Positions 1-64,000 of a DNA stretch of 64,000 nucleotides are shown here, in pieces (position 1 is the stretch's first letter; every line of letters begins with the position of its first letter). The position numbers and the translations under genes are program-made. The stretch lies in the IMG/VR virus record IMGVR_UViG_3300033463_000107; one strand, given 5' to 3'. Under the pieces are notes generated by a model. That model was not told the DNA's origin. It searched no databases and saw only the letters and a list, made by a program, of their open reading frames with translations. This DNA comes from an uncultured virus (IMG/VR IMGVR_UViG_3300033463_000107) (taxonomy: Duplodnaviria; Heunggongvirae; Uroviricota; Caudoviricetes).

Positions 1-325
1 CACCGTGTTGGTGGAAGGCTGAAATAGTTTCCGCCCCATATAATCTGGTTCTTTGAAACACGGAATAGTTCGTCAAAATATTCCTGATTCGGTGCAATGT
101 CCCAATCAACAATCTTTCTTCCATACCTTTCCGCCCACTGACCACCACGTCTTTCTACTTTTTTATACCTATCAAATCGCTGTCCGAATCTCGCCCCCCC
201 ACCTATATCAGAATTCGCACCGCCGTATGGAGGATCTACAATAGCGAGATCAAAGAACCCGTCTGGAAATTCTTTCATCGCTTCCATACAATCGGCGCAA
301 TAAAAACCCGAACGTTCGTATTTAT

Positions 326-1489
326 TCATGGTTTCCTCCAAACCCACATTGGTTCAATAAACGTTTGTCCTTCATGACCGGCCGCTTTGCTGTTCGGGCG
401 CTTTGACATTTTCATACCAATGCACCCGACATATTCACCGCCAAGATGCGCTATGTGATCATTCATCGGATCGCAAATCTTGTTAATCCTGTGTCCGGAA
501 TAAACGTCTGATATGTTCACCACCATGTTTCCGCCATTCTGAAGGGCATTCCACGCGTTCTCGACGGCTGGGAATAGAAATCCACTTAACCACTTGTCTA
601 TGCCCTTATATCGTTTGTAGGACTGCGTATCGTCGTCCGAATAACGTTCGACATTGAAGTAAGGTGGCGATGTGAATACAGTGTCTACGGACGCCTTTTC
701 CAGCCGCACCTCTTCTGCTGGCATGCAGATCATTGAAGCCGACTTTCCTTCAACATGTTTCCCGTACTCTGCGATCTGGTTTTCGTACCCATGTGTAAGG
801 GAGCTGTTCGGGTCAATTCCTACATAGTGCGCTGTATTTTTTGCTGCATAGAATCCACACAGCCTGTCACCCCAGCCGGACGAAAAGTCAAGAACATATC
901 TTGATCCGAACTTCTCGTAAACAGATTTAGCGACAGCTGGTTTAAATTGCGATGCAACATATTTCCGAAGGCACAGACACGTTCGCAGTGTTGACATGTT
1001 TATCTGCTGATGATTCATCGTGAACAACGATTTCAATGCACCACGCAGGAAGATCCTGTTCGACCACGTTCGTGCTGGTGACGGTGAGTTAACGCTTCCA
1101 CATTTGAACCTGTTTTCCTGATGAAAATAATCGCTTGCTATGTTCCCAACGTTTGATTCGCTGATGTACTTGTCAAGCATCTTGTATTTGTACTCATATC
1201 TGGAATAAACAGGACCATACTGGTAATCATTACATTCATAGGCAAGCAGTTCATAGAAGCTGTCTACCATGTCACGATAAGAGATCTGCCTGAGCGGAAG
1301 AACAATATTTCCGCTCAGGATCTCTTCGGAAAAGTCATCAATAATTCGAGCCTGCGTATTGTTTTGCCTTATCACGGACCATTCTTCAGGGCTGATATTT
1401 ACATTCCCGTCTGTAATAAATGGCGTGATGATGTTCTGTGCATGATTGTTTTCAAGCAGCGAATCAAAGAAGGACAGCTGATATGTCAT
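326..1489 (-). CDS. DNA amino-methyltransferase (N4C/N6A type)
   Basis: SAM-binding motif VLDFSSGWG followed by catalytic FTSPPY. Confidence 0.8.
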   Translation of the reverse strand: MTYQLSFFDSLLENNHAQNIITPFITDGNVNISPEEWSVIRQNNTQARIIDDFSEEILSGNIVLPLRQISYRDMVDSFYELLAYECNDYQYGPVYSRYEYKYKMLDKYISESNVGNIASDYFHQENRFKCGSVNSPSPARTWSNRIFLRGALKSLFTMNHQQINMSTLRTCLCLRKYVASQFKPAVAKSVYEKFGSRYVLDFSSGWGDRLCGFYAAKNTAHYVGIDPNSSLTHGYENQIAEYGKHVEGKSASMICMPAEEVRLEKASVDTVFTSPPYFNVERYSDDDTQSYKRYKGIDKWLSGFLFPAVENAWNALQNGGNMVVNISDVYSGHRINKICDPMNDHIAHLGGEYVGCIGMKMSKRPNSKAAGHEGQTFIEPMWVWRKP

Positions 1490-1495
1490 TCAGCT

Positions 1496-2566
1496 TCACC
1501 CCGCGACACGTACAGGAAGCGCAAGCCGGATGCCATTCTGGTCTTTTCCGTGGATTACGCACGGTGATGTTGGCGTGTTGAATTGCATAATCGCGTTTTC
1601 GCAATCAATGGACGCGAAAGCATCCGTCAGGTACTTCTGGTTAAAGGCGATAGTCAGTCCGTTTCCGTGCGTATCGCATTCAACATCCGCTTCGTAATCA
1701 ACCTGTTCGCTGTTGCTTGAAACCTTCATCACGTTTCCGTTCACAGTGATTTTTACAAGGTTGCTTTTGTTATTCAGTACGCTGCTGCTCCGCAGCGCAG
1801 TCCTGATCTGTTCAACGTTGACTATGCATTCGGTTTTGAATTCGTTTGGAATAATTCTTGCAACATCAGGGAACTCACCGACAAGCAATCCGCATGTAAT
1901 CTTCATACCGTCCGTGCTGGCTTCTATGCGCTTTTCGTCCGTAACAATCTTGACCGTTTCACCGGCGGCAATACTGCTTTGGATCAGTTTCATAAATCCG
2001 GCAGGGATAATCACCTTCATCGGATCGCCATCGCAGGCAACCGTTTCGACCGCCATTCTGAATCCGTCCAGTGACGTCATACGCAATCCGTATTCGTCCA
2101 CTTCAGTCAGTACGCCCGTAAGCTGGATCCTGCTCTGGTCGCTGGATATTGCATGAAGGACGGACGTATACGCACTTGAAAAATCTTCGGCTTTCACCAG
2201 AACAGTAGGATTTTCACCGTCCAATGAAACATATTCAGGGACTTCAGCTTTCACAATAGGAAGCCGTGTCCTGCCGTTTCCTTTAATTACACAGAACTTT
2301 CCTTCAGTGAGAATGGTTATGTCCCCTGTGCAGATGGAGCAAGCCTTTGCAAACATAGATCCATCAATGCAGAATTTTTCTTCTTCGGTTCCAAGCAGAG
2401 GCGTATATGTGGTGGCCGCACACTGACCGTCTGTTCCACGGATAGTAAATACATTGTTGCCTGTAGAAATTTCGATGTTTCCAAATTTCAGCACACGTTC
2501 ATCAATGCACTGGCTTACCGTTTTCATCATTCTGTTCAGTTCCGAACTGTGAATCTTAATATTCAT
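1496..2566 (-). CDS. dnaN: DNA polymerase III beta sliding clamp
   Basis: 356 aa; SRIQLTGV, SLDGFRMA, GEFPDVARIIP, IAFNQKYL and C-terminal LALPVR match the beta-clamp pattern. Confidence 0.9.
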   Translation of the reverse strand: MNIKIHSSELNRMMKTVSQCIDERVLKFGNIEISTGNNVFTIRGTDGQCAATTYTPLLGTEEEKFCIDGSMFAKACSICTGDITILTEGKFCVIKGNGRTRLPIVKAEVPEYVSLDGENPTVLVKAEDFSSAYTSVLHAISSDQSRIQLTGVLTEVDEYGLRMTSLDGFRMAVETVACDGDPMKVIIPAGFMKLIQSSIAAGETVKIVTDEKRIEASTDGMKITCGLLVGEFPDVARIIPNEFKTECIVNVEQIRTALRSSSVLNNKSNLVKITVNGNVMKVSSNSEQVDYEADVECDTHGNGLTIAFNQKYLTDAFASIDCENAIMQFNTPTSPCVIHGKDQNGIRLALPVRVAG

Positions 2567-2611
2567 TGTGGTATATTAACCTCGTTTCGTAATAATGATT
2601 GGCATAAAAAA

Positions 2612-2860
2612 TCAGTCACAGGAACTGCCGATATTCAGGTAAGCAAATTCGTTGTCGTACCACAACCCGTACACGCCGTATCCGTTGTGCCACACCGTGG
2701 CGATCCCGTTGTTCCTATCGTCGAGCATCTGCAGCAGTTTCTCTTTCGACTCGCCGTGTTCCATGCTCTTCAGTTCCGACAGTTCATTGTTCCGGAACCC
2801 TCCGATCCGCTTGGTCCTCATCCCGGCCCGTCCGCTTGGGATTTCACTGATTTCCAATTT
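2612..2860 (-). CDS. hypothetical protein
   Basis: ORF with GTG start after AAAGGAGG. Confidence 0.55.
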   Translation of the reverse strand, partial: KLEISEIPSGRAGMRTKRIGGFRNNELSELKSMEHGESKEKLLQMLDDRNNGIATVWHNGYGVYGLWYDNEFAYLNIGSSCD

Positions 2861-3119
2861 CACGCCTGATCCTCCTTTCGTCGTCAAGATAGTCGAACAC
2901 GCCGATCAGCAGTCCGACGATCAATTTGTTCTCGCCCTGGCTGACGCTGGCTTCCGTCACGTCCTTGGTTGTCTGCTCCCACCACTCCGGCGTATCCTCC
3001 GGTGGGAAATGTTTGTTCAGAAAATCAAAAGCACATCGGAATGCCTTCTGATGTTTCTGCACGTACTGTTCCGGAGTCAGAATGTCCGTCATCCGGTATC
3101 ACCTTTTTCTCTCGTCATA
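2844..3119 (-). CDS. hypothetical protein
   Basis: ORF in operon orientation; AAGGAGG RBS before an ATG at about 3119; true start uncertain (3092 in the ORF track). Confidence 0.5.
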
Positions 3120-3188
3120 TGACGCCTCCTTATTTTTATGTGTATTTATTCTACCACATATTGTGGTTTTTGAAAACTTAAAAAACTG

Positions 3189-3497
3189 TTACGTTTCGTC
3201 TGTTTCAATGCTTTCGATATGGCTGATCCATGCTTCAAACTTATCCAATGCCTGCCGGAAGGTTTTTCCGTCAAAGGTAATGTGCCGCCCGTTCACCAGC
3301 AGGTAGCAATGCAGTTCGATCTCAACAAACGACACGTCCCGTACGCTGTCAGCTTCAAAGATATTGTCGAAGCAGATACGAACGTCCACGGCACCCTCGT
3401 AGGATTTGTGATACCCGTCGTCAATCTTTCGGATCAGGTCAAACACACGCTGCCGCAGACCGTAGAACCGTTCCCATTCTTTATCAGTAAAAATCAT
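3189..3497 (-). CDS. hypothetical protein
   Basis: ORF with GGAGG RBS. Confidence 0.7.
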   Translation of the reverse strand: MIFTDKEWERFYGLRQRVFDLIRKIDDGYHKSYEGAVDVRICFDNIFEADSVRDVSFVEIELHCYLLVNGRHITFDGKTFRQALDKFEAWISHIESIETDET

Positions 3498-3537
3498 AGT
3501 TGTCCTCCAGTTGTTTGGAATTTCAGAACAGTTGCCA

Positions 3538-3714
3538 TTAAGTGTCTTTCTGTTTCAAGTAATCAATGGCATTTTTCATTCCTTCATAGGTAAATGGGAA
3601 ATCAGGTATTGATATATGCTTAACCGTTTCAAATCCAAATATAACCATGCCGCCACGTTTTTCCACCCGTGATGCCATCCTCTTCCATCGTGCTTTTTTA
3701 TATGCTTTTCTCAT
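3538..3714 (-). CDS. small hypothetical protein (58 aa, MRKAYKKARW...)
   Basis: Read manually; fills the gap between junction sites at 3524-3543 and 3737-3756. Confidence 0.5.
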   Translation of the reverse strand: MRKAYKKARWKRMASRVEKRGGMVIFGFETVKHISIPDFPFTYEGMKNAIDYLKQKDT

Positions 3715-3755
3715 GCCTCATCTTCTGATTTGTTTCGTCACTTACCGCCTTTAAG

Positions 3756-3971
3756 TCATTCTCTCCATGTGTCGTAAAGTTCAATCTCGTAATCACACAT
3801 TCTGCCTTTTTCTGGTGTAAGTGTGTCTGGCTTACTTACAATTATTTCCGGTGCAAATTTCCCAAAGTCTTCCGTTTCAAGCAATGTTGTTATACACTCA
3901 TCCAAGTCGTTGTATTCCCTAACTTCTCCTTCTTCGCTCCATTGACTTGATCGTATTACGAAAACTTTCAT
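3756..3971 (-). CDS. hypothetical protein
   Basis: ORF with RBS; stop codon lies inside a junction motif. Confidence 0.65.
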   Translation of the reverse strand: MKVFVIRSSQWSEEGEVREYNDLDECITTLLETEDFGKFAPEIIVSKPDTLTPEKGRMCDYEIELYDTWRE

Positions 3972-4003
3972 GCATCCCCCTTGTGATTTAAATCGTCACT
4001 TCT

Positions 4004-4369
4004 TTACCACCGCATATAGATACATTCCAATGGGATGTCGCAGTTCCATCCCCACTCGCGCTGTTCTACAATCCATTGCATGATGCTCTGCAACGCTTCC
4101 AGCGAGGACGCAATGCCGCCCCATCCGTTGTCCGGCTCCAAGTCTTTGTATGCCAGCTTATTGAACTGAAGTTCATGGATGCCACGTTCAATGTACGGAA
4201 TGACTTCCAGAAGTGGATACCATTCGCCCTGATGGTAGTCCCATCCCATGCTCTTCACGAAGATGTCCCGGTTATTGTAGGTCGGGCTGTGTCTTTCTGG
4301 CTCCCCGATCACTGCATACTTGTCTTCCGCGCCAACAACCTTCACGCCGAAGCGGATATCATAACTCAT
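4004..4369 (-). CDS. hypothetical phage protein (PTYN...NGWG motif)
   Basis: ORF with AAGGAGG RBS. Confidence 0.7.
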   Translation of the reverse strand: MSYDIRFGVKVVGAEDKYAVIGEPERHSPTYNNRDIFVKSMGWDYHQGEWYPLLEVIPYIERGIHELQFNKLAYKDLEPDNGWGGIASSLEALQSIMQWIVEQREWGWNCDIPLECIYMRW

Positions 4370-4381
4370 AATTATCCTCCT

Positions 4382-5239
4382 TTACCATTTCACAGGTTTT
4401 CCACACTCATGGCAGTACTTCTGTTGCGGTACAATCAGCACCGTCCCGCATGCACCGCACAGGGTAAAATCCTTAGATTTTTTTACTGGGACGCCTGTTA
4501 CTTTTTTTCGCTGAAACCGTCCATACTCGCAATCTTCCCATGGAATGTCTTTGTACTCCTGTACCCGTGGATCCGCAAAGTAATTCTTCAGTCCGCGACC
4601 GGCAAAGTGCAAGATCTTCGGCGTCCCGTTGTCCCGTGATCTTGGCGTCGTCCCGTCGTAATTCATCACGCCGGAGTTGTAGATCCCGTTCAGCAGGTAG
4701 ATCCGCCCTTCGCACAGATGGTTAATGCAGTCCTGTTCCGGATAGGCGAACTTCCTTGTGTTCAGTGCGTCAATCAGCTTGTCGTCCATACCGTCCTTCC
4801 GAAGCTGGTCAAGGTTCAGGAGCATCACCCCACCGTTGATGTAGATGTTGTCATTTGTGACCAGCGGAAGATCCAGCGCACCGGCGACATAGTTTCTGCC
4901 CATTGGTGTATCCCATAGTTTGGATATGTCCCCTACCACCAGCGTGTCTACGTCAATTGACAGGATCCGATCCATATCCGGAAACAGTTTCGTCAGCGCA
5001 GCGCGCATCAGTACGACCCACGACCATCCGGTACCGTAGTTCGGCCCGCCTTCATGAAACCATGTCTGTCCGGAAATGTTCCGGCACTCCACGCGTTCCG
5101 GTAATTCAAACCCAATATCGTCGTCCTCGATCAGCAGGTACACCTTGTCAACGTCTGAATTGCATAACAGACTTTTCAGCGACGGAAAGATGTTCTTGTA
5201 GTAGTTCCTTGTCATCAGGTAGCATGCGAATTTTCTCAT
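4382..5239 (-). CDS. glycosyltransferase family 8 with C-terminal zinc ribbon
   Basis: RILSIDVDTLV (DxD), YINGGVMLLNL, EQDCIN, ILHFAG; C-terminal CGACG...YCHECG; start reassigned to MRKFAC. Confidence 0.85.
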   Translation of the reverse strand: MRKFACYLMTRNYYKNIFPSLKSLLCNSDVDKVYLLIEDDDIGFELPERVECRNISGQTWFHEGGPNYGTGWSWVVLMRAALTKLFPDMDRILSIDVDTLVVGDISKLWDTPMGRNYVAGALDLPLVTNDNIYINGGVMLLNLDQLRKDGMDDKLIDALNTRKFAYPEQDCINHLCEGRIYLLNGIYNSGVMNYDGTTPRSRDNGTPKILHFAGRGLKNYFADPRVQEYKDIPWEDCEYGRFQRKKVTGVPVKKSKDFTLCGACGTVLIVPQQKYCHECGKPVKW

Positions 5240-5244
5240 AGCAC

Positions 5245-5871
5245 TTATCCTTTCATATCGAATATTGAAATCTGCCCCTTTACCAAGTTTTGTCTGTTCC
5301 ATGTCGGATAATATTCTGTAGCAAGTTTTACCCCGTTCACCCATTTGCAGAACACCAGTTTCTTGCACACTTTTTTACGTTCAAACACGTTATTTATTCC
5401 GTGCTGGTGCATCTTTGTACTTCCTGAAGTCTCTCCAACATACGTCCAATTGTCCGCCTTGTATAAGGCGCCTTTACGATTGTCATTTTCAATGATAAAT
5501 GTTTCAAATCCAGCGACTTCTACTCCGTATTCTTTTTTCCAGTCCACCTGTACTGTTCTACGCCACAGCGAAAGTATTTGTGTTCCGAGATTTGGAATGT
5601 TCTTTTCCAGCCTGAATACCGTATTGTCCACAATGCTGTTCAGTGCAATTCTTCTGTTTTCTTTGGTAATCCCAAAGAACTTATCACGGTCACCAACAGC
5701 ATATGCAGCAGATCCGGCTGAAATAATTCCAACCACTTCGTCATCCAGAAGAATCAGGTAATGTAACTGCTGACCAACGGCCCCGTTGTTGGGTATATAG
5801 TGCCTGTCTCTGATCTCTTTGTAATCCATGGACGTCGGTTTGCAACGACGAAGCTCAATATTGTATTTCAC
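5245..5871 (-). CDS. DUF4338/DruA-like (Mom-like) protein
   Basis: RHY...LHYLI...RDKFFG...DW...YG...ETF...GALYKADNWTYVGETSG resembles the DUF4338 pattern. Confidence 0.6.
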   Translation of the reverse strand: MKYNIELRRCKPTSMDYKEIRDRHYIPNNGAVGQQLHYLILLDDEVVGIISAGSAAYAVGDRDKFFGITKENRRIALNSIVDNTVFRLEKNIPNLGTQILSLWRRTVQVDWKKEYGVEVAGFETFIIENDNRKGALYKADNWTYVGETSGSTKMHQHGINNVFERKKVCKKLVFCKWVNGVKLATEYYPTWNRQNLVKGQISIFDMKG

Positions 5872-6199
5872 AATCGTTCTCCTTCATGCAGTCTGCAAAA
5901 CATCTTTCAGAAAATCTTCGTGCAGGATTTATAGTCTGAATCGCGTTGCAAAACCGTTCATTCCATGGTTCGTCAGCCGACTTTGGCGCGTATAAGTCAC
6001 GTTGCATTTCAAGCGCTTCCAGAATCTTGTCCGCCGTAAGAAATAAGTCGAACTTCATTCTTTCTACCCACTTGTCTATTTCTTCTACTTCACGACGTTC
6101 AGATAATGCTTTCTGTATTCTTTCATGTTCTTTGTTTTTACATTCATCGCTGTAATTTTTGGCACGTTCTATACGCTCGTTAATGTCGAGCTTCCTCAT
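5855..6199 (-). CDS. hypothetical protein
   Basis: ORF coupled to its neighbours. Confidence 0.65.
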   Translation of the reverse strand: MRKLDINERIERAKNYSDECKNKEHERIQKALSERREVEEIDKWVERMKFDLFLTADKILEALEMQRDLYAPKSADEPWNERFCNAIQTINPARRFSERCFADCMKENDCEIQY

Positions 6200-6567
6200 C
6201 TGTCACTACTAACCCCTTTTCGTATCTTCTGGCGGTTAAGTCGTCTCCAAATATTTGGTTTGCTGTTTTCTTCTTTTAATCCAAGGTTAAATTCATCATT
6301 GATCCACCACATAGCGTCCATATAAGAACACCCTTGAACGACACCTGTCACAAGGGATATGCAGTCACCGCCCTTGTGACAAACGAAGCAGTAATACCCA
6401 CGATTGCCTTCATACAGTTTCATGTTCCGGTCCTGCCCATGGTGGAACGGACAGCTGCATCTGTAATGGCGATCCACATTAAGTCCAAGCGCTTTGCCAA
6501 CTTCTATGGCAGAAACAGAATTCCTTACAATGTCGCACAGCTGTTTTGCATCCATCATTTTAATCAC
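6196..6567 (-). CDS. CHC2 zinc-finger protein (primase Zn-binding domain-like)
   Basis: CPFHH...YYCFVCHKGGD. Confidence 0.8.
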   Translation of the reverse strand: MIKMMDAKQLCDIVRNSVSAIEVGKALGLNVDRHYRCSCPFHHGQDRNMKLYEGNRGYYCFVCHKGGDCISLVTGVVQGCSYMDAMWWINDEFNLGLKEENSKPNIWRRLNRQKIRKGVSSDR

Positions 6568-6875
6568 ACATTTTCCTTATCTGCGGTATTTGAAATCATG
6601 TCGTCAATCGTCCAGCAGGCGTCTCGAATCCCGAAGCAGTAGTACATCCGATGAACAGTTCCTTCTGGATAGCTTTGCATCCGTTTGTTGGAAGTTTCTT
6701 CAATCTTTTTCCTTGCAGAAACCAGCGTATCCATATCGGATGCTTTGTCGTTGAACGCAAGGCTGATTGCATTCATCACGGCGTCTTGAATGGTGGATGC
6801 TTCAGCAAATTGCATGTACTTCATAATCTCGCTAAATTGTTCATTGGAGAACATAATGCTTATACTGTCGTTCAT
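6564..6875 (-). CDS. hypothetical protein
   Basis: AAGGAG RBS before MNDSIS. Confidence 0.65.
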   Translation of the reverse strand: MNDSISIMFSNEQFSEIMKYMQFAEASTIQDAVMNAISLAFNDKASDMDTLVSARKKIEETSNKRMQSYPEGTVHRMYYCFGIRDACWTIDDMISNTADKENV

Positions 6876-6926
6876 ATTTTCTCCTTCCACTGGTGTACAC
6901 CGTTGTACACTATTGCCGCCTTTAAG

Positions 6927-7316
6927 TTACACATCGCCAGCCGGATAATAACCGCCTAAAACATTGTCACGTTCTGCAAATCCAAACTGTAATCTGATTT
7001 CCCTTTCTACATCTGCTAATGCTTTCATATATCCTTTGTGCCATTTCGTGTCTATGACCTTATAATCTTTCCCGTTGTTATACCAGAAACTCGGCATATC
7101 ATAGGCATTATGAAGTCCTAAATCTGCAAGCACTCTGTCCACCGTATTGAACCGTTCAAGGACTTCTGCGTTTACGTTTGACAATGGTTCTACCTGTGCA
7201 TAAGCGTTTTCAAATTCTGAATCTGTTCTAATTTTTCCGTCTTTTTTGCATACCTTTGCAATAGCACAACCGATGCCATAATCATCAGGAATATCAAAGA
7301 TTGCTATATATTTCAT
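6927..7316 (-). CDS. hypothetical protein
   Basis: GGAGG RBS, ATGA overlap with upstream gene, AT-rich. Confidence 0.65.
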   Translation of the reverse strand: MKYIAIFDIPDDYGIGCAIAKVCKKDGKIRTDSEFENAYAQVEPLSNVNAEVLERFNTVDRVLADLGLHNAYDMPSFWYNNGKDYKVIDTKWHKGYMKALADVEREIRLQFGFAERDNVLGGYYPAGDV

Positions 7317-7609
7317 GTCCGTTCCTCCCATAAATGGCAGTATCCATCTTTCGGCAACGTGTAATGTTCCTGTATCGGGCATCTTGTCCCGTTTGCCAGA
7401 TTGTCAGCGTTCCTTTTGCAAGCGGCACAAACATGAATCTTATTCTCTTTCGCCCATGCTTCATACAGGTCAATCGTGTCGAAAATGTACTTCAGAGCTG
7501 TATCTATTGCTTCATTTTCCGTTGTCATACGGATTGTTGTTTCCAAATCGTCTGTGCCCATCCTCGTTCTCAATTTCTTGAGGACTTCAGCCGCTTCCCA
7601 TATCTGCAT
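7313..7609 (-). CDS. hypothetical Cys-motif protein
   Basis: CAAC...C...DGYCHLW; AAGGAGG RBS. Confidence 0.65.
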   Translation of the reverse strand: MQIWEAAEVLKKLRTRMGTDDLETTIRMTTENEAIDTALKYIFDTIDLYEAWAKENKIHVCAACKRNADNLANGTRCPIQEHYTLPKDGYCHLWEERT

Positions 7610-7656
7610 TTTGTTCCTCCTTCTGTAACTTATTCGGTCAACATCTGTCCTTTAAG

Positions 7657-7932
7657 TCACACAATGCTTTCCTTTATTCGGTTAACACGTTGCAAGCAGG
7701 TGTAAGCAAGTCCGGCAACAATCCGTGCATCATCACAAATGCAATTTGCTTCCTTTGGCTTATCCCCTTCGTCACGCTGTCCAATTACAATTGCTTCAAA
7801 ATCACACAGTACAGCTTGCATTTCCATTAGAACCTTTTTTGCTTCTTGAATATCATTTTTTATTGATCTGATTCTTACTTCTTCTGCTTCGCAAAGTGTA
7901 GATTCTCTCGCACAATAGTCCATCATTCTCAT
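7657..7932 (-). CDS. hypothetical protein
   Basis: ORF with GGAGG RBS. Confidence 0.65.
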   Translation of the reverse strand: MRMMDYCARESTLCEAEEVRIRSIKNDIQEAKKVLMEMQAVLCDFEAIVIGQRDEGDKPKEANCICDDARIVAGLAYTCLQRVNRIKESIV

Positions 7933-8211
7933 TTCCTCCGTAACTTATTTATTCACTTGAAAAATGAATTAATTGCCGTCAAAAGTGTCGCAACCATAAT
8001 CATAACTATGCATATCGTCATCCCTGTCACGCACATTTCTATATGTGCTAACATTTCTATGACCTGTTCCATTTCGTCACCGCCTAAACGTTTATTTATT
8101 CATATTCGTATCTTTAAATATTTTTGTGAATTTACTGTAAAATCGGTTCCCAACTGACCATAGTCTTGTGAAGGGCGAAAACCCTATCACATTAAGAAAG
8201 GGTGTACCACT

Positions 8212-8424
8212 ATGAAAAACCATTCTCCCGTTGCCTATGCCGTTGCCGTCTGGACAGGTCGCCGTTATATCTATTTCGGCGGTTACGTTGACGACAAGCA
8301 AGCGATTACCCTGTACCCGTGCTGCGCTAAAATGTACGCACGCGAGGAAGAAGCAAAGGCGTGCGCCGACTTCCTGGATTCCGACAACCCCTGGGAAGTC
8401 GTCCCCATGTATGAAACCGATTGA
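8212..8424 (+). CDS. moron-like small protein on the opposite strand
   Basis: AAGAAAGGG RBS; followed by a GAGGGGG-CCCCCTC-T-run terminator. Confidence 0.55.
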   Translation: MKNHSPVAYAVAVWTGRRYIYFGGYVDDKQAITLYPCCAKMYAREEEAKACADFLDSDNPWEVVPMYETD

Positions 8425-8429
8425 CCTTT

Positions 8430-8455
8430 TGAGGGGGCTTCCCCCCTCTCTTTTT
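8430..8455 (+). terminator. intrinsic terminator
   Basis: gagggggcttcccccctctc followed by ttttt. Confidence 0.65.
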
Positions 8456-9149
8456 ACATCAGCTCGAATATCGTTACTTGCGCCTTTTCCGCTTGCAGCC
8501 GCTCTGTTGCCTTCTCGTAATATTCCCTGTCAATCTCGAACCCCCATGCGTCATATCCGGCGCGATGACAGGCAATAAGGCTTGAAGCAGATCCGGCGTG
8601 CGTGTCAAGTATCTTGAACCCTTTCTCTGCGTAATTGGTCAGCAGCCACGAATACAGGGATACGGGTTTCTGTGTCGGATGAAAACGGTCTTCTTTGTCT
8701 TTCATGTTCCCCTGAAGCATCCCGTTCCATATGAACCTGTATATCCGCGCAACCCCCATTCCGTTTGACATCCAGGCGTATTCACAATCGGAGAAGTCGT
8801 TTTTCATGTTGTCATATACCCTCTTGTCCCACACGACAAACGATTTTGACGGCGGCAGCATATCTGCAAAATAGTTGCCACCCCACACGATCTGGTTTTT
8901 CGATACCCTGAACAGCTCTTCAAAGTATTCCTTGCCCGGTTTCACGTCCCATTCCGCATGCTTCCTATAGTCCCGCCTGTTTGCTGCCGCGTAGCCGTGC
9001 GTTCTTATAGCCCCGCTTTTCGTGTAGTTCATAGACATGCAGCCAATCCCGTACGGAGGATCCACTATCGCCAGGTCAAAAAAACTGTCCGGGAATTCCT
9101 TCATTGCTTCCATGCAATCTGCGTTGTACAGACCCGGATTTTCGTACAT
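8454..9149 (-). CDS. N4/N6 DNA methyltransferase (beta class)
   Basis: DLAIVDPPYG, HPTQKPV, ILDTHAGSAS. Confidence 0.9.
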   Translation of the reverse strand: MYENPGLYNADCMEAMKEFPDSFFDLAIVDPPYGIGCMSMNYTKSGAIRTHGYAAANRRDYRKHAEWDVKPGKEYFEELFRVSKNQIVWGGNYFADMLPPSKSFVVWDKRVYDNMKNDFSDCEYAWMSNGMGVARIYRFIWNGMLQGNMKDKEDRFHPTQKPVSLYSWLLTNYAEKGFKILDTHAGSASSLIACHRAGYDAWGFEIDREYYEKATERLQAEKAQVTIFELM

Positions 9150-9189
9150 ACTTACCGCATCACCGCCCTTAATGATCTATAGCCGCCAA

Positions 9190-9390
9190 TTAGTTTGAAC
9201 GTTCCCCGTCAGCACAGAACCAATCTGCATCAACACAACGCATCAACCGTCCACAGAAGAATCTCGTCTTTACTGATTCATCAATAAACTTGCAATCCTT
9301 GCATAAAACCAAAGGTCGCATATCAATTTCAACCTCTGTGCCTTTGTTTTTGCTTATAGGAATCATTACCCACGCTTTCGCTTCAGCCAT
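9190..9390 (-). CDS. small Cys-rich phage protein
   Basis: CKDCK...DWFCADGER. Confidence 0.65.
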   Translation of the reverse strand: MAEAKAWVMIPISKNKGTEVEIDMRPLVLCKDCKFIDESVKTRFFCGRLMRCVDADWFCADGERSN

Positions 9391-9664
9391 CGTCTTTCCT
9401 TTCTCCGTCTGCACAAAACCAATCCGGTTTGTGAATTCCATACCCATCGCAGTAAACTGTCTTGTCTACACATTCCCCGTTATTCCATTCCTCATACTGC
9501 CCGTGTTTGCAATCCTTGCACCGCACTACATCAAAGCCGGAATGGTCTGTCATCACTTGCAGAAAGTCAATAACGTGTTCAATGTCCGTTTCAAAATTCT
9601 CATTTTGCTCAAACATCGCTTCGTGTGCCGCTGATAGTAATAGTTCCGTTGATATTACTTTCAT
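9383..9664 (-). CDS. small Cys-rich phage protein (shares its C-terminal motif with the adjacent gene)
   Basis: VVRCKDCKH...DWFCADGERK. Confidence 0.7.
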   Translation of the reverse strand: MKVISTELLLSAAHEAMFEQNENFETDIEHVIDFLQVMTDHSGFDVVRCKDCKHGQYEEWNNGECVDKTVYCDGYGIHKPDWFCADGERKDDG

Positions 9665-9699
9665 TTTGCCCTTCTTTCGCTTTAATTGCCGCCTTTAAA

Positions 9700-10152
9700 T
9701 CACCTGAACACTACTTCTCCATCTCTGAAAAACTGTTCATTCTTTGAACCGCAATGCGGACAATACCTTGATATTTTATCCTTTGGTTTTGTTATACGGT
9801 CAAATATCTTCATGTGGCATTCAGAGCAGTAAATCCCTTCATTCGCGCACATGGTCAGCACTTCCCAATGCCCTTCTTTTTCATGCCTTGGAACAACGTG
9901 CATCATGGTGTCAATGGACAGAACACAATATCCTTCTGCCAACCCGTATTCGTCTATGCCGTGATAGATATACCGCACAACCGCATCAAGTTCTTCGCCC
10001 GTATATTGTTTCCCGTCCCATTCCTTCAAGCGGAGAATGTCCCCTGTGTGATAGTCACGGTCATTCTTGCGGATTTCAAATCGCTTATCACCAAAACGGA
10101 CAGCATCGTAATACTCTGGCAGTATTTTCAACTCATGTATCGTCATTATCAT
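9700..10152 (-). CDS. DUF3850/ASCH-like protein with C-terminal zinc ribbon
   Basis: IHELKILPEYYDAVRFGDKRFEIRKNDRDY; CSEC...YCPHCG. Confidence 0.8.
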   Translation of the reverse strand: MIMTIHELKILPEYYDAVRFGDKRFEIRKNDRDYHTGDILRLKEWDGKQYTGEELDAVVRYIYHGIDEYGLAEGYCVLSIDTMMHVVPRHEKEGHWEVLTMCANEGIYCSECHMKIFDRITKPKDKISRYCPHCGSKNEQFFRDGEVVFR

Positions 10153-10426
10153 TCACCTCAAATGCTTCTGTGATTACCCCGGAAACATCACGGCAATACT
10201 GTGCAACCCACGGTGCTTCATGCTGAAAATTGTGAGGATACCCAAGCGTACACAAATCACGGATTACTTTTCTCTGTGCTTTCAGCAGATTCAGAGCATC
10301 GTCCGACCATTGTGCTATATCTTCCAGATGTTTCGCCGTGAAAAACTGCAAATCACGTTCACGGGCAAATTCTGCCCATGTGTGGATGATCTGCAAATGA
10401 GTTATTACTGTTTCCCTTTCTGCCAT
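10133..10426 (-). CDS. hypothetical protein (distant member of the DREKVIKGLE family)
   Basis: MAERETVITHL...DALNLLKAQ. Confidence 0.6.
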   Translation of the reverse strand: MAERETVITHLQIIHTWAEFARERDLQFFTAKHLEDIAQWSDDALNLLKAQRKVIRDLCTLGYPHNFQHEAPWVAQYCRDVSGVITEAFEVNDNDDT

Positions 10427-10431
10427 TCCAA

Positions 10432-10824
10432 TCACATCCTTCTGCGTAAATTGCATTGCATATTTTCCGGATGATATTCCATCACACATGACGGATAATA
10501 ATCATTGACATCTACTGTGCCTATTTTCAAAATGACGTTTGCCGTAAACGGGTTTTTAATAATCAGAATGTCGGAGTCATAGCCCATGAAAGAACTTTTA
10601 TTAGTGTGATCGCAAAATACTCTTTCAGGTTCAAATGTGTTTTTGCACGGCGTTTCAGATATTCGTAAGTCCTTCATGTAGCTTCTATATCCATCGTCTG
10701 GATCTTCTTCTGCGATATATGTCACTCCATCAAGACAGAAAAGTATATTTGTTTCCCCTTCTTTTCCTTTTGAATAATCAACCCCGGAAAACATATGCTC
10801 ACCTTTCAAGCTTTTGAGTTCCAT
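10432..10824 (-). CDS. hypothetical phage protein
   Basis: EDPDDGYRS...IGTVDVNDYYP; GGAGGG RBS. Confidence 0.7.
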   Translation of the reverse strand: MELKSLKGEHMFSGVDYSKGKEGETNILFCLDGVTYIAEEDPDDGYRSYMKDLRISETPCKNTFEPERVFCDHTNKSSFMGYDSDILIIKNPFTANVILKIGTVDVNDYYPSCVMEYHPENMQCNLRRRM

Positions 10825-10887
10825 AACCTTCCCTCCGTTCTTGCTTATATATTCATAGCCGCCTTTAAGTGTGAATCATATCTTGTT

Positions 10888-11163
10888 CTATAAGTGTGCT
10901 ACAACTCTACCGCAATGCCGACAGTAATTATCATTGATGTCTATTTGTCCACCGCAATCTCCACAAATATAGTGCCAACTTTGATAATCAAGAATTGCTT
11001 TTTCTACCTTTGGTTCAACCGCTTCCTGCTCTTTCAAAATGGCAATGGCATCGTTCAATATGCCGTAATACGAATCAAATAATTCAGCAGTGCTTGGCAA
11101 ACCATATCCAAAGAATTGTTTTATCGTTTCCAATCCTTTGATAACCTTCTCCCGGTCAATCAT
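10888..11163 (-). CDS. DREKVIKGLE-family zinc-ribbon protein
   Basis: MIDREKVIKGLE...DAIAILKEQEAVEP...CGDCG...YCRHCG. Confidence 0.7.
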   Translation of the reverse strand: MIDREKVIKGLETIKQFFGYGLPSTAELFDSYYGILNDAIAILKEQEAVEPKVEKAILDYQSWHYICGDCGGQIDINDNYCRHCGRVVAHL

Positions 11164-11193
11164 TCTGTCCACCCCATTTCGTTATTGGTCACT

Positions 11194-11418
11194 TTAAGTC
11201 ACATTGAACGAATACTGGCATTCGACTCCACGCATTATCCTGCCATCGTCAAGCTGAATCAGCGTTTCATATGGTTCTTCTCTGTCATCACGAATCACCG
11301 TTCCCATGATCCATTTTGTGGTGTCATAGTGAAAGCAGACTTTGCACCGTCTATTTACATACTCGCTTTGCTTTGGGAATCCATATGCCGTTATAGTGCT
11401 TACGCATCCCATCTCCAC
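11194..11418 (-). CDS. hypothetical phage protein
   Basis: FPKQ...VCFHYDT...IRDDREEP...LDDGR. Confidence 0.65.
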   Translation of the reverse strand: MEMGCVSTITAYGFPKQSEYVNRRCKVCFHYDTTKWIMGTVIRDDREEPYETLIQLDDGRIMRGVECQYSFNVT

Positions 11419-11451
11419 TTCTCCCCTTTTAGCGTTTATTTATTGCCGCCT

Positions 11452-11616
11452 TTAAGTCACTTCATGAACTTCTACTTCTTCAGCGTTCCACCATGAATAA
11501 ACTTCCATTCCTGCATCTTCAATTAGTTCTATCGCCCTATCTTCTGCCTGTTCCTGTGTTTCGTTTTCTTCCATCGGCATATAAATGGCCGCAACCATTC
11601 GGAACATCTTTTTCAT
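11452..11616 (-). CDS. small acidic hypothetical protein
   Basis: Start reassigned to MKKMFR to avoid overlap with the upstream gene. Confidence 0.5.
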   Translation of the reverse strand: MKKMFRMVAAIYMPMEENETQEQAEDRAIELIEDAGMEVYSWWNAEEVEVHEVT

Positions 11617-11623
11617 TCCCACT

Positions 11624-11941
11624 TCACCGACCTTCCCACAAAACAGGTCTGCCACACTCACGGCAGTATTTATCAAATTCGTTTGGGTCATGTGGGTCAT
11701 TGTCCTCAAATCCAACATACGAGCCACATTTTCCACACAACCATATCCGACCTGTTTGTTCGTCAAGCACAGGTTTCACCGCTTCCTGCTCTTTCAGCAG
11801 GGCAAGGGCATCACGCATAACTCCAGATCCCCACGGATTGTCAATATCCGGATCGAAGCATTCTTCTTCATACGGGCATCCATTGCAGTATTCGTCCGCA
11901 AGACACATCTCCAACCCTTTGATAACCTTCTCCCTATCCAT
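11624..11941 (-). CDS. DREKVIKGLE-family zinc-ribbon protein
   Basis: MDREKVIKGLEMC...DALALLKEQEAVKP...CGKCG...YCRECG. Confidence 0.7.
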   Translation of the reverse strand: MDREKVIKGLEMCLADEYCNGCPYEEECFDPDIDNPWGSGVMRDALALLKEQEAVKPVLDEQTGRIWLCGKCGSYVGFEDNDPHDPNEFDKYCRECGRPVLWEGR

Positions 11942-11969
11942 TCTCTTCACCGACCTTCCTGCCTTTAAA

Positions 11970-12317
11970 TCAATTCCACGGTTTTACGACATTAAGTACA
12001 GCCTCAATTTCTTTTACATCCATAGCTTCTTCATCTTCAGCAATTGGAATATAATCACCATAATAATTGAACTTTAAATAGCCATCTGAAATTAACTTTT
12101 GTGTTATTTCCCTTACCATGTCAGACTTGGCATATTCAAGAAATTCTTTTAAGTCTTTGATATATTCTGGAACAATGTTTCGTATTTTTAGTGTTTCAAT
12201 CTTTCGCTCACATTTTGCAAACCGAACAGGTTTTAATAGTCTTTGTTCTGCAATAATCCTTCTTTTGATTTCCCTGTATAACCTGTTTTGATTGCGCTTG
12301 TATGATTTTTTACTCAT
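11970..12317 (-). CDS. hypothetical protein (first gene after the recombinase, AT-rich)
   Basis: ORF with AAGGTG RBS. Confidence 0.65.
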   Translation of the reverse strand: MSKKSYKRNQNRLYREIKRRIIAEQRLLKPVRFAKCERKIETLKIRNIVPEYIKDLKEFLEYAKSDMVREITQKLISDGYLKFNYYGDYIPIAEDEEAMDVKEIEAVLNVVKPWN

Positions 12318-12371
12318 ACTTCACCTTCTAACTTAAATATTCATATTACAATCAATCTTGTACAACTACAC

Positions 12372-13355
12372 TTACGCATACCGCCTGTAGTCGTGCCGCA
12401 TATCGTCATCGTTAATGTTAACATAGGTCATGGTCGTATCCAGGCTTTCGTGTCCGAGGTAATGACTCACCTCGTGAATCGGCATTCCACGTCTGGCCAT
12501 TTCCGTAGCAAGTGTCCTTCTGAACTTATGCGGGTGGCAGTGCTGCACCCCAGCAATCTTCGCCAGCGTTTTCAGCATGATTCTGACACCACCTGATTCA
12601 AGTCTTTCCTTGCGTTTTCCGATAAACAGCGCTTCGTTATCGTCATTCCTGCTTGCAAGATACTTTTCCAATAGCATTCCGGTCACCGAATCAATGAACA
12701 CGGTACGTTCCTTATTCCCTTTGCCATGCACGACGCATTCCAATGTCCGGAGATTCACTGTATCCCTGTTCAGTCCAGTCATTTCCGAAACGCGGCATCC
12801 GGTAGAAGCAAGAAAATGAATAATTGCTTTGTCACGGATACTTTTGCAGCTTTGGTTCAGCCGTTCCATTTCGATATCCGTATAGATCAATTTATTTTTC
12901 TTCGCCACCTTGATGACGCCGACATTGGTGATCGGATTTTTTTCGATCAGACTTTCCCTGAACAGCCACCCGAAGTAACTGGACAGCACCTGTCTGCATC
13001 CTTCCAATGTAGAGTCCGCAATGCCGCGTTGTTTCTCTGCCTGAAGCCAGTTCCGAACGTGGTATACATTCACCTTCCGCGTATGCACGTTTGCAAACTT
13101 CATAAACCGCCTGATAATGTACACGTATCTATCAATGGTTTTCGGACTTTTGCCCTGTATCTGCATAGCCGCTACAAATGAATCCAGCAGGTCGTCCGTC
13201 GTGTCGTCACAGTCGAAAAATCTTTCCCGCATATCAAACGTTTCCAGAACATCACTGATAATTTCAAGACAGGCTCCCATGTCCGTAGCGGTCAGTTTGT
13301 CTGAAAACCTCCTCTCCAACTGCCCAAGAAATGATACTTTTGCGTCAATAGCCAT
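12372..13355 (-). CDS. XerD-like tyrosine recombinase (separate from the attP integrase)
   Basis: STGCRVSE, GKGNKER, HPHKFRR, LGH...TTMTY: complete R-K-H-R-H-Y set plus N-terminal core-binding domain. Confidence 0.92.
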   Translation of the reverse strand: MAIDAKVSFLGQLERRFSDKLTATDMGACLEIISDVLETFDMRERFFDCDDTTDDLLDSFVAAMQIQGKSPKTIDRYVYIIRRFMKFANVHTRKVNVYHVRNWLQAEKQRGIADSTLEGCRQVLSSYFGWLFRESLIEKNPITNVGVIKVAKKNKLIYTDIEMERLNQSCKSIRDKAIIHFLASTGCRVSEMTGLNRDTVNLRTLECVVHGKGNKERTVFIDSVTGMLLEKYLASRNDDNEALFIGKRKERLESGGVRIMLKTLAKIAGVQHCHPHKFRRTLATEMARRGMPIHEVSHYLGHESLDTTMTYVNINDDDMRHDYRRYA

Positions 13356-13394
13356 ACGTTTATCTGCCTCCCAGTATTTTTTTTTGTTATTTTT

Positions 13395-13595
13395 TTATCC
13401 AGCCGCCACAATGTGTTGGTGCATGCATGATTCAATTTTCCCGATAATTTCTTCAGGATATCCTTTTACGTAAATGGCGGATCCTTCAAACCCAATAGAT
13501 GTGCTTCCAAGCGAATCCCCCATCACGTATTTGATCTTCTCCGGATTAATGTAAATTTTGTCACCCTGCTTCCCTTCAAACTTAATAAGCAGCAT
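13395..13595 (-). CDS. small FlbD-like hypothetical protein
   Basis: IYINPEKIKYV...IYVKG.PEEI. Confidence 0.5.
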   Translation of the reverse strand: MLLIKFEGKQGDKIYINPEKIKYVMGDSLGSTSIGFEGSAIYVKGYPEEIIGKIESCMHQHIVAAG

Positions 13596-14995
13596 CAAAC
13601 GAACCCCCTTATGTCTGCTTCCATCTTCCTGTAGCTTCTGCACCGTTCTCTGTATGCGCGTTCACAGTATCCAATTTCCTTGTCCACAAAGTCGATTACC
13701 ACCGGCGTTTCTTTCCCTTCGGCCGTCCGACGGATTCTTCCGACCGCCTGTGTTATTACGCTGCTGAACTTGGCAGGACTTGCCAGAAACAGTCTGTCCA
13801 GAACCGGAACATCCAGTCCTTCCTTTGCCAGCGAATAGGATGCGAATAAGTACTTCTTCTTCCCTGTCCGCATGTCCTCAATCGCCTGTTCCCGTTCTGA
13901 TTTTGCTTTTTTACTCTGCATCTTCCCGTTTATGAACGCGCTTTCTTCCTGCATCTCGTACGGGAGCAATGCGCGGATCGTTTCCAGCTGGTTCAGTCTT
14001 TCCGACAGGATCAGACAACTGTGTCCCTTGTTTTCCATAATTGCCCGTGCAATCTGCTTGTTCCGGTTGTCATGCGTTGTCAGGTATTCAATCAGCTTTA
14101 CGTAGTTGATTGTTCCGTCGTCGTTCAGGCACATGTCCTCGTCCAGTTCAATGCCGGTGTTTACAGCCTTCACCATCACGCCCATGACTCTGTCCGCCAC
14201 GGATTCTTCCGGAACCTCGTACGCCACCTTCCCAATCAGCGCAAACGTGGCTTTAATCAGTCCGTCGCTTCGCGCTGGTGTTGCAGTCAATCCGATCTTA
14301 TGACGCGCGGAAAGGTGGTTCAGGACCTTCTCGTAGCGCGTGAATGATGTTGCGGAACTGCTGGCGCGATGACATTCGTCCACAATGACGACGTCCCAAT
14401 AATCCCTGTACTGGGACAGCTCCAGATTCGCCATCGTCTGAACCGTAGCAAACGTGACGCCGACGCCAACGTTCACCTTACCCTCCGTAATGGTTCCGAT
14501 CAGGCTTTCGTCCATGTACCGTAATGCCCTGTCGCGGCTCTGGTTCAGCAGGTCTGCCGTATGACATAGCCACAACGCGCGGCGCCGGAACGCTTTGATC
14601 AGGGCGATCCCCATCTGCGTTTTCCCACTTCCGGTCGTTGCCTTCAGAATTCCGTACCGCGCTTCCATCATCTTCAGCACGGCTTCCTTCTGATAGTCGT
14701 ACAGTCCCATGTCCTTGCTGCCGTAGTCAATGACGTTATCCTGTCTGAAATCCGTGTACAGCGTGGTTCCTTTCAGTAGCGGCATGATTTCCCGACAGAC
14801 TCCGAACGGAAGGATCAGCGTGTTCCCGTTCCACTCATATAACCGTAGTTCCTTTGGTGTCCTACCAAGCCAGAACCCCATCCGTTGTTTCTTTTCGTAT
14901 TCCGGATTCGGGAACCGCAGGTTCTCTTTCACCCAGTCAATCACATCGTCTGACGGATCTTCTATATATATCCTGTTCGCAATTGTTGTATTCAT
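13595..14995 (-). CDS. SF2 DEAD/DEAH-box helicase
   Basis: LYDYQ, TGSGKT, VDECH, GLTAT, EGLD, QAVGRIRR. Confidence 0.92.
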   Translation of the reverse strand: MNTTIANRIYIEDPSDDVIDWVKENLRFPNPEYEKKQRMGFWLGRTPKELRLYEWNGNTLILPFGVCREIMPLLKGTTLYTDFRQDNVIDYGSKDMGLYDYQKEAVLKMMEARYGILKATTGSGKTQMGIALIKAFRRRALWLCHTADLLNQSRDRALRYMDESLIGTITEGKVNVGVGVTFATVQTMANLELSQYRDYWDVVIVDECHRASSSATSFTRYEKVLNHLSARHKIGLTATPARSDGLIKATFALIGKVAYEVPEESVADRVMGVMVKAVNTGIELDEDMCLNDDGTINYVKLIEYLTTHDNRNKQIARAIMENKGHSCLILSERLNQLETIRALLPYEMQEESAFINGKMQSKKAKSEREQAIEDMRTGKKKYLFASYSLAKEGLDVPVLDRLFLASPAKFSSVITQAVGRIRRTAEGKETPVVIDFVDKEIGYCERAYRERCRSYRKMEADIRGFV

Positions 14996-15429
14996 ACATC
15001 CTCCGACCAGTCGTCCGTCGCTTCCAGCCACTTTTCCAAACTCCACGTCTGCGTGTTCCGGATTTCATGTTCCGTGATTCGCTTCTTCCCGCGTCCTTTC
15101 AGCGTTTCCAACCGTTCCATGGACACCATCCATATCGTCTGGTCTGGAAGCCGTAGCGCGAAGTAGCAAAGTTCTCCGGCCCGTCTTTGGAACATGCGCA
15201 TGGCAAATTTCTGATTTTCTTCTATCCGGTCAAATGAAAATCCCTTGTCGTCGCTGATGACCTTGCAGTCAATCAGCGTATGGAACTTTCCCTTCACGGC
15301 GATAATGTCTGCAGGCTGACCACTTTTATTCTGCTGCAGCACATGTACCCAAAACCCACGTTCTGCCAGCGAATGACTTAACTCCTGTTCAAACCTTCCC
15401 CCATTACTTCTATTGTCAGTTTTCTGCAT
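14992..15429 (-). CDS. Holliday-junction resolvase-like PD-(D/E)xK nuclease
   Basis: GGRFEQEL...PADII...LIDCK. Confidence 0.7.
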   Translation of the reverse strand: MQKTDNRSNGGRFEQELSHSLAERGFWVHVLQQNKSGQPADIIAVKGKFHTLIDCKVISDDKGFSFDRIEENQKFAMRMFQRRAGELCYFALRLPDQTIWMVSMERLETLKGRGKKRITEHEIRNTQTWSLEKWLEATDDWSEDV

Positions 15430-15498
15430 AGGATCTCTCCTTCTTTATAGACTCCGGATGCCGGTCACAGCCGGTGCTTAATCCGGAGGAAACGCTAC

Positions 15499-15876
15499 TT
15501 AAAACGGCAGTTCGTCCGGATTCGCCACGGGCGTCAGGTTGGGCTGCGCACTGCCAGCTTCTTCACCTTTTTTGCCGCTGAAATGGACATTGCTGACAAG
15601 CAGGACGATTTTGCTCCGCTTCTGTCCGTCCTGCGTCTCCCATTCTTCTGTGGTCAGTTTCCCTTCCAGAACCAGTTCCTGCCCCTTGCGGAAGTACTTT
15701 CCAAGGAATTCTGCCTGCGCAGAAAACGCCTTGCATTCAATGAACAGTTTGTTCTCCTTGTCTTTATACTTCTCGCTCCATGCCACGCGGAAGTTCGCAA
15801 CGTTGGCGCCAGAGTTTGTCGTTTTTACTTCCGGATCGGCTACCATCCTGCACTGAAGATCCAAATGATTTACCAT
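15499..15876 (-). CDS. ssb: single-stranded DNA-binding protein
   Basis: OB-fold pattern RMVADPE...KYFRKG...EGKL; acidic C-terminal DELPF. Confidence 0.92.
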   Translation of the reverse strand: MVNHLDLQCRMVADPEVKTTNSGANVANFRVAWSEKYKDKENKLFIECKAFSAQAEFLGKYFRKGQELVLEGKLTTEEWETQDGQKRSKIVLLVSNVHFSGKKGEEAGSAQPNLTPVANPDELPF

Positions 15877-15889
15877 GATTTTGTCCCCC

Positions 15890-16528
15890 TTATTCTTCTG
15901 CTTCCGCCATTAACTGGGCGGCAATGTCGTTTTCATGTTCCTCTACCTTGGCTTTGGAACTGTTTTCTTTGGCTTCCAGCGCGGCTTTGGCTTTCTGACC
16001 GCACTCCACACACAGGCACTTCCCATACTTCTGCTTCGTGTTGGCGGCGATCTGCTCTGCCGTGAATCCGCTGATACCGGCAATGTCCTTGCCGCACTCC
16101 GCGCACTTCGGCGCTTTATACGCCTTGCCTTCCTTCGGAATGAAGTCCCGAATGCGGATACCGTCCGTCATCTCCCCGTTGGCAGGATTCCGGACATTGT
16201 GTTCAATGAACAGCTGTACCTTCTTCCCTTCCAGCGCGGAAGCCGTCACCTGCTTATACAGTTTCTTCAGCGTCTGCCGGTTGGTGGAGTTGACGATCAT
16301 GGGACGCACGTCTCCGATGACACCGTTCGCCTTCTCTTCGTTGAAGACGATCACGTTCTTAACTTCCTTGCCACGGGACAGGGTTACCTTGCCCCTGTAC
16401 AGGTTTTTGATTGTCAGGACAGGCTCCACATTGGAATCCAAATCGTCTGCGCCGAGATACTCGGAATCGCGGGGAAGGGGTTCGTCGCCCTGAAGTGGTC
16501 TGAGATGTTCCAGATCTTTCGTAATCAT
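15890..16528 (-). CDS. putative ssDNA-annealing/recombination protein with Zn finger
   Basis: Position between exonuclease and SSB; YLGADDL...NSTN...GIRIR; CAECG...CLCVEC. Confidence 0.5.
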   Translation of the reverse strand: MITKDLEHLRPLQGDEPLPRDSEYLGADDLDSNVEPVLTIKNLYRGKVTLSRGKEVKNVIVFNEEKANGVIGDVRPMIVNSTNRQTLKKLYKQVTASALEGKKVQLFIEHNVRNPANGEMTDGIRIRDFIPKEGKAYKAPKCAECGKDIAGISGFTAEQIAANTKQKYGKCLCVECGQKAKAALEAKENSSKAKVEEHENDIAAQLMAEAEE

Positions 16529-17346
16529 ATGTTCTTCTCCTTCGCAAAATATTTCGTGGCATACCAGCCGTATTTTTGGATATTACTGTTCATCCACTCT
16601 GTTTTTATTGAAAACTTCTTCTTTGCACCTTTGTTGTAAACCGCAGAAAGTGAGTCCATTGCGTTTTTTACATTTGAAAATGCAGGGAAATCATTTGATG
16701 TTCCAAGTTTGTTGTATTGATCTATAAGCCTTTTTCTATCAAGACCATCAATGGTGTATGCAAACATTGCCGCGATCAAAATGTCTTCCTTATGTCCTTT
16801 TTCTTTCGGAAGGTTTACAAGAAACAACTCTGCGTAATTTAGCAGTTCGTCAGCATACTTGTGCAGTTCGTCATTAATTTTCAGATTGCCCTTTTTGATA
16901 CTTTCAGTATATGCACCGACACCGCCCTGAACTCTTCCTGAAACCGCATACAGTATTGTTCTGTTTCCCATCTTGCTGTGTTTTTCCATTAAATCATTCA
17001 AAAGGACATAGTTATAATTGTTTTCTGCAATGTAGCTATTGACAAAGTCCTGAAGTTCCCACGGTTTTGATCCCTGATTAAGTGCCTGACATTCCCTGCG
17101 TCCAAGTCCTTCTTTGATTGTGTAGTAGAACGGGAGTGAACGATCCTTGAAAACAAAGTACCGTCCGCCACCATCAATGATTTCAAACTTTTCATTTACT
17201 ATTGCTGGATTGTAGATCTGACCATATTCTTCTACATTCTTGGCTATCTTTTTTGCCCGTTGTTTTGTCAGTGTTCTGTTTCCTTCAACAAGTTTAAATT
17301 TGTCATAATCATAAGTTTCATATACATAACCAACAATTTTATCCAT
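16525..17346 (-). CDS. ParB-like N-terminal domain protein (AT-rich insertion)
   Basis: GNR...PAIVNEKFEIIDGGGR. Confidence 0.6.
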   Translation of the reverse strand: MDKIVGYVYETYDYDKFKLVEGNRTLTKQRAKKIAKNVEEYGQIYNPAIVNEKFEIIDGGGRYFVFKDRSLPFYYTIKEGLGRRECQALNQGSKPWELQDFVNSYIAENNYNYVLLNDLMEKHSKMGNRTILYAVSGRVQGGVGAYTESIKKGNLKINDELHKYADELLNYAELFLVNLPKEKGHKEDILIAAMFAYTIDGLDRKRLIDQYNKLGTSNDFPAFSNVKNAMDSLSAVYNKGAKKKFSIKTEWMNSNIQKYGWYATKYFAKEKNI

Positions 17347-17445
17347 TCAGCATATCCTTTCTCGGTACAAACCGTCTTTTCAAAGTGTCGAATGTAGAAT
17401 AAACAGTCATCGTTGCATATGGATCGTCACGCGGTTTATGGAACA

Positions 17446-18261
17446 TCAAACTTCGTCCTCCATCTCCCGTTCCTTCCATCCAGGAACAAACGCGTCGTTC
17501 GGAACGTTTCCGTTCAGGTAGCCAGGCCATACATCCAGCATCTTGCACTGGTGCATCTTGTCCAGCAGCTCATGGAACTTCGCCAGCCCTGCGTTCATGA
17601 CTTCCTCGCTGACCTCGATCACGTTCACGCTGTAAGGCGGTTTCTTTTCCTGTGCCACGAACAAGAACCCGGGCATCTTCTTCAGTTTCTTTGCAATCTT
17701 CACACCCTCGCAGTACATACCGGCCTGAAAGTAATATCCCAGCTTCCAGATATCGCTGTTGAACCGGAAGGTTTCCGCCGTCTGCGTGGTCTTGTAGTCA
17801 ATCACGTACCAGCGACGGTTAAACTTCACAAGCCTGTCCACTTTAATCTTGCACGGTTCCTTCGTTTCCGGATCTGTCCAGAAGAAAGCCGATTCCGTTT
17901 CGCCTTTTCCGCAGATCAGCTTTTTTGCCAGCGGACAACGCATAATGGCTTCACGCATTTCGCTCATAGTGTCATAGTCTTCCTGACTAATAATCGTCTT
18001 GCCGTCATTCTCTGCGCTGAACGTTTCCCACGCAGCCTTGCCTTCCTTCGTCCGCTTGTCGATCTGCGGCGCCACCGCATACTCGTCGCCAAAGTCATTG
18101 TTTTCAAGGATGAACTTGTGGCAGGCGCTTCCAAACGCCATCGCCGGTGTCTGTTCCATCGGGTGGTCGAGGTAGTACTTGAACTTTTCCGGCGAGTCCT
18201 CCATCTTCCACAGATCACTTCTGCGGACACCTTCTGCGCTGTTGTATTCGTTCTCATTCAT
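17446..18261 (-). CDS. RecE/exonuclease VIII-like PD-(D/E)xK nuclease (DUF3799-like)
   Basis: AMAFGSACH...CKIKVD...IDYKT...YYFQAGMY. Confidence 0.85.
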   Translation of the reverse strand: MNENEYNSAEGVRRSDLWKMEDSPEKFKYYLDHPMEQTPAMAFGSACHKFILENNDFGDEYAVAPQIDKRTKEGKAAWETFSAENDGKTIISQEDYDTMSEMREAIMRCPLAKKLICGKGETESAFFWTDPETKEPCKIKVDRLVKFNRRWYVIDYKTTQTAETFRFNSDIWKLGYYFQAGMYCEGVKIAKKLKKMPGFLFVAQEKKPPYSVNVIEVSEEVMNAGLAKFHELLDKMHQCKMLDVWPGYLNGNVPNDAFVPGWKEREMEDEV

Positions 18262-18408
18262 TTTTCGTTTTCTCCTCCAGTTTTTTAAGTTCTCTTTCCA
18301 GTTCTTCTGAAGTCACGTTCAGTTGGATTGCGTTGCGTTCCGCATACCAATGAATAAACATCACTGTTCCGACGGCACCAGCAATCATTCCAGCAAGGAA
18401 ATACCAGA

Positions 18409-18612
18409 TCATTCCTCTCCATCATCCTCCTGTTCCATCCGCATCAGTTCTTCCAGTGACATGTTGCCGTACTTCTTCAGCCATTCCGCCGCCTCATTCG
18501 CCTTGTCATGCTCTGCTTTCAGCCGCATAGATTCAAGAAAAATGTGCGTGTACAGGGCCAGTTCAATCTCCGAACCTTCGGCAACAATGATGTCGAACAC
18601 TTTCAGCTTCAT
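18409..18612 (-). CDS. hypothetical protein
   Basis: ORF with AAGGA RBS. Confidence 0.55.
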   Translation of the reverse strand: MKLKVFDIIVAEGSEIELALYTHIFLESMRLKAEHDKANEAAEWLKKYGNMSLEELMRMEQEDDGEE

Positions 18613-18651
18613 CTGTTTTTCACATCCTTTTGCTACGTTTCGTGGTTAAAA

Positions 18652-18800
18652 GGGGATTTTTTATAACCGGCTATCCCCGACCGGCCGGCATAGTCCCCCT
18701 TTCCATTATTCCCCGCTGAAAAACCATCCGCAAAAAGACGAGGGTTTTCGAGGGGGACACGTACAGGAGGTAGGTACGTCAGGCTTATAGCCTATGCCAT
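18652..18800 (-). ncRNA. candidate multi-stem structured RNA with anti-Shine-Dalgarno loop
   Basis: Nested complementary stems in a non-coding gap (see findings). Confidence 0.4.
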
Positions 18801-18820
18801 GAACCCGATAGTCCGATACA

Positions 18821-19099
18821 CTATCTGGTTGGTCTGCTCTTCCGGTTGTACCGCAGTCTTTTCCACATTTCTTTCTGCGTCCGTTCGCTGATCGTTACCT
18901 GCGAAAGTTTATACTTGCGTTCGGCTTCGTGCTTTTCCTGCTGTTTCTTTTGCCACTCAAGAAACTTTTCACATTGGTCGTGGTATGCACCGCATCCAGC
19001 ATTCGGACATCCTTTACATGGTCCGGTTCCACCGTTTTTCCATCCACCCACTTCAGTTTCCCCACTTTCCAACATTGTATGGGCAAAGCATCGTGTCAT
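18821..19099 (-). CDS. small Cys-rich phage protein
   Basis: PCKGC...GC...HDQCEKF; start uncertain. Confidence 0.55.
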   Translation of the reverse strand: MTRCFAHTMLESGETEVGGWKNGGTGPCKGCPNAGCGAYHDQCEKFLEWQKKQQEKHEAERKYKLSQVTISERTQKEMWKRLRYNRKSRPTR

Positions 19100-19553
19100 G
19101 GTAATCTTCCAGCGGAAGGATAGACGTAAGAAGTTTGTACAGCCGACACTTTTCGCATTCGTGATCGTCCAACGTGCATTCCATGCACTTTGCTCTTGCG
19201 CAGTCTACAAGGTCCCTGAACTCTTCTTTTTCCATGATGACGGTCGTCATGGACGGCTGAAACTTTGGTGCAAGGCGCATTTCGTAGTCCGAAATCGTGT
19301 TTTGCAACTGCTTTCGCTGATTCCGTGGAATAGTAACAACCAAATCGTTAAACAGATTGTCTGCCTTTTCAGACAGTTCTTTCATACGTTCCTTACCGTT
19401 TTCTACCATGTCCAGCCGGTCAGCAAGGTCAACGAGAAAGTCGTCCATATTGGTAGCAGTATGGTCGAACAGGATAATCGCCATCTTCTCAATGCGCGTC
19501 AGGAGAACGGCGTCCGGTCGGCTTTCACGCACTTCCTTCTTTATCAAATACAT
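19053..19553 (-). CDS. hypothetical phage protein with C-terminal Cys cluster
   Basis: CMEC...CEKC...CPY. Confidence 0.65.
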   Translation of the reverse strand: MYLIKKEVRESRPDAVLLTRIEKMAIILFDHTATNMDDFLVDLADRLDMVENGKERMKELSEKADNLFNDLVVTIPRNQRKQLQNTISDYEMRLAPKFQPSMTTVIMEKEEFRDLVDCARAKCMECTLDDHECEKCRLYKLLTSILPLEDYHDTMLCPYNVGKWGN

Positions 19554-19557
19554 ACGC

Positions 19558-20520
19558 TCACCGCCCCGACGGGAATGTGGCGTTCCCATTGAAGATCTTT
19601 GCGGTCGTTACCAATGCTTCCTGCGCCTTTTCGATCCAAGCAATCCGTTCAGTAAGGCTTGCCTTTTCCTTCTCCAGTTCATAGAACTTGGCGTTCAGTT
19701 CGCCGTAGAATCCGTCCGCCTTCGTGAATACCGGATCCGCCTTCACCAGCACTGGATCTTCATGTTTCTCTTCCGCGACCGCGTTAACTTCCTTCAGGAA
19801 ATCTTCGACGCTGACCTCATCGTTTTCGGCTTCTACGTTGACATGCACTTCAACCTCTTTCACCAGCTGATCCTCCTTGACAATATCGCCATAACGTCTT
19901 TTCCACTGACCATAGTTGTGAACTGCCTTTGTCCTGTCGATTCCGTATTTCTCCATCATAAACTGGATCGGATCCGGCTGTGAAAGCGCTTCTTTAAACC
20001 TGTTAATTGCATCATAGCGCCTTACATCTTTATGGGAACGTATGTATGCTGGCATGTCTTTTTTTACGCCGCTAAACATTTCCCAGAAATTGTACTGTTC
20101 TGCAATGTCAGGATAGACACGTCCCCAGTATGCCAGCCTCTGCCTTGCGCTGTTCTTATTGTTCCCATTGTTATCAATCATGTACTGGACCATGTCAGGC
20201 GACTGCAGTGCCGCAATGAAAATCTGCCTTCTCTTTTCGGTAAGTTCCTGCCTCGTTCTTTTCACTTCAGCTTCAACAACGGGTTTTGTTGTCTGCTGTT
20301 CTTTCATCTGCTCTTCCATCTTCTGTTTCTCCATTTCGTCCAGTAATACAATTGCCCGTTGCCCTGCCCTGCAGTTTTTCTTTCCAGGACAGTCCCTGCA
20401 CTTTTCAGGCTTCTGAAGGTTCTTCATGCACAAGAACCTTTTCAGTTCATTGAGTCCCATGTTTTCAATCTTTATGTTCCGTTCTTCCGTAGCAATCTCT
20501 CGCATCTTTTTAATAGCCAT
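19558..20520 (-). CDS. hypothetical protein (two repeated helical domains and a coiled coil)
   Basis: ALQSPDMVQYM / ALSQPDPIQFM internal repeat. Confidence 0.7.
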   Translation of the reverse strand: MAIKKMREIATEERNIKIENMGLNELKRFLCMKNLQKPEKCRDCPGKKNCRAGQRAIVLLDEMEKQKMEEQMKEQQTTKPVVEAEVKRTRQELTEKRRQIFIAALQSPDMVQYMIDNNGNNKNSARQRLAYWGRVYPDIAEQYNFWEMFSGVKKDMPAYIRSHKDVRRYDAINRFKEALSQPDPIQFMMEKYGIDRTKAVHNYGQWKRRYGDIVKEDQLVKEVEVHVNVEAENDEVSVEDFLKEVNAVAEEKHEDPVLVKADPVFTKADGFYGELNAKFYELEKEKASLTERIAWIEKAQEALVTTAKIFNGNATFPSGR

Positions 20521-20523
20521 ACA

Positions 20524-21348
20524 TCAATTCTCCTGCATAATCTGCTTCACATATTTTTCATAGGAAAACGGGGACGAAATTCTATAGCTGTTTGTGCGTT
20601 TCTTCCCTTCGTGAAGATCCAGCATCGCCTGAATCACGACGTCCAGCTGTTCCCGCTGTGTCCGGAGACAGGAGCCGTTCTTCCACCGCTCGTCAAACAT
20701 CTTCCGCGCCACCAGCGCAGAACTCACTTCGTATCCGTCCGTGCCGAACGCATCATTGGAAGAGAACGCTTTAAAGAACACCTGCACTTCGTAAAACGGC
20801 ATGGTTTCCGTCTTCAGCATAAGATAGGAAGCAAGCATCAGACTTCCGCGCTTCACGTTCTTTGAATTCGATCCGTTCAGCATGCACCGCCACGAACGGT
20901 TCAGTTCGTCATTATGCTTCTCTGCATATTCCACTACACGCATGGGTGTCCGGACACTGTCGTCGTCCGTCAACTGGAACAGCAGGTTTACACCAGCGAG
21001 GACGCACTTTGTTACGTCCACACCCTTTGCGGCACTGATCTGTGTAGTTGTCCTTACGCTGTTCAAATCGTAGGCCGTTACGGATTCGTCCACACCACGC
21101 ACCACAGCGATTTCAACGGTAACACCGGACATAATGATCGCCGCCAGCCTGTGCTGACCGTTTTTCAGCATCCCATTGTTATCGAATACAATCGGCTCTC
21201 CGTTCAGTTCCCAACGCCCTGCTTTCATGTCTTCTGCATAGCGTTTGATCACGGAACGCTGCAGTTTGCGATAATTTTTTACATTTACTTTCAGATATTC
21301 CGCAGCAATTTCCGGCGAAATCTTCTCTACAGACATTTTAATAGCCAT
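20524..21348 (-). CDS. ParB/Srx-like domain protein
   Basis: YAEDMKAGRWELNGEPIVF...NGQHRLAAI. Confidence 0.7.
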   Translation of the reverse strand: MAIKMSVEKISPEIAAEYLKVNVKNYRKLQRSVIKRYAEDMKAGRWELNGEPIVFDNNGMLKNGQHRLAAIIMSGVTVEIAVVRGVDESVTAYDLNSVRTTTQISAAKGVDVTKCVLAGVNLLFQLTDDDSVRTPMRVVEYAEKHNDELNRSWRCMLNGSNSKNVKRGSLMLASYLMLKTETMPFYEVQVFFKAFSSNDAFGTDGYEVSSALVARKMFDERWKNGSCLRTQREQLDVVIQAMLDLHEGKKRTNSYRISSPFSYEKYVKQIMQEN

Positions 21349-21484
21349 ACAGTCTCTCACTTTCTCCGCGTGTGCGGTCTTGTTTTTTTACATTCATTGA
21401 TGTAAAATTCAGGCGTACTATAATCTCATTGGACTGCTGAACTCGCACTTCAGTGGTCCTTCTTTTTTACAACAATCAATTCCA

Positions 21485-21976
21485 TCACTCTCCTTCAAAA
21501 TCCAGAAATTCGCTTCTTACGTATCCATAATTGGTAAGGCACCATTCAGACGTCCAGCACAACACAGTCAGATGTTCCATCGGTTTCAGCCACTTTTTCA
21601 CTTTCCCGTTTACACCATTCCGTGCCGCAAGCCTTCCGTTACTAACCACGATTGCTGGTTGCCGCACAATCACAGGCGCCTCATGGACAATGTACATGGC
21701 ACTGATCCATCCGTTATCCTCTTCAGCTGCAAGATCCACAACGTGGATGAATCCGTTCTTTTCCTTTCCGTCTGATTTCAATGTCCGTCCACATGTTGTA
21801 CCGCCAAAAGCATTTGCTGATTTCTTTGGAAAATTACGGATGCATACGTAACTTTCCGGATCACACAGCACCCACACAGTTTCTTCTTCCGCCGTAGCAC
21901 TATCCAACAGAAGTGCAACGGCAATAATGATGATCAGCCCAATCTGAATCCAGATGAAGGTGCGTCCTCTGTTCAT
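21485..21976 (-). CDS. secreted or membrane-anchored SH3b-like domain protein
   Basis: N-terminal hydrophobic signal; GWISAMY and GYVRSEFL SH3b-like ends. Confidence 0.6.
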   Translation of the reverse strand: MNRGRTFIWIQIGLIIIIAVALLLDSATAEEETVWVLCDPESYVCIRNFPKKSANAFGGTTCGRTLKSDGKEKNGFIHVVDLAAEEDNGWISAMYIVHEAPVIVRQPAIVVSNGRLAARNGVNGKVKKWLKPMEHLTVLCWTSEWCLTNYGYVRSEFLDFEGE

Positions 21977-22206
21977 ACGGTTCCTCCGTTCCAGACGATC
22001 ATCGGCGTCATGCCGTTATACCAATTGATAAATCCAATCCGTGGAATGCAGTAGCTGTGTCCGGCTTTGCAGATCGGAAAACCAAGGTACTTCGGATCGC
22101 GTTCCGCCTGATCTCGAATCACCTGCGGGTCTTTTCCGAGGAACTCTGCCACAAGTTTCACTGTCAACACATTACAGTCCAGAGCTTCAATGTCCGCAAT
22201 CGTCAT
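21973..22206 (-). CDS. excisionase-like winged-HTH protein
   Basis: LTVKLVAEFLGKDPQ...LGFP...IPR; third gene of the Cro operon. Confidence 0.55.
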   Translation of the reverse strand: MTIADIEALDCNVLTVKLVAEFLGKDPQVIRDQAERDPKYLGFPICKAGHSYCIPRIGFINWYNGMTPMIVWNGGTV

Positions 22207-22595
22207 GTCCATTCCCCTTCCGGCGACATGTAGCCTCCATTCGCGTTGTACATGGTTCGGACGTCCTCTTTGTTCATCGTCTGCGGTTTCGGCAGAACAG
22301 GTTCTTCCTGCTGATTCAGTCTCTTGTCGATCCGGTACATCATGTAAAACCAGTCCGTCACGGCTTCATCGGATAAGTCGCCCTTCAGCAGCCGCATAGT
22401 TGTGCTGTCGCCGAACGGTCTGTCTGCCTTATCATGGCTTACCTTAAACAGCGCGTCCGCCAGCTGACCGGAAATCTCGTCTGCAACGGACCATGGCGCT
22501 TTGTCAAGGAAAAGTTTCTGTGTAGATTCCGCCAGACGAAGTGCCATCCGTGTAGCCTTTACCACCTGCAATAATGCATCTCTTTCAATTTCCAT
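22203..22595 (-). CDS. hypothetical early protein
   Basis: GGAGG RBS; apparent paralog of 26155-26427. Confidence 0.7.
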   Translation of the reverse strand: MEIERDALLQVVKATRMALRLAESTQKLFLDKAPWSVADEISGQLADALFKVSHDKADRPFGDSTTMRLLKGDLSDEAVTDWFYMMYRIDKRLNQQEEPVLPKPQTMNKEDVRTMYNANGGYMSPEGEWT

Positions 22596-22615
22596 CGTTG
22601 TTGCAAATCCTCCAA

Positions 22616-22837
22616 TTACGTTTTGTGGTTATCGTCTGAATAAAAAATAGATTCCACGGAAGTGCCGAAAAGATTTGCGATCTTTATTTTTGTTTCGTCA
22701 CTCGGAATCCGTATTCCATATTCATAGGAACAAACGGAGTTGTAACTGATTCCGAGCGCCTGTGCCATGAACCGTTTTGTCATTCTGAATGACTTACGGA
22801 GATCGCAGATGCGCTTCCCAATTTCCTTGGCATTCAA
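22616..22837 (-). CDS. Cro-like XRE HTH regulator
   Basis: HTH_3 pattern AQALGIS...YEYGIRIPS; divergent from the repressor. Confidence 0.85.
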   Translation of the reverse strand: MNAKEIGKRICDLRKSFRMTKRFMAQALGISYNSVCSYEYGIRIPSDETKIKIANLFGTSVESIFYSDDNHKT

Positions 22838-22970
22838 TTATTCCCACCTCCTGTGTGATATTATAACCACGTTTTCTGGTAGAGTAAATACGTTTAAAGA
22901 TTAAATTTTTATTACAAAAACATTGACTTGTTAACACAAGTCGTGGTAACATGATGCGGGAGGTGTTATT
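22838..22970. promoter_or_regulatory. lysis/lysogeny divergent promoter region
   Basis: + strand TTGACT (22924)...TAACAT; - strand TATAAT near 22860-22865; CGTGGTWA motif copies. Confidence 0.7.
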
Positions 22971-23324
22971 ATGAACTTTGGAAACAACCTGAGAAACCTT
23001 AGAGTTATTCGCCATATGTCACAGCAGAAACTTGCGGACGAAATGCATGTATCACAGTCAAGCATTGCCGCTTATGAAACAGGCGAACGGGAACCGTCCT
23101 TTGCCGTCGTTCAACGGTTCGCTGACTATTTCGGCGTGTCTGCGTCCCTGCTGACTCCGTTTGTAAACGCTCCGGACGAATACGTACAGTCTGTTGCAGA
23201 TACCCTGCACCAGAATCCAAAACTTCAGTTGCTGTTTGACCGCGCAAAAAATCTTTCCGAGTCTGATCTTGATGCCGTACTGAATATTGTGATCGCACTT
23301 ACAAAGGATCATGATCAAGTATGA
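22971..23324 (+). CDS. CI-like XRE repressor (no S24 peptidase domain)
   Basis: SQQKLADEMHVSQSSIAAYETGEREP. Confidence 0.85.
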   Translation: MNFGNNLRNLRVIRHMSQQKLADEMHVSQSSIAAYETGEREPSFAVVQRFADYFGVSASLLTPFVNAPDEYVQSVADTLHQNPKLQLLFDRAKNLSESDLDAVLNIVIALTKDHDQV

Positions 23325-24385
23325 AGACAAAGGTAAGGGGAAACGGTCAGGGAACTGCTTTCAAACGCGGCAACACATGGACAGCCTGTGTGACTGTAGG
23401 ATGGAAACTTCCATCCGACCCGACACAGAAAAAAATTCCGGTCCGCAGAACAAAGGGAGGATTCTCCACAAAAAAGGATGCCATTGCCTACTGTCCAACA
23501 CTGCTTGCCGGTGGTATTGAACCGCGCACGGAAGTTCCGCGCCTGTCGGATTACTGGCGGACATACTCCGAAGGAAAGATGCTGGAGATATCCAAAGGAA
23601 AGCAATCTGCGTACAGGACTGCATGGAAAAGACTGAAACCAATCATGGACATACGCATGGATTGCATTTCCGTGGACCTGTTGCAGAAGACGATTGACAA
23701 CGCATGCACGACCTTCGATCCGGCAAAAGATTGCAAGTCCCTTTTGTCAAATCTTTTTGAACTTGCCGCTGCAGAACGCTATGCTGCACGGGAACTGCCA
23801 TCCTTTATCACGCTACCTGAACATGAGGAGAAGGAACGTATTCCGTTCAACAAGGACGAGCAGAAAGCAATCTGGAAGGTCTACGACGACGGCGACCGCC
23901 GTGCAGCCGCACATTTGTTGATGATCTATTCCGGCATGATGCCCGGGGAACTCCAGCTGCTCCGCGTGGAACATGTTAACATGGAGAAACGGATCATCCT
24001 TCGCGCCGGATTGAAAACCAAAGTCAGGAAACGAACGCCGGTGGTTATTGCGGACTGCATCCTTCCCGTCATGGAGGATCTGATAGAGCATGCGCAGCCG
24101 TCCGGATATATATGGAAGAGGAATGAAAAGGCTTGGTATGAAAACTACTATGCCGTGCTGGAAAAGGCCGGTTGCCGGAAACTTTCCCCGTATAGCTGTC
24201 GGCACACGACGGCAACCGCACTTGCGGTAGATCAGAAGGTGGCGCCGCAGACGATCAAGAAAATCATGCGGTGGAGTACGACCCGAATGCTTGATAAATA
24301 TGCCCATCCGCAGGTGTCCGACGCATTGGAAGGAGTCAACAAGATTGAAAAACCTACCGCTGACAATCCTTCCGAAAGCGAATGA
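23321..24385 (+). CDS. int: phage integrase (tyrosine recombinase)
   Basis: N-terminal RGNGQGT arm-binding motif; PYSCRHT...KYAH; adjacent to attP; catalytic box reads YSGMMPGEL (atypical). Confidence 0.85.
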   Translation: MKTKVRGNGQGTAFKRGNTWTACVTVGWKLPSDPTQKKIPVRRTKGGFSTKKDAIAYCPTLLAGGIEPRTEVPRLSDYWRTYSEGKMLEISKGKQSAYRTAWKRLKPIMDIRMDCISVDLLQKTIDNACTTFDPAKDCKSLLSNLFELAAAERYAARELPSFITLPEHEEKERIPFNKDEQKAIWKVYDDGDRRAAAHLLMIYSGMMPGELQLLRVEHVNMEKRIILRAGLKTKVRKRTPVVIADCILPVMEDLIEHAQPSGYIWKRNEKAWYENYYAVLEKAGCRKLSPYSCRHTTATALAVDQKVAPQTIKKIMRWSTTRMLDKYAHPQVSDALEGVNKIEKPTADNPSESE

Positions 24386-24451
24386 TTTCTATTGCTTACG
24401 TACTGCTTACATCATTCGCTGTCGCTGTTGATTTTCCTACATCCGCATTCA

Positions 24452-24510
24452 CCCTGCTAAGGGAGTAGTGTCAGTGATGGCAGCCCGGGTTCAAATCCCG
24501 GCTTCTCCGC
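24452..24510 (+). tRNA. 3' part of tRNA-Ser(GCT) (attP core, not a complete tRNA)
   Basis: CCC-TGCTAA-GGG anticodon arm, long variable arm, GGTTCAAATCC T-loop, CTTCTCCGC acceptor 3' strand; no 5' acceptor or D arm. Confidence 0.85.
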
Positions 24511-24513
24511 TTC

Positions 24514-24546
24514 AAACCCCAGGAAAATCAACGTTCCTGGGGTTTT
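24514..24546 (+). terminator. terminator after the tRNA fragment
   Basis: aaaccccaggaa...ttcctggggtttt. Confidence 0.75.
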
Positions 24547-24773
24547 GTTGTGCCGTAATAGTCTAACCACGAATCGTAATAAGTGACGAAAAATTGCCCT
24601 CTACTGCTTACACTACTGCTTACAAGGTTTGATTTTCTACTGCTCACACAGGGGAAACATATTCCCCATTTTCACACTACTCCCCCGTTTGGGGAATGGT
24701 ATTTCCCCATACCACTCCCCACGAAAAAACCGCCATGAAACGGGCGGCTTATTTCATTAACATATAAGATCAA

Positions 24774-24995
24774 TTACCATTTCCCCATCATATCCGGACT
24801 TTTGTCCCATCCATGTTCTAACTCAAATTTGTCTATACGTTTCTTCTGCTCTTTAATCAATGCAAGTGCATCCTCTTTTAGTGCTGTATAATATCCTTCG
24901 CTACATTGGCATTCATATGGGCATCTAAAACAATTTTTGTCGCTGCTGCTTATGCAATGTTCTAATCCTTTGATAACATTTTCCGCATCAACCAT
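24774..24995 (-). CDS. DREKVIKGLE-family protein
   Basis: MVDAENVIKGLEHC...CFRCPYE...DALALIKEQ. Confidence 0.7.
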   Translation of the reverse strand: MVDAENVIKGLEHCISSSDKNCFRCPYECQCSEGYYTALKEDALALIKEQKKRIDKFELEHGWDKSPDMMGKW

Positions 24996-25018
24996 TCTCA
25001 CGCACCTCACTTATTTTA

Positions 25019-25996
25019 TTAATCCTCGTACCCTGCCATGTATTTACTCAGGTCAAGTTCCTCTGTACTCCACACCGGCATGGAAAGCAATCCGATCTTT
25101 TCCAGCTTGTTTATGTACGGCGTGAATTGTTCCTTCACAATACGGTTCAGTTCCGGCGGAACGTGTACGGGTATCGCATGCCGTATCGTTTCCACGCACC
25201 AGTCGCACGTACCGAACACACGCTCAAACCTGCGTTTGTTTATCACGTATCCGCGTTCCTGCAGAAGACGGATCACAGGCCGTGGAAACTCAAGATGAAG
25301 TGCAAAGCACTCCGCTTCTTTTTCATATTTATATGTATCTACCATCGTTTTCGGGTGACCAAGATATGCATGCCCAAGTTCAACAGCGAGAGCCAGACGC
25401 ATGTCGCCTATCGGATATGACCGGTTTGCACAGAAAAGATACTCATGCGCATTCTGTTCATTCTTGTAGACATACGAAACAACAATGTCGTTCGGGCTTC
25501 CGAATGCCTCCAGTTTCGTGTTCATGGAAATGTTCGTGATTTCGTCAGGTTCTTCAAATGATACCATGGTCACCCTGTCAGAATCCTGAATAATCTGGTG
25601 CGGATAAATCGGTGTACGTGCCACGTTAAACTTTATCAGTGCGCGCATTGCCTGCGAAGCTGCCGTTATGCAGTCCGATTCGGACATCTCTTTTGTCTTC
25701 CAGTACGGAGCCACGCCGAGCATGTGGCTTTCTGTATGCTTGTAGAGTTTTTCCGCAACTACATCCAGGTTCTCATGCGGATTTACATTACGGTCATCCG
25801 TCCATCCCATGATATACGGACGCGTTACATGGAAAAGGTTCGCCAGTTCATGCACTTTTTTAAGAGGGACGTTCGCAATCTCCCCTGTTTCATACCTATG
25901 CACAGTCACCTTGGATATGCCGATTGCATCCGCAACATTCTCCAGTGACATTCCTTTTTCATGTCTCAGCTGTTTTAGCCGCTCTGCAAATGTCAT
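25019..25996 (-). CDS. XRE HTH fused to an ImmA/IrrE-like metallopeptidase domain
   Basis: N-terminal HTH_3; RLALAVELGHAYLGH...EKEAECFA (HExxH altered to VELGH). Confidence 0.8.
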   Translation of the reverse strand: MTFAERLKQLRHEKGMSLENVADAIGISKVTVHRYETGEIANVPLKKVHELANLFHVTRPYIMGWTDDRNVNPHENLDVVAEKLYKHTESHMLGVAPYWKTKEMSESDCITAASQAMRALIKFNVARTPIYPHQIIQDSDRVTMVSFEEPDEITNISMNTKLEAFGSPNDIVVSYVYKNEQNAHEYLFCANRSYPIGDMRLALAVELGHAYLGHPKTMVDTYKYEKEAECFALHLEFPRPVIRLLQERGYVINKRRFERVFGTCDWCVETIRHAIPVHVPPELNRIVKEQFTPYINKLEKIGLLSMPVWSTEELDLSKYMAGYED

Positions 25997-26154
25997 TTTG
26001 TTCCCCTCCACGCAACGGATTGTACCATAAATGTGCAAAAAAGTTCACACTTAATAAATATTTAATATATTTTTTCTTTTCCCGTAACGGTGCATATGAT
26101 AAAATCCGTTGCGTAAAATGCAACGAACGATAAATATAGAAAGGAATTGTATGT

Positions 26155-26427
26155 ATGGAAGAAGCACTTAAAAGGCTGGTTCGTATTGCTGTGGAAGCAA
26201 AAAAGATGCATGATTTTATGGAAAAGAACGGATACAATGATTCGCCATACACCCGGATTTACGACAATGCCGCTGATGCGATTTACTATCTGATCGGGGA
26301 AGACGGCAAAGAGTACGACACGTTCGACCAGTCGTTAACCTACATTGTGCTTCATTCAAAAGCATCTCCTGAACTGAAGACAGAAGTCCTGCTGGAAGAA
26401 TTGGGAAGAAACGTTGCAGCCAAATAA
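26155..26427 (+). CDS. hypothetical protein, apparent paralog of 22203-22595
   Basis: AAAGGA RBS; ADAIYYL/ADALFKV and FDQSLT/FGDSTT similarity. Confidence 0.7.
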   Translation: MEEALKRLVRIAVEAKKMHDFMEKNGYNDSPYTRIYDNAADAIYYLIGEDGKEYDTFDQSLTYIVLHSKASPELKTEVLLEELGRNVAAK

Positions 26428-26434
26428 TTTGCAC

Positions 26435-26516
26435 TTGTATTATTTCGCTTAATCCGTTACAATGTAAGCGATATAAGCCACCGAACGGTGAGATAACTCT
26501 CTGTTCGGTGGCTTTT
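26435..26516 (+). promoter_or_regulatory. sigma-A promoter with leader terminator hairpin
   Basis: TTGTAT-17-TACAAT (26435-26463); hairpin at 26475-26516 with U-tail. Confidence 0.7.
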
Positions 26517-26549
26517 CGTTTATTAATCTTTCAGAAAGGAGCGAAAAAC

Positions 26550-26759
26550 ATGGTAAGAGTTCTTGGATCGACGATCATTCAGGATGGTCCCGGACACAAT
26601 GATATCCGGTGCAATGACTATTCCGGACTGCACACGGACCCAAAGCCTACTGAAGGCGTGGCAACCGGCAGTACTTTCCTTGAAGTCGATACTTGTGACG
26701 TGTATCTGTACGACGAAGAAGGGCAGACATGGAATAAGGTAGGTGGCAGCGGTGCGTAA
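26550..26759 (+). CDS. small phage protein (GLHTDPKP...GSTFLEVDT...YLYDEE..W)
   Basis: AAAGGAG RBS. Confidence 0.7.
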   Translation: MVRVLGSTIIQDGPGHNDIRCNDYSGLHTDPKPTEGVATGSTFLEVDTCDVYLYDEEGQTWNKVGGSGA

Positions 26760-26940
26760 CATTAGTATTGGAACAATCATCGCCCTGATCAAAGCCTTGG
26801 GCGGCGGCGGTGGTGGCGGATCATCCAACTACAATGATCTGTCCAACAAACCGCAGATCGGTGGGGTAACCCTACAGGGGAACAAATCCCTGTCCGACCT
26901 TGGCATCCAATCTGCTGTTGAGGTGGTGAGGTTGGCGTGA
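26743..26940 (+). CDS. small tail-fibre-like peptide
   Basis: GGGGG-NYNDLSNKPQIGGVTLQGNKSLSDLGI motif of the kind seen in fibre shafts; start uncertain. Confidence 0.6.
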   Translation: MAAVRNISIGTIIALIKALGGGGGGGSSNYNDLSNKPQIGGVTLQGNKSLSDLGIQSAVEVVRLA

Positions 26941-27722
26941 TCTATCTGGGCAATAGTCCGGTGGGAATCGTTGGGAAAGTCCCACTTCCGTATGATATAC
27001 CGAAGAAGGATGACGGGAATGCGTATGTTTATGTGTATCTGACGAATCCAAATGATTTGGATGCGAGGATATACATTTCTTCATCAAATCCAGCTGGTAC
27101 GTATACGGTGGATTGGGGGGATGGCAACACAGAAACAGCCGGGGGTTCTGCGTATATTGACCACACGTATCAAAAAACCGGTTTTTATACCGTAAAGTTA
27201 ACTGTTATTACAGGGACACCAAGACTTGGCGGTAGCGGAAACACATGGCTTATGGGTGGCGGCAGTTCAGAAAGACCAATCTATCAATATAAGTTGATGG
27301 GGTTGGAAACCGGGGATTGGGGAATTGCGTCTCAAGAATTCGCAGACTATTCAAACTCGATTGCTATTTACGCACGAAGATGCCCATACCTTGCGTATAG
27401 CGCACTAAATGCAAGATCTTGCAAAGCATTGAGTACACTCGAACTTCCTGCTATCGCATCAAATTATGCTTCTTATCAATTCAACGGATGCTTCGGCATT
27501 AAAGAAGTAACTATACCGAAAGAAGTAACAAATATCGGTTCGTATGTTTTCAGAGATTGCGGGATTATTTCGTTCCATATGGAATCGTCAACCCCTCCAA
27601 CGCTTGGATCTGGAGCGTTTAACGGATGTGAAGTGACAATTTACGTCCCGACCGGATCACTTACGACATATCAAGCCGCAGAGAATTGGTCAACGTATGC
27701 AAACAATATGGTAGAGGAATGA
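26937..27722 (+). CDS. PKD domain plus BspA-type leucine-rich repeat protein
   Basis: VDWGDG...HTY...G.YTV; FNGC..IKEVTIP..VTNIGSYVF; PPTLG..AF; IYVP...Y..A.NW. Confidence 0.8.
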   Translation: MIYLGNSPVGIVGKVPLPYDIPKKDDGNAYVYVYLTNPNDLDARIYISSSNPAGTYTVDWGDGNTETAGGSAYIDHTYQKTGFYTVKLTVITGTPRLGGSGNTWLMGGGSSERPIYQYKLMGLETGDWGIASQEFADYSNSIAIYARRCPYLAYSALNARSCKALSTLELPAIASNYASYQFNGCFGIKEVTIPKEVTNIGSYVFRDCGIISFHMESSTPPTLGSGAFNGCEVTIYVPTGSLTTYQAAENWSTYANNMVEE

Positions 27723-27735
27723 GGGAGGTGACAGC

Positions 27736-28158
27736 ATGGCTAATCTTGGCAAAGTGGTTTATCTAACCGAAGCGCAACTGCAAACGCTGTTCACGAACGG
27801 CACGATCACCGTGGGGCAGACAACCGTAACCTATTCCCAAAACGATCTGTATGTCACTCCTGCTTCTCCTGCGGCAGAGGTATCCGTGGTCACTCCTGCA
27901 AGCGGAAGCACGTTCACCCTTCTTCCTTGTCCCGTGACCTATGCTTTCGGAGAAAAGGCAGAACTGACCGTGACGGTGACGGCAACCTCGCAGTACCACT
28001 TCATGTTCTCCTGTCCTTCCGGGACGGCAACGGTGCTTACGATCACGGGCGAAACGTACCGTATGGGAGACACGCTGGAAGCCGGGGAATCCTATGAGGT
28101 TGATGTGTGGGCAGGAATCACACGGGTGAGCAAGCTGGACGGGAGTGCTGTGACATGA
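27736..28158 (+). CDS. hypothetical beta-rich protein
   Basis: GGAGGTG RBS. Confidence 0.7.
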   Translation: MANLGKVVYLTEAQLQTLFTNGTITVGQTTVTYSQNDLYVTPASPAAEVSVVTPASGSTFTLLPCPVTYAFGEKAELTVTVTATSQYHFMFSCPSGTATVLTITGETYRMGDTLEAGESYEVDVWAGITRVSKLDGSAVT

Positions 28159-29363
28159 GCATGATGTTACGGAGAGCCATGATGGTTCCTGCGGTTGTGC
28201 CGGGTGGACTTCCGAGCGAGTATCTGCAAGTGGAGTATCTTGAAAGCACGGGGACGCAGTACATTGACACGGGATACGTTCCGAAATTGCTTTCAACAGA
28301 TACATTTACGATTGAGTTCTCCGTTTTAACAAGCAACACCGTTATTGTGTTTGGTAACAATAATTGGTTTAGCAACAAATCCCACATAATGCAGTTGCCC
28401 TCTATCAATTACAGGCTTCGTGCAGATGTATCGGCACAAGGAACATATTTCGGATATTGCACAGACGGGGCTTGGAACACGTATACGATCGAGAATTCTA
28501 CTGTTTCGTGTTTGAATTCTACGTCAAGTTATGACCCTTCATATTATGCAGACAATCCGAAGCATCTGTATTTGTTCTGTCAAGGCCCTTATGAAACGGA
28601 AACGTTCTTTGTTGGCAGAATCAGAAAGGCAACATATACAAGCAACGGTGTTCCTGTCTTCGACCTTGTCCCCTGTATCCGCATCTCCGACAGCAAGCCG
28701 GGAATGTATGACCTTGTAGGACGGCAGTTCTATGTGAACGCCGGGACGGGGGAATTCCTCACGGGGTACATTGCTGATGGACTTGTGTTGCAAATGGATG
28801 GAATTAACAAAGGGGCAGTTACCGGATCGTGGGTTGATCAAGTATCAGGGGTACAATTTGATGGAGTAAACAGCCCAACATTTGGAACAGACTATGTGCA
28901 ATGCAGTTCCTCATCGTATCTTCAGAATACATCTTATAATCCTCCTACCGGAGACGAAAAAACAATTGAAGTCGCATTGTCTGATTTTAGCATGAGTACA
29001 ATGGTTGTGTTTATGGGTAATGCCGCTAATGCATCAACATTCGGTCTGTATGGAACGAAGGGCGCTATGTGGTCGAATTACCATGACAAACCCGTTGTAC
29101 TTACTCCAAATGGTCTGAAAACTTGTTCCATAACAGAAGGATTGTGCTATGTAGACGGAGCGGTTGGGACTTTCGACACAACGGACAACCGACATTATAG
29201 CGGTGGCAATTCTACAAACTTTATCGGAAAACGTAGTTCCGGGAGCAACTTTACAGGGAAAATTCATGCAATACGAATTTATAACAGGAAACTATCTGCC
29301 AATGAAATGCTCATCAATCAGCGAGTAGACAACACACGCTTCAATCTTGGACTCACTATTTAA
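28155..29363 (+). CDS. LamG/concanavalin-like lectin-domain protein
   Basis: EYLESTGTQYIDTG...GMYDLV..FY module followed by GLVLQMDG...FTGKIHAIRIYNRKLS. Confidence 0.75.
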   Translation: MSMMLRRAMMVPAVVPGGLPSEYLQVEYLESTGTQYIDTGYVPKLLSTDTFTIEFSVLTSNTVIVFGNNNWFSNKSHIMQLPSINYRLRADVSAQGTYFGYCTDGAWNTYTIENSTVSCLNSTSSYDPSYYADNPKHLYLFCQGPYETETFFVGRIRKATYTSNGVPVFDLVPCIRISDSKPGMYDLVGRQFYVNAGTGEFLTGYIADGLVLQMDGINKGAVTGSWVDQVSGVQFDGVNSPTFGTDYVQCSSSSYLQNTSYNPPTGDEKTIEVALSDFSMSTMVVFMGNAANASTFGLYGTKGAMWSNYHDKPVVLTPNGLKTCSITEGLCYVDGAVGTFDTTDNRHYSGGNSTNFIGKRSSGSNFTGKIHAIRIYNRKLSANEMLINQRVDNTRFNLGLTI

Positions 29364-29386
29364 TAAAAGAAAGGTGGTAATTCAAA

Positions 29387-29686
29387 ATGGCAAGACAGAT
29401 TTACACAGTATCAGCTATTCAGGTGGTCACTTCCGAATCTCATCCCGAAGGGGTCAAGAGCAACGTTTCCAACTATCCGAAGGACTTTGATTCCCGGAAC
29501 TATGCCAGCGAGGAAATTGCCCTCATCGTGGCACAGGCAGATTATGCGGATGCCGTCAAGACCCTGTCCCTTGCCAACAACCGTGCTATGTGGACGGTGA
29601 CCCTCGAACGTGCAGACGGCAAGCAGATCGACAGGAAATCCTTCGGAGCGTTCCCTGTTGAACCTGAACCCAACGAAGAAGAGTAA
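29387..29686 (+). CDS. hypothetical protein
   Basis: AAAGGTGG RBS. Confidence 0.7.
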   Translation: MARQIYTVSAIQVVTSESHPEGVKSNVSNYPKDFDSRNYASEEIALIVAQADYADAVKTLSLANNRAMWTVTLERADGKQIDRKSFGAFPVEPEPNEEE

Positions 29687-29698
29687 CAGACAAAAATC

Positions 29699-29728
29699 GA
29701 CCCGCCCCAATCGGAGCGGGTCTTTTTG
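29699..29728. terminator. terminator between convergent operons
   Basis: gacccgc...gcgggtc followed by ttttt. Confidence 0.7.
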
Positions 29729-29730
29729 TA

Positions 29731-30054
29731 TCAGTACCGGGGATAAGGCGGCATCCATTCGGGATAGTGTCCGGAGTATCCGTCATATCCGGAATATCCG
29801 CCCATGTCACGGCTCACATACCGTCCCATGCTGTCCCGTCCGCGCCTGTAGGATCTTCCGGATGCGTCCTTTTCTTCCCATCCTTCCGCGTCCTTCATGG
29901 CGTGGTACGTCGCAGCACTCTTCAGAGCGTGGTACAGCAGGTCGGCTTTCTCCGCATCCTGAACGGACATCTCCGCATGTTCCCCGCCGTACTTCTTGTC
30001 CAGTTTCTCCAGTTCGTTGCACATTGCCTCTTCCAAGTTCTCGTAACGCTTCAT
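29731..30054 (-). CDS. uncharacterised phage protein (RRGRDSMGRYVSRD motif)
   Basis: ORF with RBS; last gene of the 29.7-33.3 kb operon. Confidence 0.75.
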   Translation of the reverse strand: MKRYENLEEAMCNELEKLDKKYGGEHAEMSVQDAEKADLLYHALKSAATYHAMKDAEGWEEKDASGRSYRRGRDSMGRYVSRDMGGYSGYDGYSGHYPEWMPPYPRY

Positions 30055-30068
30055 CTAACACACCCCCG

Positions 30069-31893
30069 TCAGGCTGCGCTTTTAGCAACTGCCGCAGGAG
30101 TGATAGCCGCGAGGATCTGCTGGGTCTGGGCATACTGCGAAGCCGCCAGGTTCGCCATGTTCAGGCTGTTCTGAAGGTTGATGATCTGTTCGTTCTTCGC
30201 GTCAATCTTGTCCTGGCACAGGGTGTCGAGAATCCGCTGGGTATTCGCCGTCTGGTTCTCAATGATGCTCCGCACACCGTCAGCCAGAACGGATCTGTCC
30301 GCACAGTTCTCCGTCGCAACCGTGTACTTCAGGTCGGCGATGTTCGCCCGGTTCTCACAGCCATTTTGTTATCGTATAGGCTCTTTATCCTATACATCTC
30401 ATGGTTTCCTCATGAGTTCAGACTATATCTTCACCCTCCTGTTAAGGTAGGGGTCGGGCACTCGTGTCGGGATTATTGGCAGTTGTCCTCACCCGTTAGT
30501 CGTTGAACCTTCCAGGGTACCTTCATCAACTTTCCCCTGGTTTGGTTGCTGATTGCCGTATTCACAAATGTATTTATCGTTTTTACTTTTGCCGTGTATG
30601 TATGAATGTAGTGCTGCATAACTTATTCCAAGCGCTTTGCTTGCCTCGGCTATTGTCCTGTAAGTTACACCGTTTACAATCACCGGTCTTACAGGCTCCT
30701 TGTGCCGTGGCACATAATTTGAATCTCCGTAAATGATATTATCCTCGTCATTTGCGTATCTGCATTTAATGCCTTCCTGATTCACTCCGTTTCGGCACCA
30801 TCTGGTGATCGTATCATACGATTTATTCAATGCCTTACACGCAATCTTTATGGACGGATATCCATAGTCCCCAATAATGACCGCTCTTTGCTTTTTCGCC
30901 TTTACTCTTTTTGCAATTTCGCTGTTCTTCATGGGGTTGTTCTCGGACATCCTTTGCCTTTGGCGTACGGACTTCATAACATTATGTTCTGAATATTTTT
31001 CCCTAACTTCATCCGACCACCATTCCGTACTTCCGCCAGCACCGCCGACATTAATGTTGCATACACATTGTCCCTTTGCCTTCAACTCATTTATGTATTC
31101 AAATTCAAATCTAAACGCTTCTTTTTCGCTTTCAAATACTTTTACAACCCTACTGTAGCAGTAAAACCTTTTAATCATCTCGTCGAACAGTCTGTTGTGT
31201 TTCCTTATTTTATATCTGTTTCCTGTCCCTTTTCCGACATAGATGATCTCCTCGGTTTTAACCACGAACCATTCATACACGTAATACATTTCCTTCACCT
31301 CCGCATCTTATCTGAATTATACATTAAGTTATTGCGAAAGTAAAGTTTGTGAACTTAGGTTTTCCAGCAATTCACCCGATTGCCAGTGCGGATTACGCCG
31401 CACAAGTGCCTACTGCTTCATAATTTGTGAAGTCGAAGATCTTCTTGGCTTTATTCCGGATCTTCTTCAAGCACTGCTGCAGACTGGACTGTACGTTAAA
31501 CATGCTCTGCATGTTCGCCATCTGACGGGCGTTGTCTGCAATTTCCGTCTGGGCAAATCCGTTGGCGATACTGGCGTTCACACCGGCAAAGCCGCCGCAC
31601 AGGGCCGTCTGGATGTCGCCGAAGCCGGAAGTCACCGCGCTGTTCAGACCGGTTATGCCGGTCATCAGGGCGGACTGGTCAAACCCGCGCTGGACATCGT
31701 TATTCACGAGCATCGTTCCGGCACCTCCCATGCCGCCACCATAGCCAAAGCCACCGCCCCATCCGCCGAGAGCGAACAGGAGGATCAGAAGAAACCAGGC
31801 ACCGGAGTCTCCGCCGAAACCACCGAAGCCGCCGCCTGTGTATCCGCCATACGGGGATACCGGCATTACCATAGGAGTATTCGTGTCTGTCAT
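30069..31893 (-). CDS. intron-split Gly-rich membrane/coiled-coil protein; exons 31893-31470 and 30361-30069 (238 aa spliced)
   Basis: Joining ...CAG CAG TGC T to GC TGT GAG AAC gives a continuous 717-nt frame reading QQCCCENRANIADLKY. Confidence 0.88.
30362..31469 (-). mobile_element. group I intron (1108 nt) with homing endonuclease
   Basis: 5' exon ends in U and the intron ends in G; P AATTGCTGGAAA (~31372-31361), Q AATCAGCAAC (~30554-30545), R TCAACGACTA (30506-30497), S AAGATATAGTC (30431-30421); guide sequence GGCACT (31410-31405) pairs with exon AGTGCT. Confidence 0.92.
30489..31289 (-). CDS. intron-encoded GIY-YIG homing endonuclease with NUMOD-like repeats
   Basis: YYVY...IIYVGKG..R...E...N; C-terminal repeats YPSIKIACKAL / YRTIAEASKALGIS. 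Confidence 0.82.
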   Translation of the reverse strand: MYYVYEWFVVKTEEIIYVGKGTGNRYKIRKHNRLFDEMIKRFYCYSRVVKVFESEKEAFRFEFEYINELKAKGQCVCNINVGGAGGSTEWWSDEVREKYSEHNVMKSVRQRQRMSENNPMKNSEIAKRVKAKKQRAVIIGDYGYPSIKIACKALNKSYDTITRWCRNGVNQEGIKCRYANDEDNIIYGDSNYVPRHKEPVRPVIVNGVTYRTIAEASKALGISYAALHSYIHGKSKNDKYICEYGNQQPNQGKVDEGTLEGSTTNG

Positions 31894-32005
31894 TGTTTTG
31901 ATTCCTTTCGTTTATTTATTTTCCAATCGTCTATGCGCATCTCGACGAAAGAAATCAAAGTTGTGTCCGGCTGACCGGAGATCGTCATCCCCGATCTGCC
32001 TCGTC

Positions 32006-32290
32006 TTACCGGCCCAGCATCTGCCGTGCCATCTGTACCATCTGCGGATTGACCTTTCCGGTCTGCTGCATCCATTCAACCAGCCGTTCCGGATCTCCGG
32101 AGATCTCCGCCGGTGCATCCGGCAGAAAACGCTGTACAAGTTGCTGCGGATTCTGCACCATGTTTGCAAGCTGCTGTGCGCGCGCCATAACGCCGTTAAA
32201 TCCCTGCATCGGCATCATGGGTGCAGATTGTCCCACGGGATTCTGCAAGGGGGTAGAATTGCCTGTCAGAGCCTGAAAAAGAGGGTTCAT
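32006..32290 (-). CDS. Met/Gln-rich small uncharacterised protein
   Basis: MNPLFQAL...NPQQLVQ...GKVNPQ; GGAGG RBS. Confidence 0.75.
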   Translation of the reverse strand: MNPLFQALTGNSTPLQNPVGQSAPMMPMQGFNGVMARAQQLANMVQNPQQLVQRFLPDAPAEISGDPERLVEWMQQTGKVNPQMVQMARQMLGR

Positions 32291-32291
32291 A

Positions 32292-32750
32292 TTATTCCTC
32301 CGTTCTTCCGCGCCGTCCGCTGGTGTTGACGCTGTTGATAGCCTCCGTCAGTTCCTGTTTCATCCGTTCCATGTCTTCCTTTTTGACATACTCGGACATG
32401 TCATGCGTGGATTCTGCCGCACCGCTCCGTCCCGGGGTCGCACTCTTGTACTCCTCCAGCGTGTAGTGAGCCTTCTGCAACGGGTTCGGCATGCCCATGG
32501 GGTTCACGCTCTTCAGGTAGATGACCGTGTCGTTCGTGTCCCACAAGGCAATCGGCTGGTTCGCAGGCATTCCGGCCGGAAGCTGGTAAGCCTTGGCACC
32601 GACCTCGCCGTCCACCCAGATCAGTCCGCCCGTCTGCGTTGTCTGCGAAGTCTGCTGTGTGTTCGGCATGCTCTGCGGATACTGCGGGTACATCTGCTGA
32701 CCCACGCCGCTGTAATTCCATGGTTGGTAAGGTACCGGGTAGTTTGCCAT
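32292..32750 (-). CDS. uncharacterised protein (YPQ-rich N-terminus, IWVDGEVGAKAY motif)
   Basis: ORF with RBS in a tightly coupled operon. Confidence 0.75.
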   Translation of the reverse strand: MANYPVPYQPWNYSGVGQQMYPQYPQSMPNTQQTSQTTQTGGLIWVDGEVGAKAYQLPAGMPANQPIALWDTNDTVIYLKSVNPMGMPNPLQKAHYTLEEYKSATPGRSGAAESTHDMSEYVKKEDMERMKQELTEAINSVNTSGRRGRTEE

Positions 32751-33131
32751 TTATTCCGCCTTCCTTCTGAAAAAATATGTCAGCACTTCATCGCCGCTGT
32801 CCCATGTATCCAGGTAGTTCCCGTCCCGTATGCAGACGGCATGGTTTCCCGTTGCGACCACATACGTTCCGTCCGGATACTTCCGGCAGAACTCCCGGAC
32901 CGTGACGCACTGCGGACAGGATGACGGCAAAAGGAACTTTTCAAACCCGCACTTCCGCAGGTATTCCTCCCACAGCCAGTTCACGCTCGGCATCGTGCAT
33001 AGTTCGTGGCTCATCACGCACAGATCCCAATGCACTTCGTCCCATGTCTGCTCCGTCGCAAGGCATATTGCCCGGACCACGCAGTCCGGCTCTTCCTGTC
33101 TGCACGGGTTCGGATTCACAAAGATCCACAT
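32751..33131 (-). CDS. putative papain-fold (C39-like) cysteine peptidase
   Basis: NPNP...DCVVRAI (Cys), GNHAVC (His), LDTWDSG (Asp). Confidence 0.55.
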   Translation of the reverse strand: MWIFVNPNPCRQEEPDCVVRAICLATEQTWDEVHWDLCVMSHELCTMPSVNWLWEEYLRKCGFEKFLLPSSCPQCVTVREFCRKYPDGTYVVATGNHAVCIRDGNYLDTWDSGDEVLTYFFRRKAE

Positions 33132-33322
33132 CAGGCGATGTCCGACTCCATTCCGCAGTCTGCCAGAATCATCTCCAGCACCTCGTCGTCTTCCGGACGA
33201 AGATCCATCAGGGCTGCTGTCATCAGCATCATGGCGTATGCGGTTTCCACGCTCATGCCCACGTTCTCCGTCAGGATCTGAATGGATCTGCGGCACCGTT
33301 TCGGATACATGATTACGTTCAT
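33131..33322 (-). CDS. small hypothetical protein
   Basis: AAAGGAG RBS; TGATG coupling to the next gene. Confidence 0.65.
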   Translation of the reverse strand: MNVIMYPKRCRRSIQILTENVGMSVETAYAMMLMTAALMDLRPEDDEVLEMILADCGMESDIA

Positions 33323-33439
33323 ATGAAGCACTCCTTTCGCCTTAAATTTTCCAATAAAAAAAGACCTCTTACGAGGTCAGGAAGCGGTATGTTTTACGGC
33401 GTTTTATGGACAAAAAGGGTAAAAAAAATCCCGGCTTCT

Positions 33440-33661
33440 TCAGCCGGGTAGGTGGGAGAATAATTCTCGCTCACCCTTTTTAAGACGTCGCCAGACGGTC
33501 TTATCGTCCAGTCCGACCTTACCTGCGATCTCACCTATGGTGTCGCCGTCCACCAATCTCAGGTAGAGCATCTTCCGGTCGGTTTTATCATGGATGTATT
33601 CCATGATAAGCGCTTTAATCTGCTCGTTCCCATACTTAGGGCGCGATAACGCCTTTGGCAT
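33440..33661 (-). CDS. sigma-70 region 4-like HTH protein
   Basis: LRLVDGDTIGEIAGKVGLDDKTVWRRLKK. Confidence 0.7.
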   Translation of the reverse strand: MPKALSRPKYGNEQIKALIMEYIHDKTDRKMLYLRLVDGDTIGEIAGKVGLDDKTVWRRLKKGERELFSHLPG

Positions 33662-33908
33662 TTGCTAACTCCACAAGTGCGGCGTACATTCCCTTAACGG
33701 TGTCCAGCCAGATGTTCGTCCGGATCGTGTAGGCTGTCACAAAGATCATGATAATCAGCAGGAACGTCACGCAGATCACGATGTTCGTCCGGTGCGCCCG
33801 TGCGTTGTCCTCGTCCTTGTGCAGCATGGCATTCTCATGGGCGAAGAAACTGATGCATGCCTGGTCTTTCTTCTCGCACTGCTGGCAGGCGGTGTCCTTA
33901 TTCTCCAT
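33636..33908 (-). CDS. small single-TM membrane protein
   Basis: IVICVTFLLIIMIFVTAY. Confidence 0.65.
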   Translation of the reverse strand: MENKDTACQQCEKKDQACISFFAHENAMLHKDEDNARAHRTNIVICVTFLLIIMIFVTAYTIRTNIWLDTVKGMYAALVELANAKGVIAP

Positions 33909-34320
33909 CTTCCACCTCGCTGCCCGGGTCTTCCGGCAGTTCATACGGTTCCTTCCGCTTGTCGTCCACCATCCGGAAGGTCAGTTCATAAGCACCCATG
34001 GCAGACAGTGCCACAATCACCGCATTCAGCGCGCCGAGAACCGCATTGCTCCACGTCAGTCCGACCGTGAAGTGCGTCGCCAGGAGCATGATGATTAGGG
34101 CGATCACATAAGCCACGATGCGTGTCGGGATCTTCCAGACCCGGTCGAGCGGAAGTTTCAGCAACTGCACGATCAGCAGTGTCGCCGCCGTCGCACCGGC
34201 AATCGTCGCCAGCTGCTCCCAGCTGAACGGATCCACAGGCAGTTCGCCTTCCGCAATGGCAACGATTGGCAACAGAATCATGCTGATAGCCGCCAGGATA
34301 AACCATAATACCTTCTTCAT
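33898..34320 (-). CDS. holin
   Basis: Several TM segments; FSWEQLATIAGA...ALSAMGAYE; located in the lysis cassette. Confidence 0.75.
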   Translation of the reverse strand: MKKVLWFILAAISMILLPIVAIAEGELPVDPFSWEQLATIAGATAATLLIVQLLKLPLDRVWKIPTRIVAYVIALIIMLLATHFTVGLTWSNAVLGALNAVIVALSAMGAYELTFRMVDDKRKEPYELPEDPGSEVEDGE

Positions 34321-34829
34321 GTCCAGTCCCCCTCCTTGTACGTTCTGTCGATTAAATAGTTATTCATTGCACGGTTTGTCTTTTTCAGCCGGTCAATACC
34401 GTTCCCGTCAATCTGATGTCCCAACAGGGCAGACACTCCGTGGAGCAGCGCTCTCGTGTCATTGTCCAGCCGGTCCACCCTTCCTTTTTCTGCGTTCAGC
34501 TGGGACGTATGCAGTTCGATGATTTCTTTGTCGGCTTCCAGCTTTTTGTCAATGTCCTCAAACTTCTTGTCGAACTTCTTCTCAAAGGTTTCAAACCGTT
34601 CGTCTATTTTTTTGTCAATTTTGTCGGTAACCTTGGTGGCGATCTGTTCCGTCACGTCCGTACTGCGAAGCTGCTTCCGCTCACGGTTCTTCCGGATCTC
34701 GTCACGGATCAGTACGACTCCTTTGAATACTGCCACAAACACGCCGAACAGGATAATCAGCACGATCAGCGCGTTCCACACGTCTGTCGGCAGTAATCCT
34801 TCCAGAAGGAGCGACTTCTTCTCATCCAT
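34317..34829 (-). CDS. lysis-cassette membrane protein (TM plus coiled coil)
   Basis: One TM segment followed by heptad repeats; between endolysin and holin. Confidence 0.65.
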   Translation of the reverse strand: MDEKKSLLLEGLLPTDVWNALIVLIILFGVFVAVFKGVVLIRDEIRKNRERKQLRSTDVTEQIATKVTDKIDKKIDERFETFEKKFDKKFEDIDKKLEADKEIIELHTSQLNAEKGRVDRLDNDTRALLHGVSALLGHQIDGNGIDRLKKTNRAMNNYLIDRTYKEGDWT

Positions 34830-34831
34830 GG

Positions 34832-35755
34832 TTATGCGTCTCCTTCCTTCTCCTTCGTAGCATTGGGGTATTCCTTACACAAACTGTCAGCCTGCGGTTC
34901 CGTCAGGTGCGGAATGATGACCCGGAAATACTGGATCTCACCGGAGTCCAATGCATCCCACGTCTTCTGTCCGATGATGCCGTCCGGTTTCAGTCCAACC
35001 GCCTTCTGAAAGTCCTTTGTCGCCTGCTCCGTTGCTTTCCCGAAAATCCCGTCCGCGCCTTTGTCACCGCAACTGAATCCCTTCGCAATCAGTTCTGTCT
35101 GTGCAAGCGTTACGTATGGTCCCTTGTCCCCGCGTCTCAGCGTTGGTTTTGTCGTCGGCACTGGTATGTCACCTCCTAACCCCTTTGGAATCGCAAAGTG
35201 TGTAATCTTTTTGTACAATGCCTGCTGCTTCACGGTCCCGGAGCAATGGACGATCTGCCCGTCTCCGATCAGGAAACCCGTGTGGCTCATGACCTTTTTG
35301 TTGCTTGGGTTCTGCTGGAAGAACACCGCCACGCCGCCGTTGTACTGGTCTATCGTTCCCTTGAACTCCCAGTTGCTGTCGTCGTTCCATTGGGAAGTCG
35401 CACCGGCTCCCTTCAGGCTGATCCCGACACGTCCGAGAACCCAGCGTGTAAATCCACGACAGTCAAAGCATCTTGTCGTACCGCCCGGGTAGAACTTGCA
35501 CCCGTTGCACGTACTGACGCCCTGATTCAGCACACGGCAGGTCTTCTTAATCTGTGCCGCCTCGTCGGGGTTTCGTGTCAGGTAGTTGTTGTAGTATTTC
35601 TTGCGTGTCTTTGGCGTACATTCTTCACCGACCGCGCCGAATACATACGGCCAGCCGATACAAGCCTGTGCGAGGCGGACGACAACCTCCGCCTTCTCCA
35701 TGCCGGAATTCAGCCATCCGACCAGGCTGATATTTACTTCAGCTGCGGTGTTCAT
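34832..35755 (-). CDS. endolysin (NlpC/P60-like peptidase plus peptidoglycan-binding domain)
   Basis: GWPYVFGA...FDCRGF...HTG...HCS; TLRRGDKG...DGIFG..T...FQ...DGIIG..TW. Confidence 0.9.
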   Translation of the reverse strand: MNTAAEVNISLVGWLNSGMEKAEVVVRLAQACIGWPYVFGAVGEECTPKTRKKYYNNYLTRNPDEAAQIKKTCRVLNQGVSTCNGCKFYPGGTTRCFDCRGFTRWVLGRVGISLKGAGATSQWNDDSNWEFKGTIDQYNGGVAVFFQQNPSNKKVMSHTGFLIGDGQIVHCSGTVKQQALYKKITHFAIPKGLGGDIPVPTTKPTLRRGDKGPYVTLAQTELIAKGFSCGDKGADGIFGKATEQATKDFQKAVGLKPDGIIGQKTWDALDSGEIQYFRVIIPHLTEPQADSLCKEYPNATKEKEGDA

Positions 35756-35777
35756 CCGTTCACCTCCTTGCTATATG

Positions 35778-35859
35778 AAAAGACACCGAATGAGAGTTTC
35801 CTCACCACTCGGTGCCTTACCACATATGCATTATATCAGAACCACGTATCGTAATACAA
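35778..35859 (-). promoter_or_regulatory. endolysin promoter with leader terminator hairpin
   Basis: TTGTAT-18-TATAAT with TG extension; hairpin at 35778-35818. Confidence 0.7.
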
Positions 35860-35866
35860 GTATTTT

Positions 35867-35962
35867 TTATTTGTCCCTGTCCGCTGACACCAGCGCCACA
35901 ATCATGATGCCGAGAACGGCACCGGCAAAGATCGCCGGAATAATCCACCATACCGGAATCAT
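35867..35962 (-). CDS. 31-aa hydrophobic peptide (MIPVWWIIPAIFAGAVLG...)
   Basis: Read manually; GGAGGTG RBS. Confidence 0.6.
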   Translation of the reverse strand: MIPVWWIIPAIFAGAVLGIMIVALVSADRDK

Positions 35963-36050
35963 GTCGTCACCTCCCATGTTGCTGTAATCATGCATTATAA
36001 TGTGGATTTTTGCAGAAAACCTGCAAATTCGTCATTTATAATGCAGTTTT

Positions 36051-36155
36051 TTACATTTTTCTTTGCTTCATGTCCGTAAGGATGACAATCACCACGGCAC
36101 ACAGGGTAATTCCGCCGATGGTACCGACCGAACATCCGATCAGGAACGGAATCAT
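36051..36155 (-). CDS. 34-aa hydrophobic peptide (MIPFLIGCSVGTIGG...)
   Basis: Read manually; GGAGG RBS. Confidence 0.55.
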   Translation of the reverse strand: MIPFLIGCSVGTIGGITLCAVVIVILTDMKQRKM

Positions 36156-36279
36156 GCTTCATCCTCCGGTATTCTGCGAAGTAATACGTTGCGTTTCCCG
36201 TGTTTCTGCCGGATCATGGCGGATTAGATCCTGTGACCGGAAGTAATCCGCCATGACAGCAGTTAGCCATATCATTAGA

Positions 36280-36358
36280 ACTTATTGCGACCTTTTACTC
36301 TCTCCGTTATTGGCTCATTTAAATGTGAGTGTATAAACGTTAATTGCTACCTTTAAGT
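36280..36358 (-). repeat. three tandem variants of the junction site
   Basis: ACTTAAA-GGTAGC-AATTAAC (36339-36358), ATTTAAA-TGAGCC-AATAACG (36305-36324), AGTAAAA-GGTCGC-AATAAGT (36280-36299). Confidence 0.65.
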
Positions 36359-36367
36359 GCTAACCGA

Positions 36368-37108
36368 TCATACGCACTTGTATCCGAGATTGCCCTTCAA
36401 AGTCTTATTATACCAAGTTGGTGTAGCGTCACTTGTGCCGACAGTATAATAAACTGTGTCAGACGATTCGTTTAAAAATTTAACAGCACTCTTCCCGGCA
36501 TTAGTAAAACCAACGCTTTCTCCGGCATAAATATCAAGTGGTGTATCAAGTATTGTTTCTTCTCCATCAAGTTCAATATCTGTTGCTATCTGCCGATTGG
36601 ATTCAGTTGGAACAACAGCATGAATATGAACTTTCATTCCGCTTACATACTGTCCGCAGTATATTTTTGTCAGTTTACAATCCTTTGGAGCCGGTGTATT
36701 TGTGACAAGGACAGCGCCATTCCCAAGAGCGGTACCGGTTGACATCGTATATGGTTGGACATCTACGACAGCTTCTCTTGTAACTGTAACTGTTTTTGTT
36801 GCAGTAATGGTTTGGTCAACAGTAGATACTGCTTGCACAGTAACGTCGCTATTGTCAGCAAGCACGCCAATGGAAAGCAAACCATCGGAATCAATTGTTG
36901 CATATGACCCACCGCTTACAACCGACCACGTTACACCACGGTCGCTTGTTGTGGCAGGATAATATTGAACACTAAACTGGATTGTATTATTTTCAGCGGT
37001 TCCATTCTGAATTACAATTGATTCAAGCGGAGCTTCTTCTGTAGGTGTTACCGTCCCCAACCCCAAAGAAGCATAATTTTTATTCGGTACAACAATTGCA
37101 ATACCCAT
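36368..37108 (-). CDS. Ig-like (Big_2) domain protein
   Basis: QFSVQYYPATTSDRGVTWS...ATIDSDGLL...VTVQAVS. Confidence 0.75.
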   Translation of the reverse strand: MGIAIVVPNKNYASLGLGTVTPTEEAPLESIVIQNGTAENNTIQFSVQYYPATTSDRGVTWSVVSGGSYATIDSDGLLSIGVLADNSDVTVQAVSTVDQTITATKTVTVTREAVVDVQPYTMSTGTALGNGAVLVTNTPAPKDCKLTKIYCGQYVSGMKVHIHAVVPTESNRQIATDIELDGEETILDTPLDIYAGESVGFTNAGKSAVKFLNESSDTVYYTVGTSDATPTWYNKTLKGNLGYKCV

Positions 37109-37122
37109 CTGTTCATTCCTCC

Positions 37123-38433
37123 TTACAACAATGATTCCATCGTTTTAATTAACTTGTCTGCCATAATCTGCATTCCTGCATCATTTGGATGCAGTGCGTC
37201 ATCAATCGAATAACTTCTCAGATTGCGATCATTAACTCCAATTGACCCAAACCAATCGCAAACGGGTAATGATTCAATTTCTGCGATTGTTTTAACGGCA
37301 TTCACATATTCATACAGATAAATATTGTTTAGCGGTGCTTCACTTGTAGCAGGCAAAAAATTATTAAAACCGTATGCTTTCCGTGGTGTGCAAAGGATTA
37401 TTTTCGCATTTGGATTTAATTGATAAATCTTATCCATCACGATACGATAACAACCATAAAATGTACTGTCCCCCGTGTTGTTAACGTAATCGCTTCGTGT
37501 TCCAACAGGAGTGCTGTGTCCCCAATCGTTGATGCCGTGTTCAATTGTATACCAATCCGCTTCAACAATTATCTGTAGATTGTTTGCAAGATGTACAATT
37601 GTTCCACCGTTATAACCAACGTTATACAAAGTATCTACATTAATGACTTCCATCACACGGTCTTGATAACCCTTTGTCATATGGGATACCGGATGATCGT
37701 TGTACCATGTGATAGATGTCCCGATACTGCACCATGTTCCGTTCAGCGTATGCTTCTTAATGTTTTCTGCGTATGCGATATTAAGATAATTGAGTGCTTC
37801 CGCATTCAGCACGTAACCAATGTTTAGTTCGTTATCAACAAACACAAGTCCAGGTTCATTGATTTTGATTATCGTGTTGCAACCCTCAAGCAAATCATCA
37901 ATTTCACACGCAATATTGTAGCTCTCGTCTACAATGAAAAAACCATCTTCCTCAACTTCAATCAATCGAGTTGCAACGAATGTACCACCGAGTTCCTTTG
38001 GCAATTCATCTATATCGTTTTTTATGTCTCCAACAATATCCGCAGGAGCAGCAGCAGAGGAAGAAGTCAGCGAACGATCAAGCGGAGGACTGTCTGGGTT
38101 TGTGATATTCTCGTCAAGCCAATCGTCAACAGCATTTTCGATATCAGACGGATCAACCCCGTTCATCCATACAGGGTCAAGATTACTATCCAACCCAAGA
38201 ACCTGACCTGCCGTTCCTGCGGATTCCGGTGCATCTTGTTTGGTATTAATTGCGCCATTAGTTGAAGTAAATTCTGTCGTGAGTTTGTCAGCAGACCAAG
38301 CCTTGTCGGTGTCACCTTCGCCGGCCGTATCGTCAATGATGGAGGTTCCACCCTGTTCAATGCGCTGACGCAGATCGTCATACAGGACTTTCCCGTCAGC
38401 AAGGTTCATGAGTTTGTTTAATTCTATGCTCAT
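37123..38433 (-). CDS. tail-associated SGNH/GDSL hydrolase
   Basis: IGTSIT (block I variant), GYNGG, GIND, DALHPNDAG; fibre-like N-terminus. Confidence 0.8.
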   Translation of the reverse strand: MSIELNKLMNLADGKVLYDDLRQRIEQGGTSIIDDTAGEGDTDKAWSADKLTTEFTSTNGAINTKQDAPESAGTAGQVLGLDSNLDPVWMNGVDPSDIENAVDDWLDENITNPDSPPLDRSLTSSSAAAPADIVGDIKNDIDELPKELGGTFVATRLIEVEEDGFFIVDESYNIACEIDDLLEGCNTIIKINEPGLVFVDNELNIGYVLNAEALNYLNIAYAENIKKHTLNGTWCSIGTSITWYNDHPVSHMTKGYQDRVMEVINVDTLYNVGYNGGTIVHLANNLQIIVEADWYTIEHGINDWGHSTPVGTRSDYVNNTGDSTFYGCYRIVMDKIYQLNPNAKIILCTPRKAYGFNNFLPATSEAPLNNIYLYEYVNAVKTIAEIESLPVCDWFGSIGVNDRNLRSYSIDDALHPNDAGMQIMADKLIKTMESLL

Positions 38434-40700
38434 GCGCTCACCCCGTAATCTGTAATAATCGCCTGCGTTTCGGTCGTTGTGGCAATGTTGGCTTCGGAAA
38501 TAAGTTTGCTTCCGCCTGAACTGTCATTCTCGCACCCGACGTACGCATCACCCCTGAAACTTGCGTTTCCATTTCTGTCAAGCGCGAACCCGTTTCTCTT
38601 GTTGGATGCGTTCGTCCCAACACCTACAATAAATATATGAGCCGTTGGGGCTGTTGTTTGCTGCCAATGCGATGAATTAAACGTTGTGTCCGTGTTTTCA
38701 ACAGTACAATTGTAATTTATTATCGCAATGTATCCGCCGGACATTTGGACAAATCTCTTTGTCTTATCGCCAACATAGTAATGGGTTCCCGCTTCCCAGG
38801 TCGGATAATCAATAAGATCCGGAACGTTATATATTCCAGATACATGGGAATAATGTTGAACCGCTTCCGTATAGTACCCTTCGGCATGCGAGTATGCTCC
38901 GCTTGCAACGGTGTAATACCCTTCCGCATGTGCATGGATTCCGCTTGCTTCTGTGTGGTATCCTTCCGCATGGGCATTGTCACTACTTGCGGTTGTTCCA
39001 GTACCCTCACTGTGGGACCCGTCTCCGGATGCGGTAGTACTCACACCTTCGGCATGGCTTCTCTGTCCAGTAGCCTGTGTATTGAATCCTTCCGCATGAG
39101 CGTCCAATGCAGATGCTGTCGTGCTTTCACCCTCGGAGTGAGAATTGGAACCAGATGCTGTAGTGTTATATCCTTCCGAATGTGCATTAGCGGAGGCTTT
39201 TGTCATATAACCTTCAGCATGCGAAGCGTTTCCTAAAGCCTGTGTTGCACTGCCTTCCGCGTGAGCCGCCGTGCCGGTCGCCTGCGTTCCTCCACCTTCA
39301 GCATGCGCCGTACCGCCGGAGGCCGTTGTCCCACCACCCTCGGAATGTGACTGGTGACCGCTGGCTACAGTAGAACCGCCCTCTGCATGCGCGCTGCTCC
39401 CGGATGCAACGGATCCGCCACCCTCTGCATGAGCGCCATGGTTTGAAGCAGTTGTTCCAACACCTTCAGCATGAGCGCCGTATACATTCGCACCGCTTCC
39501 GGAGTTTGCCGTGGTCTGGTAGCCTTCCGCATGATCTGCCTTGCCGAGCGCGCCCTTGTTGACCGCACCGTACCCTTCCGCATGGCTGTACGCACCGGAC
39601 GCGGTGGTCAGGTACCCTTCCGCATGCGCCCGTGTATTGGTAGCTGCCGTGGACTCGCCCTCTGCGTGGCTGTTCTGACCGGAAGCCGTGGTCGATCCGC
39701 CCTCCGCATGGGCGCTGGCACCGGTTGCCCGTGTGTTGTACCCTTCCGCAAAAGCGTTGTTGGCGCTTGCAGTCACATCGTTACCGAACGCAAAACTGTT
39801 CGTGCCAACCGTCGTGCCGCTCTTCCTGCCACGGCTCAGTGTGGTCAGCAGGACCGTGTCCGTCTTGTCAGCCTTGTTGCTGACGTCCACGTCCGTCGTG
39901 CCGATCATTTCCCACTGCCCGTTCAGGTACAGATACTCATCGTAGGAATCGCCGGTTCCGCCCTGTTTCGGCACGAAGTAAATCGTATGGTCCTTGCCGG
40001 TCACAGGCAATGTCTGCACGATTTCAATGTCGAAAGAATTGATATCCCCGATGGCTTGCGTGATCTTGTCCGCAGACCATGTCTTGTCCTTCACTCCGGC
40101 ACCGGCGTTGTCGTCAATGATAACGCTGCTGCCGTCCTCCACGGTCGCCGTGGTCGTGCCTTCTTTGTCCGTGATCGTGATGGTCGCTACGTGACCTTCC
40201 TTCACCACGTTCGCAACAGGGCTGAATCCGTCAAATTCTCCGCTGTCCTTGGCTTCCTGAAGCGCCGTATTGACCGTCTCCGGAATTGCTTCCGCAATGC
40301 CCTCCGCTTCGTCCACAGCCGCGTCCAACGCGGCAAGTGTCTGCGTGATGACATCCTGCTGCACGGGCGTCGGAGCCTGGTTCTTCGGCTTGGCGCGCTT
40401 CTGCACGGAGATGATCCCATGGTATTCTGTCTCGCCGTCGTTTTCGGTATTATGCAGGTACAGCCACACATGGATGTTTTCGCCGGACTGCAGGTACTCA
40501 TCCGGAATATCCACGCCGGTGCTGTCGCCGAGAGACGTCTTGCTTTCTCCGCGCTCCTTGTTGCTGAAATGCACTTCATAGGAGAACGGGAGTTCAACCC
40601 CTTCCAGGATCAGCCGCTGACCGTAGTCGTACTGAAAAAGTCCGCCAGCCCGTGCGATACTGCCTTTGGCAAGGTTCAGTGTAATGGTGTTTCCTCTCAT
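38430..40700 (-). CDS. tail fibre/adhesin with YadA-head-like repeats
   Basis: BppU-like LFQYDYGQRL N-terminus; about 21 repeats of T.ASG..(S/A)HAEG; CBM-like WEAGTHYYVGD. Confidence 0.8.
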   Translation of the reverse strand: MRGNTITLNLAKGSIARAGGLFQYDYGQRLILEGVELPFSYEVHFSNKERGESKTSLGDSTGVDIPDEYLQSGENIHVWLYLHNTENDGETEYHGIISVQKRAKPKNQAPTPVQQDVITQTLAALDAAVDEAEGIAEAIPETVNTALQEAKDSGEFDGFSPVANVVKEGHVATITITDKEGTTTATVEDGSSVIIDDNAGAGVKDKTWSADKITQAIGDINSFDIEIVQTLPVTGKDHTIYFVPKQGGTGDSYDEYLYLNGQWEMIGTTDVDVSNKADKTDTVLLTTLSRGRKSGTTVGTNSFAFGNDVTASANNAFAEGYNTRATGASAHAEGGSTTASGQNSHAEGESTAATNTRAHAEGYLTTASGAYSHAEGYGAVNKGALGKADHAEGYQTTANSGSGANVYGAHAEGVGTTASNHGAHAEGGGSVASGSSAHAEGGSTVASGHQSHSEGGGTTASGGTAHAEGGGTQATGTAAHAEGSATQALGNASHAEGYMTKASANAHSEGYNTTASGSNSHSEGESTTASALDAHAEGFNTQATGQRSHAEGVSTTASGDGSHSEGTGTTASSDNAHAEGYHTEASGIHAHAEGYYTVASGAYSHAEGYYTEAVQHYSHVSGIYNVPDLIDYPTWEAGTHYYVGDKTKRFVQMSGGYIAIINYNCTVENTDTTFNSSHWQQTTAPTAHIFIVGVGTNASNKRNGFALDRNGNASFRGDAYVGCENDSSGGSKLISEANIATTTETQAIITDYGVSA
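38850..39800 (-). repeat. ~42-bp / 14-aa coding tandem repeat
   Basis: HAEG/HSEG recurring with about 14-aa period. Confidence 0.85.
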
Positions 40701-40712
40701 GCACTCACCTCC

Positions 40713-42329
40713 TTACACCCCAAGCAGTCCGTTCTTAATCCACACAATTTCAAAAGATAGCGTTTTCCCGGCAGCGTTATCGCTTGTTGCAATGTTCCGG
40801 ATCTTAATAATTGTTTCGTTTGCAACCGCCGTTCTGTACGTTGCATACGGAACCAACGGGCTGGAAGAGGATACGTAATTCTGAATGGCGAAGATGCTGT
40901 ATCCTTCTATCGGCTCAACATGGAACTGCGTGGTCGTATATGCGGCGGCACCGGAACCGGATATTTTTGCCGGTGTCTGCATGGTGTATTGCCTGATCAG
41001 GAACGGGCTGTCCAGCACGGCGACATCGTCTTTGCTTGCAGCATTGATGTTTGTCCGTACCTGTGTCTTCTGCGATGCCGTAAGATCCTGCGAGGAAATC
41101 GTCACGACGTCCGTCCGGAGTTTGGATACGAGGTTCTGGTTGTACTCGATCACGGCATAAACTTCAATGTCGTTCCCGTCAATGATTTCCATGCCGTGAT
41201 CATTGGCGGTGTAAGTACCCTGAACATTAATCGTATCCGGGTTCGGTTGGTCGGGATAAACGTAATAAATGTAATTTCCGTCATATATAAAATCCACGTC
41301 GTATCCTTCAACGGTTGACATGTTTGCGGCTGTGTTCTGCAATCTGCCGATCCTACGGTATGCCTTGCCGGACCTGAAGTTTATTTCGTCTGCCACATCG
41401 CCGACCTGCATCAGTCCGTTCGGGAAGTATGTCATGGCATTTGCAAGGCTTATGGTAACATCGTCGTACGCTTCCCAGCCTCCGGCAGGTCCGTCCGCCC
41501 AGTCGCTCCAGGTCATCAGGATATACGTATCCGTAGCGTTTCCGCCGCTCACGATGACGTATCCGTTACTTGGAATATCGAAGAGTCCGTTGGCATCCGG
41601 ATAAAGGTTCGACGGATTTGTTCCTGTCGAGTCGGTGCTGAACATGATGGATTCGTATGTTCCGCCGATCTTGAAACCATAGGTGTCGCTGTATTTCACC
41701 ACACGGGCATATCCGGCATCGTTGTCGTACAGATTCCATCCTGTGGAACGTAGCGCTGTTGGCTTTGACATCGTGATCGTTCCGAGTTCTCCCTTTACAT
41801 AGATCACCCGGATAATATCGCCGTTCACTGGGGTGCCACTGACCGTAATGCCCGTGTTTGTCAGCACAGGATCCCATGCACCGGAAGTATATGTAAACGT
41901 GTATGTTCCGCTTGTCTGCGCATATGCGACAAACGTGTCCCTGTCATAGGTGGCGGTAATCGGCGTTTCACGTTCAACGGCCTGTACACTCAGACTGATT
42001 CCTTCCTCCTGGTATCCCGTATGAAGCATCCGCCCGTGAATGGAGATGATTTCCGCGTCACCATTCGTAATTGACGTTCCGCCACCGGTTGCCCTGCACA
42101 GAACGTTGCCGCTGATTGTCTGCTTGTCTTCCGTCACAAGTTGCCGTGCGTAAGGCACTTCGCTGATATTGTAGTTGCCAGTATCCGGATTCGCACTCTC
42201 GCCGTTGATCGTCTTGATCCGCGAGGACACTTCTGTGTCCAGAATCCCTGCATTATAGTTCAGCGCGGATATCGCACCGGCGTCCGTGCTTTCCGGCATT
42301 TTCAGACCGAGTTTCTCGGTTGTGTTCAT
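40713..42329 (-). CDS. tail fibre/baseplate protein
   Basis: N-terminal TEKLGLKMPES...LNYNAGILD; tail module position. Confidence 0.7.
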   Translation of the reverse strand: MNTTEKLGLKMPESTDAGAISALNYNAGILDTEVSSRIKTINGESANPDTGNYNISEVPYARQLVTEDKQTISGNVLCRATGGGTSITNGDAEIISIHGRMLHTGYQEEGISLSVQAVERETPITATYDRDTFVAYAQTSGTYTFTYTSGAWDPVLTNTGITVSGTPVNGDIIRVIYVKGELGTITMSKPTALRSTGWNLYDNDAGYARVVKYSDTYGFKIGGTYESIMFSTDSTGTNPSNLYPDANGLFDIPSNGYVIVSGGNATDTYILMTWSDWADGPAGGWEAYDDVTISLANAMTYFPNGLMQVGDVADEINFRSGKAYRRIGRLQNTAANMSTVEGYDVDFIYDGNYIYYVYPDQPNPDTINVQGTYTANDHGMEIIDGNDIEVYAVIEYNQNLVSKLRTDVVTISSQDLTASQKTQVRTNINAASKDDVAVLDSPFLIRQYTMQTPAKISGSGAAAYTTTQFHVEPIEGYSIFAIQNYVSSSSPLVPYATYRTAVANETIIKIRNIATSDNAAGKTLSFEIVWIKNGLLGV

Positions 42330-42346
42330 TCACCCGTCCTCCTTTC

Positions 42347-42904
42347 TTACGCAGTCCGCATCCAGAAGTGCAGGCTTCCGGCTGCGCTCTGGTCTTTTGC
42401 AACATAGCTGCGCTGACCGCCTTCAATGTCGCCCCAGGTCATCGGCATCAGGATCTCCGTCCATGTGCCGATATCCGTCAGCACCATCGGAAGCACGTTT
42501 GCAGCTGTCACGTACAGGCTTCCGACCGGATACAGATTCGTGTACACCGCATTGATCGCGGTCACAATGCTCGGCGCGCCAACTGCACTACTGACCGGAA
42601 TGTTGCTTCCGTTCCATCCGAGGATCTCCGCAATAACGCTTGCAACGCTTTCTGCACCGGATCCGCTGTTCACCGGAATGTTCTCGCCTGTCCACTCCAG
42701 GATGCCGCTGACGTCCGTCATCGTATCGGAAAGGTCTTCCGTCACGCTTTCAAGCGCGTCCCCGACAGCCTTGGCGTCCGCAGGCATGTTTTCAATACTC
42801 AGCGTTTTGTCGGTCGGCTGCTGAACCATGCCCCAGATTTCTACTTCCATCTCCACGTCCGGCACTCCGCCGGTCTGCTGAATGCTTTCTTCCGTGTTCG
42901 GCAT
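42347..42904 (-). CDS. tail fibre-associated protein
   Basis: DKTLSIENMPADAKAVG; YPVGSLY...GTW...FWMRTA. Confidence 0.7.
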   Translation of the reverse strand: MPNTEESIQQTGGVPDVEMEVEIWGMVQQPTDKTLSIENMPADAKAVGDALESVTEDLSDTMTDVSGILEWTGENIPVNSGSGAESVASVIAEILGWNGSNIPVSSAVGAPSIVTAINAVYTNLYPVGSLYVTAANVLPMVLTDIGTWTEILMPMTWGDIEGGQRSYVAKDQSAAGSLHFWMRTA

Positions 42905-42922
42905 TTATCTCACCACCCTGTC

Positions 42923-43513
42923 TTAAATATCGCCCACAACAACCTGAAGGCTCATGCTCATCGGGGAGTTCGGGGTAATCACCTGATCACCGTCCACGAT
43001 CTTCCCGTCCTCGTCGTAGTACGGGTTAATCACGTACCGCACGTCCCAGTTGTAATTGCCCGTTGCCAGCGTGTCCGTGTCTGCATTAAAGAAGGTAACC
43101 GTGAAATCGTTCTTCCTGTACTCAACCGTGATCGAGTCGCCGTTCACAGGCGTACCTTCCACCGTAATGCCGTACAGCCCCGGGTTGTAGTCCCAGTCGC
43201 TCGTGTACGTTGTCACAAACGTGCCGCTGAAATCCGGCATGGCTTCATTGAATGCGCTCTTGTCGATCCGCGCCGTAATGGGCGTTGCACCGCCTGTACG
43301 CTCCGCAGACACCGTCATGACCGTGTTGATCAGTTCACACTGCTTCTGCTTGACAATCGTGCCGTTACCGGCTTTCAGGCTGAACAATGCCCTGTCACGC
43401 GGGGAGAAGATATACGTAGCACCGGTATCCTTCCGCTTGGCATTCGCGCGAAGCAGAATAGACCCTGTGTCACCGCGCGACAGGGTGATTGTCGTTCCGT
43501 TTATCGTGAACAT
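42923..43513 (-). CDS. BppU-like baseplate protein
   Basis: ITLSRGDT...FSLK...DTDTL..G.Y.WDV. Confidence 0.6.
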   Translation of the reverse strand: MFTINGTTITLSRGDTGSILLRANAKRKDTGATYIFSPRDRALFSLKAGNGTIVKQKQCELINTVMTVSAERTGGATPITARIDKSAFNEAMPDFSGTFVTTYTSDWDYNPGLYGITVEGTPVNGDSITVEYRKNDFTVTFFNADTDTLATGNYNWDVRYVINPYYDEDGKIVDGDQVITPNSPMSMSLQVVVGDI

Positions 43514-43541
43514 CTGTACTCACTTCCTTGTGTGTCGAATC

Positions 43542-43636
43542 AAAAAGGCATCGGATGAAAAGCGTTGCTCATCATTCGATGCCTTGCAGATATTCTGTTT
43601 CGTGGTTATTGTATCAGAATAACAAATAAATTGGAA
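43542..43636 (-). promoter_or_regulatory. promoter, operator-like motif and leader terminator hairpin
   Basis: TG-A-TACAAT at about 43616-43608; motif at 43593-43608; hairpin at 43542-43585. Confidence 0.6.
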
Positions 43637-43646
43637 GAGTTATTTT

Positions 43647-43907
43647 TCAAGGCTTTTTCATGCACACAGACACGAGCCGATCCTGATCAACCATGATGTT
43701 CGTGCAGTTCGTAAATCCCTCGTAGACATCTTCCATGTCGCCGTACTGATAAACAATACGCTGCGTTTTCATCGGATTCATAAATACATTGATCGCCAAT
43801 GTCATGGAGCAGTCCGGAACCCAGCACCAAAGGTTTCCGTCTGAATATCCGGCTTCGCCGCCTTCAAATTTCGTTCCGTCTGCCAGGACAAGTCTCCGTC
43901 CCTCCAT
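43647..43907 (-). CDS. hypothetical tail-region protein
   Basis: ORF in the operon. Confidence 0.65.
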   Translation of the reverse strand: MEGRRLVLADGTKFEGGEAGYSDGNLWCWVPDCSMTLAINVFMNPMKTQRIVYQYGDMEDVYEGFTNCTNIMVDQDRLVSVCMKKP

Positions 43908-44046
43908 TGCATTCCATCCTTTCTAACTCCTGATAAATTTCCTGCAGATCATAGAGCGTCTGCAACAATGTTTCCATGTTCCCCTTTGTCATAGGCATAT
44001 CCAATGTCTGCAACCGCTCGTAGCATGCTGAAATCTTTTCTTTCAT
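43864..44046 (-). CDS. small hypothetical protein
   Basis: ORF coupled to the upstream stop (TAATG). Confidence 0.6.
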   Translation of the reverse strand: MKEKISACYERLQTLDMPMTKGNMETLLQTLYDLQEIYQELERMECNGGTETCPGRRNEI

Positions 44047-44948
44047 TACTGCCTCCATCCGAGTACGGCAATATTCTCCCCGTTTCTGTTGTATGCGTTC
44101 ATACTGATGATGTTATGCCCAAGGTAAGTCAATGTTCCGCTGAGTGTTTCATTGTTCCCCTGTATCGTACTGACCCACAGTTTGCTGATGTTCGTGTTGC
44201 CAGAAGTTAAACTGTCAATCTTTGCGTTTGTAGCCTTCAGTTCTGTTGCCGTCACGTACCCACTCAGGTTGATCGTCTTCGCCTGTATCTTTACGTAGCT
44301 GCCGCTCTGCCCGTTGATCCCCGCCACAATGGATGCCGCGTTAACCTGCCCTTTGTCCGTCACCACCAGCGAGATTTTGTCTGCCTGCTGTTTGATGGAC
44401 GAACTCAGCCCCTTGTAGTTGTTGTTTACCGTCAGGTTGATACTGCTGCTTGTCATCTGCAACCCTGACGACAGTTGCTTGTACGCATCGTTCACGTACA
44501 TCGTGGCACTGCTTGAAGTCAGTTTCAGCCCGGACGACATCTGCCGGTACAGATCCTGCGTATACAGCGTCGCACTGCTCGTCGTCAGTTCCAGCCCACT
44601 CTTCAGCTGGTTGTACACATCCTCCACGTAGATGTGTTGGTACATGTTGTCCCGCAGTCCGCTCCCACCACCGGCACCCCGGGCATACTTCTTCTGGCTC
44701 AGTTTTGCCAGTGGTTTCCGTTCCTCGTTTCCGGCGGACGAAAGCGACACCTGCATGCCCTTCCGCCACGTCATTTTTGCCACATGCACGGGGCTTTCGT
44801 AACTCTTCCCGTCCCGCGTGACCGTCACCACGTCACCGGCTTCCACGCTCGGATCTGCAAACGTGTCCGCATTCAGCGGATGATACGATTTCGTGTCATG
44901 CAGCCGGTTATAAATCGGCGTCAGCGAACCGCCCGAAATATCTGCCAT
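44046..44948 (-). CDS. tail hub/spike C-terminal protein
   Basis: DPSVEAGDVVTV; repeats SGL.LTSSSAT; SSIKQQADKISL; VKIQAKTINLSG. Confidence 0.7.
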   Translation of the reverse strand: MADISGGSLTPIYNRLHDTKSYHPLNADTFADPSVEAGDVVTVTRDGKSYESPVHVAKMTWRKGMQVSLSSAGNEERKPLAKLSQKKYARGAGGGSGLRDNMYQHIYVEDVYNQLKSGLELTTSSATLYTQDLYRQMSSGLKLTSSSATMYVNDAYKQLSSGLQMTSSSINLTVNNNYKGLSSSIKQQADKISLVVTDKGQVNAASIVAGINGQSGSYVKIQAKTINLSGYVTATELKATNAKIDSLTSGNTNISKLWVSTIQGNNETLSGTLTYLGHNIISMNAYNRNGENIAVLGWRQ

Positions 44949-46105
44949 TAACTCACCCCCTTCAGCAGCGGATTATCCTGTATCAGGTACGGAACCTTCC
45001 CCGACCCGACCGTGTGATCCACGTTGTCGTGCAGATCCCTGTTGCACAGCTTCGTGATCTTTGGCGTCGTGTACCAGTACGGGTTAAACTCCCTGTAGTT
45101 CGTCGCCTCGTAGATCTGCCCCGTTTCCTTCAGCCACGCCATGGTCATGACGCCGTCCCTGTTGCACCTTGCGTTGCTTCCGGCCGCTTCCGCAATCCAC
45201 TTCATCACGTCCCGCATCGTCACCCGTTCAAAGTCCGTCGGTTCCTCCGGAATCACCGCACTGCTGTTAATGAAAGATTTCGTTGCATACGGAACCTTTA
45301 CATAATCGCACATCTTCGCATACAGATTGCCAATGGTCGTCGGGTACGATATTCCCAGATCACCCGCTGACGGCATGTCCTCTTCAAACTTCTGCATCCG
45401 GTCATAGCAGGTGAAGTCGATCTGAATCATGTCCGGCGCTTTCGGTCGTTTCGCAATGAACACACCCAGCGGACAGAACTCATACACCATCAGGTCACCG
45501 GCTTCGTACACTTCCAGCATCCGCGTGTCCTTGTTGTAGTAGATGCCCTTCTTATCCCATGTCAGCGCCTTCTGAAGCATAAACTCGTTGACGCGGTTGC
45601 TGTCCGATACGTTTGCACCGGTCTTGTCGTTATACACCGCGTACCGCCCGTCGTCCGAGAATACCCACACCTTGTTGTTGTACCCCAGCATTGCGTTCAC
45701 CGGAAAACTGGGCTGTGCGGTTACCGGCACACCGTTCCGCCGGAGGAACGGGTACTCGTCCGTGCCGATCCAGTAGTCGTTCGGCGTGTTGTTCGTCCGC
45801 ATCATCACGATGCCGTACTGCTGGTACGTTTCCGTCCGCAGAAGGACGCCGATAGCCGCCGTAAACTCGCCGAACTCGTATTCGTTCAGCAGCCTGTCGT
45901 CGTTGAACAGCGTAAACGAAATCTCATTGCTGGTTGCCTGTCCGATAGCAAGATCCTCTTCCGTATTAAAGTAGTCGTTGAACTCAATGCCGCGTTCCAC
46001 GCTGATGTCCTCGTCCGTAAACACGGCATCGTCAAAGATCAGCAGTGCCTTCTGGTCATTGCCGTTCCGGGTCGCTTCGTGGTATTCCTCGCTGCATGCG
46101 TACAT
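44948..46105 (-). CDS. baseplate hub/tail protein
   Basis: PLGVF...FTCYDRM...YPTT...TMRDVMKWIAE; follows the distal tail gene. Confidence 0.7.
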   Translation of the reverse strand: MYACSEEYHEATRNGNDQKALLIFDDAVFTDEDISVERGIEFNDYFNTEEDLAIGQATSNEISFTLFNDDRLLNEYEFGEFTAAIGVLLRTETYQQYGIVMMRTNNTPNDYWIGTDEYPFLRRNGVPVTAQPSFPVNAMLGYNNKVWVFSDDGRYAVYNDKTGANVSDSNRVNEFMLQKALTWDKKGIYYNKDTRMLEVYEAGDLMVYEFCPLGVFIAKRPKAPDMIQIDFTCYDRMQKFEEDMPSAGDLGISYPTTIGNLYAKMCDYVKVPYATKSFINSSAVIPEEPTDFERVTMRDVMKWIAEAAGSNARCNRDGVMTMAWLKETGQIYEATNYREFNPYWYTTPKITKLCNRDLHDNVDHTVGSGKVPYLIQDNPLLKGVS

Positions 46106-46115
46106 GGCTTTCTCC

Positions 46116-46499
46116 TTAATACTCGATGAATTTCAGTTTCAGGCTGAACGTGGCGATCTCGTCCTTCTCCGGCAGGTAGTACCAGCCCTTGCCCGTACGG
46201 TCGCCGACATAATAGTTTCCCGTATAGGTCTTGCCAAACCGTCGTGGATCCGGCGCGACCATCTTGAACTTCGGGGTCTGCACGGCGTCGAGGATCTTCT
46301 TCAGCATTTCCCATTCCAATGCGTTCCAGTTGAATTCATAGTTGATCTTCGTCGCCACGTATGCCCGGTGGAGCAGTCCGGTAGCATCTCTGCTGCCGGA
46401 CGTGTCCAGGTCGCCCACCTGGTAGTTCCACTCGGACGGGTCCGGGATCGCTACATTATCCACCTTAATGCCCATTGCGTAATTGTACTGTCGTGTCAT
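46116..46499 (-). CDS. distal tail-like protein
   Basis: IPDPS...SRDATGLLHR...YVGDR...LKFIEY; directly after the tape measure gene. Confidence 0.7.
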   Translation of the reverse strand: MTRQYNYAMGIKVDNVAIPDPSEWNYQVGDLDTSGSRDATGLLHRAYVATKINYEFNWNALEWEMLKKILDAVQTPKFKMVAPDPRRFGKTYTGNYYVGDRTGKGWYYLPEKDEIATFSLKLKFIEY

Positions 46500-46502
46500 G
46501 GC

Positions 46503-49500
46503 TTACCTCCCTATATCACCCGTTACGTAGCTGGCGGAATCCCCACTCCGCTGGTTGTGGAATCCCCAGTCGCTGCTTGGCGAGATCGTTACGCTGAATT
46601 CCTTTGCCGCCGTCTGACGCGTGTAATCAGCGACCGCATTCATCACATTAAGCAGCTGACTGAGCAGGCTGACCTGCTGTGTGCTTCCGTTTTCGACACC
46701 CGTCTGCACGTCGCCGGAGATGTCCGTTTCTGGGATACCCTGTTCATTCTGACTGCCAGATGCAAACCTAACGCCAGAAGAAGCACCAGCAAAAGCAAAG
46801 TCACCACCTGCAGGCGTTACACCAGGAATCTTTGTACGACCGGAAGTACCCACTCCGTTTTCGTTCATCAATTTGTCTCGAATAACTGTGAAATTTTCAA
46901 GACCTATACTGTCGATTATGCTTTGCACTTCGGAGTAATCAAACACTCCGCCATTTAAAAGCTGCTTGAGTTGCTCTATCTCTTTTTCGTATTCTTTGAA
47001 CAAATCTATGCTGTCTTCAATAGGATCTGTTACTCCGGACATGTCAAGGTCAATATCGCTGGTTTCGGTTTCTCTTGCCATCCGTTCCAATGCATTGTAG
47101 TAGTCCTGAACCTCTTCAGAAGGTTTCGCATTCTTGGTTTTTTCTTCAAATTGAATCTCTGTTACTTCAGACAGTGCAGCATGCTTTGCTTTATTCACAG
47201 TATCTTTCGCTGCATTAGCAGCCGCACTTGTTGCACTTTCTGCAGCAGCTTTCGCAGAATTTGCAGCTTCAGATTCCTGTTCTTTCGGATCAATCTTAAA
47301 CATGGATGCAATCATGTCGTTCCATGCCTTTTGCACTTCTGGAGTTGCACTGCTAATTCCAATCGTGTCAGCAAGTTGATCAATAACAGCCTTATCAATT
47401 ACATCGCCGTAATTCAAGAATCCAAGGTCAATCGCATTATTTATTGTATGCGCATTCTGCCCGTAAGCGTTTGAAATCAATTTCTGCAACCACATTCTTA
47501 CGGTTCCCTGTGCATCAGAAACTTCAGAACCATTGTCCGCAAACAATTGTTTATAAATCTGTTTACGATAATCAAGTCCTGTTTGCTTAATCTGTTCCAG
47601 ATTGCCTATGCTTTCCTTATTGATAACTCCAGTTTTAATAATAGAAGCAAGATATTCGCCAATCTTACCTTGTTCATCCACATCAACAAATGTTGCATTC
47701 ACAGCATCCTCAACGTCTTGTTTAAGATTTGCAAGATAAGCCTTGTAGTCTTCCATTGCTTTATCTGCTTGCTCTTTGTAGTGCTTATATGTTTCATTTG
47801 TGACGTCTCCGCCAGATTCTTTTAATGCATATTCAGCAAGTTCAGCAAATGCATAATGCTGTGCGAGAAGACCTTCTGCGGATTCTTCCCGTGCCTTTGT
47901 AAGCGTTGCTACAAGTTCTTCTTTCTGCTGGTTAAATGTTTCAAACAACGAGTCGAGGCTTGCCTGTGACAGATCGGTAAGTTGCATATTAATAATGTTC
48001 ATTGCCTTTGCTTTTGCTTGACCATTTGCCACAGCAGTTGCCACCTGAATAAGCATATTGGATATCTTTTCAACACTATCCAATGCCTGCTGCCTTGTTT
48101 TTTCATCAAGTTCTTTATTATATGCATCACTATATGCCTGTACTAATTCAGCACCTTTGTCTGACATTATCTGCTTTAAATCGTCCCATCTTTCACTGGA
48201 AGATTTTGCAATATCATCACCAATATTTTCTCCTTCTTTATTTGTTGCAGGAACAAGGGAAACAGCAACTTCAAGGCTCTTCTGTTCTGCGTCTGCAGTC
48301 TCGTTGAAAGTGGAAATCAGCGAGTTTACATCTTCTTTAATCGTATCAATAGAATCTTCTTTAATACCAAGGCGTACGGAATAGAATGTACCCATGGTCT
48401 GTTCAATCTGCTTTTCAAGGTTTTTCTTGCTGACTTCTACATCCGAAAGCGTTGCATCAATAAGACCGATTGTGATCTGCGGCGGATCCTTTATCAGTTT
48501 GGAATTTACATACGCTTCTATTTCTTCCTTTGTTGCTTCATATCCGCCCCATTCAACAAGGGAAGCCTGTTCGGATATAATTGCTTCAATGGCGAACAAT
48601 GCCGCAATGGTAATAGCTGCACCGGTCGGACCAACAATCATCGCTGCATATCCTCCGGCAAGCGCACCGGCTTGTAACGCAAGACCAGCTCCAACAATGC
48701 CACCAGCAATAAGGTTTTTGGTTATCACGGATTTTGTGATTCCGCTTCCGTCTACCGTTTCGTTAATGGCATTAATTCCAACAGATACGCCAAGGGTTAC
48801 AATCGGCAGACCGGCAAAGAGCATCCCCATTCCAATAGCAGCTGCCGTGCTTCCGTACATTGCACCAACCGTTCCGCCTGCTATTCCAAGCGCCGCAATG
48901 CTCAATATTTTCGCACCAATCGTTTCAGGCGCAATGTCATCAGCAGTAACAGCAGCGTCCGCCTTCAGCGAAATAGCAACACCAAATGTTGCAAGAGATA
49001 CAACTGCACCCTCTACAAGTGATGCCCCCACCGTGCCGCCTACAAGATGCGCCATGTATGCGCCTGCGACACCTCCTTCAATAGCGGCAACAACAGCGGA
49101 TACAAGCGATCTTTCCGAAAGTGCGCTAACATCTGTATGTTCAATGTTCGCAATAATCGTAGCACCTGCGCTGATAAAAAATGTGAGCGGAATTCCAAGT
49201 GTTGCTGCACCTGCGGAAAGAACCTGACCAAGAATTCGACTTGTAATAAATCCGCCAAGGCTTGTTTCAAGAATATCTGCAATCATCCATCCTATATCTC
49301 CGGTTTCAAGATAATTGCTTGTAAACATTTTTGAAAGTTTGAATACGATATCAATTGTTGCTACACCGCCAACAATCGCACCAAGTATTCCAATCGTTCC
49401 GGCAAATGCAGCAGCAACGCGCCAACCAAGTATGACAGCACCAATTTCTTTTACAAGATTCCAAACACTTCCAAATTCTTTTTTGATACCTTCTACAAGT

Positions 49501-51329
49501 TTCTTTATTTTTTCATCGAAATCAGTAAGTTCTTCAAACATACTGGCATAATCAGGCGTACTTTTTTTGCTTCCGCCACCGCCGCCACCACCAGATTCGC
49601 TCTGAATAATGTTCAGTTCGTCCCAGTCGGCAAGCAAATCTTTTACAGCCTTTGAAGCGCCGCCAGCCGAATTTGCCACATTGTCAAGAGATTCTGAAGA
49701 AGCATCAATCGCATGTGTCCACTGCGTCTTTCCGCTTAAAAGTGCAAACAACTGATTAATCCAGTTAACCGCCGTAATCACCCAACTTACAATTGTTTGG
49801 AGAATCGGTATCAATGCTTCAAGCAACGGTGTCAACGCCGCACCTATGGAGTTTTGCATTTTAAACAATGCGTCCGAAGCAGACTGCATTGCGGGTGCAA
49901 AACTCGTTCCGACCGCCTTGCTGTATTCACGGACGTTATTTACGCCTTCTTTAAGACCTTTCCAAATGCTGCGAAGGGCAGCTGTGATAACACGCCTTAA
50001 CAAAATTGATTTAAGCCTGCTCCACAAAGCCCCCAGCGCCGGAACAAGATTACTCATTCCTTCTTTTAATCTGTCAAATGCAGAACAGGCATCGTCCGCA
50101 TCTTCTTTCTTTTTCTTCAGTTCATCGTCAACGTCTTTTAAGTTATCATTAAGACCTTCGGATTCTGCCTTTGCTTCGTCCATTGCGGACTGCAATGTCT
50201 GCATCGCAGGAGCGGCAGTTTCTGCACCTTCCGCAATGCCGGTCATGCTCTGAACACTTTGACGGTCAAATATGGAAACGTCCAATCCATAAATATCTGC
50301 AATGGCTTGTTTAATTCTTGGTGAAGAGTCCCTAAATGTATTGACGATCTGTTCTATCTTTGCCTGAAGTCTATCAGCAGCAGCATCCATTCTATTTGCC
50401 GCATCAGTTCCATTATCAAACAGATTTGTATTTGCACCATTCTGTAATGTGCTTTGGATATTTACAACCTTTCTTCTCGCTTCTTCCAACGTAATTCCCA
50501 TACGTTGCGCAGCTTCTTCCAATGAAGAGTATACATTTTCACTTGGAATCCCATATACCATGTGAAGCGTACTTTGCAGTTTTTCCTTTACTTCTTCAAC
50601 CGTAATTCCAAGACGTTCTGCCGCTTCTTCAATGCTGGAAAAAATTTGAACATTGCCATTATCACCTGCAAGGTTTTCCTTTGCTTCGCTTACGCCCTGT
50701 AATTTGCCGATTACTTCATCATATTTTTTCGCTATATCTTCCGGCATCATGCTCTTCACAATTTCAAACGAATCCTTGACAGCATCACCATATTTATACA
50801 TTTCTTGTGACGCTGAATCCATTTTCATTCCGAGTGCTTCAATCGGAAGTTTTGACGGATCAAACTGTGCAGCCCAATTTGTATTGTGAACTATATTATC
50901 AAGCTCCTGCATGGTCATCCCCATGTCATGCAGATCGCCATTTACTTCCTGAATTCTTTCGTCTGCCTGTGCAAAGCCGTTTCCCATCCCATCCTTCGGA
51001 ACGCGCTGAATCCCCTGCAATGCCCTGTCAACCGATTCAACTGCTTTTGCAAGTTGGTTTGAATTTCGCAGATTAATGCTTATGTCGCCCAAACCCTGAA
51101 GTTTGCTTAAAGACTCTGCCAACATACGCAGTTTCATCAACGTAGTGCCATTAACATCTTCGTTGATGGTTTTTACAAGTCTTCTTATCTGCGAAGCAAC
51201 ATTATTAAGCTGCGCGCCCTGAACGGCCTCCTTAACACGCGAAAGCGCGTCAGTAAGTCGGTTAAGACCACTTTCAGCCTCCGAAGTGTCGCTTGTAATT
51301 TTTAAATTCAGAATGCCTACTTCTGCCAT
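46503..51329 (-). CDS. tail tape measure protein
   Basis: 1608 aa, helical and Ala-rich, LADWDELNII motif, hydrophobic middle, follows the tail chaperones. Confidence 0.9.
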   Translation of the reverse strand: MAEVGILNLKITSDTSEAESGLNRLTDALSRVKEAVQGAQLNNVASQIRRLVKTINEDVNGTTLMKLRMLAESLSKLQGLGDISINLRNSNQLAKAVESVDRALQGIQRVPKDGMGNGFAQADERIQEVNGDLHDMGMTMQELDNIVHNTNWAAQFDPSKLPIEALGMKMDSASQEMYKYGDAVKDSFEIVKSMMPEDIAKKYDEVIGKLQGVSEAKENLAGDNGNVQIFSSIEEAAERLGITVEEVKEKLQSTLHMVYGIPSENVYSSLEEAAQRMGITLEEARRKVVNIQSTLQNGANTNLFDNGTDAANRMDAAADRLQAKIEQIVNTFRDSSPRIKQAIADIYGLDVSIFDRQSVQSMTGIAEGAETAAPAMQTLQSAMDEAKAESEGLNDNLKDVDDELKKKKEDADDACSAFDRLKEGMSNLVPALGALWSRLKSILLRRVITAALRSIWKGLKEGVNNVREYSKAVGTSFAPAMQSASDALFKMQNSIGAALTPLLEALIPILQTIVSWVITAVNWINQLFALLSGKTQWTHAIDASSESLDNVANSAGGASKAVKDLLADWDELNIIQSESGGGGGGGSKKSTPDYASMFEELTDFDEKIKKLVEGIKKEFGSVWNLVKEIGAVILGWRVAAAFAGTIGILGAIVGGVATIDIVFKLSKMFTSNYLETGDIGWMIADILETSLGGFITSRILGQVLSAGAATLGIPLTFFISAGATIIANIEHTDVSALSERSLVSAVVAAIEGGVAGAYMAHLVGGTVGASLVEGAVVSLATFGVAISLKADAAVTADDIAPETIGAKILSIAALGIAGGTVGAMYGSTAAAIGMGMLFAGLPIVTLGVSVGINAINETVDGSGITKSVITKNLIAGGIVGAGLALQAGALAGGYAAMIVGPTGAAITIAALFAIEAIISEQASLVEWGGYEATKEEIEAYVNSKLIKDPPQITIGLIDATLSDVEVSKKNLEKQIEQTMGTFYSVRLGIKEDSIDTIKEDVNSLISTFNETADAEQKSLEVAVSLVPATNKEGENIGDDIAKSSSERWDDLKQIMSDKGAELVQAYSDAYNKELDEKTRQQALDSVEKISNMLIQVATAVANGQAKAKAMNIINMQLTDLSQASLDSLFETFNQQKEELVATLTKAREESAEGLLAQHYAFAELAEYALKESGGDVTNETYKHYKEQADKAMEDYKAYLANLKQDVEDAVNATFVDVDEQGKIGEYLASIIKTGVINKESIGNLEQIKQTGLDYRKQIYKQLFADNGSEVSDAQGTVRMWLQKLISNAYGQNAHTINNAIDLGFLNYGDVIDKAVIDQLADTIGISSATPEVQKAWNDMIASMFKIDPKEQESEAANSAKAAAESATSAAANAAKDTVNKAKHAALSEVTEIQFEEKTKNAKPSEEVQDYYNALERMARETETSDIDLDMSGVTDPIEDSIDLFKEYEKEIEQLKQLLNGGVFDYSEVQSIIDSIGLENFTVIRDKLMNENGVGTSGRTKIPGVTPAGGDFAFAGASSGVRFASGSQNEQGIPETDISGDVQTGVENGSTQQVSLLSQLLNVMNAVADYTRQTAAKEFSVTISPSSDWGFHNQRSGDSASYVTGDIGR

Positions 51330-51362
51330 GGTCTTGTCCTCCTCGCTGACGCGCCCGTATTC

Positions 51363-51851
51363 TTACTGCCCAGTCCCCCCCGCCTTTTCTTTTTCCTTTT
51401 CCAGCCGTTTCATGATGTTCTTGTTGAACTTCGTTGTAAACTGCTGGAAAAGTGCCATGGCGAGTTTCTGCTGGTCTTCCTGTTTCTGCCTGCGAACTTC
51501 TTCCTGCTTCCGTTCTTCTGCTTCGATCATGAATGGCTTATCCGGATAGTTTGGAAGATTGGTTCCTCGCTTTACGTTCAATCCGGCAACAAGCAACGGG
51601 ACCGCCTGCAATGCTCTGATCAGGTAATTACCCATTTGCCAGTTATGCATGTCTGCAACGCGTTCCTCGTTTTCAATGCGCATCCTGTACGCTTTCCGAT
51701 ACGCTGGTTTCAGCCAGCTTTCGCCGTCCCAGTATTGCTCTGGCGTCATTCCCATGACCAAATAATGCGGAAAAAGTTCGTCAAATATATCTCCATACGA
51801 ACGGGATGACGTCTGCGTGGATTTTTGATCCTCCGTCAGATCGTCTCCCAT
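51363..51851 (-). CDS. tail assembly chaperone, downstream ORF
   Basis: YLVMGMTPEQYWDG...YP.KP; overlaps the upstream chaperone in the -1 frame. Confidence 0.7.
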   Translation of the reverse strand: MGDDLTEDQKSTQTSSRSYGDIFDELFPHYLVMGMTPEQYWDGESWLKPAYRKAYRMRIENEERVADMHNWQMGNYLIRALQAVPLLVAGLNVKRGTNLPNYPDKPFMIEAEERKQEEVRRQKQEDQQKLAMALFQQFTTKFNKNIMKRLEKEKEKAGGTGQ

Positions 51852-52237
51852 GTAGGGTTGCCGTCGTCTTCTTCAGCGGCATCCTCTGCCATCATGTCCT
51901 CAAGCGGTTTCATATACAGCTTGGTGAGGATGCCAAGCAGTTCGTCCTTGCCTTTCTGGAACTTCCAGATATCTTTGGCCCGTTCAGGGGTAATGCCCTT
52001 GTGGTGCATCTGAAACGCTCCCAGGAACAGATCGTCGATCATCGTCACGGGGTAGTCTGTATCAATCTTGAACCCCCGACGCTCCATGTTTTTCACAACA
52101 CGCGCGTTGAACTCCAGTTCGTAGCGGTTGCCTTCCTTGTCTTTGATAACCAGTTTTGTGAATTCCTTGTTTTCCGCAGCCATCGGCTTGCCTTCCTTTC
52201 TCGCCTGATTCACAGGCACAATCTTTTTATTTGGCAT
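51836..52237 (-). CDS. tail assembly chaperone
   Basis: YELEFNAR...MERRGF...LFLGAF..HH; between tail tube and tape measure. Confidence 0.75.
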   Translation of the reverse strand: MPNKKIVPVNQARKEGKPMAAENKEFTKLVIKDKEGNRYELEFNARVVKNMERRGFKIDTDYPVTMIDDLFLGAFQMHHKGITPERAKDIWKFQKGKDELLGILTKLYMKPLEDMMAEDAAEEDDGNPTWETI

Positions 52238-52299
52238 GTTTGTTTCTCCTTTGCAGGAATATCAAGGGGGAGAGGAGAATCCCCTCCCCCGTTGATTCA

Positions 52300-52749
52300 T
52301 CAGGACGGACTCTGAGCAAACACAACAACCGTACTCGGGGTGCAGTTGATAGTCATGCCAACCGCTTCGTTGACGCCGCCACCGGAAACACCGGCAGAAA
52401 TTTCACCGGTCCAGGTGAAGGTGCCGTTGTGTCCGTCAGGAACTTCGCTACCGGCCGTGCCGGTAGCACCGAACCATACGGCATACTCGTACTGGTGACC
52501 CTCCAGATTAACAATCGTGGAGTAGTTGTCCGGCGTGTAATTGGCGCCGAAACTAAACTCACTCGTGTCACCTACGCCCTGGATGTAAACCCTCATGTAG
52601 TCGGACAGTGAAGTAATGTCGATACGATCCTTCGGGGGAATCAGGTCCGGGAAGGACGTAATGTCGATCAGCTTCGCAAAACTGTTCGTCGAGGACGAGC
52701 GGTACATCAGGTAGGTTTGATAAGTGGAAATACCTTTCAGATCCGGCAT
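52300..52749 (-). CDS. major tail tube protein
   Basis: LIDITSFPDL...IDITSLSD...F.ANY...F.WTG...GGGVNE. Confidence 0.85.
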   Translation of the reverse strand: MPDLKGISTYQTYLMYRSSSTNSFAKLIDITSFPDLIPPKDRIDITSLSDYMRVYIQGVGDTSEFSFGANYTPDNYSTIVNLEGHQYEYAVWFGATGTAGSEVPDGHNGTFTWTGEISAGVSGGGVNEAVGMTINCTPSTVVVFAQSPS

Positions 52750-52852
52750 GTTCTTAATCTCCTTTCACAAAAAATCGGTTCAAAAAACGCATGAAAGCGT
52801 GGATATGATCCAAACTCGCAATCATGCGTCTATGCAGATATTTAGTTACTTC

Positions 52853-53245
52853 TTATCTGCGGTACAATTGACCGTCCGTGTCTACAACCGCTTCATACCT
52901 TGCAACGTATCGGACGATCTCCGGATCCTGCGGGTACGTTACGTACTGTCCGCTGATCCTGTTGAAGTTCAACGAGATCATCTTTTCGTCAATGGCTTTG
53001 AAGATTGCACGGCACTTGTCCTTTGTTTTTGCCACCACGTCCAGCTGATACGTAATCAGCGAGAAGTTTTCGACCGGCGTGGAACTTTGCAAGCCTGTCA
53101 CAGTCCGGTTGTCCATTTCATACAGGGACGCCGCTGGAAGGTTGGTGTAGTCCAGAATCGGTGTGCTGACAAATCTTTTCTTTGCGCACAGCGGAGATGC
53201 AATCGGGTGAACTTCATTGAAGATTTTCACTTCATAATCGTTCAT
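52853..53245 (-). CDS. tail terminator/completion protein
   Basis: Position; YQLDV...IDEKM...F.R...RY. Confidence 0.7.
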   Translation of the reverse strand: MNDYEVKIFNEVHPIASPLCAKKRFVSTPILDYTNLPAASLYEMDNRTVTGLQSSTPVENFSLITYQLDVVAKTKDKCRAIFKAIDEKMISLNFNRISGQYVTYPQDPEIVRYVARYEAVVDTDGQLYRR

Positions 53246-53261
53246 CTGCTTTCACCTCCTG

Positions 53262-53771
53262 TTACTTTCCGAAAGTACTTTCAGCAATCTGTCCTACGTT
53301 TGCCTGAAGCCACCGAAGTGTTTCATACATGTATGGTCTTGCTACCATACCAGCCGTCCACCGGAACTGGTTTACCCTGTCTGTTGCAAGGTAATATACC
53401 CATCCTGCAGGTCCGTGATTGTTGTAATCGTGTACGTATCCTTCCGGAAGCGGTTCAACGTTTGTTCCGTCCCCTACGAATCCAGTTCCGTATTCTACGA
53501 ACAGTGCATGTGGCGCATCCGTAAAGATCACGCCCATCTTTTCTTCAGGGAAGAACACGCCTTGGATGCTTTCTTCCAACTGTCCCGTATACACGGCGTT
53601 CATGCGCATGACATTCATCTTCGCTACTGTAACGCCGTCTTCCAGAAGTTTCCTTACAAGGTCATCTGCCCAACGCTCTAACTGCCTGCTGAATCGGTTA
53701 ATTTCACGGATCGCTCTGTTGATAGATGCAGGCGTAAGGTCGAATGTAATCGTCTGCAAGACTCTGCTCAT
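53262..53771 (-). CDS. HK97 gp10-like tail completion protein
   Basis: TGQLEESI...A.FVEYGTG...GM.ARPYM. Confidence 0.8.
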   Translation of the reverse strand: MSRVLQTITFDLTPASINRAIREINRFSRQLERWADDLVRKLLEDGVTVAKMNVMRMNAVYTGQLEESIQGVFFPEEKMGVIFTDAPHALFVEYGTGFVGDGTNVEPLPEGYVHDYNNHGPAGWVYYLATDRVNQFRWTAGMVARPYMYETLRWLQANVGQIAESTFGK

Positions 53772-54175
53772 TCGCCTTCACCTTCATCTTCAGGCTCTTC
53801 TTCATCTTCAGGCTCTTCCGGTCCTTCCGATTCGTCAATGTCCGTCATTCTGCGCAGTGCTACGCTTAATACGTTCAGGCTCGGTCTTACCGCCGTCACT
53901 TCATACTGGTGTCCCTTCCAGCAAATCTTCCCACGTTCTTCAATCTCTGCGTTCGGATCGTCCATAACAAGCGTGTGCGTGTAACGGATATCTTCTCCGT
54001 AAAACTGCTGCGTGGTATGACCGCTTGGCGAGGATATATTCCCCCTGTAAATCACGGGATCGCCGTAAACAGGTTTGAATATGCCAGTATGTTCGCCGTC
54101 GCCGTTCAGGTCTGTTTCCGTACCATTGGGTGGCAGATACTCAAATTCCGTCGTGTTCCGGTAAAGAAGTCTCAT
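53768..54175 (-). CDS. head closure/stopper protein
   Basis: Position; NISSPSG...YEVTAVRPSLN. Confidence 0.65.
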   Translation of the reverse strand: MRLLYRNTTEFEYLPPNGTETDLNGDGEHTGIFKPVYGDPVIYRGNISSPSGHTTQQFYGEDIRYTHTLVMDDPNAEIEERGKICWKGHQYEVTAVRPSLNVLSVALRRMTDIDESEGPEEPEDEEEPEDEGEGE

Positions 54176-54187
54176 GCGATCACCGCC

Positions 54188-54514
54188 TTATCTGATCGCC
54201 TGTGCGAAGGGAATAATGTCACTCAGCATACTTTCCGGAATGTCCGCGTCGCCGTAATTGCGGTGGATTCCGTTTTCTATGTGCTGAATTTCGCCTTCGG
54301 CGCCACGCTTTCCAAGCATGTAGCAACTTATCTTCAGCTGAAGCATGACATACTTATCCGGCACGTCCATGCCGTCAAAGTTCTCCTTGTATGGATACAT
54401 GCGGTTGAGTATCTTGTTACCGGCAAGTTCAAGGTAGACTTCCAGAACGCCACTGTCCTCATCGTCTCCGCCCATCATGGATCGAAGCATTGCGACTTTT
54501 TTTTCTGTGGTCAT
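54188..54514 (-). CDS. head-tail connector (adaptor)
   Basis: LEVYL..A...KRGAEGE..H.ENGI.R.Y. Confidence 0.8.
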   Translation of the reverse strand: MTTEKKVAMLRSMMGGDDEDSGVLEVYLELAGNKILNRMYPYKENFDGMDVPDKYVMLQLKISCYMLGKRGAEGEIQHIENGIHRNYGDADIPESMLSDIIPFAQAIR

Positions 54515-54529
54515 TCTGTTCTTCCCCCT

Positions 54530-54736
54530 TTACTCGCTGATCTTTTTTCTCCGTGTCGTCGTCCGCTTCGGCTTCGGTTCTTCCTTTTCAGGCTCCTCGG
54601 CTTCCGGTGCTTCTTCCACGGGTTCTGGTTCAGCCTTCAGTTCTTCCTCTACGGGATTCACTTCCGGCTTTTCCTCGTATTCTTCACCGGCGGCAACCCA
54701 CCGGCCGTTCACCTTGATGTTGTGTGTCGCAATCAT
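54530..54736 (-). CDS. small head-associated protein
   Basis: IKVNGRWVAAGEE with acidic/basic tail, directly after the major capsid gene. Confidence 0.6.
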   Translation of the reverse strand: MIATHNIKVNGRWVAAGEEYEEKPEVNPVEEELKAEPEPVEEAPEAEEPEKEEPKPKRTTTRRKKISE

Positions 54737-54803
54737 GGTGAAGCCCCTTTCAGTTGAAATCTGTCCGGTACACGTCAACGTCGGCGTGTACCGGAATAAG
54801 TGC

Positions 54804-55871
54804 TTACTTAACCTTCAGCACGGCAACCTCGTCCATCCGTTCAAAGGACGGAAGCAGGATCTCGGAAGCGAAGGTGTTCACGTTCACGGGATTGATCGTG
54901 GTTTCCTGCGTAATCGCAATACCGGTTTCCACAATCTGCACCGGAGCAACGCCCTTGCCCATCAGGTCGGCTTCTTCGGGGGTGGTGCCGTAGCAGGTTT
55001 CACCCAGCGCGCCGTTCGGGATCAGTGCCACATAGCCGTCCGGAACGAACTTGTGGGCAACTTTGTTCTCGTCCTTGTACTGCTTGTCGTACAGGATGAT
55101 GCCGTCCAGGTCGTTGGTGTCCTTCAGGATCTGGATGATCTCGCTGTCGGTCAGATAGCCGAACGCAGCACCGCTCTTGGTCAGATAGCGGTTCTTGATG
55201 TTGGTGTTGTTCCGCAGCAGCTGGAAGGTCGCCTTGTTCATGATCGCCAGACGCAGGTCGCTGCCGGTCGCGGCAGAGATGGCATCCTTGGCATCCTGAA
55301 TGTCGCCGAACGGATCGGACGTAGTGGTATGATCCCACGCATCGTCGCCGGTCAGTTCAAAATAGTTGGAGGCTTTCCACGCGCCGTTCGGGTCATAGTT
55401 GTAGGTGTAGTCAACGCCGTTCGCCTTGATGACGATACCAACGTCGCCGTTCACCGGGAACAGCAGCTGCATCCTCTCGCGCTCACCGACGACCATGGCA
55501 CCTTCGATCAGGTTACGGGCATCATCGAACACATTGGCAATCGCAGCGTTCACGTAGGGGTCCTTGGCGCTCTGGGCGCGCAGGATGTCCTGACGGTCAC
55601 GTTCCTTGATTTTGAAACCCTCACGGAAGAAGGGCATTTCGGTTTCAACCTTTTCCACGCCGATCCTGTCGCGGAAGGTAGCTTTGGCGTCAAACGCAGA
55701 AGGCATCAGGGATACCGGGATGCCCTTGCTGCCCTTGATCCATTTCAGATCCAGTCCAGCCTGCTTACGGGCAGGGAACAGACCTTCACCCAGATAGGGA
55801 ATCCGGTTGCTGGCGGCTTCAGTCCAGTTCGCACCAATCGCCGCAGGGCTAAACAGTCCATCAAACAGCAT
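54804..55871 (-). CDS. major capsid protein (lambda E-like family)
   Basis: YLGEGLFP...MPFFRE...G.T.YGTTPEE...LPSFE. Confidence 0.9.
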   Translation of the reverse strand: MLFDGLFSPAAIGANWTEAASNRIPYLGEGLFPARKQAGLDLKWIKGSKGIPVSLMPSAFDAKATFRDRIGVEKVETEMPFFREGFKIKERDRQDILRAQSAKDPYVNAAIANVFDDARNLIEGAMVVGERERMQLLFPVNGDVGIVIKANGVDYTYNYDPNGAWKASNYFELTGDDAWDHTTTSDPFGDIQDAKDAISAATGSDLRLAIMNKATFQLLRNNTNIKNRYLTKSGAAFGYLTDSEIIQILKDTNDLDGIILYDKQYKDENKVAHKFVPDGYVALIPNGALGETCYGTTPEEADLMGKGVAPVQIVETGIAITQETTINPVNVNTFASEILLPSFERMDEVAVLKVK

Positions 55872-55949
55872 AGTTTTATCTCCTTTCGTTAATCATTTTT
55901 GCTGTGGTGTCCATTACGTTTCGTGGTAATGAACGGGACAATAAAAGGC

Positions 55950-56594
55950 TCAGTCGGGCCACTGCACATGCCGGAGCATATGTCCGCAGCCGACTCTTAC
56001 GTCCGCATAAATCTTGATTCCGGACGCTCTGCACAGGGAACAGAAGTACAGATCCTCGCTTAACATTCCCTTGTTGGCATTTCCGTAATTCACCCAGTCG
56101 TACCATGGGTACGAGGTTTTCCGGAACACCTCCGTGCGAATCAGCGCGCATCCCATACCGCCGCCGTGAACCTCGATCTTCGTGGTTCCGGCTTTCTTCA
56201 TCCCGTGCAGTTCTTCCGCCGTGTACTCAGACTCCAGCGGAAAGTGGTAATACTCCTTGCCGTCCTTGTCGTACAGTTTGCAGATGCATGTCCGTCCGTG
56301 GTACAGATTGTCGTTTCCGCGATGCGCGTAGTAGCCTACGCATACTTCCTTTGGATCTTCCAGCAGGCTCTGTAAGGCGTCCTTCGGAAGCACCACGTCG
56401 TTATCGACCGTCAGCACGTAATCGGCATTCAGTTCCAGTGCCTTTTCGGCAATCCGGTTCCTTGCTGTCGCCACGTCGTATCCACGTACATACTCAAACG
56501 GCACGTCATGTCCGCACTTGTCCATGTCCCAGATGCTTTTGTATGTATCCGGATAAATCGTTTCAAAGGTCGGCACGGCAATGAGTATTTTCAT
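55950..56594 (-). CDS. GT-A (GT2-like) glycosyltransferase within the head module
   Basis: ILIAVPT...ARN...YVLTVDND (DxD)...GMGCALIR..VF...SEDLYFC...VGCGH. Confidence 0.85.
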   Translation of the reverse strand: MKILIAVPTFETIYPDTYKSIWDMDKCGHDVPFEYVRGYDVATARNRIAEKALELNADYVLTVDNDVVLPKDALQSLLEDPKEVCVGYYAHRGNDNLYHGRTCICKLYDKDGKEYYHFPLESEYTAEELHGMKKAGTTKIEVHGGGMGCALIRTEVFRKTSYPWYDWVNYGNANKGMLSEDLYFCSLCRASGIKIYADVRVGCGHMLRHVQWPD

Positions 56595-56608
56595 CGGTTA
56601 CCCTCCGA

Positions 56609-56962
56609 TCAGGTGGTACCGGTGGCACCGGTAGCGCCCTGCGCACCGATGTTGGTCCGGAACACGATTCCGGGCAGCGCCGCATACAGGTCGGCAACAT
56701 AGCTTACGCCGCTGTGGGACTGGGCCTTCGTCGCATCAATAATGCCCTGCACAACCGCAGCACCGTTCGGGTTCGCGGTAGGATCCACGTCGTACAGCAG
56801 TACGCCGATGGCATCCGCACCGGTGGTGGATGCGCCAGCCGCCGTAATGGGGGTACCAGCCTTCATCAGGCTTTCACCCGCGACCTTCACAGGAATGGCC
56901 TGGAAGTCGTTGCTGGCAAGAATTTCAATCGTTCCAGCATAAGCAGTCTTGGCAAACTTCAT
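56609..56962 (-). CDS. head decoration protein with C-terminal collagen-like GAQGATGATGTT
   Basis: KAGTPI...AIGVLLYDVD...A.VV.G.I; between scaffold and major capsid genes. Confidence 0.75.
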   Translation of the reverse strand: MKFAKTAYAGTIEILASNDFQAIPVKVAGESLMKAGTPITAAGASTTGADAIGVLLYDVDPTANPNGAAVVQGIIDATKAQSHSGVSYVADLYAALPGIVFRTNIGAQGATGATGTT

Positions 56963-57025
56963 ACCTTTCTCTCCTTTCACAAGTGTGAATATATTTCCTA
57001 TCGGTCAGACTGACCGATTTCAGTC

Positions 57026-57718
57026 TCACCGTACATAGGCATTGATGGCTTTCTGAGCCTGTTCGTTTACGACACCCTGTTTCTTGCCGAATTCAATCGC
57101 TCTGGCTACGCCCTGTGCTTCCGGACTGTTACTGTCCGCCCCCGCGCCGGGTCCGGTGATCTTTCCGAACTCCTTCCGCAGTGCGGCTTCCCTCGCCTGC
57201 CACGATTTCTGAATCTCCAGCAGGGCGTTGTCAATGTCCGCAGCGCCGTACAGATGATCCGCAAGATTTCCGGCGGCGGTTTCGTCCAGCCCAAGTTTCC
57301 CCATGACCGACTTAACCGTCTCGCCCTTCGCCACTTTCCGGCGAAGTTCTTCCAGTTCCTGCGCCTGTTTCTCGTCCGCTTCCTTCTTTTCGTTCGCGGC
57401 AATCTCTTCAGCAGTCTGTTTTGCACGAAGTTCTTTCCGGTACTTTCCGGCTTCGGATGTCGCAGCATCCAATGCGGTTTTCTGCTTCGCCATTTCAGCC
57501 TTTAAACGTGCAATTTCGGCTTGCAGGCTTTCGGACGAATCATCCGTCTTTTCCGCTTCTCCACCTGCATTCTCGGCGTTTCCAGCGCTTTCTGCGGCGC
57601 CTTCCGCACCCGCCGAACCTTCGCTACCGGCAGCACCGCCCGTGCCACCACCGCTGTCCTCCGCAAACATTGCGCCGAACTTCGGACTCATCCAGTAACC
57701 ATTACGATTGCGTACCAT
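57026..57718 (-). CDS. capsid scaffolding protein
   Basis: MFAED, Gly/Glu-rich N-terminus, coiled coil. Confidence 0.8.
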   Translation of the reverse strand: MVRNRNGYWMSPKFGAMFAEDSGGGTGGAAGSEGSAGAEGAAESAGNAENAGGEAEKTDDSSESLQAEIARLKAEMAKQKTALDAATSEAGKYRKELRAKQTAEEIAANEKKEADEKQAQELEELRRKVAKGETVKSVMGKLGLDETAAGNLADHLYGAADIDNALLEIQKSWQAREAALRKEFGKITGPGAGADSNSPEAQGVARAIEFGKKQGVVNEQAQKAINAYVR

Positions 57719-57861
57719 AGCTCATACTCCTTTGCGTTTTTTAACGTGCGTCTCTGCACTGTTTTCATTGCGCGCTTTTTTAAGTGGATCTCCCCACTTT
57801 TGCGAAATGTTTTACGTCCCTTCTCTGGGACATCTATCTCAATCGGCTTTCGCCGTTGAAA

Positions 57862-58500
57862 TCACCTGACGGGGACCAGCCAGCACCGGCATCCCCAATG
57901 CGGTTTCGGTGGGACTTCGTCCAATGCAAACACCTTGCCGCCATATGAATGGCACTCATGGCATACGCGCTCGTCCTTCGCCGTCATCCAACGGACTTTC
58001 GGAATATCTTCCGCTTCAAACGCTTCCATCATGGCATAGTCCGTCACGTTGATGGCATACTGTCCGATCTGCCGACTCCAGTACCGCAGCGCCTTGTCAA
58101 TCTCGCTGTTTCTATCGTCCGTTGCTTCCAGCGCTTCTGCCAGCCTGTATACCTTACGTTCCGTTTCCGTGTCGAACCGGTACAGCGTTACCGGATCCGT
58201 TTCCTTCAGAACCTTTAGTACCCATTCTTCCGTAATGACTTTTTCAGCCATTTCATGCGCCGTTTTCGGATCTTCACCGCACAGCGCCATGCCAAGCAGA
58301 TATGCTTCAAATGCGATCTCGTAGTACCGCTTTCTGGCGCGTTTGGCACTCTCTCTGTAGATCGCAGCCACCGTTCGGATGATGTGGACATCGTCCCACT
58401 TCGCCAGTTTCAGACGCCCGAACGCTTCAAGGTTTTCACGGTTCATGGCTTTAATCGCCTTGTCACACGCCGCGTATACGTTCACCTTATCAGCGTCCAA
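57862..58500 (-). CDS. minor head protein (SPP1 gp7/Mu F-like)
   Basis: W.TAKDERVC..C...HWGCRC. Confidence 0.85.
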   Translation of the reverse strand: MDADKVNVYAACDKAIKAMNRENLEAFGRLKLAKWDDVHIIRTVAAIYRESAKRARKRYYEIAFEAYLLGMALCGEDPKTAHEMAEKVITEEWVLKVLKETDPVTLYRFDTETERKVYRLAEALEATDDRNSEIDKALRYWSRQIGQYAINVTDYAMMEAFEAEDIPKVRWMTAKDERVCHECHSYGGKVFALDEVPPKPHWGCRCWLVPVR

Positions 58501-60202
58501 CAGTCATCCCCCCGTATCTTGGCGTACTGCGTCTTGCCTTGTTTGCACAGGCAATGCTGCTGTACTTCTGTTCGGGGTAACTCTTATGGAATCTCTTTCC
58601 GCACACAGGGCAGATCGCCCATTCGCCCTGCTGCGTATCAGGCTCTTCTCCGCTGCTACCGCCTGCGCCTGCGTCTGCCTGAATCCCTTCCGGTGTCTCC
58701 GGATTGACAGTTGCATCTTCTTTCAGCGGCACTTCATCTGACACACCGTTAAGCCGGTCAAGTTCGGCCGCCAGCTTTTCCTGATACCTGTCATATACAA
58801 TCGCGTCCTTTTCAGGATCACGCGACAGATGGCTGAAGGAGAATGCCTGAATGGACGGCATACCGGACGTCCGCAGCATGCTGAACGACTGTGCCTTAAC
58901 CTGCAGGTCTTCGTAACTCTGCCGCCAGAACTTCGGCTCAATGTCGCTGATCTTCAGCCCTGTCAGATCGCCGCCGTCTGAACAGATCTTCAGCACCACC
59001 TTCAGGAAAGTGGTTTCGGCTTCCTTCCACATGCTCTGCGTTTCAAGCATCCGCGCTTCCGCATGCCACCAGCCGTTTTTCATAATGACCGCGCCGTTGT
59101 TACTGCTGTCGCCCGTGTTGCCGTTGCCCTGCGACGGCATGCCGACAATCTGCAGGATTGTCTGGTACATGTCGTTCACCAGCGTCTGCGTCTGGCTTTG
59201 GTCCAACTGCTCGTTCAGGTAGTACAGTTTCCGACCGCCGTTCCCGCCGCTGGGACTGCTCGGCAGCTTAATCGCACCAAGATCCTTCAGTTCAAGGAAG
59301 TCTTCACGGCTGATATCCACACCGTCGAACACCATCAGCGCCTGCACAAACTGTTCGATGCCGTCCATGCGGTTCGATTCCGTCAGGTTGATCGCATCCA
59401 GCAGCGGAACCACCGGCTCAAACGCACCCATGTAGTTCGGATTGCACGGATACTCGATCAGCGTGACCATGCCAAAGTTGTGCTGTTCGCGCTTCGTGAT
59501 CTTCAGTTCCTCGCCAATCCCGCTGATCGTGTACTTCACGTTCGGCGCGTACACCGTGTACTCCACTTCCTGACTCGGCGGGTCTTTGTACACATACGTG
59601 ACGCCCATCAGCACACGCTTCGTCACGTCGCTCCGGCGAACCACAAACGTGTTTTCCGTATCCGGAATGTAGATTTCAAACGGAGCCTCGTCCAGATAGT
59701 CCGTGTTATCGCGCCCACTGTCATGAATCGCCAACCGGTACGCAACACCGCAAGTAAACATCTCGTTCGCCAGCTTCAGGTCCTTCGTCTGCTTGCCTTC
59801 CGAAATCATCATGTCGTTCACAGACGCAACCTTTTCCGGAATCGTTTCATCCCTGTCGCCACGGCTGACATACTGGATCGGTTCACCAGCAAACTCGGAA
59901 GTCTTAAACGTCACAATCTGATTCGCAATATTTACAACAATCTTGTTGTTAATCTCCGAATTGTACTGCTTGTACCGCTGCAGAATCGGCTGTTCGCCAC
60001 GAACATATGCCTTCAGGAACAGTTCTTCCCGCCTGTTCAGCAAATGAATCAGCAACGCTTTGTTCAGTACGTCAATTACATTGGCGTCTGTAATTTCTTC
60101 CACCGCAGAAAAAATCTGCCGACGTCCGCGTAATTCTTTCGCCAAAGCAAGGTTGTCATAGACAGATGATACTTTCACAACGTCCGGTACTTCCGCACCC
60201 AT
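58490..60202 (-). CDS. portal protein (SPP1 gp6-like) with C-terminal Zn-finger-like extension
   Basis: NNKIVVN.A..IV.FK...GEPIQY; LLDAIN...; start reassigned after AAGGAGGTG. Confidence 0.9.
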   Translation of the reverse strand: MGAEVPDVVKVSSVYDNLALAKELRGRRQIFSAVEEITDANVIDVLNKALLIHLLNRREELFLKAYVRGEQPILQRYKQYNSEINNKIVVNIANQIVTFKTSEFAGEPIQYVSRGDRDETIPEKVASVNDMMISEGKQTKDLKLANEMFTCGVAYRLAIHDSGRDNTDYLDEAPFEIYIPDTENTFVVRRSDVTKRVLMGVTYVYKDPPSQEVEYTVYAPNVKYTISGIGEELKITKREQHNFGMVTLIEYPCNPNYMGAFEPVVPLLDAINLTESNRMDGIEQFVQALMVFDGVDISREDFLELKDLGAIKLPSSPSGGNGGRKLYYLNEQLDQSQTQTLVNDMYQTILQIVGMPSQGNGNTGDSSNNGAVIMKNGWWHAEARMLETQSMWKEAETTFLKVVLKICSDGGDLTGLKISDIEPKFWRQSYEDLQVKAQSFSMLRTSGMPSIQAFSFSHLSRDPEKDAIVYDRYQEKLAAELDRLNGVSDEVPLKEDATVNPETPEGIQADAGAGGSSGEEPDTQQGEWAICPVCGKRFHKSYPEQKYSSIACANKARRSTPRYGGMTVGR

Positions 60203-60230
60203 GACCGACACCTCCTTCGGCATTTCAATA

Positions 60231-60381
60231 GAAAAAGACGCTGAACAACGGTTCTTCTCCGCTCTCCAGCGTCTCCCCCTGCTCTGCTGTATCAGGTCCC
60301 CTGCAACCATTTCGTTGGTCGTTAAAGGAACAGAACAGGATTCTTCACACGAATCTTAACAGACATATTGTGGATTGTCAA
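60231..60381 (-). promoter_or_regulatory. portal promoter with leader terminator hairpin
   Basis: TTGACA-17-TAAGAT (60381-60353); hairpin at 60231-60274 with U-tail. Confidence 0.7.
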
Positions 60382-60428
60382 CAGTTTTTGTAATGTTTGT
60401 ACCACATATTGTAATATCTTTGATCAAA

Positions 60429-62078
60429 TCAAAAAGGTCTTGCAATCACCTGCGCTTTTAACCCCGCTAAACTTTCCAAATACAGTACCGCCATTGCCAT
60501 ACCGTCCGCTACGTCATCATGCTTATTTTTCCCTACCATTGTGTACGTCGTCAGCATGCTTAACGCCCTTCCGTAATCAGAATTCGGTCTGTATTTCGAC
60601 GCATCCAGAAACAGGCAGCGTTGCTTCACGGCGGGTGCGTTGACTACGATCTTTGTCTCCTTATTCGCCGTTGTCGGCTTTGTCGTGATCTTCGTCTTTC
60701 CGCCAAGCTGACCAACCCTATCCTGCACTTTTTCAGCTATATGCCACCCAGCACTGTTGCTTTCAAACTGTGCCTGCTGAACCTTATGCTTTACCAGCAT
60801 CTGCGCCAACCGTTCCTCAACCACGCCAGGATCCCCATTGTCGCATACGCAGTCCGCTATGTAGCAATCATTTCCATATAGATACATTACAGGCATGAAC
60901 GCATAGTCGCTGCCCTTTGCTTTCGTGTCGCACACAGCCACAACTGCGTCAGGCGTTCGCTGCGGAAGCTCAAAGAACCGTCGCAGTTCGTCCGGATGGT
61001 ACAGCTGACCCTCGCGCTCTATCGGCATGTTCATGTACAGCGCGCGCCAGTCCGTATCATCCATCGTGTCACGTAGGTTTTTGTACCGTTCCGTCGTGAA
61101 CCTGTCCTCTATCATCGGATAGTCAAAGTTGCTTTCGTCGTTTTCGTTCAGCGCCGGTATCGCAATAAACTTTTCCTTTCCTGTCGGGTAGTCCATCGCG
61201 TTCCGTTCCAGACGTCCAATCACATCCCACACACTCCAGCGGGTCGCTATGTGCAGTTCTGGCGGATCCCCGCTGGTCCGCTGTCGCAGGTCTGTGCTGT
61301 ATGTCCGCCACAGCTTGTCCATCCGTTCCTTGCTTAACGCTTCCTCGATCCCGCTGCACAGGTCGTCGCAGTACAGCAGCTCACTGGCACGATACTTACC
61401 AGCGTTCCCTGCACCTACAGAACTGAACTGGAATGTCTCAAACCTTTTACTCTTCCCAAGGTCAATCCGCAGTTCCTTCGCATTCGTCCCTACCAGCGGA
61501 CTTTCCGTGTCCGGAAACACGTCCCTGTACAGATACTCCCCGTCCTTCCCTATGATCCGCAGCACTTCGTCATAAAACCCGCGCACAATCCCGCTGTCAT
61601 GCGAGAATGTCAGTATCGCCTTTTCCGGATGCTTCCCGCCTAACCATGTGATAAAAAAGATCGCCAGCGTACTTTTCCCCACGCCAGGCGGCAAACTGAT
61701 CGCCAGCAATTTCAGTTCCCCAGACTCCAGCCGCTGCAGATCTGCGGCCACTGTCCCCAGTATTTTACGTCGCGGCAGGTAAAATCTCCGCTTCGGTTCC
61801 CTGTCACGCTCTATGTACTGGCAATATGCGTCGAAGTCAACCTTTGCGTCTGTCAGCAGGCTTTTATAGTACGTGTCGTTCAGGCTCTCTATCGCACGAA
61901 AGTTCCCGCTCCGCCGCATTGCACCGCTTATCTTCTTCCGAAGATCCTTGTTCGCTGCATGCAGCTCTAAACGTCCGTTACAGATCTCTCCGTAATAAAT
62001 CGCCACGGCGTCCCTGTATACCAACGGATCGTCCGGATGCGCTTCAATACTTTTCCTTACAAGTTCCGTTACATCCAT
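60429..62078 (-). CDS. terL: terminase large subunit
   Basis: Walker A PPGVGKS, Walker B LLYCDD, TRW motif, nuclease residues CDT...GSD...HDDVAD. Confidence 0.92.
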   Translation of the reverse strand: MDVTELVRKSIEAHPDDPLVYRDAVAIYYGEICNGRLELHAANKDLRKKISGAMRRSGNFRAIESLNDTYYKSLLTDAKVDFDAYCQYIERDREPKRRFYLPRRKILGTVAADLQRLESGELKLLAISLPPGVGKSTLAIFFITWLGGKHPEKAILTFSHDSGIVRGFYDEVLRIIGKDGEYLYRDVFPDTESPLVGTNAKELRIDLGKSKRFETFQFSSVGAGNAGKYRASELLYCDDLCSGIEEALSKERMDKLWRTYSTDLRQRTSGDPPELHIATRWSVWDVIGRLERNAMDYPTGKEKFIAIPALNENDESNFDYPMIEDRFTTERYKNLRDTMDDTDWRALYMNMPIEREGQLYHPDELRRFFELPQRTPDAVVAVCDTKAKGSDYAFMPVMYLYGNDCYIADCVCDNGDPGVVEERLAQMLVKHKVQQAQFESNSAGWHIAEKVQDRVGQLGGKTKITTKPTTANKETKIVVNAPAVKQRCLFLDASKYRPNSDYGRALSMLTTYTMVGKNKHDDVADGMAMAVLYLESLAGLKAQVIARPF

Positions 62079-62082
62079 GTCA

Positions 62083-62241
62083 TCACCTCAATATCACCAT
62101 TTCCATGCACGGACAGTCCGAATCACCCAACACTTCAAACTCATTCGTCGATCTGAACAGTCCGTTCTGTACTTCAATGTATATCACGTCATTTTCCGCC
62201 TTGTTCTCCTTAATCCAGTCTATAATTTCCTGCCCTGTCAT
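62083..62241 (-). CDS. small hypothetical protein (MTGQEIIDWIKEN...)
   Basis: Read manually; apparent paralog of 63151-63327. Confidence 0.55.
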   Translation of the reverse strand: MTGQEIIDWIKENKAENDVIYIEVQNGLFRSTNEFEVLGDSDCPCMEMVILR

Positions 62242-62462
62242 CCTTCATACCTCCGTTTCCGCTGGTTCCACATCGCAGCAGCTTCTTCAGGACTGTGGTA
62301 CCACCCACTTTCCGTCCCGCAGCCGCCTTTTCCGTAATCACAAATCACCGCGTACCGGTCCAGAAACAGCTTCACACCATCCGCCTTGTACAGCCGTATG
62401 TTCACGTTCGGATTGCCGCAGAACGGACACTTCTTCAGCTTAACCTTCCCCGCTTCCTTCAT
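62238..62462 (-). CDS. Lar-family restriction alleviation-like protein
   Basis: LKKCPFCG...C...CG...EAAAMWNQR. Confidence 0.7.
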   Translation of the reverse strand: MKEAGKVKLKKCPFCGNPNVNIRLYKADGVKLFLDRYAVICDYGKGGCGTESGWYHSPEEAAAMWNQRKRRYEG

Positions 62463-62625
62463 CACCGTCACCTTCTTCCAGCGCAATCCAGTACTCTATC
62501 TCCGCACCACAGTTCGCGCAGTGACAGCAATGCACTATACCTTCACCTTCACGCCCCATGTCCTCAAACGTAAAGTCACCATCCCATATCACCTTTCTCT
62601 CGCCACAATGAAAACATTCGTACAT
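62440..62625 (-). CDS. small zinc-ribbon protein
   Basis: CFHCG...IWDGDF...CANCGA. Confidence 0.65.
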   Translation of the reverse strand: MYECFHCGERKVIWDGDFTFEDMGREGEGIVHCCHCANCGAEIEYWIALEEGDGDEGSGEG

Positions 62626-62696
62626 GCCCACGCCCTCCTTTATAAAATAAAAGCGGGAACAAGCCTTTTCGGCTCGTCCCCGCAATTCTGCGTCTC

Positions 62697-63158
62697 TTAT
62701 CCGCGTAGGTTGTTCGTTCCAAATAACCGCGTCATTTCAGACTCCGGTTCGTTTTCCCTGCGCACAGTTCGTCTCTTCCCCAGCTGCCGCAGGTACTCTT
62801 CCTTGTATGCCTTCCTGTACGCTTCGTTCGCTTTCGCCCTGCGTACAATCTCTTCCTTCCGTACTTCAGCTTCTACTTCCGCACGTATCCGACGCCGCTC
62901 TTCTTCAGGATCTACCATGTATACCGTGTGCTGCCTGTACACATGCTCCCTGTGCGTCGCGTTCACACCGTCCGGTCCGCCTTTCGCCCAGTAATCACGC
63001 CGTCGTACCCACGCCTTGTTCGTCTGTACAGACTCACTGTGCAGCACCCATACAAGCACTATCAATCCTACACAAATCCACGCTGGCGTCGATTCCCCAT
63101 TACTAAAGAAACAATACGCTACAAACAACAACAGTAACGATACAATGGCACTAATCAC
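62697..63158 (-). CDS. membrane protein (two N-terminal TM segments)
   Basis: Hydrophobic N-terminus, charged C-terminus. Confidence 0.6.
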   Translation of the reverse strand: MISAIVSLLLLFVAYCFFSNGESTPAWICVGLIVLVWVLHSESVQTNKAWVRRRDYWAKGGPDGVNATHREHVYRQHTVYMVDPEEERRRIRAEVEAEVRKEEIVRRAKANEAYRKAYKEEYLRQLGKRRTVRRENEPESEMTRLFGTNNLRG

Positions 63159-63327
63159 CCTTCATCACCGCGTCATCCTCTACTTCAATCATGATGGCCC
63201 CTCCTTCTGACTCACCTTCCCATACTTCCTTCGCTTTCATGTAATGATGACCACTGTCTACCGCAATTACTACATGTTCTCCCGCATTGTTCTCCTCAAT
63301 CCACTTTACAAGTTCGTTTCCTTTCAT
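63151..63327 (-). CDS. small hypothetical protein (MKGNELVKWIEEN...)
   Basis: Read manually; AAGGG RBS. Confidence 0.5.
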   Translation of the reverse strand: MKGNELVKWIEENNAGEHVVIAVDSGHHYMKAKEVWEGESEGGAIMIEVEDDAVMKGD

Positions 63328-63355
63328 CTAAAACCCTTCTTTCTTCTTTCCTTCG

Positions 63356-63934
63356 TTAAGCACTTACTTTCGCCCTGTTGTACCACGTCTGCTTGCTGAT
63401 CCCAAGTTCAGCACAGCACTCTAACACCGTCTTCTCACCTTGCCTGTTCTTCGCTACAAGTTCTTCATATAATCTTTCATCCAGTTCCTTCGTTCGCCGC
63501 CCTTCCTTGTATTCTGGATTGCTTTCCTTCGCTATCGCTTTCCCCATCATCGTCCTCTCTACTATCATGTCCCGCTCAAACTCCGCAAACGCAAGCAGCA
63601 TCGTTACCATCAGACGCCCCGTCGGCGTGTCGTCTATCAACCCCATGTTCAGTATGTGTACCGACACCCCACGCCCTAACAGCTCACGTATCGTCGCTAT
63701 CCCACCTGCCGTCGTCCGAGCAAACCTGTCCAGCTTCGCTACCACCAGCCTGTCACCTTCCCGTAACCGACCTATCAGTTCCGTAAACGCCGGTCGGTCC
63801 ATTCGCGTTCCAGTACAGCTTTCCTTATAAATTACTTCACACCCAGCATTCCGTAACTGCTGCTCCTGACTTTCTATACTGTTCCCGTCACGAGCCTGCC
63901 CCTTCGTGCTTACACGCGCATATCCGTAAATCAT
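63356..63934 (-). CDS. serine resolvase/invertase
   Basis: YGYARVST...Q...DRP...KLDRFAR...AEFER..I.ERT; C-terminal HTH. Confidence 0.92.
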   Translation of the reverse strand: MIYGYARVSTKGQARDGNSIESQEQQLRNAGCEVIYKESCTGTRMDRPAFTELIGRLREGDRLVVAKLDRFARTTAGGIATIRELLGRGVSVHILNMGLIDDTPTGRLMVTMLLAFAEFERDMIVERTMMGKAIAKESNPEYKEGRRTKELDERLYEELVAKNRQGEKTVLECCAELGISKQTWYNRAKVSA

Positions 63935-64000
63935 CGTAACCACCCCGTACGTTCCACTTCATTCTATCTCTATCCATTCTTCGTTCATCCGCGTGTCAGA

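Follow-up and report, generated by a model that had tools for sequence, protein, structure and literature searches.

A short stop-codon-linked motif recurs at cassette junctions in cattle-gut Bacillota phages

Results

The window analyzed here, a 64,000-nucleotide stretch of DNA from an uncultured virus of the Caudoviricetes, encodes a 327-aa XerA-like tyrosine recombinase on its minus strand (12372..13355), which matches PF00589 at 126.8 bits and carries SAM-like N-terminal domains. The protein scores 225.8 bits against model NF040815 (cut-off 220), and an alignment with the XerA-like structure 4a8e shows all R, K, H-x-x-R, H, and Y positions to be present, in agreement with the complete catalytic set described in an earlier note on this sequence. 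A canonical lysogeny integrase is encoded on the plus strand (23321..24385; phrog_1 integrase, E 1.7e-35) and adjoins a cI-like repressor (22971-23324; HTH repressor families), making the XerA-like protein the second recombinase of this phage, as the earlier note had stated. Further phage-encoded recombination genes specify an exonuclease (17446-18261), an SSB (15499-15876), and a resolvase (14992-15429). The XerA-like protein was rejected both as an integron integrase (59 bits against a cut-off of 265) and as an invertase (33 bits against 222), contrary to the integron- or shufflon-like system that had been proposed. By our reading, some relatives carry an apparent tRNA 3′ half directly upstream of this recombinase, which suggests ordinary use as an integrase.

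Downstream of the recombinase lies an array of small genes punctuated by a short motif. The array is less uniform than the run of co-oriented short genes initially described, since it is broken by a gene on the plus strand (8212-8424), which has a terminator-like hairpin at 8431-8448, and some of its genes encode proteins of 208-328 aa; the motif sites themselves all lie on one strand. Across the window and its relatives, the motif has the consensus GTGAYTTAAAGGCRRCAAT, which is asymmetric and about 19-22 nt long, with high information content only from about -7 to +15 around TTAAAGG. We found no dyad symmetry or inverted arms in the aligned sites: the left and right “arms” of the previously suggested 7-6-7 core show complementarity at 2.64 of 7 positions, within the range that shifted registers give (1.27-2.73). 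The center varies between sites, with GGCGGC, GGCAAC, GGCAGG, GTGACC, and other forms represented, and GGCAAC is the commoner form in relatives.

The repeat in the window is real. With at most one mismatch, the 13-mer core occurs five times, always on the minus strand and between 3.7 and 11.5 kb, against 0.10 expected, and none of 100 shuffles reached five; at three mismatches the excess is gone (20 found, 13.65 expected). We scored sites with a 22-nt position weight matrix (PWM) built from 13 regex-derived seeds, five of them from the window, so that the scores are partly circular. Eight of the ten sites listed in the earlier note score 17.7-30 bits, all on the coding strand, while the remaining two (9175 and 7638 in its numbering) reach 9.8 and 10.6 bits, a level at which shuffles yield about nine matches per window. 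At 14 bits or more, the window has 10 matches, every one of them on the minus strand. One match near 44938 (14.6 bits) looks like chance. The scan also revealed one extra minus-strand site outside the claimed region, at 36343..36364 (16.7-16.9 bits), after a tail-fibre-like gene (36368-37108) and with degenerate copies beyond it at 36309 and 36284 (8.7 and 10.5 bits).

Within the array, all sites lie on the minus strand. Nearest the recombinase, a GGCAGG variant (11955..11976; 17.7-18.8 bits) ends gene 11970-12317 with its TGA (ORF-end offset -2), and metagenome contigs have joints on it at 11967/11968. The best match (11442..11463; 30 bits) ends a small ORF starting at 11616 with its internal TAA (offset +3); an X2 contig lacks 11451-11625, with its joint at 11450 inside this site. 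A site with a divergent center (11184..11205; 18.1 bits) ends gene 11194-11418 (offset +3). The site at 10855..10876 (23.9 bits) lies 18 nt past the stop of gene 10888-11172 and forms the left boundary of a cassette common to the window and locus L008; a holder-run contig ends here at 10870, and an X5 joint lies at 10866. At 9685..9706 (27 bits), TGA ends a DUF3850/ASCH-zinc-ribbon gene (9700-10152). The two weak sites we read as half-sites: 9179..9200 (9.8 bits, no better than chance if judged by its score), where gene 9190-9447 ends, keeps the right half and has several contig joints by it at 9196-9202, and 7642..7663 (10.6 bits), at the end of gene 7657-7932, keeps the left half with its stop TGA in the usual register. 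At 6912..6933 (27.8 bits), a preceding TAA ends gene 6927-7382; here a holder-run contig ends at 6927, and an X5 joint lies at 6931. The last two sites are a GGCGGT form (3741..3762; 20.2 bits), where TGA ends gene 3756-3971 (offset -2), and a GGCAAC variant (3528..3549; 18.3 bits), whose internal TAA ends gene 3538-3714 (offset +3).

As first noticed in the earlier note, the motif usually supplies or overlaps the stop codon of the upstream gene: it does so at seven of the eight strong sites of the region, the exception being that at 10855. On the coding strand the motif offers stops in two frames, a TGA and the TAA inside TTAA. Among 59 sites from loci with at least two sites, the stop codon comes from the motif in 41 (27 internal TAA, 14 with the stop just before), and an ORF ends within -8..+3 of the motif in 49; for random positions, an ORF end falls within -7..+3 in 54 of 1180. 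The next start lies between -3 and 122 nt from the motif. Most sites have a separate ribosome-binding site (RBS) further on at a variable distance, visible in the window at the four sites for which this had been claimed (6908, 7638, 10851, and 11438). We found no promoter or terminator at motif sites, and neither the replication nor the structural operons of array-bearing phages contain the motif.

Like the phage of the window, the other array-bearing records are cattle-gut phages, some with quite different backbones. One-strand arrays occur in G001 (6 sites), G002 (5), G003 (7), G004 (3), and G005 (4), with no sites on the opposite strand. The complete or near-complete G002 and G005 have almost no backbone genes in common with the window, and both lack the XerA-like clade. 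Records lacking this clade, among them one 100% and one 94% complete, carry arrays of 4-7 sites. In G001, which is syntenic with the window, the XerA-like recombinase lies 58 kb from the array on the opposite strand, and a 1.9-kb block with four motif sites separates the SSB and resolvase genes, direct neighbors in the window; about 7 kb of the window (recombinase plus array) corresponds to about 0.9 kb in G001. Conversely, four recombinase-bearing loci (L012, L017, L018, and L020) lack motif sites on the strand of the recombinase across the roughly 10 kb that follow it. Nothing ties the motif to recombinase 12372-13355, and we find no support for the proposal that this enzyme drives the array or for the co-occurrence expected from it; motif arrays in phages without the recombinase are a result of the kind that the earlier note had named as refuting its idea.

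Comparison with relatives places several exchanges at the motif. A recently exchanged cassette comprising a leader and gene 10432-10824 (minus strand, 10443..10856) is 96.6% identical to L008, with homology beginning directly after the motif, although the recombinases of the two loci share only 66% protein identity. The same cassette (10443-10848) is about 95.6% identical to a 3138-nt X3 contig. Homology to L214 ends at 9691, inside site 9685..9706, and in L220 the motif precedes the homologous gene. Shared cassettes (81-97% DNA identity with another phage) begin or end inside the motif in several cases. Metagenome contigs from four runs carry the window’s cassettes in other orders, often joined at the motif: six of the ten inter-gene joints shown fall in it or at its edge, whereas the other four, and a well-covered joint at 10427|11619, are motif-free. 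Immediately to the right of the GGCRRC center, two unambiguous joints (L008 at 10856 and X1 at 12344) share one position, and the X2 joint at 11450 falls at the left edge of that center. Following the L008 exchange, the window and L008 carry different center variants. Thus the breakpoints and alternative junctions that the earlier note foresaw do occur, but a motif is found within 25 nt of only 2 of 41 internal breakpoints in recombinase-clade loci and 4 of 28 in motif-bearing loci. Mosaicism does not depend on the motif, and many mosaic breakpoints lie elsewhere.

Discussion

We favor, at a probability of about 50%, a model in which the motif is a conserved linker between cassettes of a hyperplastic early region, in a set of cattle-gut Bacillota phages, and doubles as short homology for modular shuffling. 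On the coding strand, the motif ends the upstream ORF with stops in two frames and then runs into the leader and RBS of the next gene. Because one and the same element borders numerous cassettes that are unrelated to each other, in backbones that are likewise unrelated, it would supply a brief stretch of sequence identity at a tolerable position, where cassettes may be inserted, lost, and re-ordered. We infer that exchange would proceed by general or relaxed homologous recombination; the phage encodes an exonuclease, an SSB, and a Holliday-junction resolvase. The XerA-like recombinase would then simply be part of the contents of the variable region and would probably serve as an integrase or resolvase at a site of its own. 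Against this model, 19 bases make a very short substrate for homologous recombination, and the differing center variants seen after the L008 exchange are not what a simple crossover within the conserved left half would leave.

For lambdoid phages, the idea exists that short conserved “boundary” or linker sequences between modules steer modular exchange through homologous recombination, and our motif shares this idea; we know of no lambdoid linker with a comparable 19-nt consensus across dozens of junctions. The closest analogy may be the PeSLs (promoter-early stem-loops) of T4-type phages, intergenic cassettes, conserved in sequence, through which shuffling occurs and mini-circles arise by homologous recombination (PMC2839356, PMC4122927). 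PeSLs likewise repeat among small non-essential ORFs in hyperplastic regions, take up the joints of indels and replacements between related phages, and have been compared with integrons with no dedicated recombinase known. As described there, PeSLs are composites of a sigma-70-like promoter and a terminator stem-loop spanning several tens of bases, whereas our motif is about 19-22 nt long, has neither, is locked to a stop codon, and is found among temperate Bacillota phages whose backbones are unrelated. Mini-circles have been shown for PeSLs.

An alternative, which we consider unlikely, is that the motif serves as a genuine target of site-specific recombination, with a tyrosine recombinase (the XerA-like protein, the phage’s ordinary integrase, or host Xer in trans) cutting either side of GGCRRC to insert or excise cassettes. 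As with integron attC sites, co-oriented promoterless ORFs are each followed by a recurring direct repeat, often with a stop codon, and cassette order varies between genomes. A staggered site-specific exchange would likewise yield joints at both edges of the 6-7-nt center, in 7 of 20 recombinase-clade loci the motif is confined to the downstream side of the recombinase at 207-1859 nt, with none upstream, and some PF00589 protein is present in every complete or near-complete array-bearing record. Asymmetric tyrosine-recombinase sites are also known from the R64 shufflon. However, the motif lacks the hairpin-forming inverted repeats of attC, and its centers differ between sites, which classical tyrosine recombinases do not tolerate in partner sites. 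Moreover, the window’s enzyme fits neither the IntI nor the invertase model, points the same way as the array instead of diverging from it, has relatives with the apparent tRNA half upstream, and belongs to a clade that is missing from, or distant from, other arrays and can occur with no site nearby. Plasmid pdif sites, for their part, span 28 bp, comprise two 11-bp arms in inverted orientation, and usually switch direction from one site to the next, while the motif sites are asymmetric and all direct. As portrayed in PMC9947245 and PMC12907356, the pdif modules of Acinetobacter plasmids, served by host XerC/XerD, are similarly small, bounded by short sites, and shuffled between replicons, and the window’s recombinase is likewise of the Xer family.

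Equally doubtful is a purely mRNA-level signal, be it for termination-reinitiation (translational coupling), RNA processing, or a translational regulator of early genes, which would travel with cassettes and coincide with breakpoints only since viable exchanges fall between genes. Strict coding-strand orientation, register with the stop codon, and the lack of promoter or terminator fit such a role. The GGCGG form resembles a Shine-Dalgarno sequence and lies at RBS distance from a start in L220 and at one L004 site, GGCGGTGA precedes starts at 8079, 9162, 19560, and 54182, and by our reading a block able to pair with TTAAAG follows a subset of sites. Yet the commoner GGCAAC form has lost most Shine-Dalgarno complementarity, most sites have their own RBS further on, the motif is missing from replication and structural operons in the same phages, and we found no protein family common to all array-bearing genomes that could act as its reader. 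Mycobacteriophage start-associated sequences lie a fixed short distance before start codons, whereas this motif is fixed to the upstream stop. Those of Cluster K (PMC3203893) are otherwise similar in being short, conserved, and recurrent at gene boundaries on the coding strand. Least plausible by a wide margin are stoperator-like operators, at which a phage DNA-binding protein would stop transcription elongation in the accessory genes, like the L5-type repressor in Cluster A mycobacteriophages: Cluster A stoperators, as described in PMC9283540, are also short, asymmetric, intergenic, multicopy, and in one orientation relative to transcription, but they are genome-wide and tied to one repressor family, whereas the motif clusters in 2-9 kb of accessory genes, travels with cassettes across unrelated phages with differing repressors, and keeps a two-frame stop-codon register that a DNA operator would not need.

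Any role of the linker in gene expression is putative. Overall, our data support a picture in which the motif marks cassette junctions and is a place where small accessory genes are swapped between phages.

Genome context and gene content

The window has the layout of a temperate phage genome, and almost all of its genes are on the minus strand. The lysogeny switch comprises an integrase (23321-24385, plus strand), a cI-like repressor (22971-23324, plus strand) and a Cro-like gene (22616-22837, minus strand), and its early operon carries an exonuclease (17446-18261), a ParB-like gene, SSB (15499-15876), a Holliday-junction resolvase (14992-15429) and a helicase (13595-15046). The early operon is followed by a recombinase gene (12372-13355, minus strand) and then by a stretch of roughly 9 kb in which most genes are small and whose cargo includes an N6/N4 DNA methyltransferase, a family-8 glycosyltransferase, a DruA/Mom-like protein and a primase zinc-ribbon protein; beyond it, at 326-2566, come a sliding clamp and a second methyltransferase. 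The DNA-modification cargo of the variable region (326-1489, 4382-5871, 8454-9149) amounts to two N6/N4 methyltransferases, the DruA/Mom-like protein and the glycosyltransferase, which has a C-terminal zinc ribbon. A co-oriented array of short genes, as described in the earlier note, is thus present but interrupted: a lone plus-strand ORF of 70 aa without a family match (8212-8424) converges on the methyltransferase gene, with a GC-rich, terminator-like hairpin (8431-8448) between the two (stretch 8212-8453). Elsewhere, plus-strand genes that match no family (26937-30506) form a block that separates the lysogeny module from the lysis region; a homing-endonuclease-like gene (30489-31298, minus strand) adjoins it, and parts of this stretch have homologues in G001, G004 and G005, three of five whole viral records with motif arrays (G001-G005).

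A megablast search with the region found no match among 50,697 phage records, and the nearest cultured phage by terminase is Clostridium phage Maintenon (45% identity). In two runs from a single bovine gut metagenome sample, 92-95% of the region's sampled words are present. Searched against metagenome contigs, the recombinase had no match above 70% identity, which left no near-identical genome on which to map indels.

The motif is asymmetric and locked to the upstream stop codon

The 13-mer core of the repeated motif occurs five times in the window at up to one mismatch, against 0.10 expected. At three mismatches there is no excess (20 versus 13.65 expected), so the weaker sites were scored with a 22-nt position weight matrix, whose 13 seeds take in five of the window's own sites. 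Ten gene ends had been proposed to carry one shared site; eight of them score 17.7-30 bits, while those at 9175 and 7638 reach about 10 bits, chance level on score, and are named half-sites because each stands in the usual register at a gene end and keeps one half of the motif. At 14 bits or more the window has ten matches, all on the minus strand and none on the opposite strand, as expected from the single orientation first reported. Contrary to the first impression, the motif is not confined to the array, since one of these matches (36343-36364) lies in the late region, after gene 36368-37108. It belongs to a tandem row of three copies of increasing degeneracy (36284-36364, minus strand; 16.7, 8.7 and 10.5 bits) in the gap between that gene and the lysis genes.

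We pooled 59 sites from all loci with at least two sites. The conserved block begins roughly 7 nt ahead of TTAAAGG and stops roughly 15 nt past it (consensus GTGAYTTAAAGGCRRCAAT), with no conservation outside these limits. The site had been read as a recombination core of two inverted 7-nt arms around a 6-nt spacer. Its left and right arms are complementary at a mean of 2.64 of 7 positions, the same as in shifted registers (1.27-2.73); the element therefore has no dyad symmetry and is asymmetric. Its fixed register is with the upstream stop codon: in 41 of the 59 sites the motif gives the stop of an ORF of at least 35 aa, either as a TAA inside TTAA (27 sites) or as a stop just before it (14 sites), whereas an ORF end falls that close at only 54 of 1180 random positions. 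The distance from the motif to the next start codon varies between -3 and 122 nt. Sites stand on the coding strand at the ends of ORFs that are co-oriented and promoterless.

Several expression-related readings were rejected. No sigma-70-like promoter or intrinsic terminator coincided with any motif site in the scanned region, and a sigma-70 promoter is out, given that promoter-like matches in the region are no commoner than in shuffles (19 versus 19.4). A simple Shine-Dalgarno function, already doubted in the earlier note, is out for most sites since they have a separate ribosome-binding site and GGCAAC is the commoner variant of the centre. An RNA hairpin between TTAAAG and a complementary downstream block could be drawn at only about 11 of the 59 sites by hand count, none of them in the window. 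As candidate readers of the motif, the DUF3850/ASCH protein is absent from G001, G003, G004 and G005, and the zinc-ribbon family (10888-11172, 11624-11950) is present in motif-free loci too. Separately, GGCGGTGA, a Shine-Dalgarno sequence with C for the central A, precedes starts at normal spacing (8079-8084, 9162-9167, 19560-19565 and 54182-54187, minus strand) and seems to be a working ribosome-binding site in this phage group.

The adjacent recombinase is XerA-like

The protein encoded at 12372-13355 has PF00589 and SAM-like N-terminal domains. All six catalytic positions are present in its alignment to the XerA-like structure 4a8e, which together with 5hxy is its best solved relative, and it passes the XerA-type model NF040815 (225.8 bits; cut-off 220) and falls below the cut-offs of the XerC and XerD equivalog models. 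This agrees with its first description as a tyrosine recombinase with a complete catalytic set. The proposed integron or shufflon type is not borne out: on the integron-integrase model TIGR02249 the protein reaches 59.4 bits (cut-off 265), with only residues 57-228 matched, and it scores 36 against 435 on NF011946, a further IntI test, and 33.2 bits against 222 on the tyrosine-type DNA invertase model NF007371.

The recombinase gene is itself an exchanged module, because two otherwise dissimilar contigs (L011, 4532-5638; L195, 9978-11081) are 90% identical over the gene and less than 110 nt of flank per side. Directly upstream of several relatives' recombinases (L003, about 9910-10000; L005, about 5590-5680; L010, about 9910-10000; L185, about 8430-8520; also L178) lies a stretch that by eye reads like a tRNA 3' half (T-arm and acceptor), as at an attP core; ARAGORN and Rfam called no tRNA there. 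About ten relatives (L005, L008, L010, L011, L013, L015, L019, L182, L185 and L195) also share a conserved small cysteine-rich gene, absent from the window, whose start overlaps the recombinase stop (ATGA-type) and whose product could be a partner of the recombinase.

Motif arrays occur in phages without this recombinase

IMG/VR contains 19 relatives of the recombinase at 47-67% identity. The window's exact motif form is rare among them (2 matches in 57 loci), and the variant with a GGCAAC centre recurs. At 14 bits or more, 12 sites occur in 7 of 20 recombinase-clade loci, all on the recombinase strand and 207-1859 nt downstream of the gene, with none upstream. Four loci (L012, L017, L018 and L020) have no recombinase-strand site at this threshold in about 10 kb of downstream DNA each; L017 has one opposite-strand match, at the 14.0-bit threshold.

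Scanning viral contigs with an 18-nt degenerate pattern gave 30 stretches. Arrays among the new loci reach seven sites (L270), six (L259), five (L278) or three (L253, L268, L272 and L274), and none of the 28 new motif loci has a recombinase homologue within the stretches examined. Among the five whole records, a homologue is present in G001 only (43% identical), in another module, some 58 kb away from the array and on the other strand; G002 (100% complete, five sites) and G005 (94% complete, four sites) have none. An ordinary PF00589 integrase is encoded by each of G001, G002 and G005. G001 is syntenic with the window over most modules; G002 and G005 have almost no backbone genes in common with it. 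In G001-G005 the sites are clustered within 1-6 kb on one strand, with no opposite-strand matches, and in these records and the window the arrays are confined to variable regions. A 14-mer scan of viral contigs gave mostly single, chance-like occurrences among the matches listed. The 18-nt pattern gave at least 120 matches in genome contigs, about the estimated chance number, with no convincing array or host among the matches listed.

The motif therefore does not require this recombinase: arrays exist without a clade homologue (G002, G005), and clade members exist without a recombinase-strand site. The tie between the two is adjacency in part of the clade, nothing more having been found, and the claim that the adjacent recombinase drives cassette movement is not supported.

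Exchange points at and away from the motif

Comparisons with three loci place exchange at the motif. L008 is 96.6% identical in DNA to window positions 10856-10443, a stretch of one leader and gene, and its recombinase protein is only 66% identical; the identity begins directly after the motif, whose centre variant differs between the two phages, and ends at another TTAAAGG-type junction in L008. Identity with L214 (81%) extends up to 9691, inside the motif, and gives way to divergence. L220 is 92% identical from 10441 onward, and a motif precedes its copy at ribosome-binding-site distance. On a larger scale, a 1.9-kb block with four motif sites separates the SSB and resolvase genes in G001, and these genes are adjacent in the window.

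Contigs of four runs (at most three samples, three studies) join window cassettes in other orders. Twelve of 25 contig joints were shown with their intervening letters, positions being converted to the coding strand by hand, and two of the twelve lie inside paralogous gene cores and were set aside. Six of the remaining ten fall, by eye, in a motif or at its edge (12344/9401, 11450/11626, 11968/10443, 10866/9196, 11935/10853 and 11967/6931). The other four leave gene 9190-9447 at 9199-9202 and enter the ribosome-binding site of another gene, with no motif. Likewise, the well-covered joint 10427/11619 lies at a ribosome-binding site and start, and the homology of L182 with gene 3538-3714 begins at the start codon, with no motif upstream in L182. 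Two contigs from one run that contains most of the region stop precisely on the first base of a site (6927 and 10870); such runs were examined as assembled contigs, in which circles and rare junctions are not visible. Most "skip" joints were left out, their sides being only 20-30 letters long and inside paralogous gene cores.

Two paralogous gene pairs lie inside the array (9190-9447 with 9383-9664, and 10888-11172 with 11624-11950), and the many joints inside paralogue cores suggest domain-level recombination between paralogues. Runs X3 and X5, from other studies, cover parts of 9097-12165 at a likeness of at least 88% but leave many backbone bins uncovered, which indicates that some cassettes are carried by other genomes in other samples.

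Across 56 non-redundant recombinase-clade loci, most of them motif-free, only 2 of 41 internal breakpoints lie within 25 nt of a motif, and in 26 motif-bearing loci 4 of 28 breakpoints are near one. A search for site pairs with one flank in common and the other not found the L008 and L214 cases and one unrelated coding match. Breakpoints lie in or at the motif for L008, L214, L220 and six of the ten shown joints, and in the wider sets few do. These counts and the motif-free joints indicate that mosaicism in this phage group does not depend on the motif; where present, the motif is a frequent joint.

Comparison with described systems

By analogy, the closest described system is the promoter-early stem-loop (PeSL) cassette of T4-type phages. 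PeSLs are described as conserved intergenic cassettes of hyperplastic regions that recombine with one another, so that ORFans are lost, gained or exchanged and mini-circles arise; the authors credit homologous recombination and liken the system to integrons (PMC2839356; PMC4122927). Like PeSLs, the motif is an intergenic element repeated among non-essential small ORFs of hyperplastic regions. PeSLs comprise a sigma-70-like early promoter and a stem-loop terminator, whereas the motif is neither. It is also shorter by a factor of three to four, keeps a fixed register with the stop codon and is carried by temperate Bacillota phages whose backbones are unrelated. PeSL crossovers lie inside the element, a behaviour that the motif shows in the individual cases (L008, L214, L220, six of ten joints) but rarely in the wider sets (2 of 41, 4 of 28).

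Other systems fit less well. Motif arrays resemble integrons in having co-oriented, promoterless ORFs each followed by a site. Integrons, however, use an IntI with an IntI-specific domain, which the window protein fails to match (TIGR02249, NF011946); attC sites are imperfect inverted repeats that fold as hairpins, whereas the motif has no such arms and its conservation ends about 15 nt after TTAAAGG; and the integron integrase diverges from its array, with attI and a cassette promoter between, whereas the window recombinase is co-oriented with no motif upstream. Xer/dif and pdif systems share a Xer-family recombinase with the window, but their 28-bp site has two 11-bp inverted arms around a 6-bp spacer, a dyad that the motif lacks. 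Stoperators are likewise asymmetric, intergenic and in a single orientation relative to transcription, but are spread genome-wide with a cognate repressor; the motif is clustered within 2-9 kb, and no repressor is common to all array-bearing genomes. Start-associated sequences lie a fixed short distance upstream of starts, unlike the motif with its -3 to 122 nt spacing and its register with the stop. A shufflon-like arrangement is not supported, since Rci/sfx systems invert DNA between sites in inverted orientation with an Rci-type invertase, whereas the window and G001-G005 have no opposite-strand sites and the window recombinase fails NF007371. A literature search on rumen-phage intergenic motifs found no earlier description.

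A probable linker of mobile gene cassettes

The motif is most likely a conserved linker of mobile small-gene cassettes. It would end any upstream ORF in two of three frames and then run into the leader of the next gene. Exchanges would succeed at the motif because it is the sole stretch common to otherwise unrelated cassettes and backbones. We infer that general or relaxed homologous recombination carries out the exchange.

Alternatively, the motif could be the recombination site of an unrecognised integron-like cassette system of gut phages: a short, asymmetric, hairpin-free site at which a tyrosine recombinase acting in trans (XerA-like, an ordinary phage integrase or host Xer) would exchange strands at the two edges of GGCRRC, making accessory genes excisable units among unrelated backbones. 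The unambiguous joints do lie at either edge of the 6-7-nt centre, two of them right of it (10856 and 12344) and one left of it (11450), and after the L008 exchange each phage has a centre of its own. Staggered site-specific exchange would yield this pattern, which crossing-over in the left half would not obviously do. The pattern, however, comes from three or four events, the GGCRRC centre varies between sites, the motif has no inverted arms, and no recombinase co-occurs with it; we regard such a system as unlikely.

Hyperplastic regions hold most of the unknown, fast-changing genes of phages, and how these genes move is largely unsettled. To our knowledge, conserved regulatory cassettes (PeSLs) have been demonstrated to mediate such shuffling in T4-type phages only. 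As a linker of cassettes, the much shorter, stop-codon-linked motif would play a similar organising role in cattle-gut temperate phages of Bacillota; the backbones that carry it have hardly any other genes in common. If it is a true exchange point, it would offer a simple sequence handle for delimiting mobile accessory cassettes, anti-defence and DNA-modification genes included, in metagenomic phage contigs, and would make the choice between homologous and site-specific exchange experimentally approachable.
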